Shown: positions 1-37,858 of the stretch, one piece after another
How positions within the stretch are numbered: position 1 is the first letter of the stretch
How the letters are laid out: every line of letters starts with the position of its first letter
DNA from: Candidatus Auribacterota bacterium
Lineage (GTDB): Bacteria > Auribacterota > UBA6266
Direction of reading: 5' to 3'
Length of the DNA: 37,858 bases
NCBI GenBank assembly: GCA_016933315.1
Contig: JAFGBE010000130.1
Coordinates: 1-37,858 of the forward strand
Notes under the pieces: generated by a model
Seen by the model: only the letters and a program-made list of their open reading frames with translations
Databases searched by the model: none
Told to the model about the DNA's origin: nothing
Translations under genes and position numbers: made by a program

Positions 1-50
1 AAGATGAGAAAAAATTTCAGAAATAGGATTTTGCAAAAAGGAGCAAGAAA

Positions 51-1238
51 ATGGCTGATAAAAAGTTAACGGTTGCTAAAACAGGGAATGAGGCGATGGC
101 TGAGGCGATGCGCCAGATTAATCCTGACGTGGTAGCGGCATATCCCATAACTCCCGCAACTGAAATTGCCCAGATATTTGCCGGATTTGTCGCCGACGGG
201 CTTGTTGATACCGAGTTTGTCACTGTGGAAAGCGAGCATTCGGCGATGAGCGCGACAATAGGAGCCGCCGCCGCGGGCGGCAGATGTATGACCGCTACTT
301 CAAGCCAGGGACTTATGCTTATGGCTGAGATGCTCCCTATTGCGAGCGCGCTGAGGCTTCCGATAGTGATGCCTGAAGTCAACAGGACGATTTCAGGTCC
401 CATAAATATCCATTGCGACCATTCGGATACGATGTTTGTCAGGGATTCGGGCTGGATGCAGGTTTATTGCGAGGATGCCCAGGAAGCGTATGACAGCATA
501 TTGATAGGTGTTAAAATAGCGGAAAAAGTCAGGCTGCCGATGATGGTCTCCACAGATGGTTTTATCATTTCCCACTGCATGGCCAATATAGATCTTATAC
601 CCGATAGCGACGTTAAGGATTACATAGGCAAGTACAACCCGAAAACATGGCTTCTGAATCCCGAGAAAAAGATAACAATCGGATGTCTCGACCTGCAGGA
701 TTATTACTTTGAGCATAAGATGGTCGCAATCGATGCGATGCGCAAGGCGAAAACTGTGATTGAGGAATGCTGCAAAGAATTCGGGGACAGGTTCGGAAGA
801 AAATACGGCTTCTTTGATGCTTACAAAATCGATGATGCTGATGTCGCTATCCTTGCGATGGGTTCGTTAACGGGGACGGCGAGAGTGGCGGTTGATAACA
901 TGAGAAAGAAAGGCAAGAAGGTAGGGCTTATAAAAATGCGTGTTTTCAGGCCTTTCCCTGCCGAGGAGTTGGCGGTAGTCCTTTCCGGGCTTAAGGCTCT
1001 GGCCGTGATGGACCGTTCTGATGCGATGAGCGGGCTTGAAGGGCCCCTCGCCGTTGAAACAAAAGCGGCTCTTTATAATAGCACGGGGAAACCCAAGATA
1101 CATCCTTATGTGTACGGCTTGGGAGGCAGAGACGTGCAGATTAGCGAGGTTGAGGCAATATATGATGATATATATGATTTGGCACAGGGAAAAAAGAAAT
1201 TCGACGAAAATGTCACCTATCTTGGTGTTAGGGAATAG
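51..1238 (+). CDS. porA: 2-oxoacid:ferredoxin oxidoreductase alpha subunit (pyruvate/2-ketoisovalerate type)
   Basis: 395-aa ORF. The N-terminus TGNEAMAEAMRQINPDVVAAYPITPATEI is typical of PFOR-family alpha subunits. AGGAG lies 7 nt upstream of the ATG, and the beta subunit starts 10 nt downstream. Substrate (pyruvate vs branched 2-oxoacid) cannot be decided by eye. Confidence 0.85.
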   Translation: MADKKLTVAKTGNEAMAEAMRQINPDVVAAYPITPATEIAQIFAGFVADGLVDTEFVTVESEHSAMSATIGAAAAGGRCMTATSSQGLMLMAEMLPIASALRLPIVMPEVNRTISGPINIHCDHSDTMFVRDSGWMQVYCEDAQEAYDSILIGVKIAEKVRLPMMVSTDGFIISHCMANIDLIPDSDVKDYIGKYNPKTWLLNPEKKITIGCLDLQDYYFEHKMVAIDAMRKAKTVIEECCKEFGDRFGRKYGFFDAYKIDDADVAILAMGSLTGTARVAVDNMRKKGKKVGLIKMRVFRPFPAEELAVVLSGLKALAVMDRSDAMSGLEGPLAVETKAALYNSTGKPKIHPYVYGLGGRDVQISEVEAIYDDIYDLAQGKKKFDENVTYLGVRE

Positions 1239-1247
1239 GAGAGGAAA

Positions 1248-2180
1248 ATGGCTACTTTAAAGGAATTGGCGAAAAAACCCAAGTTTTTTACGAACGGCCA
1301 CCGCGGTTGCGCGGGATGCGGTGCCGCTATAGTGGCAAGACAGGTAATGATGGCGACGGAAGGAAATGCAGTGGTTGTAAACGCAACAGGATGTCTTGAA
1401 GTCTTCTCCACTATATTTCCCTATACCGCGTGGAATGTCCCTTTTTTACACAGCGCGTTTGAAAATGCCGCCGCGACTGTAAGCGGAGTCGAAGCCTGCT
1501 ATCAATCATTTAAAAAGCAGAAAAAATACGGTAAAGATTTGAAATTCATTGCTTTCGGCGGGGACGGCGGGACATACGATATAGGTCTCCAGTCTCTTTC
1601 CGGGGCAATGGAAAGAGGGCATGATATCCTTTATGTTTGTTATGATAACGGGGCTTATATGAATACGGGTATCCAAAGGTCAAGCGCTACTCCAAAAGGA
1701 GCAAATACGACAACAGCTCCCGCCGGCAAGGTTGAACAGGGCAAATCCCAGAAAAGAAAAGACCTTACCGCGGTGCTTGTCGCGCATCATGTTCCTTACG
1801 TTGCGCAGACAGTTGTCGGCGATTGGGCGGATCTTACGAAAAAAGTTGAGAAAGCCCTTTCGATAACAGGCCCGAAATTCATTAATGTGTTCCAGCCCTG
1901 CCGTCTCGGCTGGGGATATGACCCCAGCAAAACGGTGGAAATAGGAAGGCTCTCGAAGGAAACATGTTTTTGGCCTTCATATGAAGTCGAGAACGGTAAA
2001 TATAAACTGAATTATGACCCTAAGGATAAAAAGAAGCCCGTGGCGGAATTCTTAAAATTACAGACGCGCTTCAGGCATCTTTTCAAAAAAGGCAATGAGC
2101 ATTTACTGGAGGAAATCCAGAAGGATGTTGATGAGGCGTGGCAGAATCTTTTGAAAATATGTAAATGTACAAACGAGTAA
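1248..2180 (+). CDS. porB: 2-oxoacid:ferredoxin oxidoreductase beta subunit (TPP-binding)
   Basis: 310 aa. Contains GHRGCAGCG near the N-terminus and the TPP motif GGDGGTYDIGLQSLSGAMERGHDILYVCYDNGAYMNTG. GGAGAGG RBS precedes the ATG. Confidence 0.88.
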   Translation: MATLKELAKKPKFFTNGHRGCAGCGAAIVARQVMMATEGNAVVVNATGCLEVFSTIFPYTAWNVPFLHSAFENAAATVSGVEACYQSFKKQKKYGKDLKFIAFGGDGGTYDIGLQSLSGAMERGHDILYVCYDNGAYMNTGIQRSSATPKGANTTTAPAGKVEQGKSQKRKDLTAVLVAHHVPYVAQTVVGDWADLTKKVEKALSITGPKFINVFQPCRLGWGYDPSKTVEIGRLSKETCFWPSYEVENGKYKLNYDPKDKKKPVAEFLKLQTRFRHLFKKGNEHLLEEIQKDVDEAWQNLLKICKCTNE

Positions 2181-2226
2181 CTTACAACAGCTGACAGCAG
2201 CTTGTTTTTGCTAATGGAGCCGGTAA

Positions 2227-2481
2227 ATGCGTTTTTCAATAGAGGTCAACCAAAAAGAAGGCCTGGGTTTTGAAGTAAGCTGCCCTGAGCTCGGTATTTC
2301 GGCCCACGGCGGCAGCTTTGAAGAAGCTGTTGATAAGATAAAAAGCCTTATCTCTTTTCTTCTTTTCAATTCTCCCGCAGGCGAAATCAATTTTGAAGAA
2401 ATCGCAAATATATTGGAAGACATTTCGGAATCAGCCACGGAACGGACTTTCTTCCTTCCTAAAAATGACCGTCTGCACTAA
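2227..2481 (+). CDS. HicB-like/UPF0150-fold small protein (orphan antitoxin-like)
   Basis: 84 aa. FSIEVNQKEGLGFEVSCPELGISAHGGSFEEAVDKIKSLISFLL follows the HicB N-domain pattern (xxVxxExDGGYxVxxPDLPGCxSxGxTxEEAxxNIKEAI). No HicA-like partner and no C-terminal DNA-binding domain are seen. Confidence 0.5.
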   Translation: MRFSIEVNQKEGLGFEVSCPELGISAHGGSFEEAVDKIKSLISFLLFNSPAGEINFEEIANILEDISESATERTFFLPKNDRLH

Positions 2482-2487
2482 ATTAAG

Positions 2488-2802
2488 CTATTCCACTATT
2501 TCAACAGTTTCCTGTGTGATTGTGGAAGTCGAATAACGGTCAGTCTGGTAAAGATAACCTCTGTTCGGGTTTACTATAACCCTTCTTGAGGGATATATTA
2601 CAACCGTTTCGCCGGGCCGCTCTATTACTGTCGTGCGCGTCGTGCGCGTTGCTGGTGAGTACTCCGTTGTGACTATTTCTTCGGATTCATAGAAAGGGCC
2701 TCCCGAAGTATAAGTTCTGCGGATAACTCTTTCCTCCGCCGAGCAATCCGTAAAGGCCAGAGCAAGAAGGACGAAACACGCTAATACAGCAATGACTTTC
2801 AT
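2488..2802 (-). CDS. small secreted hypothetical protein (Thr/Arg-rich)
   Basis: 104 aa with an N-terminal signal peptide MKVIAVLACFVLLALAFTDCSA. GGAGG lies 7 nt upstream of the ATG. It starts 13 nt after the ccdA stop, so it is probably co-transcribed with folE-ccdA. Confidence 0.55.
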   Translation of the reverse strand: MKVIAVLACFVLLALAFTDCSAEERVIRRTYTSGGPFYESEEIVTTEYSPATRTTRTTVIERPGETVVIYPSRRVIVNPNRGYLYQTDRYSTSTITQETVEIVE

Positions 2803-2815
2803 GGTTAACCTCCGT

Positions 2816-3541
2816 TTAATAAAAAAGATTTGTTATGAAGGATGTAAACAGTTCAAATTTCCCGCTGATAAACAGGATTCCCGTAAGCAGTATAAATACT
2901 CCGGATGCCGCCTGGATTTTGCCCAGATGTTTTTTCAGGAAAGAGCTGAATTGGAGAAAACTCTGCAGTCCTACCGATACAATCATAAAAGGCAGCCCGA
3001 TTCCCAACGAGAAAATCAGCATCAGAAGGGCAGCCTGATAAACGTTTTTAGTCTGGCTCGCGAATGTTATAACCGTCGCGGCAAGCGGCCCTACGCATGG
3101 CGTCCATCCGGCCGCGAAAACAAGACCTAAAACAAAGGAGCCAAGTAGGCCGAAAGGTTTTTTCCCGAGGTGTATTTTTTTTTCGAAGTTAAGGAAAGGG
3201 ATATTCGCCAGCCCGCTCATGTGGATGCCGAGTGCGATAAGCAGCAGACCTCCTATGATTTCAATGGTTCTTTTAGCTCCGAAAAAGGATTTCCCTATTA
3301 ATGAGGCCGAGGCGCCGAGGCTGATGAACACCAGGGAAAAACCGAGTACGAAGAGCGCGGAGCTGAACACAATGGCCAGAAGGTTTTTTAACCTGTTACC
3401 CGAAGATGACAACTGGTCGATTGAAGTCCCGGTCATGAAAGAGACATAGGACGGTATAAGAGGGAAAATGCAAGGGGAAAGAAAAGACAGGAACCCGTAA
3501 AAAAAAGCCAGAAAGTATGTGACATTTATTTCCTGTTCCAT
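2816..3541 (-). CDS. ccdA: cytochrome c biogenesis / thiol:disulfide electron transfer membrane protein CcdA (DsbD transmembrane-domain family)
   Basis: Polytopic membrane protein with the LSFLSPCIFPLIPSYVSF motif and a second WTPCVGP Cys motif. I moved the start to the internal ATG (MEQEINV...) at 3541, because the longer ORF to 3640 would overlap folE by about 95 nt. Confidence 0.8.
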   Translation of the reverse strand: MEQEINVTYFLAFFYGFLSFLSPCIFPLIPSYVSFMTGTSIDQLSSSGNRLKNLLAIVFSSALFVLGFSLVFISLGASASLIGKSFFGAKRTIEIIGGLLLIALGIHMSGLANIPFLNFEKKIHLGKKPFGLLGSFVLGLVFAAGWTPCVGPLAATVITFASQTKNVYQAALLMLIFSLGIGLPFMIVSVGLQSFLQFSSFLKKHLGKIQAASGVFILLTGILFISGKFELFTSFITNLFY

Positions 3542-3546
3542 ATGGA

Positions 3547-4101
3547 TTAAAAACTCTTTCTTGTGGCCAGCAGGCTGATAAATTCCATTCTTGTTTTGCT
3601 GTTTGACCGGAAGGCGCCGAGCATTGCGCTTGTAGTGCAATACGCATTCTGTTTTTCCACGCCTCTCATTGCCATGCAGAGGTGGAAGGCTTCTATTACT
3701 ACGGCTACTCCGAGAGGTTTTATTACATCCTGGAGAGTTTGCGCAATCTGCGTGGTCAGCCTTTCCTGGACCTGGAGCCTGCGGCTGTAAATTTCAACGA
3801 GCCTCGGTATTTTAGACAGCCCGATGACTTTTTTATCCGGCAGGTATGCGACATGGCATTTGCCGTAGAACGGCAGCAGGTGGTGTTCGCACATGCTGAA
3901 CATTTCTATATCCTTCAGAATGACCATTTCATCATATTTTTCCTCATACATGGCTTCTGAAAGGAGCTTATGAGGGTCTTCCCTGTACCCTTTTGTGAGA
4001 AATAAGAGGGATTCCTTTACCCTTGACGGAGTTTTTACCAACCCCTCTCTTCCGGGGTCTTCGCCGAGCTCTTTTAAAAGTTGTTCTATGATTTTTTCCA
4101 T
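3547..4101 (-). CDS. folE: GTP cyclohydrolase I
   Basis: 184 aa. Conserved FolE core [21 protein letters not shown] and [11 protein letters not shown]. Confidence 0.92.
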
Positions 4102-4184
4102 GGTATTTTTTAAAAATTCACAAAAAATAGTTTAATTTGGTAAAAGACATTATACAATAATCAGGTAAAATACATAAGTAAAAT

Positions 4185-5909
4185 ATGGACAAAGACAGGT
4201 TAGCGGAATTATTAGAAGATATCGGCACCCTTCTGGAGCTTAAGGGCGAAAACCCTTTTAAGGTCAGGGCTTATCATAATGCCGCAAGGGCGATAGGACA
4301 GTATCAGGGCCCGCTGGAGAAAGCCGTGAAAGAAGGCGCCCTTTCCGATATACCCGGCATAGGGAAAGGTTTATCTGAGAGAATAGAAGAATTTTCCGGC
4401 ACCGGCCATATAAAATACTATGACGAGCTTAAGAGCGCTATCCCGCCGGGAATGATAGAGATGCTTTCGATAGAGGGGCTTGGGCCCAGGAAAATCCGCG
4501 CGATTCACGAAAAACTCGGGATAGATACCGTGAGGGAGCTGGAAGAAGCCTGCAGGAAGAACAAAATAGCGTCTCTGGACGGATTCGGCAATAAAACGCA
4601 GGAGAACATCCTTAAGGGGATTCAGTATCTGAGCTCTAACCAGAATAAATTCCTGATATCCGACGCGCTGCGGGAAGCGCTCAGGATACTGGGACTTCTG
4701 AAGAAAAAGTGTAAGGGCAATATTAAGAGAATAGAAATAGCTGGAAGCCTGAGGAGGAAGAAAGAATTGATAGGAGATATAGATTTTGTTGCCAGCGCGC
4801 CCGACCCCAAAAAGGTTATGGATGTCTTCGCTTCTCTGGAAGGCGTTAAGGATGTTATAGCTAAAGGCAGCACGAAAACCAGCGTTAAGCTTGACGGGGG
4901 CATAAACGCCGACATAAGGATTGTGTCAGACAGGGAATTCCCGTATGCCCTTCATCATTTTACAGGAAGCAAGGAGCACAATACGGCGATGAGAGCCCTG
5001 GCTAAGACCAAAAGCATGAAAATGAATGAATACGGCCTGTTCAGGAAAGGCAGAAATGTCCCGTGCAGGAACGAGAAGGATATATTTGACGCCCTGGGCC
5101 TGTCTTTTATCCCGCCGGAACTCAGAGAAGACAGGGGTGAGATAGAGGCGGCTTCGAGAGGGGGAATACCCCGTCTTGTTGAGGAAAAAGATATAAAAGG
5201 AGTCCTTCATGTGCATACTTCCTATTCGGACGGGTCGGCTTCTCTTGAGAAGATGGTGGCCGAAACAAAAAAAAGAGGGTATTCCTATGTGGGAATATGC
5301 GATCACTCAGAAAGCGCTTACTATGCAGGCGGATTAGATGAGAGTAAACTCAGAAAACAGTGGGCGGAGATAGACGCGTTGAACGCAGAGGACAGGAGTT
5401 TCAGGATATTCAAAGGAATTGAGGTTGATATTTTTCCCGACGGGAAGATAGATTACGATGAGCGCGTGCTTGAGAAATTTGATTTTGTAATTGCTTCGAT
5501 TCATACAAAGTTTAAGATGACGAAGGAAGATATGACCGAGAGAATAATAAAAGCGGTTAAAAACCCTTATACGACCATGATCGGACATCTGACAGGACGG
5601 CTGCTGCTTACGAGAGAAGGTTATGAAGTCGATATCGAAAGGATAATAGAGGTATGCGCTTCGGAGGGGAAAACCATAGAGCTCAATTCTCATCCCCAGA
5701 GGCTTGACCTGGATTGGAGGTTCTGTAAGCTGGCAAAGGAGCGGGGTGTGCCCATATCAGTTAATCCGGATGCTCACAATGCTGAAGGCCTGGACGATAT
5801 AACTTATGGTATCGGGGCCGCAAGGAAGGGCTGGCTTGAGAAAAAAGATATCCTGAACACTCGGACCGCCGGCGAACTTAAAAAGTTTTTCGATAAGATT
5901 AAGAAATAA
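4185..5909 (+). CDS. polX: family X DNA polymerase with C-terminal PHP phosphoesterase domain (PolX)
   Basis: 574 aa. Has HhH motifs (IPGIGKGLSERI, IEGLGPRKIRAI), the pol-beta nucleotidyltransferase motif GSLRRKKELIGDIDFV, and the PHP start GVLHVHTSYSDG. Confidence 0.9.
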   Translation: MDKDRLAELLEDIGTLLELKGENPFKVRAYHNAARAIGQYQGPLEKAVKEGALSDIPGIGKGLSERIEEFSGTGHIKYYDELKSAIPPGMIEMLSIEGLGPRKIRAIHEKLGIDTVRELEEACRKNKIASLDGFGNKTQENILKGIQYLSSNQNKFLISDALREALRILGLLKKKCKGNIKRIEIAGSLRRKKELIGDIDFVASAPDPKKVMDVFASLEGVKDVIAKGSTKTSVKLDGGINADIRIVSDREFPYALHHFTGSKEHNTAMRALAKTKSMKMNEYGLFRKGRNVPCRNEKDIFDALGLSFIPPELREDRGEIEAASRGGIPRLVEEKDIKGVLHVHTSYSDGSASLEKMVAETKKRGYSYVGICDHSESAYYAGGLDESKLRKQWAEIDALNAEDRSFRIFKGIEVDIFPDGKIDYDERVLEKFDFVIASIHTKFKMTKEDMTERIIKAVKNPYTTMIGHLTGRLLLTREGYEVDIERIIEVCASEGKTIELNSHPQRLDLDWRFCKLAKERGVPISVNPDAHNAEGLDDITYGIGAARKGWLEKKDILNTRTAGELKKFFDKIKK

Positions 5910-5920
5910 CAGTTAAAACA

Positions 5921-6131
5921 GGACGCAGATAAGCGCAGATAGAAAAAGAGTATATTTAAACCACAGATAGTAAAATATAAAAATATATAAATACTAAAAA
6001 AATAATTGGAACCACGGATTTACACACTTGCCCGCCTTAGGCGGGGATAGTAAAAAGAACAAAGAGAGAGTAAAAATTATATAATAAAAATTTAAAAGTT
6101 TTATCTGTGATTATCTGAGATATCTGTGGTT
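5921..6131. repeat. Intergenic inverted-repeat element, family A (CAGATA-unit arrays), expanded copy
   Basis: The left part carries several GCAGATAA, GCAGATAG, CCACAGATAG and CCACGGATTT units. An AT-rich core contains a GC hairpin cccgcc-tta-ggcggg (6031-6045). The right arm is TTATCTGTGATTATCTGAGATATCTGTGGTT (6101-6131). Related copies lie at 17563-17675 and 30003-30074. Confidence 0.8.
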
Positions 6132-6179
6132 AAAAGAGATTTTAAGTTTTTAAAGTTTTTTTTGAATGCGGGGAAATAG

Positions 6180-6821
6180 GTGAAACTGAAAGACAGAGCC
6201 AAAAAAACATACGATTTGCTTTTAAAGGAATATCCGGACGCTAAAACCGCGCTTAACTTCTCTACCCCGCTGCAATTGCTGGTTGCCACTATATTGTCCG
6301 CCCAGTGCACGGATGAGAGAGTTAATATCGTCACTCCCGGCCTGTTTAGGAAGTATGCGGGCCCGGACGCATTTGCAAATGCGGATCAGGCGGCGCTTGA
6401 ACAGGAAATCAGGAGCACTGGTTTTTTCAGGAATAAAGCGAAGAATATTATTGCCTGCTGCAGGGATATTGTTGAGAAGCACGGGGGAAGGGTCCCTTCT
6501 AATATGGAAGCGCTCATCCTGCTGCCCGGCATCGGCCGGAAGACGGCAAATGTGATACTCGGGAACGTTTTCGGTATTCCGGGCATAGTCGTGGACACCC
6601 ATGTCATAAGGTTATCCGGCAGGATCGGCCTCAGCAGGGAAACAGACCCCGTGAAAATCGAGTTTGACCTGATGAAGATTGTCGATAGAAAAAACTGGAC
6701 GATGTTTTCTCACCTGCTTGTTTTTCACGGCAGGAACATCTGCAGGGCGCGCAAGCCCGCCTGCTATAAATGCGGGATTGCGAAAATATGTTCTTATACC
6801 GGAAAAACCGCAAAACCCTAA
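6180..6821 (+). CDS. nth: endonuclease III (DNA-(apurinic/apyrimidinic site) lyase / glycosylase)
   Basis: 213 aa with a GTG start. HhH-GPD motif LPGIGRKTANVILGNVFG followed by VDTHV. C-terminal 4Fe-4S ligand pattern CRARKPACYKCGIAKIC (C-x6-C-x2-C-x5-C). Confidence 0.9.
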   Translation: MKLKDRAKKTYDLLLKEYPDAKTALNFSTPLQLLVATILSAQCTDERVNIVTPGLFRKYAGPDAFANADQAALEQEIRSTGFFRNKAKNIIACCRDIVEKHGGRVPSNMEALILLPGIGRKTANVILGNVFGIPGIVVDTHVIRLSGRIGLSRETDPVKIEFDLMKIVDRKNWTMFSHLLVFHGRNICRARKPACYKCGIAKICSYTGKTAKP

Positions 6822-6837
6822 CTTTCGGAGGAAAGCT

Positions 6838-8028
6838 TTGAAAAAGACTTTTGTGATTTTATCATACTGGGGGCCGCCTTCAAACAGCACGAAAAATATG
6901 AAAAAAGATTACGCGTTCGGTTATTTTACGCCTATCGACGCGGAGGACAGCCTTTCTTTAACGCTTGCCGGGATTGCCGATATTGAACCGGGAGCTTCGG
7001 TTATAGTCGTCGGGGTGTCGAACCACAAGTCTTATGATATAAAGGCCCAGAAAAAAGTGAGGGAGATAACCGATTCGCTTAAAGGCAAAATCGACATAAA
7101 GGTTTTCAGCTACAGGGAAATGACAAGGGTAAGGGACCTGTTGACCATAAACGGGCACGGGGAATTGACAAAGTATGTTGAGCCTGGCAATCCTTCGCAG
7201 GTGAAAAACCTCGGGCTTCTCGCGGCGGGAATCGCCGGCGCCGAAATGATAGTCCTTGTGGACGGGGGTAATATTATTGATTCAAAAAATTCGCTGGATG
7301 CCGCCGGGGAAAGGATCGAAAAGAGGCTTGAGGATGAAAGCATTATCTACGGGGTGCTGGGTTTTACCCGCAGGAAAAGCTCCGGCTGTTTTCCCGACCT
7401 GGAAGGATGTTCCTGGGATGAAGAAAGCGCCGTAAAGGCGCTGTATGAAGAGACGGGAGCCGGGATTATACCCGAAGGGGAAAAACTTGCTCTGGGCGGG
7501 TGTCTCCTCCTGCACAGGAAATTGTTTGAGAAGGTCCCTTTCGACCCGTTTATTGAAAGCAGGGAAGATATAGATTATATGATTTCGGCGAAAATGAACG
7601 GAGCGGGAATCGCGGTGTGCGGCGGTTTTCTGGCGGCGGAAACTGTGAAGTACGATGAATCCGCGGAGTACGACAGATTGAGAAAAGCAGCGGCTTCCTT
7701 TATACATATGAGGAAAAAGATAAGAACACAGAGGGAAAACACAGAAGGCTTTACAAGGGTCTATATTACGTCCCTTCAGCCGTATCCGGGAAGGTTTTTG
7801 GAAAGCGACCTTCTCCCCCGGATAAGGTCCTCGGCGGCATTTTTAAAGTCCGGGAAAATTTCTTCTCATGAAGAAGGCTTCGCCGGCAAAGTTGACGAAG
7901 TCCTCTCAAAAATCGAGGGCGATTACGCGGGAGAGGATGACCGGTTTAAAAAATATGATGATTTTGCCGGAGATTGGAGAAAACTTCTAAACAGGGTTTC
8001 TGATTTTAAGGATAAGGTGTTCGGCTGA
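6838..8028 (+). CDS. GT-A-fold glycosyltransferase-like protein, function unknown
   Basis: The long ORF opens at 6679 inside nth. I prefer the in-frame TTG at 6838 (GGAGG 6 nt upstream, just after the nth stop). The ATG at 6898 is an alternative. GT2-like layout: VIVVGVSN strand, NLGLLAAGIAGAEMIVLVDGGN (DGG where DxD is expected), GGCLLLHRKLFEKVPFDP...REDIDY. Confidence 0.4.
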   Translation: MKKTFVILSYWGPPSNSTKNMKKDYAFGYFTPIDAEDSLSLTLAGIADIEPGASVIVVGVSNHKSYDIKAQKKVREITDSLKGKIDIKVFSYREMTRVRDLLTINGHGELTKYVEPGNPSQVKNLGLLAAGIAGAEMIVLVDGGNIIDSKNSLDAAGERIEKRLEDESIIYGVLGFTRRKSSGCFPDLEGCSWDEESAVKALYEETGAGIIPEGEKLALGGCLLLHRKLFEKVPFDPFIESREDIDYMISAKMNGAGIAVCGGFLAAETVKYDESAEYDRLRKAAASFIHMRKKIRTQRENTEGFTRVYITSLQPYPGRFLESDLLPRIRSSAAFLKSGKISSHEEGFAGKVDEVLSKIEGDYAGEDDRFKKYDDFAGDWRKLLNRVSDFKDKVFG

Positions 8029-8030
8029 TA

Positions 8031-8996
8031 TCACAGCAGCGCTTTAAAGATACTGATGAACAGCGGGAAGCTTATCACCGTGACAATGAGGTTGTAAATC
8101 AGGCACTGGCTCAGGAGTTCGTGGTTTCCCCCGTAGACCCGCGCGATTAAAGGCAGTACGGTCGCGGGCGGCATGGAAGCCTGTATTATAAGCATAAAAC
8201 CTACAGATTCTTCCGGCCTGAGGACAAGGATTAACGCTAAAAATACCGAAGGAACGACAAACAGCTTGAAGACTATGGTTTTTATAATGAACGAGTAATT
8301 GATTTTTGGTTTTTTCCTGAAATAAACGAGGACAAATCCCCCCAGGGATATCATTATCAGGGGCACGGTCGCGTTACCCACCAGTTCAATCGGGTACTGG
8401 ATGAAATAAGGGATAAATTGCTTTAGCCTGAGAAAGACAAAAATTATTGAAAATATTGTGGCCAGAGTAGGCATATTCAATGCCAGTTTGAAAGTGGAAA
8501 TATGTTCTTTTTCGCGGCCGGCCATCAAAAGAGGCGCGAATATATATGTCAAAAGGGCGTTTATCAGGCTGTAGAGAAAAAGGGCCACAAGCATTAATGT
8601 TTCCTGCTCCCCTTCAAAGAACAGGGTTATTATCGGCAATGGGAGAAAAAGAGAATTTTGGATAGAGATAAGGGCTTTGAAAACGCCGCTGTTTTCCTTT
8701 ATTGACTTGTCGGCCAATGTGTAGAGCCAGGCGATTAAAAGAGCTATTAAGAACATTGCAAGGGCCATAACGGGAAATATCCACATTTTAAAAAGATCAG
8801 CCGGCTTCAGGTTTTCGACTATGGTATTGAAAATAAGGCACGGGACAGTGATATTTATTACCAGGTCGCTTAATGTTTTCAGGCAGCACTCGCCGAGTAT
8901 GCCTTTCCTCAATATGTAAAAGCCGAGTATCCCTATAAAAAATATGGAAAGGATGGAAGTGAAACTTTGCTGAAAGGCGGCAATGAAATTATGCAT
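8031..8996 (-). CDS. AEC (auxin efflux carrier) family membrane transporter
   Basis: 321 aa and about 10 hydrophobic segments. The N-terminus ILSIFFIGILGFYILRKGIL...LSDLVINITVPCLIFNTI is typical of the AEC/MdcF family. Confidence 0.65.
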   Translation of the reverse strand: MHNFIAAFQQSFTSILSIFFIGILGFYILRKGILGECCLKTLSDLVINITVPCLIFNTIVENLKPADLFKMWIFPVMALAMFLIALLIAWLYTLADKSIKENSGVFKALISIQNSLFLPLPIITLFFEGEQETLMLVALFLYSLINALLTYIFAPLLMAGREKEHISTFKLALNMPTLATIFSIIFVFLRLKQFIPYFIQYPIELVGNATVPLIMISLGGFVLVYFRKKPKINYSFIIKTIVFKLFVVPSVFLALILVLRPEESVGFMLIIQASMPPATVLPLIARVYGGNHELLSQCLIYNLIVTVISFPLFISIFKALL

Positions 8997-8997
8997 A

Positions 8998-9648
8998 TCA
9001 GAATTTTTCCAGTATCATGACAAAAAGTTTCCTGTTAAGCCTTTTCCTGCCCACAGTCTCCTCATATTCGACTTTTGTCTGGAACCTGGGAATAAGTTTC
9101 AGGTTGTAAATTTCCCTGAAATCCGGCGGAGAAAAAACTCTCAGCGGCTCATTTGTCATTTTACTGTTGAATATGTTGGGAGAGGGTGATTTTTTCGGTT
9201 TCTTCAGTCCGCCGTCATCCCTGGAAAAATACGATATCATCAGCCTTCCTCCGGGCTTAAGGACGCGTGTTATTTCCGATGAGTAGGAAATAAGGTCTGC
9301 GTCTTTTATAAGTGTTGACGAGGTTGATATATCAAGCACGAAATCGAAGAAATTATCTTCAAAAGGAAAAGTTCTGACGGCATCCTGGTTATAAAGATGG
9401 ACATTTCCCAGTAAGTTCTCAAAGGACGCTTTCGCCTGGAATTCCTTCAGTCGCGCCATAACGGGGTCAAGCCCGAAGAAATTTACGTTCATTCTGGCGA
9501 AAACGATTCCGTTTAAGCCGCAGCCGCACAGGGGTTCAAGCATATTGCCGGATATATTAAGATTGTTTTTTATCGCATATTCGGTAAATACTTCAACCGA
9601 ACGAGAAGGATTTTCATCTGTTTTTAACGCTGTCTTGCTGTTTGGCAT
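8998..9648 (-). CDS. class I SAM-dependent methyltransferase
   Basis: 216 aa. Motif I-like MLEPLCGCGLNGIVFA, FGLDPV, and post-I/III VLKPGGRLMISYF. No SD sequence. A sigma70-like promoter abuts the ATG (see findings). Confidence 0.7.
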   Translation of the reverse strand: MPNSKTALKTDENPSRSVEVFTEYAIKNNLNISGNMLEPLCGCGLNGIVFARMNVNFFGLDPVMARLKEFQAKASFENLLGNVHLYNQDAVRTFPFEDNFFDFVLDISTSSTLIKDADLISYSSEITRVLKPGGRLMISYFSRDDGGLKKPKKSPSPNIFNSKMTNEPLRVFSPPDFREIYNLKLIPRFQTKVEYEETVGRKRLNRKLFVMILEKF

Positions 9649-9852
9649 AGGTATATCTTATTTTAAAACCGTTTTGTTTTCAAGATAATAAACCTCTTTG
9701 TTGCTTCAGGCGTCCGGCGGCCGGGAAGAAATACGGTTTTAACTAACGTTATGACAATAGGATACACCTATAAGCCGGATTTTTTTGCGGGAAAGAGAAA
9801 TGCTGTTGATATATTGTATAACTCTTTTTCCTGTAGAGAGTTATGCCTAAAT

Positions 9853-10266
9853 TTAACGAGACTGGTTGCCGGGGGGCATAAGGTGTAGCAGTTTAGGCAG
9901 TATAACTCTATCTGCCGGAACTAAATCGGTAATATTTATCTCTTCCGGTTTTACCCATGCAATAGACGCGCATTGCAGCGGCCGGGGATTTCCCCTTTTT
10001 ATTTTGCATACATAAAAACTGATTTTTACTTTTTTCTCCGGGTAGGCAAATAAGACGGAATCAAAATATTTTACAGCCTCGGCATCTACTCCAAGCTCTT
10101 CTTTAAGTTCCCGTTGTATGCAGTGTTCCGGTGTTTCGCCGGGCATTATTTTCCCGCCGGGAAACTCCCATTGCAGTTCAAGATGCGCTCCCTCAGGCCG
10201 CTGAGCAAGGAGGAATTTCGAGTTTTGCGTGATAATTGCCGCGCAGACAGTTATAACAGGCTTCAT
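9853..10266 (-). CDS. NUDIX hydrolase (MutT-like 8-oxo-dGTP diphosphatase family)
   Basis: 137 aa. Nudix box GGKIMPGETPEHCIQRELKEELGV preceded by WEFPGG. Confidence 0.85.
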   Translation of the reverse strand: MKPVITVCAAIITQNSKFLLAQRPEGAHLELQWEFPGGKIMPGETPEHCIQRELKEELGVDAEAVKYFDSVLFAYPEKKVKISFYVCKIKRGNPRPLQCASIAWVKPEEINITDLVPADRVILPKLLHLMPPGNQSR

Positions 10267-10271
10267 AATGA

Positions 10272-11975
10272 TTAAATTATGCCTTCGGCTTTTTTCCTTC
10301 GGGATATCAGCTCTTCGGCAAGCTTCATATTTACCTTGTTTGAATCCAGGAAACCCGCAAGTTTCCTGCTTTGCGCGTTTTCGACAGCGCAGATGAAATT
10401 TGTATTTGTCTGTTTCATTTGCTCAAGAGCTTCTTTAAGAGGAGTTTCCGGCGTTGTTATATCTCTGATAGGGTTCATTATATCGTGCGCGAGCAGAAGG
10501 GCGTCAAGCCCGGTTGTCGTAAGCACATGTTTTACTTCCTGGAAAGTTATGAACCCTGCGAGCATGTTTTCGGAGTCAATGACCGGATATGCAAAGTAAT
10601 CGCTTTTGCTGAAAGTTTTTAATATGTCTCCCAGCACAGCGTTAGTCCTTATTACCGGCGGGGTTACATCCATCACATCTTTGACTTTATACGTGGCGAT
10701 TAGCTCTTCTTCGGTTAAATTCAGGCCTATCTCCCCTGCTTTCTTTACCGCATATTTCACGAATGAAGGACCTACCAGCTGGACAACCAGGGTAGTGGTC
10801 GTTACAACGGTTATGATGATATCTGCTATTTCGGGGCTGAATTTGCGGCTGGCCATAATCGACAACCCCACCGCGACGCCGCCTTGCGTAAAAAGGCACA
10901 ACCCGGAGTATTTCTTGACGTTGTCCGACGCTCCGGAGAACTTTGCCCCGACATAAGCTCCTATTATCTTGCCGAAGCTTCTTCCAATGAGGTAAATAAC
11001 CGCTATTATTATAATCATGAATGAGAGGTGAGACAGCTGCAGCCTGGCCCCTACAAATACGAAAAACAGCACATATATGGGAGGAGCGAATTTTTTAACC
11101 AGTTCGAAGGTTTCCTCGCTTCTCTTGGGTATGAGGTTGACGGTTGTTATTCCGAAAAACATTGAGGAAAGAATTATGTCTAGGTCGAGCACGCTGGAAA
11201 GACCTATCGTTACCAGAATCAATCCGATTGAAAAAGGCAGCATCTTGTCGTGTTCGTTGAGATATCTGAAGGATTTTTTTAGTATATAGCCGAATATTAT
11301 GCCGAGAGCCGCCGCGCCCAGCAACTCATATGAAAACTGAAACACCGAATGGGATATGCTTATGGAAGTTTTCCCGATGAAAAGATCCGCGATATTTGTG
11401 GCAAATGCGTACAGGGTAAGGGCCAGCGCGTCGTCAAGCGCGACTATTGCCATGACAGCGGTTGTCAAAAGCCCCCGTGTTTTATATTCCCATAAGACCT
11501 GGATAGTCGAAGCCGGGTCTGTGGCCGATGAGATTGCCCCGATTACTATCGATATGGCGATGCTCAGGGCGAAATTATGTGTTGCTAACCACATGAACAG
11601 CGCGGTGAGGGGTGTTACAATAAGGAACGCCCCCAGCCCTTCTCCGATAACCATCGCGAAGAATTGCTTGCCGAACCTTCTGAAAAGGTCTGTCTTTAAT
11701 TCCCCTCCTATTATGAATCCTATTATCCCGAGGGCAAAGTAGGTAAACGGCCTTAAGACTTCGATTGTTTTGGCGGAGATTACCTTCAGCCCGGCTTCCC
11801 CGATTATAAGGCCTATGACGATGTAGCCTACAACCTGCGGGATCTTGAGGCGCTGGAATATACGGGCCCCTACGGTGCCTGCGAGTATGCAGATGCCGAC
11901 CAGCAGCATCAGGTTCAGGTTTGTTTCGGGGGAGATAAGGTTAATCCCGCATAATATATTCATAAGAAAAATCAA
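10272..11975 (-). CDS. cation:proton antiporter (CPA1/CPA2-type) with C-terminal CBS-domain pair
   Basis: 567 aa. About 12 TM segments with a Na+/H+ exchanger-like N-terminus (IFQRLKIPQVVGYIVIGLIIG). The C-terminal roughly 140 aa has CBS-like repeats (VKDVMDVTPPVI..., AHDIMNPIRDITTPE...). The start is ambiguous: a TTG at 11975 overlaps the upstream stop, or an ATG at 11963. Confidence 0.75.
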   Translation of the reverse strand: MIFLMNILCGINLISPETNLNLMLLVGICILAGTVGARIFQRLKIPQVVGYIVIGLIIGEAGLKVISAKTIEVLRPFTYFALGIIGFIIGGELKTDLFRRFGKQFFAMVIGEGLGAFLIVTPLTALFMWLATHNFALSIAISIVIGAISSATDPASTIQVLWEYKTRGLLTTAVMAIVALDDALALTLYAFATNIADLFIGKTSISISHSVFQFSYELLGAAALGIIFGYILKKSFRYLNEHDKMLPFSIGLILVTIGLSSVLDLDIILSSMFFGITTVNLIPKRSEETFELVKKFAPPIYVLFFVFVGARLQLSHLSFMIIIIAVIYLIGRSFGKIIGAYVGAKFSGASDNVKKYSGLCLFTQGGVAVGLSIMASRKFSPEIADIIITVVTTTTLVVQLVGPSFVKYAVKKAGEIGLNLTEEELIATYKVKDVMDVTPPVIRTNAVLGDILKTFSKSDYFAYPVIDSENMLAGFITFQEVKHVLTTTGLDALLLAHDIMNPIRDITTPETPLKEALEQMKQTNTNFICAVENAQSRKLAGFLDSNKVNMKLAEELISRRKKAEGII

Positions 11976-12427
11976 CTTCCTGTCAGGGTGGAGTATATCT
12001 CCTCGGGTGAAGCGCTCGCGAGGATTTTATCCCTGACGGATGCTTCTTTAAGAACGGATGTCACCGCCGAGAGCAGGCTTATATACATGGCGTGCTGTTT
12101 TTCTCCGGCGGCTATCATTATTATTATCCTGACGGGATTATTGTCCAGGGATTCATAATCCTTTATCCCTTCGGAAGACAGCCCGACCGCTAACACCGGG
12201 TCTTTCACGGATTTGATGCGGACATGGGGCACGGCTATGCCCAGCCCTATCCCCGTACTCATAAGTTTTTCGCGCTGCCATATCCCCTCTTCAAGTTCAT
12301 TTTTATCCGCGATCCCTGAGCTTCTGGCAAGCGCATCGATCAGCTCCGATAAAGCCTCCTTCTTGGTGGCAGCTTTAAGGAAAAGCACGTTTTTACTGTC
12401 AAGATATAGCGATATGTCTTTTTTCAT
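11972..12427 (-). CDS. PTS EIIA type-2 domain protein (PtsN/EIIA-Ntr-like regulator)
   Basis: Core motif MSTGIGLGIAVPHVR, with the phosphorylatable His in the GIAxPH context. Start set at the ATG (MKKDISLYL) at 12427 rather than the ORF-track start at 12487. Its stop overlaps the antiporter start. Confidence 0.75.
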   Translation of the reverse strand: MKKDISLYLDSKNVLFLKAATKKEALSELIDALARSSGIADKNELEEGIWQREKLMSTGIGLGIAVPHVRIKSVKDPVLAVGLSSEGIKDYESLDNNPVRIIIMIAAGEKQHAMYISLLSAVTSVLKEASVRDKILASASPEEIYSTLTGS

Positions 12428-12564
12428 AAATGGCCGTAAAATACAAGGGTTTAGCGTAGCAGAAAGACAAAACACTGTCAATGTCACTTTAATTGACTTT
12501 TTTGAGACATTGGTTTATCCTTAATTGAAAATTGAAATGCTCAAAATTAAAGAGGGGGTATTTA

Positions 12565-13137
12565 ATGAGAAAAATATTTTCTGTTGTTCTTGTGACAGCG
12601 GTGTTTTTCGTGCTGTCCGCCAACACCGCTGTGGCCAGAAGAAATGAAAGAAGACTGACCGATTATATCAATAATATGGAAGTCTGCAGGGTCTGTATCC
12701 TGGATTTCAAAAATTCTTCGGGGAATGCCGATGCCAGCCCCGAAGTGCATAGACAGATGCTTGTCAATGCGTTGCGGCAAAGGACCTCGCATAATTTTAT
12801 GATCGTTGACAATCCGTCGGAAGCGGACATTGTGGTCAACGCCGATATAAAAAAGTTTCTTTATTCCGAGGAAGATCCTGTTTATGACGGTATTATAGGC
12901 ATGGGTATGACACCCGTCAATCCGGCCGGCCTTGCCATGGATATAGCGATGGACCAGAACTATGTCGAAAATGATATCGAATATGATATCACCGACAGCA
13001 AAGGTCGGAAACTCTGGAATGGGACAGTGGATTCCAATGTTACAAAAAGCGATATGCCTTTGAATGACGCTGTGGAGCTTGTCGGGCAGCGATCCGCCCG
13101 GAACCTGTTTATGAAATGCTTTAAGAAAGACCGGTAG
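12565..13137 (+). CDS. secreted hypothetical protein
   Basis: Signal peptide MRKIFSVVLVTAVFFVLSANTAVA. GAGGGGG lies 7 nt upstream of the ATG at 12565. I recognised no family. Confidence 0.5.
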   Translation: MRKIFSVVLVTAVFFVLSANTAVARRNERRLTDYINNMEVCRVCILDFKNSSGNADASPEVHRQMLVNALRQRTSHNFMIVDNPSEADIVVNADIKKFLYSEEDPVYDGIIGMGMTPVNPAGLAMDIAMDQNYVENDIEYDITDSKGRKLWNGTVDSNVTKSDMPLNDAVELVGQRSARNLFMKCFKKDR

Positions 13138-13155
13138 GGCGCCGCGGGATTTGTA

Positions 13156-13187
13156 AAACGGGCTGATTTAATCAGCCCGTTTTTTTA
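13156..13187. terminator. bidirectional rho-independent terminator between convergent genes
   Basis: aaaACGGGCTGAtttaaTCAGCCCGTttttttt. A GC-rich 9-10 bp stem is flanked by an A-run and a T-run, between the 12565-13137 (+) and 13185-13400 (-) genes. Confidence 0.8.
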
Positions 13188-13400
13188 TTTCTGAAGTTCT
13201 TTTTTCCTTTGTTCCAGGTGTTCTATGTATTTTGATTTTCCGCCGCCCATGGAGTCTTTCGCGGCTTTAAGGGCGCTTTCTACCTCGTTAAGGGTCATTT
13301 TGGAAAGTTTTTTCCGCCCTTTTCCCGCGGCCGGCGCTTCCCCGGCTGGCGATGCGTCTTTTTTCTGCTCTGTCTTGTTTTCCTGTTTTTCTTCAGCCAT
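13185..13400 (-). CDS. small Lys/Glu-rich hypothetical protein
   Basis: 71 aa. GGGAGGAAG RBS upstream of the ATG. A candidate TTGAAT-N16-TAAAAT promoter lies at 13431-13458 on the minus strand. No recognisable domain. Confidence 0.5.
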   Translation of the reverse strand: MAEEKQENKTEQKKDASPAGEAPAAGKGRKKLSKMTLNEVESALKAAKDSMGGGKSKYIEHLEQRKKELQK

Positions 13401-13557
13401 ACTTCCTCCCTTTCATTAAAACCTTAGTCGATTTTACGCATTTTTAAAATATATTCAATGAAAAATATGCTTTCGCCGGTTTGCCGGGTTTTGTGATATT
13501 TTATAATTGCTATTAATCGAAAGGTATTATATTATAAAGCGAAATAAGGAGGAAAAC

Positions 13558-14406
13558 ATGAAAAAAACAGCTGCTATTCTGTCGTTTCTGTTTATTATAG
13601 GGATAACTTTTTTCGCTGTTTCCGGTGAAAAGTCGGATTCGGATAAGGATTTCCAGTGGTGGCCTACAGACGCCAAACCCGGCCCCGTGAAAGATGATGA
13701 GCGCGGGGGATACTGGTGGTGGCCGGAATATCCGGGGCAGGTCAGGCCCTATGGCAACAGGGGATTTGTATACGTGAATAAGATAATCCCCGGCTCTGAA
13801 GGCGAACCGGCGATAGTCATCAAAAAGATATTTAAAAACGTAAAGATTTACTTTGATACGGACAAGGCTGATATAAGAGGCGACGCTGTCCCCGTGCTTG
13901 AGACGGGTGTGACGCTTCTGCGCAAGAATCCCCAGAGCACCATTCTGATAACGGGGAATTGCGACGCCAGAGGCAAGGAAGCATACAATATGCTGTTAGG
14001 CGAGAAAAGAGGGGAAGTTGTTAAAAATTACATGATACAGCACGGCGTTCCCGAAGAAAGAATACGGATAGTCAGCAAAGGGAAATTAAATGCGGTTGCC
14101 CCCGTAGGCGATATAGAGGGAATGCAGAAAGACAGGAACGCGCAGTTTATGGTGGCTGACATAATTGAAGTGCCGATGACCGAATGGACCCAGGGCACGG
14201 TAAAAGACGTGAAAGAAATAGCCCCCGAAGTCAGGGTCGAAGTCAAGGAATATAGCGTCCAGAAGGGAGATACCCTCTGGAAAATATCCGAGAAGGTTTA
14301 CGGTGATCCTACGCGGTGGACCAGGATATTCGACGCGAATAAAAACAAGCTTAAAAGCCCGAATGACCTGAAAGTGGGACAGATCCTGGAAATCCCGCTT
14401 AATTAA
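13558..14406 (+). CDS. OmpA-family peptidoglycan-binding protein with C-terminal LysM domain
   Basis: Start set at the ATG 13558 (AGGAGGAAAAC upstream). Signal/anchor MKKTAAILSFLFIIGITFFAVSG. OmpA_C-like IYFDTDKADIR...ITGNCDARGKEAYNMLLGEKRGEVV. LysM YSVQKGDTLWKISEKVYGDPTRWTRIFDANKNKLKSPNDLKVGQILEIP. Confidence 0.85.
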   Translation: MKKTAAILSFLFIIGITFFAVSGEKSDSDKDFQWWPTDAKPGPVKDDERGGYWWWPEYPGQVRPYGNRGFVYVNKIIPGSEGEPAIVIKKIFKNVKIYFDTDKADIRGDAVPVLETGVTLLRKNPQSTILITGNCDARGKEAYNMLLGEKRGEVVKNYMIQHGVPEERIRIVSKGKLNAVAPVGDIEGMQKDRNAQFMVADIIEVPMTEWTQGTVKDVKEIAPEVRVEVKEYSVQKGDTLWKISEKVYGDPTRWTRIFDANKNKLKSPNDLKVGQILEIPLN

Positions 14407-14504
14407 TATTTATTTTATTTTGACGGTGAGTTTTCCGAAGATGGATATCCCCTTTTCTTTGCGGGTCCCCTGAGGCGCGTGAATTTTAAACGGAGAGAAA
14501 AGTA

Positions 14505-16019
14505 ATGGCTAACTTTGCGTTCTGTAATAAATGCCGCGAAACCGTTCCGGCCGAACATGTCGAAAGGGACGGCAAGATATTCCTCAGTAAAAATTGCCCG
14601 AAATGCGGTATTACGGAGACTCTCATCTCCAATAACGCTGAAGCGTATAAAAACAAGCGCGATTTTATGGGGGCTGTTGAATATGAAGGATGTAACCTTG
14701 ACTGCCTTAAATGCGAGCACAAGGAACCCGACATTGTTTTTATCGAATTGACCAACAGATGTAACATGAATTGCCCTATCTGTATTACCAATGTCCCTTC
14801 CATGGGTTTTGAATTTGAGCCGGATATGGAGTATTTCAGGCTTATATTCGAAGACCTTTCGAAGATGAAAAAGAAGCCGTCAGTCCAGCTTTTTGGCGGG
14901 GAACCCACGGTAAGAGAAGACCTTTTTGATATTATCAGGCTTGCGAAATCATACGGCCTTTCGGTCCGGGTTGTCACCAACGGCTTGAAGCTTGCTGACA
15001 AGAAATACTGCGATGATTTAATGGAAGAAGGTGTTTCCGTCCTTATATCGTTTGACGGGTTTGACAGGAAACTTTATGAGATTTTCAGGGGTATGCCGAA
15101 AGCCCTTGACCTGAAGCTCCAGGCTCTGGAAAACCTGAAAAACAGAAAAAAAGGCAAAGTTATTCTGATGACAGTTGCCTCGAAGGAGCAGGACATAGGG
15201 GAACTCAGGCGGCTTTTTGAATTCTGCCTGGAGAATAAGCATGTTGCCCGCGGGATGTTTATAATGCCGCTTGCCCATATGTGGTCTCCTGACCGGCTTG
15301 ATTATAACCCGGAGAGAACGACTCCGGAAGATGTGGAAGAGCTGGTGGATAAGGTTGTTGGCGGAGGTGTTGAATTTATTCCCCTCGGCTCGCTGGACAC
15401 CGGAGTCTTCAGCAAGATACTTAAACTGAAAGAGATGCCGTTTTTAGGTGTGCATCCGAACTGCGAGAGCATTACTCTTCTTGTGTCGGACGGGAAAAAG
15501 TTTTTGCCCTTGGGCAAATTTCTCAGGAAAGGCTTTGCCGGACTTATTGTTGATTTAAGAAGAACGGGCACTAAACTGTCTGTCGGGGAGAGAATCTCTT
15601 TTTTGACCCGTATTCGGGCATATCTCTCTGTTTTCAGGGTTGTCGTAACGAATTTCAACTTCGGGGCTGCCGTCGGTAAAAAAGGTATATCTGCGTTCCT
15701 GAAGTGGATGAAGATATTCTTTAAAGTTATTACCGGAGAGAAACTGAAGGATGTCATCCGCCGCGAAACAATTATGAAAGGGGCTTTGCAGATAATAGTG
15801 CTTCCTTTCGAAGATTACGATACTACCGAGGCCGTCCGGCTCAAAATGTGCGTTTCCTGTTTTGTTTATCCGGATTCAGGGAAAAATATAAAGAGAGTGC
15901 CTGTATGCGCCTGGGAACGGCATAAAAAAGTGATAATGAAAGAAGTCGCGGAAATATACAATAAGCCGGGTTTCAACAAAGGGTTAAAAAGGTCCGGAAA
16001 TGTGGCAGAAAAAGTTTAA
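14505..16019 (+). CDS. radical SAM protein, MJ0619/COG1964-type (Tes/GDGT-MAS-like), paralog 1
   Basis: 504 aa. N-terminal 4-Cys knuckle CNKC...(20 aa)...CPKC. An extra CX3CX2C (CNLDCLKC). The radical SAM CX3CX2C in IELTNRCNMNCPIC. GGEPTV SAM motif. C-terminal CVSC...C. Confidence 0.65.
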   Translation: MANFAFCNKCRETVPAEHVERDGKIFLSKNCPKCGITETLISNNAEAYKNKRDFMGAVEYEGCNLDCLKCEHKEPDIVFIELTNRCNMNCPICITNVPSMGFEFEPDMEYFRLIFEDLSKMKKKPSVQLFGGEPTVREDLFDIIRLAKSYGLSVRVVTNGLKLADKKYCDDLMEEGVSVLISFDGFDRKLYEIFRGMPKALDLKLQALENLKNRKKGKVILMTVASKEQDIGELRRLFEFCLENKHVARGMFIMPLAHMWSPDRLDYNPERTTPEDVEELVDKVVGGGVEFIPLGSLDTGVFSKILKLKEMPFLGVHPNCESITLLVSDGKKFLPLGKFLRKGFAGLIVDLRRTGTKLSVGERISFLTRIRAYLSVFRVVVTNFNFGAAVGKKGISAFLKWMKIFFKVITGEKLKDVIRRETIMKGALQIIVLPFEDYDTTEAVRLKMCVSCFVYPDSGKNIKRVPVCAWERHKKVIMKEVAEIYNKPGFNKGLKRSGNVAEKV

Positions 16020-17520
16020 AAGCATATGTCCCGTATGCGACAGGCCTCTTGAAGCTTTTTTTTATGAGGAAGCCGGCAAAATCTATATAAAGAAGGACTG
16101 CCCCGAGCACGGAAAAATCATAGACCTTGCTTCTTCGGATAAAGATATTTTCATAGGCAAGATGTCTCTCGCCCATGAAGACTATTCCCGGAACTGCAGC
16201 ATAGAAAGATGCAATGTCGGGATATTCGCCTGCAAGGATCACTTCGCCAGGAAAGCCCCTATTACCTTTATTGAAGTCACGCCGAGATGCAATATGCAGT
16301 GCCCTATCTGCTATATAGACGCCAGCACAAGAGGCAGCGATGTGCCGCTTGAAGACATAAAAAAAATGCTGGATGAAGTGCGGAAGAACGATCCCGATAC
16401 GCATCTTGTGCTTATAGGCGGGGAACCCACCATTCATAAAGATTTTTTCGGCATCCTCGATGCTGTCAGGCAGGCCGGGTTGATAAAAAGGTGTTACCTT
16501 GCCACTAACGGCATAACAATGTCCGATGAAAATTTTTGCAGGAAGGTCTACGACGCGGGACTGCGCTGGTTCTATCTTGCTTTTGACGGTGTGGACAAGG
16601 ATATATGCAAGCGTATAAGGGGCAGCTATCGTTCCTATGATGCGGCTAGAAAGACAATAGAAAACCTCAGGAAATTCAAGCGGGCGAGAATCGTGCTGTC
16701 TGTTACCGTAGTAAAAGGCCTTAACGAATCGCAGTTGCCGAAGGTTGTTGATTTCGCTCTTGAGAACACTGACGTTGTAAAACGCATTTCAATATCTGTA
16801 GAAATCTTTTGCGGCAGGCAGACGCTTATACCCGATGTCATAGACAAGAGGATTACACCGGAATGTATCGAGAAGATATTGACCGGCAGCCTCGGCCTGC
16901 AGTCAGCTACTATGGCGCTGGCCCTCGTTGGAGTTGCAATGAGGCCGCTGAAGATAGCCGGGCTTCTGCCGGAAAAGTTGTGGACCTACACCATGCCCCA
17001 TCCTATGTGCGGAAGCATAGGGCTAATAGGCAAAAAGGCGGATGGCCGGCGTTTCTCTATAATTGATTCGCTTGTCAGAAATCCCGGCAAAAATCTTTAC
17101 AGGCACGGCCTGAGGATTGAAAAACTGGCCCACAGGATGGAGAAAGCAAAAAGCAGGCTCTCAAAAAACATATTCGGCAGAATTCTGTGGAAGATGCTTG
17201 TCTTTTCTTTTTTTATTCCTGTCTATTTTATAATGCTGGCTGCTTTTATCAGGCCTTTGTTTATTCTCGATAGCATTAAATCTTTTTTCCTGTCGGTTAT
17301 CACAGGGAAGAAGATGAAGGACTGTTTATTAGGAAGAAAAAGAATGGAGATACATTACCTTGTATGCTCCGATAAATATAATTTTATCTGGGAAAAGATG
17401 CCTTATTGCGCGACACATCACTACAGGATAGACCCCAAAAGCAAAAAAGTCATAAAAATGTGCGGTTGTTATGTTTTGCCTTTCAGAAGCTACACCGAGT
17501 CCTGCAACACAATGGGATAG
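16000..17520 (+). CDS. radical SAM protein, MJ0619/COG1964-type (Tes/GDGT-MAS-like), paralog 2
   Basis: 506 aa, and the ATG overlaps paralog 1 by 20 nt. CPVC...KKDCPEHGK knuckle, IEVTPRCNMQCPIC, GGEPTI. It is clearly colinear with paralog 1 through the TIM-barrel region. Hydrophobic segment ILWKMLVFSFFIPVYFIMLAAFIRPLFIL. C-terminal C...CGC. Confidence 0.65.
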   Translation: MWQKKFKSICPVCDRPLEAFFYEEAGKIYIKKDCPEHGKIIDLASSDKDIFIGKMSLAHEDYSRNCSIERCNVGIFACKDHFARKAPITFIEVTPRCNMQCPICYIDASTRGSDVPLEDIKKMLDEVRKNDPDTHLVLIGGEPTIHKDFFGILDAVRQAGLIKRCYLATNGITMSDENFCRKVYDAGLRWFYLAFDGVDKDICKRIRGSYRSYDAARKTIENLRKFKRARIVLSVTVVKGLNESQLPKVVDFALENTDVVKRISISVEIFCGRQTLIPDVIDKRITPECIEKILTGSLGLQSATMALALVGVAMRPLKIAGLLPEKLWTYTMPHPMCGSIGLIGKKADGRRFSIIDSLVRNPGKNLYRHGLRIEKLAHRMEKAKSRLSKNIFGRILWKMLVFSFFIPVYFIMLAAFIRPLFILDSIKSFFLSVITGKKMKDCLLGRKRMEIHYLVCSDKYNFIWEKMPYCATHHYRIDPKSKKVIKMCGCYVLPFRSYTESCNTMG

Positions 17521-17562
17521 AAGTATATAGTTTTAAAAAATCAGAAAAACAAAGAAATTGTG

Positions 17563-17675
17563 ACCACAGATTACACAGATACACACAGATAAGAAAACTA
17601 AAAGCGCACAAATTCTGAAAGTTTTAGTTATATAAAATAGCATTTAATCTGTGATTATCTGAGTTATCTGTGGTT
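17563..17675. repeat. Intergenic inverted-repeat element, family A, compact copy
   Basis: Left arm ACCACAGATTACACAGATACACACAGATAA (17563-17592). AT-rich spacer of about 53 nt. Right arm AATCTGTGATTATCTGAGTTATCTGTGGTT (17646-17675) is an imperfect reverse complement of the left arm. Confidence 0.85.
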
Positions 17676-17713
17676 AATAAAAAATAACGTATGTGCTTTA
17701 TTAATCAAAGCCG

Positions 17714-18625
17714 ATGAATTTTTTAAAGAAAATAAAAAAAAATAAAACAGTTACTGATATCCGCAGGTATATTGTCTATATAGTTTCGATAACATCCTGT
17801 TTCATCGTGAGGATGCTCCCCTGGAAAATAGTTGTGAAAGCCGGAAAGGTTCTCGGGCTGTTCGCTTTCCATATTGTCCGCTACGCGAGAAAAAGGACAA
17901 TGGAGAACCTTGAAAAGGTCTTCGGGAAGGAAAAATCCGCCGGTGAGCTTCGCCTGATCGCGAAAAACGTGTATAAAAACATAGGGGTAACCTCCCTTGA
18001 ATTCCCCAAGATGCCTCATATGACGGATAGCGAGTTTTTTGCTGTTGCGGACTATAAAAAAGAGCAGATAGATTACCTGTGGGAACTTTTGAAGCATAAA
18101 AAAGGTGTGATTTTCGCCAGCGCCCATATGGGAAACTGGGAAATGCTCGCGGAATTCGGGGCGCGCCTCGGTTTTAATATGTCAATCCTGTTTAAACCTT
18201 CAACCAACCCTTATCTGAATAAGATATGGTTCAGCTTGAGAGGAAATAACAAGCTGATAGATATTTCAAAAGACCTGTCTTCTGTTGTCAGGAGGCTTCG
18301 CGCCAATGAAGTGATATGCCTGCTGTTTGACGAAAATGCGCGCAAGCGCGGGACTATGCTGGATTTTTTCGGCGCCCCGGCATCCACATACAGGGGCCCG
18401 GCGTATTTTGCGCTTAAAACCGGGTGCCCGGTAGTCTGCCTTTATTTTGTCAGGAGAAAGGAAGACGCGAGGCATAAATTTATTATCGAGCGGACTATCT
18501 GGCCGGAGAGGACCGGCGACCTGGAAAAGGATATGCTGGATATATTGAGGCAGATGAACGAAAGCCTGGAACAGGTTATCAGGCAGTATCCCGACCAGTG
18601 GAACTGGATTTATAAACGCTGGTAG
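17714..18625 (+). CDS. lysophospholipid acyltransferase family protein (LpxL/HtrB-type lipid A late acyltransferase family)
   Basis: 303 aa. N-terminal membrane anchor. Catalytic HX4E-type motif SAHMGNWEM. Downstream LLFDENA...FFG and a C-terminal YPDQWNW, all characteristic of the LpxL/LpxM/LpxP family. Confidence 0.75.
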   Translation: MNFLKKIKKNKTVTDIRRYIVYIVSITSCFIVRMLPWKIVVKAGKVLGLFAFHIVRYARKRTMENLEKVFGKEKSAGELRLIAKNVYKNIGVTSLEFPKMPHMTDSEFFAVADYKKEQIDYLWELLKHKKGVIFASAHMGNWEMLAEFGARLGFNMSILFKPSTNPYLNKIWFSLRGNNKLIDISKDLSSVVRRLRANEVICLLFDENARKRGTMLDFFGAPASTYRGPAYFALKTGCPVVCLYFVRRKEDARHKFIIERTIWPERTGDLEKDMLDILRQMNESLEQVIRQYPDQWNWIYKRW

Positions 18626-18640
18626 ATGTAAACGAGAGAT

Positions 18641-18720
18641 GAAAGACGAAGGACGAAAGACGTAAAAAAATAAAAAATTAATACGTCCCTCATCACAGCG
18701 GAGCGGACGTCTTACGTCTT
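18641..18720. repeat. Intergenic inverted-repeat element, family B (GACG-unit arrays)
   Basis: Left arm GAAAGACGAAGGACGAAAGACGTAA (18641-18665). A-rich spacer. Complementary units ACGTCC (18683-18688) and GGACGTCTTACGTCTT (18705-18720). It fills the gap between the convergent acyltransferase and ppsR genes. Confidence 0.65.
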
Positions 18721-18721
18721 G

Positions 18722-19519
18722 CTATTTTTTCCCAAGCAGCTTCAATACCATCGCGGCGTTTTCTTCGGTTGCTCTGTCGGTCACATCCAGTACGGGCCAG
18801 CCCATACCGGCATAAAATTTTTCCGCGGTTTTTATTTCTTCCGAGATGCTGCCCAGAAAAGAATACTTCCCTTCCTTCGACCTGTAGGATTTGGAGCGTT
18901 CCTTTCTTATGGAAAATAAAGTTTTGGGGTTAATGGTAAAGGCCGCGATTTTGTTTGATTTGATATCCCGCAGCTCTTTCGGCAGGGCGAAAACGGAAAC
19001 AAACGGGACGTTGGCGACTTTGTAGCCCTTGGTGGCCAGGTATATGGATGTCGGGGTTTTTGATGTCCTTGACACCCCGACCAGTATTATCTCGGCCCTG
19101 TCCAGGTCTTCGGGCCTCAGCCCGTCATCGTGTTTGATCGTGAAAACTATCGATTCCTGTTTTGAGATGTATTCGGTGTCGATTTCATGTATCCTGTTCA
19201 GGCTCCATATGGGTTTTATCCCTGTTGAGCGGACTATAAAATCCATGGCCCCGCCGGTCAGGTCGTAACTTGGTATTTTATGTTCGGCGGAAAACCGCTC
19301 TATCGTTTTTTTGAGTTCAGGAAAAATGGTAAGGTGGAATATCAGGGAATCAGGGGTTATTTTCTGCAGCGCATCATGCAGTTTTTGCGGCGTGTTGACA
19401 AAATTTTCGACTGCTATCTCGAAATTCTCCTTCGGAAGCTGGGTAAGTATCGAAGTTACAAAACGTTCTCCGAGATCCCCTGTGGCGTCGGATATAATAG
19501 TTATCCTGAATTTCTTCAT
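18722..19519 (-). CDS. ppsR: PEP synthase / pyruvate,phosphate dikinase regulatory protein (bifunctional kinase-pyrophosphorylase, DUF299)
   Basis: 265 aa. P-loop-like ILVGVSRTSKTPTSIYLA and the overall DUF299 layout. Confidence 0.85.
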   Translation of the reverse strand: MKKFRITIISDATGDLGERFVTSILTQLPKENFEIAVENFVNTPQKLHDALQKITPDSLIFHLTIFPELKKTIERFSAEHKIPSYDLTGGAMDFIVRSTGIKPIWSLNRIHEIDTEYISKQESIVFTIKHDDGLRPEDLDRAEIILVGVSRTSKTPTSIYLATKGYKVANVPFVSVFALPKELRDIKSNKIAAFTINPKTLFSIRKERSKSYRSKEGKYSFLGSISEEIKTAEKFYAGMGWPVLDVTDRATEENAAMVLKLLGKK

Positions 19520-19561
19520 AGGTATATATTATTAAATTCTTCGCTGTTTATAAATAAAATT

Positions 19562-19591
19562 AAAAAAACGCCCGGCATTTTTGCCGGGCGT
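19562..19591 (-). terminator. rho-independent terminator of the 19618-20211 gene
   Basis: On the minus strand: GAACGCCCGGCaaaaatGCCGGGCGTTTTTTT. An 8-10 bp GC stem followed by a 7-T run, 27 nt after the stop codon. Confidence 0.85.
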
Positions 19592-19617
19592 TCACGAGGG
19601 ATGGAAGGATCTGCCTG

Positions 19618-20211
19618 TTATTCGTACTTTACGTCGTCAATGTACAGGGTGATGCCCTCAGGATTGTCCATATAGCTGGAAACCCAGCAGAATCCTCCGC
19701 TTATGTAAGAAAGATCAAGTTCAGCAAGGTCTATTTCGTATTTTTTCCATTCTTTTGTAAGCTCGACAGGTCCTGTTGAAGCTGAATCACTGTCGCTGTA
19801 TTCGCCCGTGATTCCGCCGACCTTGAATTCAGCGATTTCGCCGCCGTTTTCGCCTCTTGCCCAGAAAATTACTTTCTTTGCTTTTACGAGGTTAAATCCG
19901 CCTTTAACTTTTCCCCAGTTGTTAGCGGGGTTTTGCCAGTAGATTCCAGCCCAGCCGGCTTTTACATCTTCGCCGGGATTGTAGCTGATCTTAATGCAAT
20001 GCTGGCCTGATTGAGGGTTGTCTTTCGCTGTGGGAGAAAACTTGATTGCGTGAAAGTCTCCCATCCAGCCTGAAGGGATGAAATGGTTTCCTCTTGCCAT
20101 GTTGTCGGAATAAACGGGAAAAGGCATTTCCTGTTCTGTTGCCGCTGTGGACACTGAATAAAAACCAAGTATTAATATCAGTGTTAGGGTTGCTATTGAC
20201 AGCTTTTTCAT
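19618..20211 (-). CDS. secreted beta-sandwich / carbohydrate-binding-module-like hypothetical protein
   Basis: 197 aa. Signal peptide MKKLSIATLTLILILGFYSVSTAA. Aromatic-rich GWAGIYWQNPANNWG and a terminal LYIDDVKYE resemble CBM/galactose-binding-like domains, but this is tentative. AGGAGGAA RBS. A sigma54 promoter lies upstream. Confidence 0.55.
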   Translation of the reverse strand: MKKLSIATLTLILILGFYSVSTAATEQEMPFPVYSDNMARGNHFIPSGWMGDFHAIKFSPTAKDNPQSGQHCIKISYNPGEDVKAGWAGIYWQNPANNWGKVKGGFNLVKAKKVIFWARGENGGEIAEFKVGGITGEYSDSDSASTGPVELTKEWKKYEIDLAELDLSYISGGFCWVSSYMDNPEGITLYIDDVKYE

Positions 20212-20253
20212 TTGTTCCTCCTTCCTGTTTTTTACAGCCGTTATTTATATAGA

Positions 20254-20268
20254 GCAAGTCTTGTGCCA
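20254..20268 (-). promoter_or_regulatory. sigma54 (-24/-12) promoter
   Basis: The minus strand reads TGGCAC-AAGAC-TTGC(T), matching TGGCAC-N5-TTGCW at all specified positions. The -12 element lies 43 nt upstream of the ATG at 20211. Confidence 0.75.
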
Positions 20269-20358
20269 TAACCTCAAAAAAACTTGGTATATGCTTTTAA
20301 TATCCTGTGGCATAATGAGATATGGCGTCGTTTTCTTTTAAACGGCAAAGTTTTTGTT

Positions 20359-20370
20359 AGTGTTAACACT
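20359..20370. promoter_or_regulatory. perfect 12-bp palindrome AGTGTTAACACT (candidate enhancer/operator)
   Basis: Read directly from the sequence. Its centre is about 98 bp upstream of the sigma54 -24 element, in the divergent region shared with lpd. Confidence 0.4.
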
Positions 20371-20515
20371 GATATGTGTCGATAATAACAACATATTAAA
20401 AAAACATGTGGTAATAACTGTCATAAGGTTCGTTTTTTTAGGTTTAGGAATAATATAGTTGCAATAAAGGCTTTTTTCTGACAAAATCTCTGGATTATCT
20501 TGAGAGGAGTGTGGC

Positions 20516-21889
20516 ATGCCTGATAAATTTGATTATGATGTAGTTGTAATAGGTTGTGGGCCAGCTGGTTATATCGGAAGCATAAAAGCATCCAGGCTGG
20601 GGCTTAAAACAGCCGTAATTGAGAGAGATGTTCCGGGCGGAGTCTGTGTAAATGTGGGTTGCATACCTACAAAATCCATTATTCATCATGCCAACATCTT
20701 TAATTCATCGGAAACGCTGAAAGATATGGGCGTTGAAGTGGGGACAGGCGGCTTTGATTATAGGAAAGTTTTTGAAAAATCAAGACAGGCTTCGGAAATG
20801 CTTTCCGGGGGCGTGCGGTACCTGCTCAAGCAGGCCGGAGTAGAGCTTATAAAAGGCAGCGCTTTTCTGAAATCAGGAAAAGAGATAGAGGTTGACGGAA
20901 AGCGAAGTATCACTTCCGATAAAATAATTATTGCCGCCGGTTCAAGGCCCAGGCCGGTTGAAGGATTCGACATTGATGAAAAACAAATACTGTCATCCAC
21001 CGGAGCTCTTATGCTGGAAAAGCTTCCGAAAAGCATACTGATAATCGGCAGCGGCGCGATAGGCGCGGAATTTTCGTATATAATGAATTCCTTCGGGGTT
21101 GAAGTCCACATTGCCGAAATCATGAACAGGATGCTGCCCCAGGAAGATGAGGAAGCATCGCTGGTGGTAAAAAGGTCTTTTGTGAAAAAAGGCATCAAAA
21201 TCTATACAGGAAGCGCGGCAGTGTTAGAGAACAGAGACGGGAATACACTTAAAGTCCGGGTAAAAAAAGCCGGGAAGGAAGAACATATTGCAGTTGAGAA
21301 AATACTTGTCGCCGCAGGCAGGATCCCGAACACGGAAAATATCGGGCTTGAAAATACAGCGGCCAAAACGGAAAAAGGGTTTATTTCGGTGGGAGATTAT
21401 TATCAGACCGATGAAAAGAATGTATTTGCCGTTGGAGACGTGATAAATTCTCCTCTTCTGGCGCACCTTGCCTCAAAAGAAGCTGAAGTCGCGGTGGATT
21501 ATATCGCGGGAAGGAGCCCTGTCAGGCGCGTGGATGCCTCGAATGTTCCGAAAGCGGTTTACTCGGAACCTCAGCTGGCGAGTTTTGGGCCTGCGGAAGA
21601 TGAACTGGCGAAAAGCGGGACAGACTATAAAAAAATTGTTTTCCAGTATAAAGCCTGCCCGAAGGCCGTTATTGAAGAGAAGACGGAAGGGTTAATCAAA
21701 ATCTTATATGACCCCTCAGGCGAGGGTATTTTTGGCGCCTGTATTGCGGGCGCGGAAGCTACCGAGCTGATACATGAACTTCTCCTGGCGAAAGCAAACG
21801 GGCTGAAGCTGAAGCGTATTGCGGATATGATCCACGCGCATCCTACTCTTTCGGAGATAATCATGGAAGCGGCGAAAGGCGTTGCCTGA
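20516..21889 (+). CDS. lpd: dihydrolipoyl dehydrogenase (E3)
   Basis: 457 aa. FAD fingerprint DVVVIGCGPAGY, redox-active disulfide GGVCVNVGCIPTKS, C-terminal HAHPTLSE. GAGAGGAG RBS. Confidence 0.9.
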   Translation: MPDKFDYDVVVIGCGPAGYIGSIKASRLGLKTAVIERDVPGGVCVNVGCIPTKSIIHHANIFNSSETLKDMGVEVGTGGFDYRKVFEKSRQASEMLSGGVRYLLKQAGVELIKGSAFLKSGKEIEVDGKRSITSDKIIIAAGSRPRPVEGFDIDEKQILSSTGALMLEKLPKSILIIGSGAIGAEFSYIMNSFGVEVHIAEIMNRMLPQEDEEASLVVKRSFVKKGIKIYTGSAAVLENRDGNTLKVRVKKAGKEEHIAVEKILVAAGRIPNTENIGLENTAAKTEKGFISVGDYYQTDEKNVFAVGDVINSPLLAHLASKEAEVAVDYIAGRSPVRRVDASNVPKAVYSEPQLASFGPAEDELAKSGTDYKKIVFQYKACPKAVIEEKTEGLIKILYDPSGEGIFGACIAGAEATELIHELLLAKANGLKLKRIADMIHAHPTLSEIIMEAAKGVA

Positions 21890-21899
21890 GCGGTTTGTT

Positions 21900-24719
21900 T
21901 TATTCTTCCGATAAGTCTTCTATATATTTCAGCGCCAGGTCCAGCGGCCAATCGATTCCTTTGGTATCTTTTACGCATTTTTCCATATATTCGACAGCCC
22001 TGTCAAAATCACCCTGAAAATAGAATTTTCTCCCTATAAAATAAGGAGGGTCGTTGTTGAATTCGCTTGTCCCGTTCGAAAAGACATTTTCCAGGTCTTT
22101 GTAGGAGAGCTGTCCCAGGTAAAAAAGGCTGATGGAATAAATCACTTCATAACCGGATTTCGCGAATTGATAATCCACCTCCTTCAGCAGGTGTTCGGCT
22201 TCGGATATATCATTTACGTCATAACAGACATCCGCGTGCCATATTAACGACCAGCCGTATTGCTCCTTCATATCGCTGTATTTTACCGTGCAGTCCTTCA
22301 GGGTATCGATGCACTTGCTTATATTTCCCATAAGCCTGTAGCAGTGTGAAAGGTCAATCTGGTTCCACGCGCATATGTATCTCTGGTCACCGTAAATCCT
22401 GTTTACTTTTTCGTATGCCGATACCGCGTCTTCAAAACGTTTCTGGTGCCTGTAGATGTTTGCCATTTTGTTTAAGGCGAGAGCGCACTGGGCCCTGTAG
22501 GGGCCGTAATACAGCAGGACGTTCTGGAACGCCAGCCTTGCCCTTGTCAGGTCTCCGAATTCAGTCCATGTTTCGCCTATTTGTACCTGTGTATCGCAAT
22601 AGAGGTTTTTGTGCTCGGGAAAGTTTGTTACCAGGAATGAGAGGTTTTCTTCGAGAGAAGCGATTTCTGAAGCCGAGATATCTTTTATATTTGACCGCAG
22701 GTCCTTTAGTTTCTGGTTAATGACGTTTGTATATGTGGATACTATATTGCTTAAGACCGCGTTCCTGGGGAAGATCCTGAGACATTCAAGGAAGACCCTG
22801 TCGGCTTCTTTTTCCATGCCCAGAGAAAGATAGCAGAGGCCTATGTGATACATTGAATGGGCCGCGAGGTCTTCGTATTCGGGGTATGAGTTGATGATTT
22901 TCTTGTATTCGTTTATTGCCTGGTAATACTGTTCCATTTTTTCATATGCTATTCCGATCCAGAATTGCCCGAGAGAAACTATCTCTTTCCTGTCATTATA
23001 CGTGCCGGTTATTTCGTTGAATTCGCTTATCGCCTCATTATACAGGCCCTTCTCCAGGAATTTTTCCCCTGCCACAAGCGGAGAGGTTTTTAAGGGCGAG
23101 CTTAATTTATACAGCTTGAAATTATCGAATCTGACATGGGAGCCCCATGTATCAAGCCCGGCGTACTGGTTTTCCATTGATATGAAAGGCATATAATCCA
23201 CTATCCTCAATATAAGCCTGTTATCTACAAAGAGCCTGACGTCTTTGCCCACTTTTTCCACCCGTATTTTATATTTTCTATTTGGTTCGACCTTCAGAAG
23301 CGAGGTCTGGTTCAGGATATTGGGCGCATAGCCTTTTGTTATGGCGGTCTTCTGGTTTTTCCATCCGCCTATGTGAAAGACATAACCCGCCGTTCTCGCC
23401 TCATCGCATATGAAGCATTGTATGTTGTTGTCATGCGGAGGCACAGTGTGCGCGTCGAATGTCATTTTCAGGTCGCCGGATACGGGAATCTTCTTGAGGA
23501 TTATAAATGCGTTCTCCCAGCTTTGAACGGATAGTTCCCCGTTTTCTATCTTCCACACCGAATGGTCTTCCTGAGTATCTATTTTTTTGTTTCCCGCGAA
23601 CGCTTCCCAGTTGGTTCCTATTTCCTTCCTGTTGAAGTCATCTTCAAAAATCGGCGTCCACTTTGCCATTTCAAGGATTTTCTGGCTTATTATATAACTG
23701 CCGCTGGAGATGCTTATTATTACGATTGCCGCGATTGCCATGGACAGGAATTTATATTTTCTTATCCTCCTTATCATCCTGTCAAAGGCGGTGGGCCTTC
23801 TCGCCAGGACGAGTTCGCCGTTCCGGAAGCGGTTGATATCGTCAATGAATTCGCGCACTGTCTGGTAACGTTTATCTGGAGACTTTTCTAACGCTTTTAA
23901 GATGACAGCTTCTATATCCACCGGTATTTCCGGGTTCGCTTTTCTGGGATATCTGGGGTCCTGCTCCACGATTTTTTTGATTATTTCCAGGTTGGAACGG
24001 CCTTTGAACGGGACTTCTCCGACAAGCATCCTGTAAAACAGCACGCCGAGAGAAAAAATATCGGAGCGCTTATCAAGTTTGTTCTTTAATTCCGGGTTTG
24101 CCTGTTCCGGAGACATATAGGAGGGCGTTCCTATCACTTTGTTTGATGTGATTTCTTCGGTCGCCTCGACTTTCGCGAGGCCGAAATCCGCTATTAAAGG
24201 GTGCCCTTCCTCATCTATTATTATGTTTGACGGCTTGATGTCCCTGTGTATTATGCCGTGTTCATGGGCGTAACTGAGCCCTTCCCCCACCTGGACTATT
24301 ATGTTCAGGGCTTCTTCAAGGGACATTTTTTCCTTCTTGAGTTTATCCTCGAGGGTTTTCCCCTGTATGTATTCCATTGCGTAAAAATAAATGTTTTTGT
24401 CCTTGCCGAATTCGAAGATGGTTACTATATTCGGGTGCCTTAACTGCGCCGCTGATGTTGCTTCTATCTCAAAACGCTTTACGATTTCGCTGAACGCGCT
24501 TAATGAAGCGGGAATTACTTTTATCGCGACCTTTCTTTTGAGCGAAGGCTGGTAGGCTTCATACACGACTCCCATGGCCCCGTGCCCGATAGAGTTGATT
24601 ATTTTGTAATCGCCTATTCTCTGCGGGATCTCCTGGTCTATCTCTAGCCCGGCGGGGATATTTACCGGCGGTTCCGTCTTATGGAGGCTCAGGTCGTCTT
24701 CGTTGAATTTATCATTCAT
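21900..24719 (-). CDS. transmembrane Ser/Thr protein kinase with concanavalin-like (DUF1080/LamG-like) and TPR ectodomain
   Basis: 939 aa. Hanks kinase motifs GHGAMGVVY, VAIKVI, HRDIKPSNIII, DFGLAK, GTPSYMSPEQ. One TM segment FLSMAIAAIVIISISSGSYII. A roughly 200-aa beta-rich module (VWKIENGELSV...VRFDNFKLYKL) is followed by multiple TPR-like repeats. Confidence 0.85.
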   Translation of the reverse strand: MNDKFNEDDLSLHKTEPPVNIPAGLEIDQEIPQRIGDYKIINSIGHGAMGVVYEAYQPSLKRKVAIKVIPASLSAFSEIVKRFEIEATSAAQLRHPNIVTIFEFGKDKNIYFYAMEYIQGKTLEDKLKKEKMSLEEALNIIVQVGEGLSYAHEHGIIHRDIKPSNIIIDEEGHPLIADFGLAKVEATEEITSNKVIGTPSYMSPEQANPELKNKLDKRSDIFSLGVLFYRMLVGEVPFKGRSNLEIIKKIVEQDPRYPRKANPEIPVDIEAVILKALEKSPDKRYQTVREFIDDINRFRNGELVLARRPTAFDRMIRRIRKYKFLSMAIAAIVIISISSGSYIISQKILEMAKWTPIFEDDFNRKEIGTNWEAFAGNKKIDTQEDHSVWKIENGELSVQSWENAFIILKKIPVSGDLKMTFDAHTVPPHDNNIQCFICDEARTAGYVFHIGGWKNQKTAITKGYAPNILNQTSLLKVEPNRKYKIRVEKVGKDVRLFVDNRLILRIVDYMPFISMENQYAGLDTWGSHVRFDNFKLYKLSSPLKTSPLVAGEKFLEKGLYNEAISEFNEITGTYNDRKEIVSLGQFWIGIAYEKMEQYYQAINEYKKIINSYPEYEDLAAHSMYHIGLCYLSLGMEKEADRVFLECLRIFPRNAVLSNIVSTYTNVINQKLKDLRSNIKDISASEIASLEENLSFLVTNFPEHKNLYCDTQVQIGETWTEFGDLTRARLAFQNVLLYYGPYRAQCALALNKMANIYRHQKRFEDAVSAYEKVNRIYGDQRYICAWNQIDLSHCYRLMGNISKCIDTLKDCTVKYSDMKEQYGWSLIWHADVCYDVNDISEAEHLLKEVDYQFAKSGYEVIYSISLFYLGQLSYKDLENVFSNGTSEFNNDPPYFIGRKFYFQGDFDRAVEYMEKCVKDTKGIDWPLDLALKYIEDLSEE

Positions 24720-26611
24720 TTTTTTTCTTCTATCCGGTAAACCTGGATTTTCTTATACAGGGTTGTGCGGTCTATACCGAGCATCTCAGAGGTTTTCTTC
24801 TTGTTCCAGCCGGTTAGTTCCAGCGTCCTTAGTATGTGTTTTTTCTCTATATCTTTGAGGGATAACATGGCGGAAGACGTGTCTATGGTTTTTGTCGCCG
24901 AACCCCGAAGTATTTCATATGGCAGGTCATTAGGCATTATAGGGTCGTTTTTCCCGAGGATCATTGTTTTTTCAATGACATTTTTGAGTTCCCTTACGTT
25001 ACCCGGCCACCTGTATGCCTGAAGCACATCCAGCGCTTCTTTTGATATCCCCTTTATTTTTCTCGGGCTGTTTTCCATGAATATTTTCATGAAATGCTTT
25101 ACAAGCGGGAGGATATCTTCCGCGCGGTCCCTCAGCGGCGGGATTTTAAAGTTAATTATGTTAAGCCTGTAATAAAGGTCCTGCCGGAAGGTCCCTTTTT
25201 TGGCTGCTTCCCCCAGGTCCTGGTTAGTGGAGGCTATAAGCCTGACCTCAACTTTTATGGGCTGATTTCCTCCTACATTGTAAAACTCCCCGTGTTCAAG
25301 GACCCTTAGCAGGTTTGCCTGCACGCCCGAGTCCAGCTCTCCTATTTCATCGAGCACTATAGTCCCGCCGTTGGCTTTTTCAAAAAGCCCTTTTTTGTTG
25401 TATGCGGCGCCTGTGAAAGCCCCTTTGACATGGCCGAAAAGCTCGCTTGCCGCCAGGTTTTTGGTAAATGTCGCGCAGTTGACTACGACAAAAGCGTTGT
25501 CTTTAAGTTTACTGTTGAAATGGATTGCTCTTGCAACCAGTTCTTTCCCCGTTCCGCTTTCTCCCTCTATCAGGACAGTTGAGTTCGTCGGCGCTACAAC
25601 GGCGATTTTGCTTAATAATTCCTGGATAGCCAAATCCTTGCCTATTATCTGGTGGGTGATGTTCAGCGCTGTTTCGAGCTCGTGTTTCTCTTCCTTTAGC
25701 TTTTCTTTTAATTCGATGTTTTTTAGCACGTTATCAATCTGGTGGACAATCGCGGACAGGAGATTAAGCGTCGAATCGTCATATTTTTCCCTGTCAGTCG
25801 ATTCCACATGTATGACCCCTATGCACGTTTTGTTCATTCTCAGGGGGGTAACCATGATGCTTCCGGAAAGCCCGGTTTTGGCCGATGTATCTTTCGGGGT
25901 CGCGAGCACGGCTACGTTTTCGTTCAACACTTTGTCGAACGTTGTCGCGGAGAATGAGGGAAGGCTTTCAGGCGAGTTCTCTCTTCTGAGCAGCGCGGCG
26001 ATCTTCAGGATTTCATCTCCTTCGGATTTAAGCATAATGGCGACACAATCGGCTTCGAAATGGGAAAGTATGTTGTGGCAAAGCTCATCGAAAAGTTCCT
26101 CCCTGTTAAGGATATCGGCGATGCGCGATGTCAGCTTGAAAAGAAAAGCGAGATTGCTTTTCATCTCTTTTATCGAGGTGACATCGTCTTTTTTTATAGT
26201 CTGTTCCAGGTAACTTGTGTCGCCTCCCGCGAGTATTGACATGATATCCGTTTCGACCTCATGCGTTGATGAGCCCGTTGTGTCGAGAAGCGTCTTGTTT
26301 CCGGCTTTCCTGTCTTCGGCGAGAGTCTCGGTAAATATGATTTCGGTGTTTCCGATGGTTATCTTATCTCCTGTTTTCAGGTAATGTTCGCTTGAGCGCT
26401 TGTCATTTACGAAAAGGCCGTAACTGCTTCCGACATCTTCGATGCGCCAGCGGTTTATTTCATAGCATAGCTTGGCGTGTTTTCTTGAAACGGATTTGTC
26501 GCTTAGATTCACGTGATTGGTTGTTCCGCGGCCTATCAGAATTTCAGGAGACGGCTTTATCTCTAGTATCTTTTCAGTGGGGAGTTCATAATTAATGATT
26601 AAAAAAGACAT
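24716..26611 (-). CDS. sigma54-dependent transcriptional activator with N-terminal FHA and GAF domains
   Basis: Start set at the ATG 26611 (AGGAG upstream). FHA: ILIGRGTTNHVNLSDKSVSRKHAKL...GLFVNDKR. Central GAF-like region. AAA+: GESGTGKELVARAIH, the sigma54-contact GAFTGA, and TIVLDEIGEL. Fis-type HTH NKKKTSEMLGIDRTTLYKKI. Its stop overlaps the kinase ATG (ATGA). Confidence 0.88.
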   Translation of the reverse strand: MSFLIINYELPTEKILEIKPSPEILIGRGTTNHVNLSDKSVSRKHAKLCYEINRWRIEDVGSSYGLFVNDKRSSEHYLKTGDKITIGNTEIIFTETLAEDRKAGNKTLLDTTGSSTHEVETDIMSILAGGDTSYLEQTIKKDDVTSIKEMKSNLAFLFKLTSRIADILNREELFDELCHNILSHFEADCVAIMLKSEGDEILKIAALLRRENSPESLPSFSATTFDKVLNENVAVLATPKDTSAKTGLSGSIMVTPLRMNKTCIGVIHVESTDREKYDDSTLNLLSAIVHQIDNVLKNIELKEKLKEEKHELETALNITHQIIGKDLAIQELLSKIAVVAPTNSTVLIEGESGTGKELVARAIHFNSKLKDNAFVVVNCATFTKNLAASELFGHVKGAFTGAAYNKKGLFEKANGGTIVLDEIGELDSGVQANLLRVLEHGEFYNVGGNQPIKVEVRLIASTNQDLGEAAKKGTFRQDLYYRLNIINFKIPPLRDRAEDILPLVKHFMKIFMENSPRKIKGISKEALDVLQAYRWPGNVRELKNVIEKTMILGKNDPIMPNDLPYEILRGSATKTIDTSSAMLSLKDIEKKHILRTLELTGWNKKKTSEMLGIDRTTLYKKIQVYRIEEKK

Positions 26612-26645
26612 TTTCCATTTCTCCTGTTGTCGGAATCCACATTCA

Positions 26646-26674
26646 AATATACGCTCAAATTGAAAAAGTGTCAA
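26646..26674 (-). promoter_or_regulatory. sigma70-type promoter of the activator-kinase operon
   Basis: The minus strand reads TTGACA-N17-TATATT, with the -10 ending about 35 nt upstream of the ATG at 26611. Confidence 0.6.
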
Positions 26675-26710
26675 GCTAATGTGTTGATATAATGGACACA
26701 ACAAGGTGGA

Positions 26711-29700
26711 TTACTGTTCATTTTGGTTGGAAAACACAGACTTGTCCTGTGTTGGAAATTGCAACTTATCTAGAAGGGCTTTTCTTTTTTTATTCAGTGT
26801 TTTCCTTGGGAAATGCGCCTTTGCGAAGATTTCCACATCGTTCTTTGCGAGGTATGCCCATGTTGTTGCCGCCAGGCACAGGGCATCTTCCCTTACGACA
26901 TCATCTATAACGTCGGGGCCTCTGGTATCTATGACGTTATTCTTGGGCCAGGAATAAGGAACGCCTCTTGCGCCGTTCGGGAATTCATAGGAAGTGTCAT
27001 AAATCGCCTTTATAAGTTCAATTGATTTCTCATAATCCCCGAGAAGTTTGTAACAGTAAGCCATCTGGCCTGTCCCTTCAAGCCATATGGCGTCGCCGAA
27101 ATCATCATCAAAAGCGTTGTTCGGGAGGTCCCAGTATTCGTAAGCGGAAATTCGTTTGTTTCCGTCCGTGACAGTTATTCTCATAATCCGTTCCGCTTCT
27201 TTCATCATCTCCCTCGCCAGGGGCTCGTTCCCTTCTTCTATGAAGTAAATAGCGGCCCAGGACGCTATGGTATCGAGCGCCTTGACAAAATCAAGCTGTC
27301 CCCTTATGAACATTTTCCCTCTTTGCCACGAATCGGGGGAACCCCATGTTTTCGCGTCGCAAAGCCAGGGTTTTTCGTAATAAAGATCGTCCGCCTCGCC
27401 GTCGCCGTTGTCATCCCTGCCGGTATCGCTGTATCCCGGCGGTAAGCGGATGCCGTAATCGGCGTCCCCCCAGACTGAATGCTCGAGAAAGTTTTTTACT
27501 CCCAGATGTTTCAAATCTTTCGATCTCCAGAGGTATGCCGAGAGGTTCCCTTCCGCCTTGTCGTCCTTGTAAGATTTTACATTCTCGAGGGCCGTGATCG
27601 AATACGGTTTGTGTACGGTATAATATGGCTCGAGGCCTGTTGTGAAAAACCAGGTAAGGGCATTCTCAAGTATCTGTGAATGGGCCTTCATATTGGGGAT
27701 ATAAGTCGATATATAAGGGCTGTATTTTATCCCGTTTACTTCCTGTTGTGTCATTACATTGTAAAAGAAATCGAATATATCTCCCCTGAAGTAAATGGAT
27801 TTGCCGTCATTGTTCTTCCCGTGCTTTTTAAAATACAGGAAATCCCCCACGGGTTCGTATTTATAGGTGAGATAATCCCAGTTCTCTATGCCGTCAAGGT
27901 CTGCGGAAGCCTGCATGAGCGATATTTTCCCGTCTTCGTTTGCCCCGTAAAGTATGGGGATAATAGTGTAATGGTTGGTTGATACGGGATTGCCCGAGTT
28001 GTTTGTCCTTTCTTCCTTGGCGCTGATGTTGGGGGTATGCCCCGAGTTTAATTCGCTTATGGGCCCCCTGACTTCTCCCGTTCCCTGGTCATGCAGGTAA
28101 TAAACGAGCCTGCTTCGTTTATAATCCGGCGATGACCAGACAAGTATGTTTTCATAAGGGGGCGCGGCTTCAAAAGCGAAGGTTAACCTCCCGTCCAGCT
28201 CTTCCCAGTTATCCTCTTCCTCGGGTTCCTTCTGTGTTTCGGAGAGGTCGGGCATATAGTTCTCATTGACATCCATCATTCTCGAAGGGTTGTCTGTCCC
28301 GTCTTTATAGATTTTTGTTATGACTACATTCCTTCCGAAATTCTGTATCGGGCCAACTTCCTGGACGCCGAGGAACTTGACTCCGAAAAGGGAATTGTAA
28401 AGCGCCGAACGGCATGTTCCGAATATACACCCGCCGTTGTCCATAAAATCCTGCAGTTTTGTTACGCATTTTAATTTCGATACGGGCGTATTAGGAAGGA
28501 TAAGGACTTTTGTCCCCAGTATGGGAGGATTTACGTCTTTGGACTGTATGTTTATTATCGAATACGGAATTCCCATGAATTGAAGCATCCAGCGGGCTCC
28601 CTTGACCGCCTTATCGTCGTCGGGCAGGTCCACGACATTCAGTATTTTGATGTCCGAGGGGTTAAGGTTCAGGTTCCCGTAAGTCACTTCTTTGTAGGCT
28701 TTGTAGTGTTCGTTGTCTATAAAGCCTTCGCCTTTGAGTTTTTCTATCCAGTGCCAGCAGAACATCCAGTCTAGCGAATGCTCGGTCGCTTCGGGCGTTG
28801 TTTCAAGCGGCCCGTAATAGCCGAAATGTATTCCGCCGTTGAAATCCTGGAGGTTGTCGGTTATCGTGTCAAGTATCTTATATACTGTGGGAAGATAGGT
28901 TGTATCTCCTGTTTTATAGGTGTAGAAGAGTATTGAGAGGCAGAGCCACAGGTTGTCTCCGGAATAGGAGCCCCATTCACGGTAAACATATTCGTAATGC
29001 ATGAGGTGTTTTGAATATCCTACCAGCTGGTCGGGCCACAGCCTCGTTGTGCTTTTGGGTATGTCGGCGCCCTCGTCTATTTCCTTGTCAATATCGTAAA
29101 CATTGCAAAACATCCCGTATGGCCAGAATGCCCCGTAAAAAAATCCTTCTTCCGGGTGGGGCAGTGTCGCCGGATCTATCCCCAGTTCCTTGAGGTGCTC
29201 TAAATCGTCCGAGTCCTGATAATCGTTAAATTCGGTTACCCTCGGGAAATCGGTTTTGTCGTCTATTGCGGCTATATTGCCGTAAACCGTGTACCCGAAT
29301 TCATAACCCGGCGAGAGCAGGGGATAACCCGGATACCTGGCATCATCTTTATCCAGTTCCTTAGGGGTTTGCCCGTTGTCCTGGAACTTGTCGAAACTCA
29401 GGGCTATCATATTATGGGCTACGGGAGCAAGCCATTCCCCCTGGTCCCGCGGATGGCTTTCCTCGTATTGGTAGCCGTCAAACATTATAAACACCTTGCC
29501 CGCGTAGGTATTGATTATCTTCCTGGCATCTTCCGTCATACCCGCGTCCACCAGGCAGAACACTGTCATAGCCTGGTCATACATAAATGCCGAGTTACCC
29601 AGGCCGTCTTCAAATCCGTCGGCGGGGCCGGATGGTTTGTTGTCTGAGTCCGATATCACGTAAACAATCTCTTCGCGGCCCGTGTTTACTCTTACGGCGT

Positions 29701-29971
29701 CTATGGCGAACTGTTCTCCCCCCTTTCGGATTTTTGTGTAAGGCACGGGAGGGTTACATAGAGGGTCATAAAAGCTTCTGCAGAGAGCGGCGTCCACAAA
29801 TCCGCCGCGGCCGTTTTTTAACTTATGTTCCGTGAAAATATACGGGGTTTCCCTGCTCGCGAGGTATTTGATGAACTGGTCGTCTTTTTTATCCGCGGCG
29901 TATGCGTTGATCCGGGCGGCGCAAATGACGGCCAACAACGAAAATATTATTTTTATCGAAACCTTATTCAT
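26711..29971 (-). CDS. large secreted protein, (alpha/alpha)6-barrel glycoside-hydrolase-like with inserted domains; function unknown
   Basis: About 1086 aa from the ATG at 29971. Signal peptide MNKVSIKIIFSLLAVICAARINAYA. Helical-hairpin-like segments (AFMYDQAMTVFCLVDAG, GDNLWLCLSILFYTYKTGD, WLEGTGQMAYCYKLLGDYEKS, ALCLAATTWAYLA) are separated by a central module with KVLILPNTP...FMDNGGCIFGTC. That module may be class-I-glutamine-amidotransferase/ThuA-like, which is tentative. Confidence 0.6.
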   Translation of the reverse strand: MNKVSIKIIFSLLAVICAARINAYAADKKDDQFIKYLASRETPYIFTEHKLKNGRGGFVDAALCRSFYDPLCNPPVPYTKIRKGGEQFAIDAVRVNTGREEIVYVISDSDNKPSGPADGFEDGLGNSAFMYDQAMTVFCLVDAGMTEDARKIINTYAGKVFIMFDGYQYEESHPRDQGEWLAPVAHNMIALSFDKFQDNGQTPKELDKDDARYPGYPLLSPGYEFGYTVYGNIAAIDDKTDFPRVTEFNDYQDSDDLEHLKELGIDPATLPHPEEGFFYGAFWPYGMFCNVYDIDKEIDEGADIPKSTTRLWPDQLVGYSKHLMHYEYVYREWGSYSGDNLWLCLSILFYTYKTGDTTYLPTVYKILDTITDNLQDFNGGIHFGYYGPLETTPEATEHSLDWMFCWHWIEKLKGEGFIDNEHYKAYKEVTYGNLNLNPSDIKILNVVDLPDDDKAVKGARWMLQFMGIPYSIINIQSKDVNPPILGTKVLILPNTPVSKLKCVTKLQDFMDNGGCIFGTCRSALYNSLFGVKFLGVQEVGPIQNFGRNVVITKIYKDGTDNPSRMMDVNENYMPDLSETQKEPEEEDNWEELDGRLTFAFEAAPPYENILVWSSPDYKRSRLVYYLHDQGTGEVRGPISELNSGHTPNISAKEERTNNSGNPVSTNHYTIIPILYGANEDGKISLMQASADLDGIENWDYLTYKYEPVGDFLYFKKHGKNNDGKSIYFRGDIFDFFYNVMTQQEVNGIKYSPYISTYIPNMKAHSQILENALTWFFTTGLEPYYTVHKPYSITALENVKSYKDDKAEGNLSAYLWRSKDLKHLGVKNFLEHSVWGDADYGIRLPPGYSDTGRDDNGDGEADDLYYEKPWLCDAKTWGSPDSWQRGKMFIRGQLDFVKALDTIASWAAIYFIEEGNEPLAREMMKEAERIMRITVTDGNKRISAYEYWDLPNNAFDDDFGDAIWLEGTGQMAYCYKLLGDYEKSIELIKAIYDTSYEFPNGARGVPYSWPKNNVIDTRGPDVIDDVVREDALCLAATTWAYLAKNDVEIFAKAHFPRKTLNKKRKALLDKLQFPTQDKSVFSNQNEQ

Positions 29972-30002
29972 GGCCTCACAATTTAAAAACAAAAACTTCT
30001 TA

Positions 30003-30074
30003 AACCACAGAACACACAGATAGAAAAAACAAAATAAAAAATTAAAATAGTTTTATCTGTGATTATCTGTAGTT
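30003..30074. repeat. Intergenic inverted-repeat element, family A, short copy
   Basis: Left arm AACCACAGAACACACAGATAG (30003-30023). A-rich 29-nt spacer. Right arm TTATCTGTGATTATCTGTAGTT (30053-30074). The core TTATCTGTGATTATCTG is identical to copy 1. Confidence 0.8.
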
Positions 30075-30141
30075 CCAAATTCTTTTTTTATTTTTTTCCT
30101 TATCCTAAACCTGAATCTCAGCCTTTCCTGCTCAACTATCC

Positions 30142-30447
30142 TCAGTCAAGGTCTATTTCTCTCAGTCCGGGCTTGATATCTTTTTCTTTCCGCGCTTTTT
30201 CCTTCTCTTCGTTGAAAAGCTTTTCCAGCCTGTCGGGTTTGCTTTTTTCGGCGTTTTTTCCTTTTGAAAAGGCATCCTCAAGTTTTGTTTCCCTGTCTTT
30301 CAGGTCTTTTAAGGCCGTTAAGAGGGAATCCTCGCTCTCTTTATGCTCTTTCGGCTTGAAGTGTCTTATTATGGAGCCGTTCTCTGTCTTGACTTCGAGC
30401 ATGGATCCGCATACAGGGCATTTTGCATATACCGATTTTTTCATCAA
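30142..30447 (-). CDS. small Lys/Glu-rich hypothetical protein with N-terminal CxxC knuckle
   Basis: 101 aa, MMKKSVYAKCPVCGSMLEV..., followed by a charged coiled-coil-like tail. I prefer it over the antisense S/F/L-rich ORF 30059-30496. Confidence 0.45.
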   Translation of the reverse strand: MMKKSVYAKCPVCGSMLEVKTENGSIIRHFKPKEHKESEDSLLTALKDLKDRETKLEDAFSKGKNAEKSKPDRLEKLFNEEKEKARKEKDIKPGLREIDLD

Positions 30448-30523
30448 TACACTCCCCGTTCAAGTATGCTATATTATTGCAAAAAACAGTCTTTAGTTGT
30501 ATTCTTTTGTTCAATTTTTGCTT

Positions 30524-31186
30524 ATGGACATTTCAAAACTTATAATTTGCGAAAAATCCGGTGTGCTGTTTCTGAACAAACCGGTGCCTGTGGTAGTTCA
30601 TCCCTGCTTCGGGGAGAATGAAAACACTCTTATACAGTTCATACGGGAATATCTTCCGGAAAATGTGCGGCCAAGGCTGTTAAACCGCCTTGACAGGTGG
30701 ACAAGCGGCTGCATTGCGGTTTCTCTGAATATTGAAAGCCACAGGGTTTTTGCCAGGCTTATTGAGACAAGAAAGGTGAAAAAAGTTTACCACGCTATCG
30801 TAAACGGCGTGTGTGATTTCGATACTATCGAGAAAAGGGCTCCGTTGAAGGAACATGCTTATTTTAAGGATAACGACAAAAAAGATGTCTTTAAAGATGC
30901 TCTGACTTATTTTGAGGTAATCAGGCGTTACAGGAATTTTTCTCTTATCCGCGCGGAGCCGGTGACAGGCAGGACGCATCAGATAAGGGTCCATTTGAGC
31001 CTTCTGGGTTATCCTGTTATGGGAGACTCGGTTTACGGGTGCGGAATAAAACAGTGGAAAGAAGGTTATTGCCTCCATGCGGTCGGGTTGTCTTTCCCGG
31101 AAAATTCGCTGACCGGGGCTTTTTCCGTCAGCGCCCCGTACGATTCAAGGTTTAAAAGAGCCCTGTATCTGGCTTCTTCAATCTGA
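30524..31186 (+). CDS. RluA-family pseudouridine synthase (no S4 domain)
   Basis: Catalytic motif NRLDRWTSGCIAV (Asp in the RLD context) and the conserved GRTHQIRVHL. Start set at the ATG 30524. The ORF-track TTG at 30497 is possible. Confidence 0.8.
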   Translation: MDISKLIICEKSGVLFLNKPVPVVVHPCFGENENTLIQFIREYLPENVRPRLLNRLDRWTSGCIAVSLNIESHRVFARLIETRKVKKVYHAIVNGVCDFDTIEKRAPLKEHAYFKDNDKKDVFKDALTYFEVIRRYRNFSLIRAEPVTGRTHQIRVHLSLLGYPVMGDSVYGCGIKQWKEGYCLHAVGLSFPENSLTGAFSVSAPYDSRFKRALYLASSI

Positions 31187-31307
31187 GGTGTCATGCCGGC
31201 GGATTATTTTTTAGTAAATATGGCTTTATTTTTTTCCCCGGATGTGTTATTAATTTTCTGAAATTCAATTTATTTATATTAGAAGAGATATAAAGGAAAT
31301 ATAAATA

Positions 31308-32249
31308 ATGAAAAATGTTATTGTCACCGGCGGAGCTGGTTTTGTCGGTTCAAACCTCGCCTTGTACCTTCAGGGGCATTTTCCCGATTCCCGCATAATC
31401 GTAGTCGATGATTTCAGGAAATCCAGTTTTAAAAACCTTGAAGGCTTTAAAGGCGATGTTATTGCCTCGAATGTTGCCGGCAGGGAATGGATTGAAGCCG
31501 TCAAATTAAAGAAGATAGACGCCATCTTCCATATCGCGTCCATAACCGATACCACGGTTATGGATGAGAGGAAGATGATGTATGATAATGTGGAAGGTTT
31601 CAGGAATATACTGGATCTCGCGGTTGGAAAATCGGCGCCGGTCGTTTATGCCTCGTCAGCGGCGGTCTACGGCAGCCAGAACAGAAGAATGGAAGAAAAT
31701 GACGGCGGCAGGCCAAATAACATATATGGATTTTCGAAGTGGGTTATGGAAAGCCTCGCCGCTGCATATTCTTCAAAGATTAAAGTCGTCGGCCTCCGGT
31801 ATTTCAATGTTTTCGGTCCGGGGGAATATCATAAGGGTCTTGCGGCAAGTATGATATACCAGCTTGCCGTTCAGATGATAGAGGGCAAAAGGCCCAGGAT
31901 ATTCAAATGGGGCGAACAAAGAAGGGATTTTGTATATGTGAAGGATGTTGTTGCCGCTACCGTGGGAGCTTTGGATGCAAAGGAGAACGCGGTCGTTAAT
32001 GTAGGCACGGGCAGCTCGACGTCTTTCAATGAAATAATAGAGATTCTGAACAAGGTCCTTAATTCAGCCAGAAAGCCCGTTTACTTTGATAATCCGTACG
32101 GGTTCTACCAGGACTTTACGGAAGCGGACCTCTCAAAGGCAAAAGCCGTAATCGGCTACGAACCCAAATATACCACAGCGCTTGCCATTGAGGAGTACGT
32201 AACAAAGCATCTGCTTTCGAAAGACGCTAAATTACAGGTTGTTGTATAA
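31308..32249 (+). CDS. hldD: ADP-L-glycero-D-manno-heptose 6-epimerase (SDR family)
   Basis: 313 aa. VIVTGGAGFVGSN, YASSAAVYG, YGFSKW, RYFNVFGPGEYHKGLAAS, RRDFVYVKDV and QDFTEADLSKA are colinear with E. coli HldD/RfaD as I recall it. Confidence 0.8.
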   Translation: MKNVIVTGGAGFVGSNLALYLQGHFPDSRIIVVDDFRKSSFKNLEGFKGDVIASNVAGREWIEAVKLKKIDAIFHIASITDTTVMDERKMMYDNVEGFRNILDLAVGKSAPVVYASSAAVYGSQNRRMEENDGGRPNNIYGFSKWVMESLAAAYSSKIKVVGLRYFNVFGPGEYHKGLAASMIYQLAVQMIEGKRPRIFKWGEQRRDFVYVKDVVAATVGALDAKENAVVNVGTGSSTSFNEIIEILNKVLNSARKPVYFDNPYGFYQDFTEADLSKAKAVIGYEPKYTTALAIEEYVTKHLLSKDAKLQVVV

Positions 32250-32405
32250 TAAATGTTCTTTTTTGAAAAAAATGCTTGCATAATTCTGCGAAATTCATAA
32301 ACTTATCTGGTTTATTTGCGGAATGCCGGGAAAACAGGGTGTTTCCCCGGCCGAGAAACTTAGGGGGTGGGATTTTTTAACAATATAGAGTAGAGGAAAA
32401 AAGGA

Positions 32406-32930
32406 ATGGAAGGTTCAGCCGAAGAACGAAAAAGTGTTTTTTGCATGGAAAGGGATGCTGCCTTAGCGGATAAGCGCTTTCTTATGGAGTTTTGGGATGC
32501 AAAAAACATTTATAACCTTCAAGTTGTTAAAAATCTATTGAAAGATGCGCTGGATAAGAGCGCAGGCGGCGGAAAAGTCCCGCTGCGTGTAACACTCCGC
32601 GACTTCAGGTGTTCCGGATGTATTTCCGGAACAGCCGTAACAAGCTGTTTTTGTCTTACCGTATATATCCGTCCCGACTTAAAGCACGCTGCAATTGGTA
32701 TTTTCCCGCGCGGAGATTTTTGCGTCAATAATCTGGCTGAAGCTTTAAAACAGACGTTTGGTTCCGGTAAAGCGGGTTTTTATATGTTGGAGGGAAGAGG
32801 ATTGAAGCGGAAAACTAACCTGAATAAGGTTTATATAGATAACAAGGCAGTACGGGAAATCAAATTTGGAGGCGGATTGTACCCGGATTTTGACGCCGGC
32901 CCTTCCGTCTTCCCAACAATGTCGATGTGA
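32406..32930 (+). CDS. degenerate AdoMetDC-fold (SpeH/PF02675-like) protein lacking the Glu-Ser self-processing site
   Basis: 174 aa. FRCSGCISGTAVTSCFCLTVYIRPDLKHAAIGIFPRGDF aligns by eye with SpeH [33 protein letters not shown]. Ser-Cys sits where Glu-Ser is expected and there is no HTWPE. The start is uncertain (M1, M14 or M27). Confidence 0.45.
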   Translation: MEGSAEERKSVFCMERDAALADKRFLMEFWDAKNIYNLQVVKNLLKDALDKSAGGGKVPLRVTLRDFRCSGCISGTAVTSCFCLTVYIRPDLKHAAIGIFPRGDFCVNNLAEALKQTFGSGKAGFYMLEGRGLKRKTNLNKVYIDNKAVREIKFGGGLYPDFDAGPSVFPTMSM

Positions 32931-32948
32931 TAAGGAGAAAAAAGAGAA

Positions 32949-33350
32949 ATGAGAGAGCTTGTTAAAGAACAGATTGTTGAAACTACCGCAGAAAAGGTTT
33001 CTTTCGGTGTTGAAACAATTTTGGATCTTTATGATTGTAATCTTCAGGTCATGAGATCCGAGGCTAAGCTGAGAGAATATGTCGACAAGTTGTGTAAGCT
33101 TTTGAACATGGAGAAGTATGGTGAATGTCTGACGCCCTATTTTGGCCTGAATAACGAGCACACAGCGGGATATTCACTTCTTCAGTTTATAGAAACCAGC
33201 TCGATTACGGGGCATTTTTCTGAGAATACCGGAACATCCTACATAAACATATTTTCCTGCGGCGCGTATGATCCGGAAAAAGCCGCGGAGTTTACAAGGA
33301 AGTTTTTCGGCGCAAAGAAGGTGATTAAGAGGATTATCGAAAGAAGATAG
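32949..33350 (+). CDS. AdoMetDC-fold pyruvoyl-type decarboxylase homolog (SpeH-like, divergent)
   Basis: 133 aa. Colinear with class 1 AdoMetDC: LDLYDC, YSLLQFIETSSITGHFSEN (compare VVVISESHLTIHTWPE), INIFSCG. Substrate (AdoMet vs Arg/Orn) is not assignable by eye. Confidence 0.65.
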   Translation: MRELVKEQIVETTAEKVSFGVETILDLYDCNLQVMRSEAKLREYVDKLCKLLNMEKYGECLTPYFGLNNEHTAGYSLLQFIETSSITGHFSENTGTSYINIFSCGAYDPEKAAEFTRKFFGAKKVIKRIIERR

Positions 33351-33357
33351 CTCTTAT

Positions 33358-33401
33358 CCCCCCGCGGACAGCATTCTGCAAGGCTGCGGGGGGATTTTTT
33401 T
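33358..33401 (+). terminator. rho-independent terminator
   Basis: CCCCCCGC-(20-nt loop)-GCGGGGGG followed by A-TTTTTTT, immediately after the 32949-33350 stop. Confidence 0.75.
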
Positions 33402-33492
33402 CGCCCTGTTAATGGGCGTCCTTTCACAATACATACCGCATTAATGCCATTTTAACAAAGGTGAACATTCGTTATTGGTTATCAATGTAGAG

Positions 33493-33575
33493 TTAGGTCT
33501 TTTAAGGTATTTTACAGTTTACCATTGACAAACTATGTTCAATAAGGTATTATTAGGTCTTAGTAAGGTGTTTAT
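33493..33575 (+). promoter_or_regulatory. sigma70-type promoter flanked by and overlapping a 22-nt direct repeat
   Basis: TTGACA (33525-33530)-N17-TATTAT (33548-33553). Direct repeats TTAGGTCTTTTAAGGTATTTTA (33493-33514) and TTAGGTCTTAGTAAGGTGTTTA (33553-33574). The second repeat begins at the last base of the -10 hexamer and covers the predicted transcription start. Confidence 0.5.
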
Positions 33576-33607
33576 TGTATTTTAATGTTAAGATGCAGGG
33601 AGTTGTT

Positions 33608-33925
33608 ATGGGTGAAGGCAGAGAAAAAGAGTTGATGACTGAAAAAGAGGTCAGGGAGCTTTTGAGGGTTTCCCGAACTACATTATGGAAGCTCAGGAAA
33701 AACGAAAAGTTCCCTTTTTCAAAGGTCGGAAGGCAGTACAGGTATTCCGGGAAAGAGATACTTGAATGGATGAAAGATAAAAAAGGTAAAAAAATTGAAA
33801 GGGGCGGCTCAGGCCACTCCGATAATATAGATAGGAAAGAAGAAAATAAACAACAGGAGATATCGAAAGAATCCTTGCAAGGTGGGGATAAATCTGTAAC
33901 CAAGGAAGTCGAAGGAAAAAAATGA
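33608..33925 (+). CDS. excisionase/MerR-superfamily HTH (HTH_17-like) DNA-binding protein with Lys/Glu-rich tail
   Basis: LMTEKEVRELLRVSRTTLWKLRKNEKFPFSKVGRQYRYSGKEILEWM is the helix-turn-helix_17 pattern. Start chosen at the ATG 33608 (AGGGAG 5 nt upstream). The stop overlaps the kamA ATG (ATGA). Confidence 0.65.
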   Translation: MGEGREKELMTEKEVRELLRVSRTTLWKLRKNEKFPFSKVGRQYRYSGKEILEWMKDKKGKKIERGGSGHSDNIDRKEENKQQEISKESLQGGDKSVTKEVEGKK

Positions 33926-35049
33926 AAAAAGATGGTGCGGCGAAATCTACATCGTCCGACGGTTCCAGTTCTTATAAGGTAAAGAAATCCAGGTGGTATG
34001 ATTGGAAATGGCAGCTTAAGAACAGAATTACAACGGTAGAAGAGATTTCGAAGTATGTAGCTTTAACTCAGGAGGAAAAACAGGGGCTTGATTTAAAAGA
34101 GAGGCTGGTTTTCGGGGTAACGCCTTATTTCCTGAGTCTTATAGATCCTTTCAGCCCGAACTGTCCTATAAGGAAGCAATGCGTTCCGACAGCCAGTGAG
34201 GGGGTTGCAACCGAATTTGATTATGAAGATCCGTGTGCGGAAGAAAAGGATTGCCCTGTCCCCGGGCTGGTTCACAGGTACCCGGACAGGGTATTGCTTC
34301 TTGCCACAGATGAATGCGCGTCCTATTGCAGGCATTGTACCCGCAAGAGGCTTGCGGGAAGCTCCAAGCATGTCCTTACCGCGAAAATGATGGACAAGAT
34401 AGTGAAATACCTGTCCGATAACCCGAAGATAAGGGATGTGGTAGTCTCCGGCGGGGATCCTTTGACTCTTGCTGAAGATAAGCTGGAGATGATTCTTTCA
34501 AGCCTGAAAAAGATAAGAAGCGTTCAGGTGATAAGGATAGGGACCAGGGTACCGATATTTCTTCCTATGAGGATTGATGAGGCGCTTGTTTCAATGTTGA
34601 AGAAATATCATCCTGTGTGGATGAGCATACACATAAATCACCCCCGCGAAGTGACCCCCGATGTTGAAAAAGCTTTGAATATGCTTGCGGATTCGGGGAT
34701 AGTGCTGGGCAGCCAGACGGTGCTCCTTAAAGGGATAAATGACAAGCCGGAAATTATGAAAGAGCTGTTCATCAGGGCTATGAAGAACAGGGTGAGACCT
34801 TATTATATTTATCAGTGTGACCCCGCAAGAGGAACTGCACACTTCCGAACCTCAGTCAAGACAGGTGTTGAAATAATTGAAAATCTGCGCGGTTTTATCA
34901 GCGGTTACGCGGTCCCTACGTATGTTATCGATGCCCCGGGCGGCGGAGGCAAAATACCTGTCTCTCCCAATTATGTGGTTGAGCATAAAGGTAAAAAGTG
35001 GACACTTAAAAATTATCGCAACAACAGATATGAATATATAGAGCCTTAA
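33922..35049 (+). CDS. kamA: lysine 2,3-aminomutase family radical SAM/PLP enzyme (short, EpmB-length form)
   Basis: 375 aa. Colinear with Clostridium KamA: WKWQLKNRI, TPYFLSLID, PGLVHRYPDRVLLLATDECASYCRHCTRKR (CX3CX2C), RPYYIYQCD, VIDAPGGGGKIPV (PLP Lys). It lacks the C-terminal Zn/oligomerisation extension of clostridial KamA. Confidence 0.85.
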   Translation: MKKDGAAKSTSSDGSSSYKVKKSRWYDWKWQLKNRITTVEEISKYVALTQEEKQGLDLKERLVFGVTPYFLSLIDPFSPNCPIRKQCVPTASEGVATEFDYEDPCAEEKDCPVPGLVHRYPDRVLLLATDECASYCRHCTRKRLAGSSKHVLTAKMMDKIVKYLSDNPKIRDVVVSGGDPLTLAEDKLEMILSSLKKIRSVQVIRIGTRVPIFLPMRIDEALVSMLKKYHPVWMSIHINHPREVTPDVEKALNMLADSGIVLGSQTVLLKGINDKPEIMKELFIRAMKNRVRPYYIYQCDPARGTAHFRTSVKTGVEIIENLRGFISGYAVPTYVIDAPGGGGKIPVSPNYVVEHKGKKWTLKNYRNNRYEYIEP

Positions 35050-35099
35050 CCATTCCGGTCTGGCGGGAAAACAGAAAATAAAAAGATGTGTGTACTGGT

Positions 35100-36122
35100 A
35101 TGAAAATAGGAATTACATATAACCTGAAAACGGATTTTAAGGGTCTCGCGCTGGCGGCGGAAGACGCGCTGGAGGAATTTGACAGCGAGAAGACTGTAGA
35201 CGCGATAGCTTCCGCCATTGTGAAAATAGGGCATGAGGCGGTCAAGCTCGGCGGCGGCGAGCAGGTTATCGGCAAGATAAAAAACGAGGAACCTTCGCTG
35301 GTTTTTAATATCGCGGAAGGTGTCAACGGAAGGGCGCGTGAAGCGCAGATCCCGGCCTTGCTTGAGTTGCTTAAAATACCGTATACACATTCCGATCCCC
35401 TTACTCTCGCGCTGACGCTTGATAAATCCATGACCAAGCATGTTGTCAAATCATGCGGTGTGAACACGCCTGATTTTCTGGTCGTTTCGGATACCGCGGA
35501 GCTTAAGGGAGACAATCTTCCCGGATTTCCCCTGATAGTCAAGCCCGCGTGGGAAGGTTCAAGCAAGGGGATAAGAACAAATTCAAAGGTGAACAATTTT
35601 GATGAGTTGGAAACTCAGGTCGGATGGGTGTTTAAAAATTATCCGGGCCAGCCTGTTTTGATAGAGCAGTTTATAAGGGGGCGGGAGATTACCGTGGGCG
35701 TTATCGGGAACAATCCTCCGCGCATCCTTGGGATGATGGAAATAGGTTTTAAGGAAAACACCAAAAAAGATTTTATTTATTCCCTGGAAGTGAAGAGGGA
35801 TTACGAGAAACTTGTAAAATATACGTGCCCCCCGGGGCTTGATGACAAAGTGGCCGCGAAAGTTGAAAAGATGGCTCTGTCCGCTTACGACTGCCTTCAT
35901 TGTAAAGACATTGCCAGGATGGATTTCAGGATTGATGAGAAAGCGAACGCTTATTTTATTGAAATCAACCCGCTTCCCGGCCTTTCTCCCGACTACAGCG
36001 ACCTGATTATAATGTCGAAAAAGCTCGGGATAGAATACGAGGATATAATCAGGGGGATAATCGAAAACGCCGTTAAGAGATATAATATAGGAGAAAAAAT
36101 TGAGAGCTGCACTTCTGTTTAA
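35100..36122 (+). CDS. ATP-grasp ligase, D-Ala-D-Ala-ligase-like but non-canonical (paralog 1)
   Basis: Start set at the ATG 35100 (MKIGITYNLK). ATP-grasp motifs LIVKPAWEGSSKGI, ARMDFRIDEKANAYFIEINPLPGL. It lacks the Ddl N-terminal GGxSxEHEVS signature. Confidence 0.75.
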   Translation: MKIGITYNLKTDFKGLALAAEDALEEFDSEKTVDAIASAIVKIGHEAVKLGGGEQVIGKIKNEEPSLVFNIAEGVNGRAREAQIPALLELLKIPYTHSDPLTLALTLDKSMTKHVVKSCGVNTPDFLVVSDTAELKGDNLPGFPLIVKPAWEGSSKGIRTNSKVNNFDELETQVGWVFKNYPGQPVLIEQFIRGREITVGVIGNNPPRILGMMEIGFKENTKKDFIYSLEVKRDYEKLVKYTCPPGLDDKVAAKVEKMALSAYDCLHCKDIARMDFRIDEKANAYFIEINPLPGLSPDYSDLIIMSKKLGIEYEDIIRGIIENAVKRYNIGEKIESCTSV

Positions 36123-37188
36123 CGAACCCGACCTGATTGCCGATCTTGAGCCGGGAATGACTGATGAGTACATACACAACCATATCAACGCGGTTGAACA
36201 TTCCCTGGGCAAAATAGGCTGCGAGGTTTTAAGGATTGATATAAACAACGATATTCAGGAAATGGTCGCCAATATCCATAAAAGCCGGGCGGATGTGATT
36301 TTTAACCTGTGCGAGAGCATCTTCGGCAGGCCGGAATTCGAGATGAATATAGTGACCCTCCTGGAGCTTTTAAAGGTCCCTTATACGGGAGCGCCTCCCC
36401 TGGCGCTGGGGCTCTGCCTGAACAAATATAATTACAGGTTTTTTCTGAAAGATATGGGGATAAAATGTCCCCGGGCGGTGGAAATCAGGAACCCGTCGCA
36501 CTTCGACAGCGTGTCGCAATTAAAGTATCCGGTTATCGTGAAGCCTCTCAGTGAAGACGGAAGCACAGGCATCTCTGAGCAGAATATTTTTGAATCGCCC
36601 CGGGAAGCTAAAAACAAGCTTGGCGCCCTGCTTCAGCTTTACTCTGACGGGTTGATCGCGGAAGAGTATATTGCCGGCAGGGAGTTTAATTGTTTTTTAA
36701 TCAATACAAAAGAGGGAACCAAAATATTCCCGATATCGGAGATAGAATTCCGGTATCCCGACAACAGGAAATACAATATCATTTCGTATGACGCAAAATG
36801 GAATATCGAAAGCGTGGAATATAAGTCCACGGTGCATATATGTCCGGCGGATATCACGAAAGCGCAGACCGGGAAAATATTCAAAGCCTGTTCGGTGATA
36901 TTTAATACTATCATTAAGAAGGGTTATGCGCGCGTGGATTTCCGTATGGACGCTAAAAACAATCTCTATGTTATAGATGTCAACCCCAACCCGGACATAA
37001 GTCCTGATGCCGGGGCCATAAAACAGATCAGGGCCGAAGGCTGGACATACACCAATTTTGTCGAAGCTATGATAGAAGACGCGATTGAATATATGAAAAA
37101 ACCTGTTTTCCTGTTCGGCACCGAACACAGGAAAAAAACGCCTAAAAGAGGCAAAGACTACAGGTTTGCGGCTTCGGCGGCCTGCTAA
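36100..37188 (+). CDS. ATP-grasp ligase, D-Ala-D-Ala-ligase-like but non-canonical (paralog 2)
   Basis: TTG start at 36100 (AGGAG 6 nt upstream) overlaps paralog 1 by 23 nt. VIVKPLSEDGSTGI, ARVDFRMDAKNNLYVIDVNPNPDISP. It shares the N-domain pattern ...IFNLCE..G...E..I..LLELLKVPYTG with paralog 1. Confidence 0.72.
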   Translation: MRAALLFNEPDLIADLEPGMTDEYIHNHINAVEHSLGKIGCEVLRIDINNDIQEMVANIHKSRADVIFNLCESIFGRPEFEMNIVTLLELLKVPYTGAPPLALGLCLNKYNYRFFLKDMGIKCPRAVEIRNPSHFDSVSQLKYPVIVKPLSEDGSTGISEQNIFESPREAKNKLGALLQLYSDGLIAEEYIAGREFNCFLINTKEGTKIFPISEIEFRYPDNRKYNIISYDAKWNIESVEYKSTVHICPADITKAQTGKIFKACSVIFNTIIKKGYARVDFRMDAKNNLYVIDVNPNPDISPDAGAIKQIRAEGWTYTNFVEAMIEDAIEYMKKPVFLFGTEHRKKTPKRGKDYRFAASAAC

Positions 37189-37694
37189 CCTTCAAGCAGA
37201 AACGAGGATAATTTTCTTCTTCCGGGGTATCTTGGTTTTTCACCCGGGTAGCCCACCGCTATTACCGCCGCGAGCTCCAGGCCCTTTTGCCTGTTTATCT
37301 TTTTCTGAAGCTGTTTTTTCCTGTTCAGTATTTCTCCCAGCCAGACGGCTCCCATTTTTTCCGAATGGATATAGAGCAGCATATTCTCGATGCACGCGCC
37401 GGCGGACATTATGTCCTTGTCCCTGTCATAGATTTTCCGTTCATCGAGGTATACCAGTATAAGCGCGGGCGCCTCACATATGATTTTTGAGTATCGGCTG
37501 AGAGTGAACCCGGAGATGGTTTTTTTTAATCCGGCTTCGGTTACTGTCTGGAATTTCCATGGCTGATTGTTCAGCCCGCTGGGAGCGTTAATCCCGGCTT
37601 CAATGATTTTAAGCAGGATTTTCCGGCTCACGTTTCTGTTTTTAAAGCGCCGGATGCTTCTCCTTGTTTTTATAAGATGTTTGAGATTTTCCAT
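37185..37694 (-). CDS. nitroreductase family protein
   Basis: 169 aa. N-terminal LIKTRRSIRRFKNRNVS...IIEAGINAPSGLNNQPWKF is the classical nitroreductase signature. Its stop codon overlaps the convergent ATP-grasp stop (CTAA). Confidence 0.85.
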   Translation of the reverse strand: MENLKHLIKTRRSIRRFKNRNVSRKILLKIIEAGINAPSGLNNQPWKFQTVTEAGLKKTISGFTLSRYSKIICEAPALILVYLDERKIYDRDKDIMSAGACIENMLLYIHSEKMGAVWLGEILNRKKQLQKKINRQKGLELAAVIAVGYPGEKPRYPGRRKLSSFLLEG

Positions 37695-37729
37695 ATTTAA
37701 ATGATATTATATTAAAAAAGGAGAAAATT

Positions 37730-37858
37730 ATGAAATTGATATATTTGGCCGCTGCGGGGCTTTTTTTATTTGCCGGTTGCAGCCGGCCTGGTGTTTCGGC
37801 CGGGAATGTCGTGAAAATAGAAGGGGCAAAAGGAAGCTGGCGGTTGACGGTAAACGGC
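37730..37858 (+). CDS. lipoprotein, 5' fragment (continues beyond the window)
   Basis: AAGGAG RBS 7 nt upstream of the ATG. MKLIYLAAAGLFLFAGCSRP carries a lipobox (LFAGC). The frame is open to the window end. Confidence 0.6.
   Translation, partial: MKLIYLAAAGLFLFAGCSRPGVSAGNVVKIEGAKGSWRLTVNG

Follow-up and report, generated by a model that had tools for sequence, protein, structure and literature searches.

A co-inherited pair of Tes/GDGT-MAS-branch radical SAM paralogs in two bacterial phyla is a candidate for lipid-tail coupling

The described radical SAM enzymes closest to the pair reported here are of the MJ0619/GDGT-MAS/Tes type. GDGT-MAS is a monomer as purified, and both C–C bonds are made by this one protein; the first activated lipid carbon is held on a sulfide of the C-terminal [4Fe–4S] cluster, and an M439A variant is still active and still forms C–C bonds (PMC9433317). 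The enzyme binds head groups non-specifically, its pockets fit glycerolipids, bacterial phosphatidic acid is bound and phospholipids co-purify. A role as pterin methylase, formerly assigned to MJ0619 (PMC9433317), has been refuted on structural grounds. One of the two Tes homologs of Methanosarcina acetivorans (MA_1114) yielded just traces of product, and a 2022 paper already proposed that Tes homologs of bacteria produce brGDGT-type or membrane-spanning lipids (PMC8941075). Among bacterial enzymes, only Mss has been confirmed by experiment to synthesise membrane-spanning lipids; it is another radical SAM protein, with just a remote relationship to Tes (PMC13159169). In the literature to 2025–2026, we found no experimental test of any bacterial member of the Tes/GDGT-MAS family, which agrees with the statement in a preliminary description of this DNA that no such member is known to have a biochemically shown function.

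The window (the whole 37,858-nucleotide stretch analysed, from a Candidatus Auribacterota bacterium) contains two genes, P1 and P2, which had been described as overlapping, colinear paralogs of about 505 amino acids. Both points held (Table 1). The ATG of P2 lies within the 3′ end of P1, whose TAA stop occupies positions 16017–16019, and the two colinear proteins are 26% identical over 445 amino acids (BLASTP, E = 9e-41). Both proteins are identical to entries from a metagenome-assembled genome of a 'Candidatus Aureabacteria' (Auribacterota) member. A ribosome-binding site, GGAGAG, is located about 8 nt 5′ of the P1 ATG. P1 and P2 would be co-produced from a single message through their overlapping, translationally coupled reading frames.

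Table 1 Features of the P1–P2 locus (positions in the window)
Feature	Position	Strand	Basis or remark
P1, GDGT-MAS/Tes-like radical SAM protein, P1 clade	14505..16019	+	ORF, 504 aa
P1 rubredoxin-type Cys4 site (C7, C10, C31, C34)	14523..14606	+	aligns with MJ0619 C9/C12/C33/H36
P1 N-terminal auxiliary [4Fe-4S] motif CNLDCLKCEH (C63, C67, C70, H72)	14691..14720	+	aligns with MJ0619 C73/C77/C80/H83
P1 radical SAM CX3CX2C (C86, C90, C93)	14760..14783	+	GGEP at 14895-14906
P1 C-terminal auxiliary-cluster region: C320 (HPNCES), L433 at Met439 position, C449, C468	15453..15914	+	
P1/P2 overlap, translational-coupling junction	16000..16019	+	20 nt
P2, GDGT-MAS/Tes-like radical SAM protein, narrow P2 clade	16000..17520	+	ORF, 506 aa
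P2 rubredoxin-type Cys3His site (C10, C13, C34, H37)	16027..16110	+	ligand pattern as in MJ0619
P2 N-terminal auxiliary-cluster motif CX4CX6CX2H (C66, C71, C78, H81)	16195..16242	+	alignment
P2 radical SAM CX3CX2C (C97, C101, C104)	16288..16311	+	GGEP at 16417-16428
P2 C-terminal auxiliary-cluster region: C337, L454 at Met439 position, C470, C490	16999..17475	+	
P2-specific hydrophobic helix, residues 395-420, ILWKMLVFSFFIPVYFIMLAAFIRPL	17182..17259	+	Kyte-Doolittle 19-residue maximum 2.48
28-nt imperfect inverted repeat, P2-acyltransferase spacer	17563..17674	.	arms 17563-17590 and 17647-17674
LpxL/HtrB-family acyltransferase, 303 aa	17714..18625	+	PF03279 Lip_A_acyltrans, E 2e-47

The proposed assignment of both proteins to the MJ0619/GDGT-MAS/Tes type was supported by Pfam, NCBIfam, PDB sequence and fold searches. 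PF04055 is found in P1 and P2 alongside PF23545 (Zn_ribbon_HMPTM; E = 1.7e-11 in P1 and 2.9e-13 in P2). Tes is the top-scoring curated NCBIfam family for P1 (188 bits) and P2 (195 bits), followed by TrsS (157 and 168 bits), the model of which covers just the N-terminal ~60% of either protein. The cutoff of the Tes equivalog model is 450 bits, genuine archaeal Tes scoring 489–725 bits, and P1 and P2 were therefore rejected as Tes equivalogs: the profile search upheld Tes as the best curated family but placed the two outside the equivalog level. They share just ~24–33% identity with archaeal Tes and are separated from archaeal Tes and TrsS-like proteins with 97.5% support (neighbour-joining bootstrap). 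Judged by their sequences, P1 and P2 are a deep, bacteria-specific branch, separate from archaeal Tes. Given the low Tes score and identity, their chemistry could have changed. The P2 clade is very small: clustering at 90% leaves ~33 orthologs, and a set of 1.84 billion contains ~8 representatives.

The sole strong match in the PDB sequence search was 7TOL (E = 1.4e-48 for P1 and 1.2e-45 for P2). Superposition of the AF2 models on this GDGT-MAS structure with Foldseek gave full-length matches for P1 (pLDDT 92.5; TM 0.77/0.79, 502 columns) and P2 (pLDDT 91.5; TM 0.71/0.73, 525 columns). The matches to 7TOL/7TOM thus span ~500 columns at TM 0.71–0.79, whereas all other radical SAM structures reached a TMq of just ~0.3. 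Both proteins are predicted to have the four-domain architecture of GDGT-MAS/Tes, including the C-terminal lipid-pocket domain.

The metal sites read earlier from the sequence, namely an N-terminal knuckle, a second cysteine cluster ahead of the core, the radical SAM core itself and C-terminal cysteines, were all recovered, the knuckle through PF23545 and by alignment to the rubredoxin ligands of GDGT-MAS (Table 1). The position of MJ0619 H36 is a cysteine throughout the P1 supergroup. In the alignment, the ligands of the N-terminal auxiliary motif are invariant within the P1 clade. The spacing of the P2 motif differs from the CX3CX2CX2H of Tes and is invariant in 29 of the 29 P2-clade sequences examined. 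C338, C455 and C470, which are invariant in archaeal Tes, are kept as invariant columns in both clades (C320, C449 and C468 of P1; C337, C470 and C490 of P2). The labile ligand Met439 is leucine in both clades and is the sole cluster ligand replaced. Because M439A GDGT-MAS is active (PMC9433317), this replacement is no argument against activity. Near the GDGT-MAS active site, Y459 is phenylalanine in P1 and histidine in P2, Q268 is methionine in P1 and serine in P2, and R275 is lost in P1.

The strongly hydrophobic segment reported for the second paralog is also present; the AF2 model places it within helix 391–416. It is kept across the P2 clade, while P1 and archaeal Tes lack it: the median 19-residue Kyte-Doolittle maxima are 1.64–1.77 in the P2 clade and ~1.1–1.3 in the P1 clade and archaeal Tes.

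The pairing of P1 with P2 is stably inherited in both Auribacterota and Omnitrophota, which answers the question, posed with the earlier description, of whether the two copies make up a conserved bacterial pair. The heteropair was found with tight junctions at 16 loci (~12 distinct) of the Auribacterota and Omnitrophota type, in varied flanks. Seven Auribacterota-type junctions were measured, that of the window among them: in six the genes overlap by 20–23 nt, and in L009 they are 1 nt apart. Four Omnitrophota loci have overlaps of 8–11 nt, and L083 has a gap of 13 nt. Over 45 locus pairs, the divergences of P1 and P2 are correlated (r = 0.86). Multi-paralog clusters recur elsewhere within the bacterial branch to which the two belong.

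We tentatively favour the reading, quite possible on the grounds of sequence and of analogy with GDGT-MAS, that P1 and P2 are catalytically complete enzymes of the Tes/GDGT-MAS branch that perform a two-paralog radical coupling of lipid alkyl tails. Each protein would hold a rubredoxin-type site, an N-terminal [4Fe–4S] cluster, the SAM-cleaving [4Fe–4S] cluster and a C-terminal [4Fe–4S] cluster with three cysteines. Such coupling would yield lipids linked tail to tail, as membrane-spanning or as macrocyclic molecules; a product of the diabolic-acid or brGDGT type is pure inference. Since P1 and P2 are inherited together, we propose either a P1/P2 heteromer, with the extra hydrophobic helix of P2 in or on the membrane, or two enzymes that would carry out two successive or regiochemically different couplings. 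A heteromer would have no precedent in the family, since GDGT-MAS is monomeric and couples alone. Speaking against lipid-tail coupling, several residues near the active site differ from those of GDGT-MAS, the neighbours of the pair differ between the two phyla, the adjacent acyltransferase also occurs without the pair, and confirmed bacterial tail coupling is the work of Mss, not of Tes homologs (PMC13159169). P1 and P2 nevertheless appear to be good candidates for a bacterial enzyme of two parts that couples lipid tails.

The gene following P2 does encode a lipid acyltransferase, as proposed (Table 1); its N-terminal region includes a hydrophobic segment, residues 138–143 read HMGNWE (HX4E), and it scores under every NCBIfam equivalog cutoff. 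Its conservation as a neighbour held in part. It lies 3′ of P1–P2 in eight loci, all Auribacterota-type, and the trio is retained in L033, L034 and L036 despite unrelated flanks. However, it is absent beside the pair from the Omnitrophota loci examined, and four orthologs were found without the pair. An AsmA-family gene adjoins at least two of these four (identified by Pfam in L035 and from the matching ORF layout in L040), and the acyltransferase therefore seems to be a normal enzyme of the envelope or of lipid A. In three of the four Omnitrophota contexts having upstream DNA, a PMT_2 gene (ArnT-like glycosyltransferase) lies 5′ of the pair. The acyltransferase and the glycosyltransferase indicate envelope lipids in general as the field in which the pair acts, and no particular substrate. 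It is conceivable, if rather unlikely, that the pair modifies an outer-membrane lipid (lipid A or a related glycolipid) instead of inner-membrane glycerophospholipids, for example by cross-linking or cyclising acyl chains from the LpxL-type acyltransferase. The best-known members of the PF03279 LpxL/HtrB and PMT/PMT_2 (ArnT-like GT-C) families act on lipid A, the trio adjoins lpxD-skp-bamA in L033, and the pair-less orthologs beside AsmA suggest that the acyltransferase is an outer-membrane lipid enzyme. Yet both families also serve other acceptors, the two neighbours never co-occur at pair loci and neither is universal, and the association could be mere envelope-gene clustering. Moreover, glycerolipids fit the GDGT-MAS pockets, and no lipid A whose chains are linked tail to tail is known to us.

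Lipid tails might also undergo a radical reaction other than C–C coupling, such as stable C–S/thioether formation with the sulfide of the C-terminal cluster or a single intramolecular modification. This is unlikely, even though a bond between substrate carbon and cluster sulfide is an intermediate in GDGT-MAS (PMC9433317), the protective Met439 ligand and residues nearby have changed, and relatives in the P1 supergroup repeatedly have sulfur-mobilisation genes as neighbours (Aminotran_5, NifS-like, in L031 and L032; NIR_SIR-TusA, PP-loop ATPase, PALP and JAB in L081). Neither the window nor the other Auribacterota and Omnitrophota loci examined have sulfur-mobilisation genes beside the pair, the heavy Fe–S demand of a 13-iron enzyme explains a NifS-like neighbour equally well, and M439A GDGT-MAS retains C–C bond formation (PMC9433317). 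A substrate other than a membrane lipid, be it a cofactor, a peptide or that of the TrsS family, would fit the second rank of TrsS, the former pterin assignment of MJ0619 (PMC9433317) and the low identity to Tes, but we consider it improbable: the TrsS match is confined to the N-terminal part, the C338/C455/C470 cysteines, kept in P1 and P2, are missing from TrsS-like proteins, the predicted fold matches GDGT-MAS over its full length, lipid-pocket domain included, the pterin role did not survive structural analysis, and the loci examined show no conserved precursor-peptide or cofactor genes beside the pair. The weak product formation by MA_1114 (PMC8941075), together with the distinct helix and altered N-cluster spacing of P2, raises the question of whether one paralog alone is the enzyme, the other serving without catalysis as a scaffold or membrane anchor, or whether the two are independent duplicates that are still adjacent. 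Such a division is hard to credit, because CX3CX2C, GGEP and all auxiliary ligands are invariant in both despite ~25% mutual identity, which suggests purifying selection on catalysis in both over a long divergence; independence is disfavoured by the tight junctions and the co-divergence.

The inverted repeat between P2 and the acyltransferase gene may or may not belong to the system. The element is also present in L001, and inverted repeats of other sequence are found in the equivalent spacer of L007, L008 and L034.

Two adjacent radical SAM genes, P1 and P2, are followed on the same strand by an acyltransferase gene. The two reading frames share 20 nt, with the ATG of P2 lying within the 3' end of P1, whose TAA stop occupies 16017-16019. 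The ATG of P1 is preceded by a GGAGAG ribosome-binding site ~8 nt upstream. P1 and P2 align colinearly as paralogs (26% identity over 445 residues, E 9e-41), and every motif that the preliminary description had listed for them was found at its place in the window ORFs. Proteins identical to both are encoded on a 37,858-bp contig of a 'Candidatus Aureabacteria' (Auribacterota) MAG. The remaining genes of the window are of a housekeeping kind: PFOR subunits, DsbD, GTP cyclohydrolase I, PolX, endonuclease III, transporters, an OmpA-LysM protein, a Ser/Thr kinase, a sigma-54 activator and an epimerase, among others. Three long antisense ORFs within P1/P2 (14486-15001, 15302-15757 and 15973-16437, all on the minus strand) have tblastn matches in relatives; these mirror the conservation of the coding strand and do not speak for genes. 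A promoter and terminator scan of the locus gave counts not above those of shuffled sequence.

Coordinates of the paralog pair and the acyltransferase gene in the window
Feature	Position	Strand	Description
P1	14505-16019	+	504 aa ORF
P2	16000-17520	+	506 aa ORF
Acyltransferase	17714-18625	+	303 aa, PF03279, 193-bp spacer after P2

Both paralogs belong to the radical SAM superfamily. The PF04055 domain is matched with E-values of 2.9e-18 (P1) and 4.6e-24 (P2), the CX3CX2C motif is formed by C86/C90/C93 in P1 and C97/C101/C104 in P2, and GGEP is present in each. The N-terminal Zn ribbon PF23545, named after the archaeal enzyme MJ0619, scores 43.9 bits in P1 and 49.6 bits in P2 against a cutoff of 27. 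Among 18,950 NCBIfam models, the best curated family for both proteins is the tetraether lipid synthase Tes, with the related radical SAM family TrsS second. The sole strong match in a PDB sequence search was GDGT-MAS, the archaeal Tes (7TOL/7TOM; E 1.4e-48 for P1 and 1.2e-45 for P2); other radical SAM enzymes reached 1e-7 or weaker. AlphaFold2 models (pLDDT 92.5 and 91.5, pTM 0.91 and 0.90 for P1 and P2, respectively) match many radical SAM structures in their barrel core. Foldseek aligned them to 7TOL with TMq/TMt values of 0.77/0.79 over 502 columns for P1 and 0.71/0.73 over 525 columns for P2 (E about 3e-32 for each), and the next-best structures have only the radical SAM core in common (TMq about 0.3). 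Because the models fit 7TOL over essentially the whole chain, the C-terminal domain, which lies outside the coverage of the sequence alignment, is also of the GDGT-MAS type. The predicted full-length fold of P1 and P2 is thus the four-domain GDGT-MAS fold, including the C-terminal lipid-pocket domain. A role as RiPP or cofactor maturase was rejected, since SPASM-type maturases, MoaA and similar enzymes match the core only, at the weaker levels given for both searches, and 7TOL matches the full length.

The preliminary description had interpreted the pair as Tes/GDGT-MAS-like. This interpretation was supported in part: it holds at the family level, where profile, PDB-sequence and fold matches agree, and does not extend to the Tes equivalog. 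Against the equivalog model NF045702 (cutoff 450 bits), P1 and P2 score 188.1 and 194.6 bits; they and their clade relatives fall at 177-195 bits, far from the 489-725 bits of genuine archaeal Tes controls, and equivalog membership was rejected. Membership of TrsS (NF045646) was rejected as well: P1 and P2 score 156.8 and 167.9 bits against a cutoff of 490, the match is limited to profile positions ~3-296 of 441, and both proteins keep C-terminal cysteines that TrsS-like proteins lack.

According to the account of Lloyd et al. (PMC9433317), GDGT-MAS has four metal sites: a rubredoxin-type iron bound by C9/C12/C33/H36, a [4Fe-4S]N cluster bound by C73/C77/C80 and a histidine, the radical SAM cluster, and a [4Fe-4S]C cluster with Met439 as a labile ligand. 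To compare these sites, we rebuilt the 7TOL sequence from an alignment and aligned it with 231 family members (MJ0619 numbering). P1 retains all ligands, with the rubredoxin histidine replaced by cysteine to give a Cys4 site throughout the P1 clade; the corresponding site of P2 is Cys3His. The N-terminal auxiliary ligands of P1, CX3CX2CXH, align exactly with C73/C77/C80 and the histidine. P2 has three cysteines and a histidine at an altered spacing, CX4CX6CX2H, which is invariant in 29/29 P2-clade sequences examined. An apparent loss of C77 had suggested that P2 is a degenerate pseudo-enzyme; this was rejected because an invariant alternative cysteine restores the motif. Judged from the alignment, the N-terminal auxiliary [4Fe-4S] ligands are present in both proteins. 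Archaeal Tes and both bacterial clades, P1 and P2, have invariant cysteines at the C338, C455 and C470 positions; judging by this conservation, they probably serve as ligands of [4Fe-4S]C, the cluster of the C-S intermediate. The N- and C-terminal cysteines that had been noted around the core are recovered as candidate auxiliary-cluster ligands in a proper alignment.

Other residues near the active site have changed. Met439 is invariant in archaeal Tes; leucine replaces it in the P1 clade apart from a few sequences and in the P2 clade apart from one. This exchange is no argument against catalysis, as the feature is non-essential: the GDGT-MAS variant M439A is reported to remain active (PMC9433317). 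Y459 is replaced by Phe in P1 and His in P2, Q268 by Met in P1 and Ser in P2, and R275 is lost in P1. Within residues 317-322 of P1 (HPNCES, window 15453-15470), the glutamate after C320 is invariant across the whole P1 supergroup; P2 and archaeal Tes have glycine there. Combined with the Met439-to-Leu exchange, this glutamate might act as a catalytic base or as an alternative fourth ligand. A conserved hydrophobic helix (residues 395-420; Kyte-Doolittle 19-residue score up to 2.5-2.7) is found in P2 only.

Clustering resolved four groups, namely the P1 supergroup, the P2 clade, archaeal Tes and a ~470-aa TrsS-like group without the C-terminal cluster cysteines. The P1 supergroup contains the Auribacterota and Omnitrophota orthologs and, at 42% identity, a sister group with members from Planctomycetota and one Acidobacteriota MAG. 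Identity between groups is about 21-26%, except between archaeal Tes and the TrsS-like group (about 27-33%). Neighbour-joining placed the P1 supergroup and P2 clade opposite archaeal Tes and the TrsS-like proteins in 97.5% of bootstrap replicates, with long-branch attraction as a caveat; this grouping fits the Met-to-Leu change common to both clades. P2 is rare, with about 33 orthologs at 90% clustering and ~8 representatives scoring at least 260 bits among 1.84 billion 50%-identity representatives, the next matches lying near 160 bits. The TrsS family (NF045646) has the N-terminal Zn ribbon, N-cluster and radical SAM core in common with P1 and P2; unlike them, TrsS-like proteins (about 470 aa) have neither the C338/C455/C470 cysteines nor the Tes-type C-terminal domain. 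One large bacterial TrsS-like subgroup (group 5; P0176-P0240, about 470-477 aa, for example P0181 from Bacillus sp.) keeps the Zn ribbon, N-cluster and radical SAM core, and the three C-terminal positions are mostly Ser, Thr/Ser and Asp. These replacements suggest that its Tes-type C-terminal cluster is probably absent and that its function probably differs from that of Tes.

The P1-to-P2 order with a tight junction is found in the window, in a complete 1.99-Mb relative (L001) and in the syntenic Auribacterota/UBP3 loci L002 and L007-L009. The tight pair recurs in three more divergent loci that have only the pair and acyltransferase in common with the window (L033, L034, L036) and in seven Omnitrophota-type loci representing five contexts (L003/L004, L005/L006, L079, L082, L083). 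When the conserved ATGTGG is taken as the start, P1 and P2 overlap by 20-23 nt in 6/7 measured Auribacterota-type loci (window included), L009 having a 1-nt gap; Omnitrophota junctions overlap by 8-11 nt, with a 13-nt gap in L083. The identities of P1 and P2 co-vary (r = 0.86, 45 locus pairs). Conservation of the pair, which the preliminary description had named as a check, is thus seen in both types of locus. A species-level genome scan with P2 yielded three Auribacterota/UBP3 genomes and scattered distant family members, and no Omnitrophota loci, because a single-protein query finds close relatives only; the Omnitrophota loci were obtained by exact-protein look-ups.

Members of the P1 supergroup also occur with other partners: two P1-type copies with 60% mutual identity occur in L032 and a single copy in L080, and L031 and L081 have three and four copies, respectively, of recurring subtypes. 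In this bacterial branch, sets of several translationally coupled paralogs are thus typical. Sulfur-mobilisation genes lie alongside these clusters of two to four paralogs (L031 3043-11014, L032 7518-12116, L081 1-11509): a NifS-like Aminotran_5 gene in L031 and L032, and JAB, PALP, a NIR_SIR-TusA fusion and a PP-loop ATPase in L081. Their presence could reflect Fe-S cofactor demand only, or sulfur entering the product.

The acyltransferase belongs to the LpxL/HtrB family, with a PF03279 score of 162 bits (cutoff 22.3), an HMGNWE motif (HX4(D/E)) at residues 138-143 and a hydrophobic N-terminus. It falls outside the LpxL/LpxM/LpxP equivalogs, the best of which, NF006270, gives 125 bits against a cutoff of 248. 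The lipid-gene neighbourhood emphasized in the preliminary description was only partly upheld. The acyltransferase lies 3' of the pair in eight loci, three with unrelated flanks, which supports an operon-level link within Auribacterota; it was absent from the Omnitrophota pair loci examined, a metagenome scan showed that its linkage to the pair is not universal, and four orthologs (53-61% identity class) have no pair upstream. In L033, the pair and acyltransferase abut lpxD-skp-bamA and accBC. Given the pair-less orthologs and this envelope-gene context, the acyltransferase looks like a normal envelope-lipid enzyme. A 507-aa AsmA/YhdP-family ORF (Pfam; outer-membrane lipid homeostasis) lies 5' of one pair-less ortholog (L035 4153-5676), and the 507-aa ORF 5' of another (L040 4091-5614) is assigned to the same family from its matching ORF layout.

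In Omnitrophota, a PMT/PMT_2 (ArnT-like GT-C) gene is located upstream in 3/4 contexts that have upstream DNA. It encodes a membrane glycosyltransferase of 533-538 aa directly 5' of the pair (L003 4769-6370, L005 4700-6316, L082 2767-4383; not L083) and may be a functional partner that replaces the Auribacterota acyltransferase. A ~500-aa protein with two Thy1 (ThyX) stretches is repeatedly encoded 3' of the Omnitrophota pair (L003 9503-11008, L005 10140-11654, L083 7523-9037). It probably represents a thymidylate synthase fused in tandem and retained by synteny; having no evident link to the pair, it was rejected as a part of the system.

The spacer between P2 and the acyltransferase contains, at 17563-17674, a 28-nt imperfect inverted repeat of tandem ACACAGATA / TATCTGTG motifs. 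The same motif pair occurs in the window's intergenic regions at about 5962-6130 and 30015-30062, so the spacer element looks like a genome-specific REP-like palindromic element. It is also found in L001; in L007, L008 and L034 the spacer is occupied by inverted repeats that differ in sequence. An Rfam scan of the window found no RNA family; the inverted repeat is therefore not a known RNA element.

Archaeal Tes/GDGT-MAS proteins (MJ0619, MA_1486, Maeo_0574) resemble P1 and P2 in their Zn ribbon, N-terminal cluster, radical SAM core and C-terminal auxiliary-cluster/lipid-pocket domain, in a length of about 500 aa, in the retained Cys/His ligands and in the full-length fold (TM 0.71-0.79). They differ in sequence (identity about 24-33%), at Met439 and several other active-site residues, in the Cys4 rubredoxin site of P1, and in the N-cluster spacing and extra hydrophobic helix of P2. 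Whereas the archaeal enzyme was purified as a monomer and acts alone, making both C-C bonds according to Lloyd et al. (PMC9433317), P1 and P2 form a conserved, translationally coupled heteropair. The hosts differ too, P1 and P2 occurring in diderm bacteria with presumably ester-linked fatty-acyl lipids.

Bacterial Tes homologs were proposed in 2022 as makers of brGDGTs and membrane-spanning lipids (Zeng et al., PMC8941075), and those of the Acidobacteria Koribacter and Solibacter have 40-42% identity to MA_1486 (PMC8941075). The published homologs, including those of a 2025 Black Sea MAG survey (PMC11868695), belong to the same superfamily as P1 and P2 and have the same hypothesised products. 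The best of them are much nearer to archaeal Tes (E 1e-139 to 1e-149) than P1 and P2 (about 1e-30 to 1e-44 at nr-sized search space). The survey reporting 456 bacterial homologs used a cutoff of 1e-50 (PMC8941075), so the P1 and P2 clades were probably left uncounted there, and their E-values lie near the threshold of the Black Sea survey, both comparisons being made without the exact published query sequences. Neither PMC8941075 nor PMC11868695 mentions tandem heteropairs or Tes homologs in Auribacterota/Omnitrophota, and our literature search found no tandem Tes-like heteropairs, no Tes-like genes in these phyla and no lipid data for them. Bacterial Tes homologs are still described as lacking experimental confirmation (PMC11868695; PMC13459092), and our search retrieved no experimentally tested one. 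The family-level idea that such homologs make membrane-spanning lipids is already known; the translationally coupled, deeply diverged and conserved heteropair seems to be undescribed so far, as does the narrow P2 clade.

The proven bacterial synthase of membrane-spanning lipids is Mss, a radical SAM protein of another family that is only remotely related to Tes (PMC13159169; PMC13274423). Mss (Thermotoga maritima Tmari_0825, Thermoanaerobacter ethanolicus WP_129545148.1) resembles P1 and P2 in being a radical SAM protein, has a proposed auxiliary-cluster mechanism, and couples a pair of fatty-acyl tails; among bacterial enzymes, it is the experimentally confirmed counterpart of the coupling proposed for P1 and P2. 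Unlike P1 and P2, it belongs to a family that the literature sets apart, and one gene product acts in E. coli.

By analogy with the archaeal enzyme, the evidence best supports a bacterial version of the Tes reaction that involves two paralogs: P1 and P2 would couple the alkyl-chain termini of membrane lipids by radical chemistry, either in two steps or as a heteromer, and P2 would sit at the membrane. The lipid substrate and the C-C bond would follow from that analogy, as would the type of product; heteromer formation is what the conserved pair suggests. Lipid A or another outer-membrane lipid is a possible substrate too, and the gene context points to envelope lipids in general, with no specific substrate. 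It is also possible that the substrate is not a lipid, a reading to be set beside the predicted lipid-pocket domain. One partner may be non-catalytic; both nevertheless keep their cofactor ligands and therefore look catalytically complete. Altered chemistry, for example C-S bond formation, is possible as well; what raises this option is the presence of sulfur-mobilisation genes next to relatives in L031, L032 and L081. A further-reaching reading, which we consider rather unlikely, is that P1 and P2 form an obligate two-subunit synthase joining tails into diabolic-acid/brGDGT-precursor-type membrane-spanning lipids in Auribacterota and Omnitrophota. With such a synthase, bacteria would have a third, independent enzymatic route to these lipids, beside Mss and the archaeal-like Tes homologs, and unrecognised anaerobic producers of palaeoclimate-proxy lipids would be added.

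Reconstructions of past temperature and pH throughout the world make use of branched GDGTs and membrane-spanning lipids related to them. Auribacterota and Omnitrophota occur widely in anoxic sediments, lakes and groundwater; to our knowledge, neither phylum has ever been considered as a lipid source. The producers of brGDGT-type lipids in anoxic settings and their biosynthetic enzymes are largely unknown (PMC8941075; PMC11868695; PMC13274423). Bacterial Tes homologs are standing candidates for this synthesis, and P1 and P2 bear on the long-standing question of how bacteria make membrane-spanning lipids. The locus offers a compact test case, with two co-translated paralogs that have full sets of cofactor sites and an acyltransferase conserved in one phylum. 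If P1 and P2 couple lipid tails, Tes chemistry would extend to bacterial lipids, with a heteromer or two steps in place of the archaeal enzyme that works by itself, and the possible sources of lipid biomarkers would extend to both phyla. If their product differs, it would reveal new chemistry in this family, whose carbon-to-cluster-sulfide intermediate is itself unusual.

Elsewhere in the window, Pfam gave no match at E <= 0.001 for two large ORFs (26711-29992, minus strand, 1093 aa; 6679-8028, plus strand, 449 aa). The block at 32949-37188 encodes a SAM decarboxylase-like protein, a lysine-2,3-aminomutase-like radical SAM protein and two consecutive D-Ala-D-Ala-ligase-type ATP-grasp proteins. 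It is also kept in L009, there directly 3' of the acyltransferase, and may constitute a small pathway for an amino-acid or polyamine derivative.

What the first reader, a model, noticed from the sequence alone, without database searches (positions are those of the whole stretch)
33608..37188. HTH - lysine 2,3-aminomutase - two non-canonical Ddl-like ATP-grasp ligases in one translationally coupled operon: unknown beta-lysine conjugate pathway
Seen in sequence:
- Four same-strand genes are tightly linked. There is an ATGA overlap at 33922-33925 and a 23-nt overlap at 36100-36122. The only gap is 50 nt.
- A TTGACA-N17-TATTAT promoter lies upstream and a convergent gene closes the unit.
- The KamA homolog keeps the CX3CX2C motif and the PLP lysine (GGGGK).
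- It also keeps both acidic residues in the YQCD and VxDAPGGGGK contexts. In Clostridium subterminale LAM these bind the lysine epsilon-ammonium, and they are replaced in glutamate 2,3-aminomutase (established knowledge, recalled). Beta-lysine is therefore the likely product.
- The protein is short, as EpmB is, but no EpmA or EF-P gene is nearby.
- Instead, two paralogous ATP-grasp enzymes follow. Both have Ddl-type C-terminal halves (GSSKGI/GSTGI, DFRxD...NxxPG) but lack the Ddl N-terminal GGxSxEHEVS motif.

Inference: the ligases probably amide-link beta-lysine, either to itself, to another amino acid or amine, or to a protein tail. The product could be a compatible solute, a peptide or a polymer that I cannot match to a known pathway. 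Known routes use a GNAT (N-epsilon-acetyl-beta-lysine), EpmA (EF-P) or NRPS-type enzymes (streptothricin). The Lys/Glu-rich tail of the upstream HTH protein (ending ...KEVEGKK) is a speculative acceptor.
Basis: partly seen in the sequence, partly recalled or inferred. Interest (0 to 1): 0.75.

Follow-up and report, generated by a model that had tools for sequence, protein, structure and literature searches.

The report
Widespread uncharacterised beta-lysine ligase gene cassette
A lysine 2,3-aminomutase gene sits next to, and in some organisms is fused to, two unusual ATP-dependent amide ligases in hundreds of bacterial and some archaeal species, which points to a still unidentified small beta-lysine-containing compound made without ribosomes or NRPS enzymes.

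Summary
The window is a Candidatus Aureabacteria MAG contig. It carries HTH (33608-33925), a KamA-family aminomutase (33922-35049) and two Ddl-like ATP-grasp genes: AG1 (35100-36122) and AG2 (36100-37188). The overlaps, the 50-nt gap and the promoter are as described.

- **KamA.** It aligns with C. subterminale lysine 2,3-aminomutase at E=2e-132. It keeps the Fe-S cysteines, Arg134, Asp293, Asp330 and the PLP lysine. It lacks the zinc site and the C-terminal tail.
- **AG1 and AG2.** Both keep the ATP-grasp catalytic residues. Both score below every Ddl cutoff, and their D-Ala pocket residues are replaced; His63 is Glu in every sequence examined.
- **Conserved linkage.** Among the best 80 loci, 45 have KamA within 6 kb. 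These span more than 15 lineages, including Bathyarchaeia.
- **Fusions and neighbours.** KamA and AG1 are fused in both orders. GNAT, peptidase (S66, S58, M28) and MFS genes recur nearby.
- **HTH.** It is lineage-specific and probably a regulator. The idea that its tail is an acceptor is unsupported.

No PDB entry, NCBIfam model or searched paper describes this cassette. The most likely function is synthesis of a small beta-lysine (pseudo)peptide. The product itself remains unknown.

The parts
33525..33553 (+). Sigma-70-type promoter TTGACA-N17-TATTAT of the operon
   Evidence: Best promoter-like match in 33300-37858, 11 of 12 positions. Conserved in the relative L002. A direct repeat TTAGGTCTT at 33493-33501 and 33553-33561 brackets it and could be an operator; this was not tested.
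33608..33925 (+). Small HTH_17 (excisionase/MerR-like) DNA-binding protein, 105 aa, with a Lys/Glu-rich tail. Probably a lineage-specific regulator.
   Evidence: Pfam HTH_17 at 2.2e-14. Gene callers find the same 105-aa gene, with the same ATGA overlap, in L002. Among 80 related loci it is absent except in one Elusimicrobia locus, where the tail is not conserved.
33922..35049 (+). Short, zinc-site-less KamA-family radical SAM/PLP aminomutase; predicted lysine 2,3-aminomutase that makes beta-lysine
   Evidence: Matches 2A5H at E=2e-132. Keeps Cys125/129/132, Arg134, Asp293, Asp330 and Lys337. Exceeds the TIGR00238 cutoff (321 against 199 bits). Scores 469 against 525 for the AblA equivalog. Ends at LAM residue 368 and lacks Cys268 and the C-terminal Cys triad.
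35100..36122 (+). AG1: Ddl-like ATP-grasp amide ligase of an uncharacterised family. It is the ligase most tightly coupled to KamA.
   Evidence: Pfam Dala_Dala_lig_C at 4.8e-37. Best NCBIfam Ddl score is 189 against a cutoff of 243. Catalytic residues are kept and D-Ala pocket residues changed. The AF2 model (pLDDT 86) best matches Ddl structures at TM about 0.75 and 24-27% identity. Fused to KamA in P0207, P0217, P0244 and P0231.
36100..37188 (+). AG2: a second, divergent Ddl-like ATP-grasp amide ligase, 28% identical to AG1, translationally coupled through a 23-nt overlap
   Evidence: Pfam Dala_Dala_lig_C at 1.2e-23. Best Ddl score is 130 against 243. A TAGGAG Shine-Dalgarno sequence lies 6 nt before TTG 36100. 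AG2-type genes follow KamA-AG1 in many phyla.
37185..37694 (-). Convergent nitroreductase-family gene that closes the unit. It marks the boundary and is not part of the pathway.
   Evidence: Pfam Nitroreductase at 2.5e-23. Conserved only in the close relatives L002 and L003.

Best explanation
This is one copy of a widespread, uncharacterised biosynthetic cassette. Its conserved parts are a short KamA-type lysine 2,3-aminomutase, a dedicated Ddl-like ATP-grasp ligase (AG1) and a second ATP-grasp ligase (AG2 here).

Proposed steps:
1. KamA converts free L-lysine to beta-lysine by radical SAM/PLP chemistry. This is inferred from fully conserved substrate-binding residues.
2. AG1 uses ATP to form an acyl-phosphate and makes an amide bond involving beta-lysine. 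This is inferred from the gene fusion, the tight linkage and the acidic replacements in the substrate pocket.
3. AG2 adds a further unit to the AG1 product. The evidence is weak: AG2 lacks a conserved Glu15-type ammonium anchor and has smaller residues at the Ser150, Ser281 and Leu282 positions.

The product would be a small beta-lysine-containing di- or tripeptide-like metabolite. In lineages with an adjacent GNAT it may be N-acetylated, and dedicated peptidases may turn it over. Its role is probably a cytoplasmic solute or nitrogen-rich reserve, or an exported metabolite.

In this organism the HTH protein is a local transcriptional regulator expressed from the same promoter.
For: KamA substrate.
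- LAM-type Cys125/129/132, Arg134, Asp293, Asp330 and Lys337 are invariant in 37 of 37 cassette KamAs. These residues bind the carboxylate, the epsilon-ammonium and PLP (recalled from the 2A5H literature). KamA therefore probably acts on free lysine, before any ligation.

Ligase competence.
- AG1 and AG2 keep Ddl Lys97, Lys144, Glu180, Glu187, Lys215, Arg255, Asp257, Glu270 and Asn272.
- His63 is Glu in all sequences examined.
- Tyr216 is Arg, Glu or His in AG1 and Trp in AG2.
- Leu282 is Asp in most AG1 sequences.

Linkage.
- 592 genome hits were confirmed.
- KamA lies within 600 bp of AG1 in 38 of the best 80 loci and within 6 kb in 45.
- That is 45 of the 54 loci that are not of the myxobacterial fused or tandem type.
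- Lineages include Dehalococcoidia, Planctomycetia, Omnitrophota, Margulisbacteria, Bacillota, Thermodesulfobacteriota, Lentisphaerae and Bathyarchaeia.

Fusions.
- KamA::AG1 and AG1::KamA fusion proteins exist.
- One fusion locus reads fusion-AG2-GNAT with overlapping genes.

Small-molecule context.
- GNAT is the commonest accessory family.
- Peptidases S66, S58 and M28 recur.
- MFS transporters recur: annotated, and inferred from the sequence of the Bacillota cluster c25.
- A genuinely archaeal contig carries the cassette. This excludes murein-only or EF-P-only roles.

Prior description.
- Nothing closer than Ddl exists in the PDB.
- No specific NCBIfam model matches.
- Searches combining beta-lysine, beta-lysyl or aminomutase with ATP-grasp found no description of this cassette. 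Two further searches, one with D-alanine-D-alanine ligase and one with elongation factor P, also found none.
Against: - No product, substrate or activity has been observed; every chemical step is inferred from sequence.
- KamA scores below the AblA equivalog cutoff (469 against 525). Another basic amino acid, such as ornithine or arginine, cannot be excluded.
- In Myxococcota and Bdellovibrionota the two ligases are tandem or fused with no KamA within 10 kb. The ligase pair may therefore not strictly need beta-lysine, or KamA may lie elsewhere in those genomes.
- No AG1 residue cleanly separates KamA-linked from unlinked loci.
- The second ligase varies between lineages: AG2, an AG1 paralogue, or a RimK-like protein. 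The product may differ between lineages.
- The adjacent GNATs are generic and are not AblB equivalogs.
- No osmolarity-related riboswitch or other regulatory clue was found.
Confidence: 0.6

Rival explanations
1. Protein or peptide tagging. The ATP-grasp enzymes attach beta-lysine, or further residues, to a protein side chain or C-terminus. Analogues are RimK on ribosomal protein S6, LysX on LysW, tubulin-tyrosine ligase, and EpmA on EF-P. Possible targets include the Lys-rich tail of the HTH protein.
For: - ATP-grasp enzymes of other families do modify proteins (established knowledge, recalled).
- AG1 gives a weak TTL-family Pfam hit at 1.6e-5.
- The HTH ends in ...EVEGKK.
- In Thermodesulfobacteriota a small lipoprotein encoded just upstream of KamA also ends in ...KK.
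- Omnitrophota loci carry EF-G-like and YchF genes next to the cassette.
Against: - No candidate acceptor gene is conserved across cassettes.
- The HTH is lineage-specific and its tail is absent from the Elusimicrobia homologue.
- The lipoprotein has a signal peptide and lipobox, so it is exported.
- The EF-G and YchF neighbours are confined to one clade.
- No efp or epmA gene is in the window.
- The cassette occurs in archaea, which have aIF5A rather than EF-P.
- Ddl is the closest fold and sequence relative, and it is a small-molecule ligase.
- The accessory GNAT, peptidase and MFS genes fit a small molecule better.
Confidence: 0.13
2. Polymer synthesis. The two ligases alternately build a cyanophycin-like or poly-beta-lysine-type polyamide that stores nitrogen, and the associated peptidases remobilise it.
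For: - The minimal core is two distinct ligases, as with the two ligase domains of cyanophycin synthetase.
- Dedicated peptidases recur beside the ligases.
- The AG1 profile weakly matches the cyanophycin synthetase ATP-grasp domain, at about E=1e-6.
- About a third of the best 150 AG1-family cluster representatives are double ATP-grasp fusions (my count).
Against: - Neither protein has a primer-binding or oligomerisation domain.
- Both are the size of Ddl and are far closer to Ddl than to CphA.
- Known poly-beta-lysine and streptothricin-type chains are made by NRPS-like enzymes (recalled; compare PMC10522769).
- GNAT capping and MFS transporters suit a discrete small molecule better.
Confidence: 0.1
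3. The ATP-grasp genes are housekeeping or alternative D-Ala-D-X ligases for cell-wall synthesis, and their position beside KamA has no functional meaning.
For: The best sequence and structure matches are Ddl and VanA enzymes. Some sources annotate homologues as D-alanine--D-alanine ligase.
Against: - Both score below all Ddl cutoffs.
- The Ddl N-terminal Pfam domain is not detected.
- His63, Tyr216, Ser281 and Leu282 are replaced.
- Linkage to KamA holds across more than 15 lineages and includes fusions.
- The cassette occurs in Bathyarchaeia, which lack murein.
- It also occurs in Myxococcus, which presumably has a normal ddl gene (not checked here).
Confidence: 0.03

Closest known systems
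AblA/AblB pathway for N-epsilon-acetyl-beta-lysine (methanogens; KamA/YodP in Bacillus)
   Same: A KamA-family lysine 2,3-aminomutase supplies beta-lysine to an adjacent amide-forming enzyme. Many cassette copies also carry a GNAT directly downstream or upstream. The archaeal version reads GNAT-KamA-AG1.
   Different: Two ATP-grasp ligases are the constant partners, not a GNAT. This window has no GNAT in the operon. The GNATs found elsewhere are generic RimI-like proteins, not AblB equivalogs. KamA is a short form without the zinc site and scores below the AblA cutoff.
D-alanine--D-alanine ligase (Ddl/VanA family)
   Same: Same fold. The sequence match covers most of the protein. ATP-, Mg- and acyl-phosphate-handling residues are kept: Lys97, Lys144, Glu180, Glu187, Lys215, Arg255, Asp257, Glu270 and Asn272.
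   Different: Identity is 24-27%. Both score below all family cutoffs. His63 becomes Glu, Tyr216 becomes Arg/Glu/His or Trp, and Ser281/Leu282 are changed. The N-terminal GGxSxE motif is remodelled to YNLK...EEFD. The genes are linked to KamA rather than to the cell-division and murein gene cluster, and occur in archaea.
PylB/PylC of pyrrolysine biosynthesis
   Same: Same logic (recalled). A radical SAM enzyme rearranges lysine into a non-proteinogenic diamino acid. An ATP-grasp ligase then joins its carboxylate to an amine.
   Different: PylB is not a KamA-family or PLP enzyme. PylC is not among the best 60 PDB matches of the AG1 profile, whereas Ddl scores 2e-39. There is no PylD, and a second ligase is present.
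EpmB/EpmA beta-lysylation of EF-P
   Same: A short KamA-family enzyme without the clostridial C-terminal extension makes beta-lysine for an ATP-dependent amide ligation.
   Different: The EpmB model scores only 230 against a cutoff of 369. The ligases have the ATP-grasp fold, not the class II aminoacyl-tRNA-synthetase fold. No efp or epmA gene is nearby, and the cassette occurs in archaea.
Negamycin cluster of Kitasatospora, and other actinomycete beta-lysine natural products (streptothricin, viomycin)
   Same: The negamycin genes combine beta-lysine formation with an ATP-grasp superfamily member. This is stated in bioRxiv 10.1101/2025.05.27.656397; see also 10.1101/2025.07.31.667836.
   Different: Those are lineage-restricted secondary-metabolite clusters with N-N bond-forming heme enzymes, hydroxylases and methyltransferases, or with NRPS modules. 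This cassette has three or four genes, lacks such tailoring genes, and is spread across many phyla of mostly anaerobic, uncultured organisms.

Membership tests
KamA family radical SAM/PLP 2,3-aminomutases (TIGR00238) | CX3CX2C [4Fe-4S]/SAM motif | tested here: met
   CASYCRHC aligns with Cys125/129/132 of 2A5H. Invariant in 37 of 37 cassette KamAs.
KamA family radical SAM/PLP 2,3-aminomutases (TIGR00238) | PLP-binding lysine in the GGGGK motif, and a family HMM score above cutoff | tested here: met
   The Lys337 equivalent is present. TIGR00238 scores 320.7 bits against a cutoff of 199.2. Pfam LAM_C scores 1.1e-18.
Lysine 2,3-aminomutase proper (AblA/KamA equivalog TIGR03820) | Equivalog HMM score above the curated cutoff | tested here: not met
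   469.4 bits against a cutoff of 525.4. The match covers model positions 3-361 of 417, so the missing C-terminus may account for part of the deficit.
Lysine 2,3-aminomutase proper (AblA/KamA equivalog TIGR03820) | Lysine-binding residues Arg134 (carboxylate) and Asp293 and Asp330 (epsilon-ammonium) | tested here: met
   All three are present in the window protein and in 37 of 37 cassette KamAs. Their roles are recalled from the 2A5H literature.
Lysine 2,3-aminomutase proper (AblA/KamA equivalog TIGR03820) | Inter-subunit zinc site (Cys268 plus C-terminal Cys375/377/380) of the clostridial enzyme | tested here: not met
   Position 268 is Lys here and is never Cys in the 37 homologues. The protein ends at LAM residue 368.
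Lysine 2,3-aminomutase proper (AblA/KamA equivalog TIGR03820) | Catalytic conversion of L-lysine to beta-lysine | not testable with these tools
   Needs an anaerobic enzyme assay.
EpmB (EF-P beta-lysylation, TIGR03821) | Equivalog HMM score above cutoff, and genomic association with epmA or efp | tested here: not met
   229.8 bits against a cutoff of 369.3. No EF-P or class II synthetase-like gene among the window ORFs scanned.
Glutamate 2,3-aminomutase (TIGR04368) | HMM score above cutoff, and replacement of Asp293 and Asp330 by Lys and Asn | tested here: not met
   417 bits against a cutoff of 650. Both Asp residues are retained.
ATP-grasp superfamily | ATP-grasp fold with conserved Lys, Glu, Asp and Asn residues for ATP and Mg binding | tested here: met
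   Equivalents of Lys97, Lys144, Glu180, Glu187, Lys215, Arg255, Asp257, Glu270 and Asn272 are conserved in AG1 and AG2. The AF2 model of AG1 superposes on Ddl at TM about 0.75.
D-alanine--D-alanine ligase (Ddl) | Family HMM scores above NCBIfam cutoffs, and presence of the Ddl N-terminal domain | tested here: not met
   Best scores are 189.2 (AG1) and 130.3 (AG2) against a cutoff of 243. Pfam reports only Dala_Dala_lig_C, with no N-terminal Ddl domain.
D-alanine--D-alanine ligase (Ddl) | D-Ala pocket residues His63, Ser150, Tyr216, Ser281 and Leu282 (E. coli DdlB numbering) | tested here: not met
   His63 is Glu in all. Tyr216 is Arg/Glu/His (AG1) or Trp (AG2). Ser150 is Ala/Gly in AG2. Leu282 is Asp (AG1) or Gly (AG2). 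The DdlB sequence was recalled from memory and checked by its length and residue numbering.
D-alanine--D-alanine ligase (Ddl) | Being the genome's cell-wall D-Ala-D-Ala supplier (no other ddl gene) | not testable with these tools
   Only a 37.9-kb contig of this genome is available. Indirect evidence against: the cassette occurs on an archaeal contig.
AblA/AblB N-epsilon-acetyl-beta-lysine system | An AblB-type GNAT encoded next to the aminomutase | tested here: not met
   No GNAT lies in the window operon. GNATs next to other cassette copies hit only generic RimI-like models.
PylB/PylC-type lysine mutase plus ATP-grasp pair | Sequence membership of the ligase in the PylC family | tested here: inconclusive
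   No PylC chain appears among the best 60 PDB hits of the AG1 profile, while Ddl chains dominate. PylC was not compared directly.

The most novel reading that the evidence does not exclude
The cassette makes a previously unrecognised primary-type metabolite: a beta-lysine-containing di- or tripeptide-like compound, N-acetylated in some lineages. It is assembled by two Ddl-derived ATP-grasp ligases independently of ribosomes and NRPS. It is present in hundreds of mostly uncultured anaerobic species across more than 15 bacterial lineages and Bathyarchaeia. AG1 would define a new beta-amino-acid ligase family descended from Ddl.
Probability: 0.5. Interest if true: 0.75.

Novelty: new variant of a known kind. 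Interest (0 to 1): 0.62.

Why it matters
Beta-lysine is currently known in only a few settings. These are an acetylated osmolyte, the EF-P modification, lysine fermentation and some actinomycete antibiotics.

The cassette couples a lysine 2,3-aminomutase to dedicated ATP-grasp ligases, and in some organisms fuses them. Relatives were confirmed at 592 places in species-representative genomes, and about 990 protein clusters at 50% identity match AG1. This implies a common metabolite that nobody has identified, mostly in candidate phyla whose physiology is inferred only from annotation.

Identifying it would have three consequences:
- It would assign function to thousands of genes now labelled 'ATP-grasp domain-containing protein' or mislabelled 'D-alanine--D-alanine ligase'.
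- It would define how the Ddl scaffold was re-tooled for cationic or beta-amino acid substrates.
- It could provide a simple enzymatic route to beta-amino-acid peptides.

The hypothesis can be tested directly with three or four genes expressed in E. coli.

Tried and rejected
- **Literature.** Nine full-text searches combined beta-lysine, beta-lysyl, aminomutase, KamA, ATP-grasp, D-alanine-D-alanine ligase, elongation factor P and Aureabacteria. None found a description of the cassette. The only partial precedent is negamycin. I could not retrieve Iyer et al. 2009 on ATP-grasp amidoligases, so I cannot exclude a passing mention there.
- **Structures.** Sequence, profile and Foldseek searches of the PDB found nothing closer than Ddl.
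- **HTH tail as acceptor.** Rejected. The HTH is not conserved with the cassette and the tail is absent from the Elusimicrobia homologue.
- **Small conserved ORF as carrier protein.** The 65-70 aa ORF upstream of KamA in Thermodesulfobacteriota is a lipoprotein with a signal peptide, so it is an unlikely substrate.
- **Specificity-determining residues.** I compared AG1 from KamA-linked and unlinked loci. No clean discriminator emerged, and the differences track phylogeny.
- **Riboswitches and other RNA elements.** None found in the window or in nine cassette loci.
- **Anti-phage defence.** Only a weak mad1-type HTH hit, with no hits for the enzymes.
- **Link to the upstream AdoMet_dc-like genes (polyamines).** Rejected as part of the unit. 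A terminator and a promoter lie between them, and the neighbourhood is conserved only in close relatives.
- **Mobile-element origin.** Base composition is unremarkable and the flanks are syntenic in relatives.

Full report
**1. What is in the window**

The window is the full 37,858-bp contig of a MAG labelled Candidatus Aureabacteria; the AG1 protein matches it at 100% identity on a contig of that length. G+C content is 41-50% throughout, with no compositional break at the locus.

- A hairpin plus T-run at 33374-33398 ends the upstream gene.
- The best sigma-70-like site of the region, TTGACA-17-TATTAT, lies at 33525-33553 and matches 11 of 12 positions.
- The HTH gene runs 33608-33925. Its TGA shares ATGA with the KamA start at 33922.
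- KamA ends at 35049. A 50-nt gap precedes AG1 at ATG 35100. This start is fixed by the conserved N-terminus MKIGITYNLK and by gene calls in relatives.
- AG2 starts at TTG 36100, 6 nt after TAGGAG, and overlaps AG1 by 23 nt.
- AG2 ends at 37188, overlapping by 4 nt the stop of a convergent nitroreductase-family gene.

A relative at about 89% protein identity has the same layout and the same flanking genes on a 1.99-Mb contig (L002).

**2. The aminomutase**

The 375-aa protein matches C. subterminale lysine 2,3-aminomutase (PDB 2A5H) at E=2e-132 over residues 12-368 of the chain. The alignment places its CASYCRHC on Cys125/129/132, YIYQCD on Asp293 and VIDAPGGGGK on Asp330 and Lys337.

NCBIfam ranks the models as follows:

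| Model | Score (bits) | Cutoff (bits) |
|---|---|---|
| AblA/LAM | 469 | 525 |
| Glutamate 2,3-aminomutase | 417 | 650 |
| Arginine 2,3-aminomutase | 378 | 600 |
| EpmB | 230 | 369 |
| KamA subfamily (TIGR00238) | 321 | 199 |

Only the generic KamA subfamily cutoff is passed.

I aligned 36 KamA genes found beside AG1 in other genomes together with the window protein and 2A5H:
- Cys125/129/132, Arg134, Asp293, Asp330 and Lys337 are invariant in 37 of 37.
- The zinc ligand Cys268 is never Cys.
- None has the C-terminal Cys triad.

These are therefore a distinct short KamA form without the zinc site, and every residue known (recalled) to hold lysine's carboxylate and epsilon-ammonium is present. 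Because the carboxylate, the alpha-amino group (through PLP) and the epsilon-ammonium all appear to be read, free L-lysine is the likely substrate. KamA should therefore act before the ligases. Ornithine or arginine cannot be formally excluded.

**3. The two ATP-grasp proteins**

Both hit only the C-terminal Ddl domain in Pfam, at 4.8e-37 and 1.2e-23. Both stay well below every NCBIfam Ddl or Van cutoff; the best scores are 189 and 130 bits against 243. They are 28% identical to each other.

In the PDB nothing is closer than Ddl:
- By single sequence, the best E-values are 1.4e-27 and 2.7e-16.
- By AG1 profile, the best is 2e-39.
- The next family, L-amino acid ligase BL00235, scores about 1e-15, and biotin carboxylases score about 1e-8.

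An AlphaFold model of AG1 (pLDDT 86, pTM 0.87) superposes best on DdlA and DdlB structures, at TM about 0.75 and 24-27% identity.

I mapped E. coli DdlB residues onto 48 AG1-type, 5 AG1-paralogue and 16 AG2-type sequences. The DdlB sequence was recalled from memory and validated by its length and by the numbering of 11 landmark residues.
- **Catalytic and ATP/Mg residues are conserved in both families:** Lys97, Lys144, Glu180, Glu187, Lys215, Arg255, Asp257, Glu270 and Asn272.
- **The D-Ala pockets are rebuilt:**
  - His63 is Glu in every sequence.
  - Tyr216 is Arg, Glu or His in AG1 and Trp in AG2.
  - Ser150 is Ala or Gly in AG2.
  - Leu282 is Asp in most AG1 sequences and Gly in AG2.
- **The N-terminal motif is remodelled:** the Ddl GGxSxEREVS motif becomes YNLK...EEFD in AG1. 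An invariant Glu sits at or next to the Glu15 position, so the ammonium anchor is probably kept. AG2 has no strictly conserved acidic residue there.

The extra acidic residues suggest cationic substrates. The smaller residues and the missing anchor in AG2 would suit a larger, N-blocked acyl donor such as the AG1 product. These last two points are inference only.

**4. Conservation of the linkage**

AG1 has thousands of homologues at about 50% identity carrying only generic names. An exhaustive scan of 1.84 billion cluster representatives gives 990 with E<=1e-30. AG2 likewise has thousands of homologues with only generic names.

In the 80 best loci:
- KamA lies within 600 bp of AG1 in 38 and within 6 kb in 45.
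- A second Ddl-like ligase lies within 1 kb in 50.
- Both KamA and a second ligase are present in 29.

The 35 loci without a nearby KamA break down as follows:
- 26 are the tandem or fused AG1'-AG1 type of Myxococcota, Bdellovibrionota and some other 'delta' lineages.
- 2 are cut by a contig end exactly where their relatives carry KamA-AG2. L011 and L015 have the same flanking genes as L012, L013 and L016.

So 45 of the 54 remaining loci have KamA.

Recurrent architectures:
- **KamA-AG1-AG2(-GNAT):** Dehalococcoidia, several 'delta' lineages, Lentisphaerae, Krumholzibacteriia and Gammaproteobacteria.
- **GNAT-KamA-AG1 with a convergent AG2 and an MFS gene:** Bathyarchaeia. The contig also encodes ribosomal protein S8e, SRP19, Gar1 and TFIIB, so it is genuinely archaeal.
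- **KamA-AG1-(RimK-like ATP-grasp):** Margulisbacteria, Planctomycetia and Omnitrophota. An S66 peptidase follows in the Margulisbacteria and Omnitrophota loci, and an MFS gene in Margulisbacteria.
- **AG1-AG1'-KamA:** Omnitrophota.
- **AG1-KamA:** Bacillota. Two of these loci have an upstream gene that looks like an MFS transporter by sequence.
- **AG1, two-component system, KamA-AG2:** Thermodesulfobacteriota.

Rosetta-stone fusions exist in both orders. P0207, P0217 and P0244 are KamA::AG1, and P0231 is AG1::KamA. The P0244 locus reads fusion-AG2-GNAT with overlapping genes.

I scanned 111 putative operon neighbours against Pfam. Only GNAT recurred broadly, in 6 of them. S58, S66, EF-G/YchF and other families were each confined to one clade. 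An M28 peptidase precedes AG1 in some Bacillota.

**5. Interpretation**

Conserved adjacency across more than 15 lineages, together with fusion, is strong evidence that KamA and AG1 act in one pathway. The aminomutase residues point to beta-lysine. The ligases are catalytically intact but are not D-Ala-D-Ala ligases.

The accessory genes are those of small-molecule metabolism: acetyltransferases, aminopeptidases or carboxypeptidases, and MFS transporters. One of the peptidases belongs to the DmpA/BapA family, which is known (recalled) for cleaving N-terminal D- or beta-amino acids. No conserved candidate acceptor protein exists. Occurrence in archaea rules out functions tied only to murein or EF-P.

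The best-supported model is therefore a short pathway: L-Lys to beta-Lys (KamA), then a beta-Lys amide (AG1), then an extended product (AG2 or an alternative second ligase). Some lineages would add N-acetylation. I put this at about 0.6.

Rival explanations:
- Protein tagging, about 0.13.
- A cyanophycin-like polymer, about 0.10.
- Plain Ddl function, about 0.03.

The remainder covers a non-lysine substrate or something not foreseen.

The physiological role is open. It could be a solute, a nitrogen store or an exported compound. No riboswitch or other regulatory clue was found.

**6. The HTH**

It is an HTH_17/excisionase-type protein. It is co-transcribed and translationally coupled here and in close relatives. 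Among the 80 loci it recurs only once, in an Elusimicrobia locus, without the Lys/Glu-rich tail. It is most simply a lineage-specific regulator. A TTAGGTCTT direct repeat brackets the promoter and could be its operator; this is untested.

**7. Comparison with known systems and novelty**

- The logic resembles AblA/AblB (aminomutase plus amide-forming enzyme) and PylB/PylC (radical SAM lysine mutase plus ATP-grasp ligase).
- Negamycin gene clusters also combine beta-lysine formation with an ATP-grasp enzyme.
- The cassette fails the membership tests for AblA equivalog, EpmB, glutamate aminomutase and Ddl (see the membership table).
- No NCBIfam model, PDB entry or paper in the searched library describes it.

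I classify it as a new variant of a known kind: an ATP-grasp-based beta-lysine conjugation pathway. It is notable mainly for its breadth and for being directly testable.

**8. Limits**

- Everything about chemistry is inferred from sequence.
- The other genes of this genome, such as a canonical ddl, could not be inspected.
- My ORF calling in high-GC loci is crude.
- The 80 loci are the best-scoring ones, not a random sample.
- The literature library lacks most subscription journals.

Noticed in passing
P0207, P0217, P0244 and P0231; L089:154-3999: KamA and AG1 occur as single fused polypeptides in both domain orders. In L089 the 784-aa fusion is followed by overlapping AG2-like and GNAT genes.
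   Followed up: partly
L035, L036, L038, L040, L044, L050, L061, L064, L066 and others: In Myxococcota and Bdellovibrionota, including cultured Myxococcus, Corallococcus and Citreicoccus, two AG1-type ligases are tandem or fused (about 680-720 aa). No KamA lies within 10 kb. A DmpA-like S58 peptidase often follows. About a third of the best 150 AG1-family representatives are such double ATP-grasp proteins (my count).
   Followed up: partly
L008:12283-12480; L090:4230-4442; L091:1074-1286; L092:4012-4209: In Thermodesulfobacteriota a conserved 65-70 aa lipoprotein is encoded between a response regulator and KamA. It has a signal peptide, a lipobox and a Pro/Ala/Glu/Lys-rich tail ending in KK. 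Its C-terminal KK echoes the window's HTH tail (...EGKK). This is probably coincidence.
   Followed up: partly
L009:11033-12016; L014:10995-12002; L029:2368-3363: In Margulisbacteria, Omnitrophota and Planctomycetia the second ligase is a different 330-aa protein. It has no Pfam hit and only weak RimK/MptN-family similarity (about 4e-6). In the Margulisbacteria and Omnitrophota loci an S66 (LD-carboxypeptidase/MccF-type) peptidase lies downstream.
   Followed up: partly
window:32406-32930 and 32949-33350: Two adjacent AdoMet_dc-like genes lie just upstream of the cassette and are separated from it by a terminator. The first has no significant Pfam hit here and only a faint AdoMet_dc hit in L002. 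This could be a paralogue pair such as SAM decarboxylase plus a derived decarboxylase.
   Followed up: no
window:14505-16019 and 16000-17520: Two tandem, overlapping radical SAM genes of about 505 aa, each with an N-terminal HMPTM-type zinc ribbon. Function not examined.
   Followed up: no
window:21900-29992 (minus strand): A same-strand, overlapping trio. A 1093-aa ORF has no Pfam hit. It is followed by an FHA-GAF-sigma54 activator and then a Ser/Thr kinase with TPR repeats. The homologous large ORFs in L002 and L003 also lack Pfam hits.
   Followed up: no
window:33493-33501 and 33553-33561: A direct repeat TTAGGTCTT, followed by a TAAGGT-like sequence, sits just upstream of the -35 hexamer and just after the -10 hexamer of the operon promoter. 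It could be an operator for the HTH protein. The downstream copy is identical in L002 and the upstream copy differs at three positions. The whole intergenic region is 90% identical, so conservation is not informative.
   Followed up: partly
window:37130-37188 (AG2 C-terminus): AG2 of this lineage has an extra basic C-terminal tail of about 30 aa (...KKPVFLFGTEHRKKTPKRGKDYRFAASAAC). More distant AG2 homologues cover only about 91-93% of the query and lack it.
   Followed up: no
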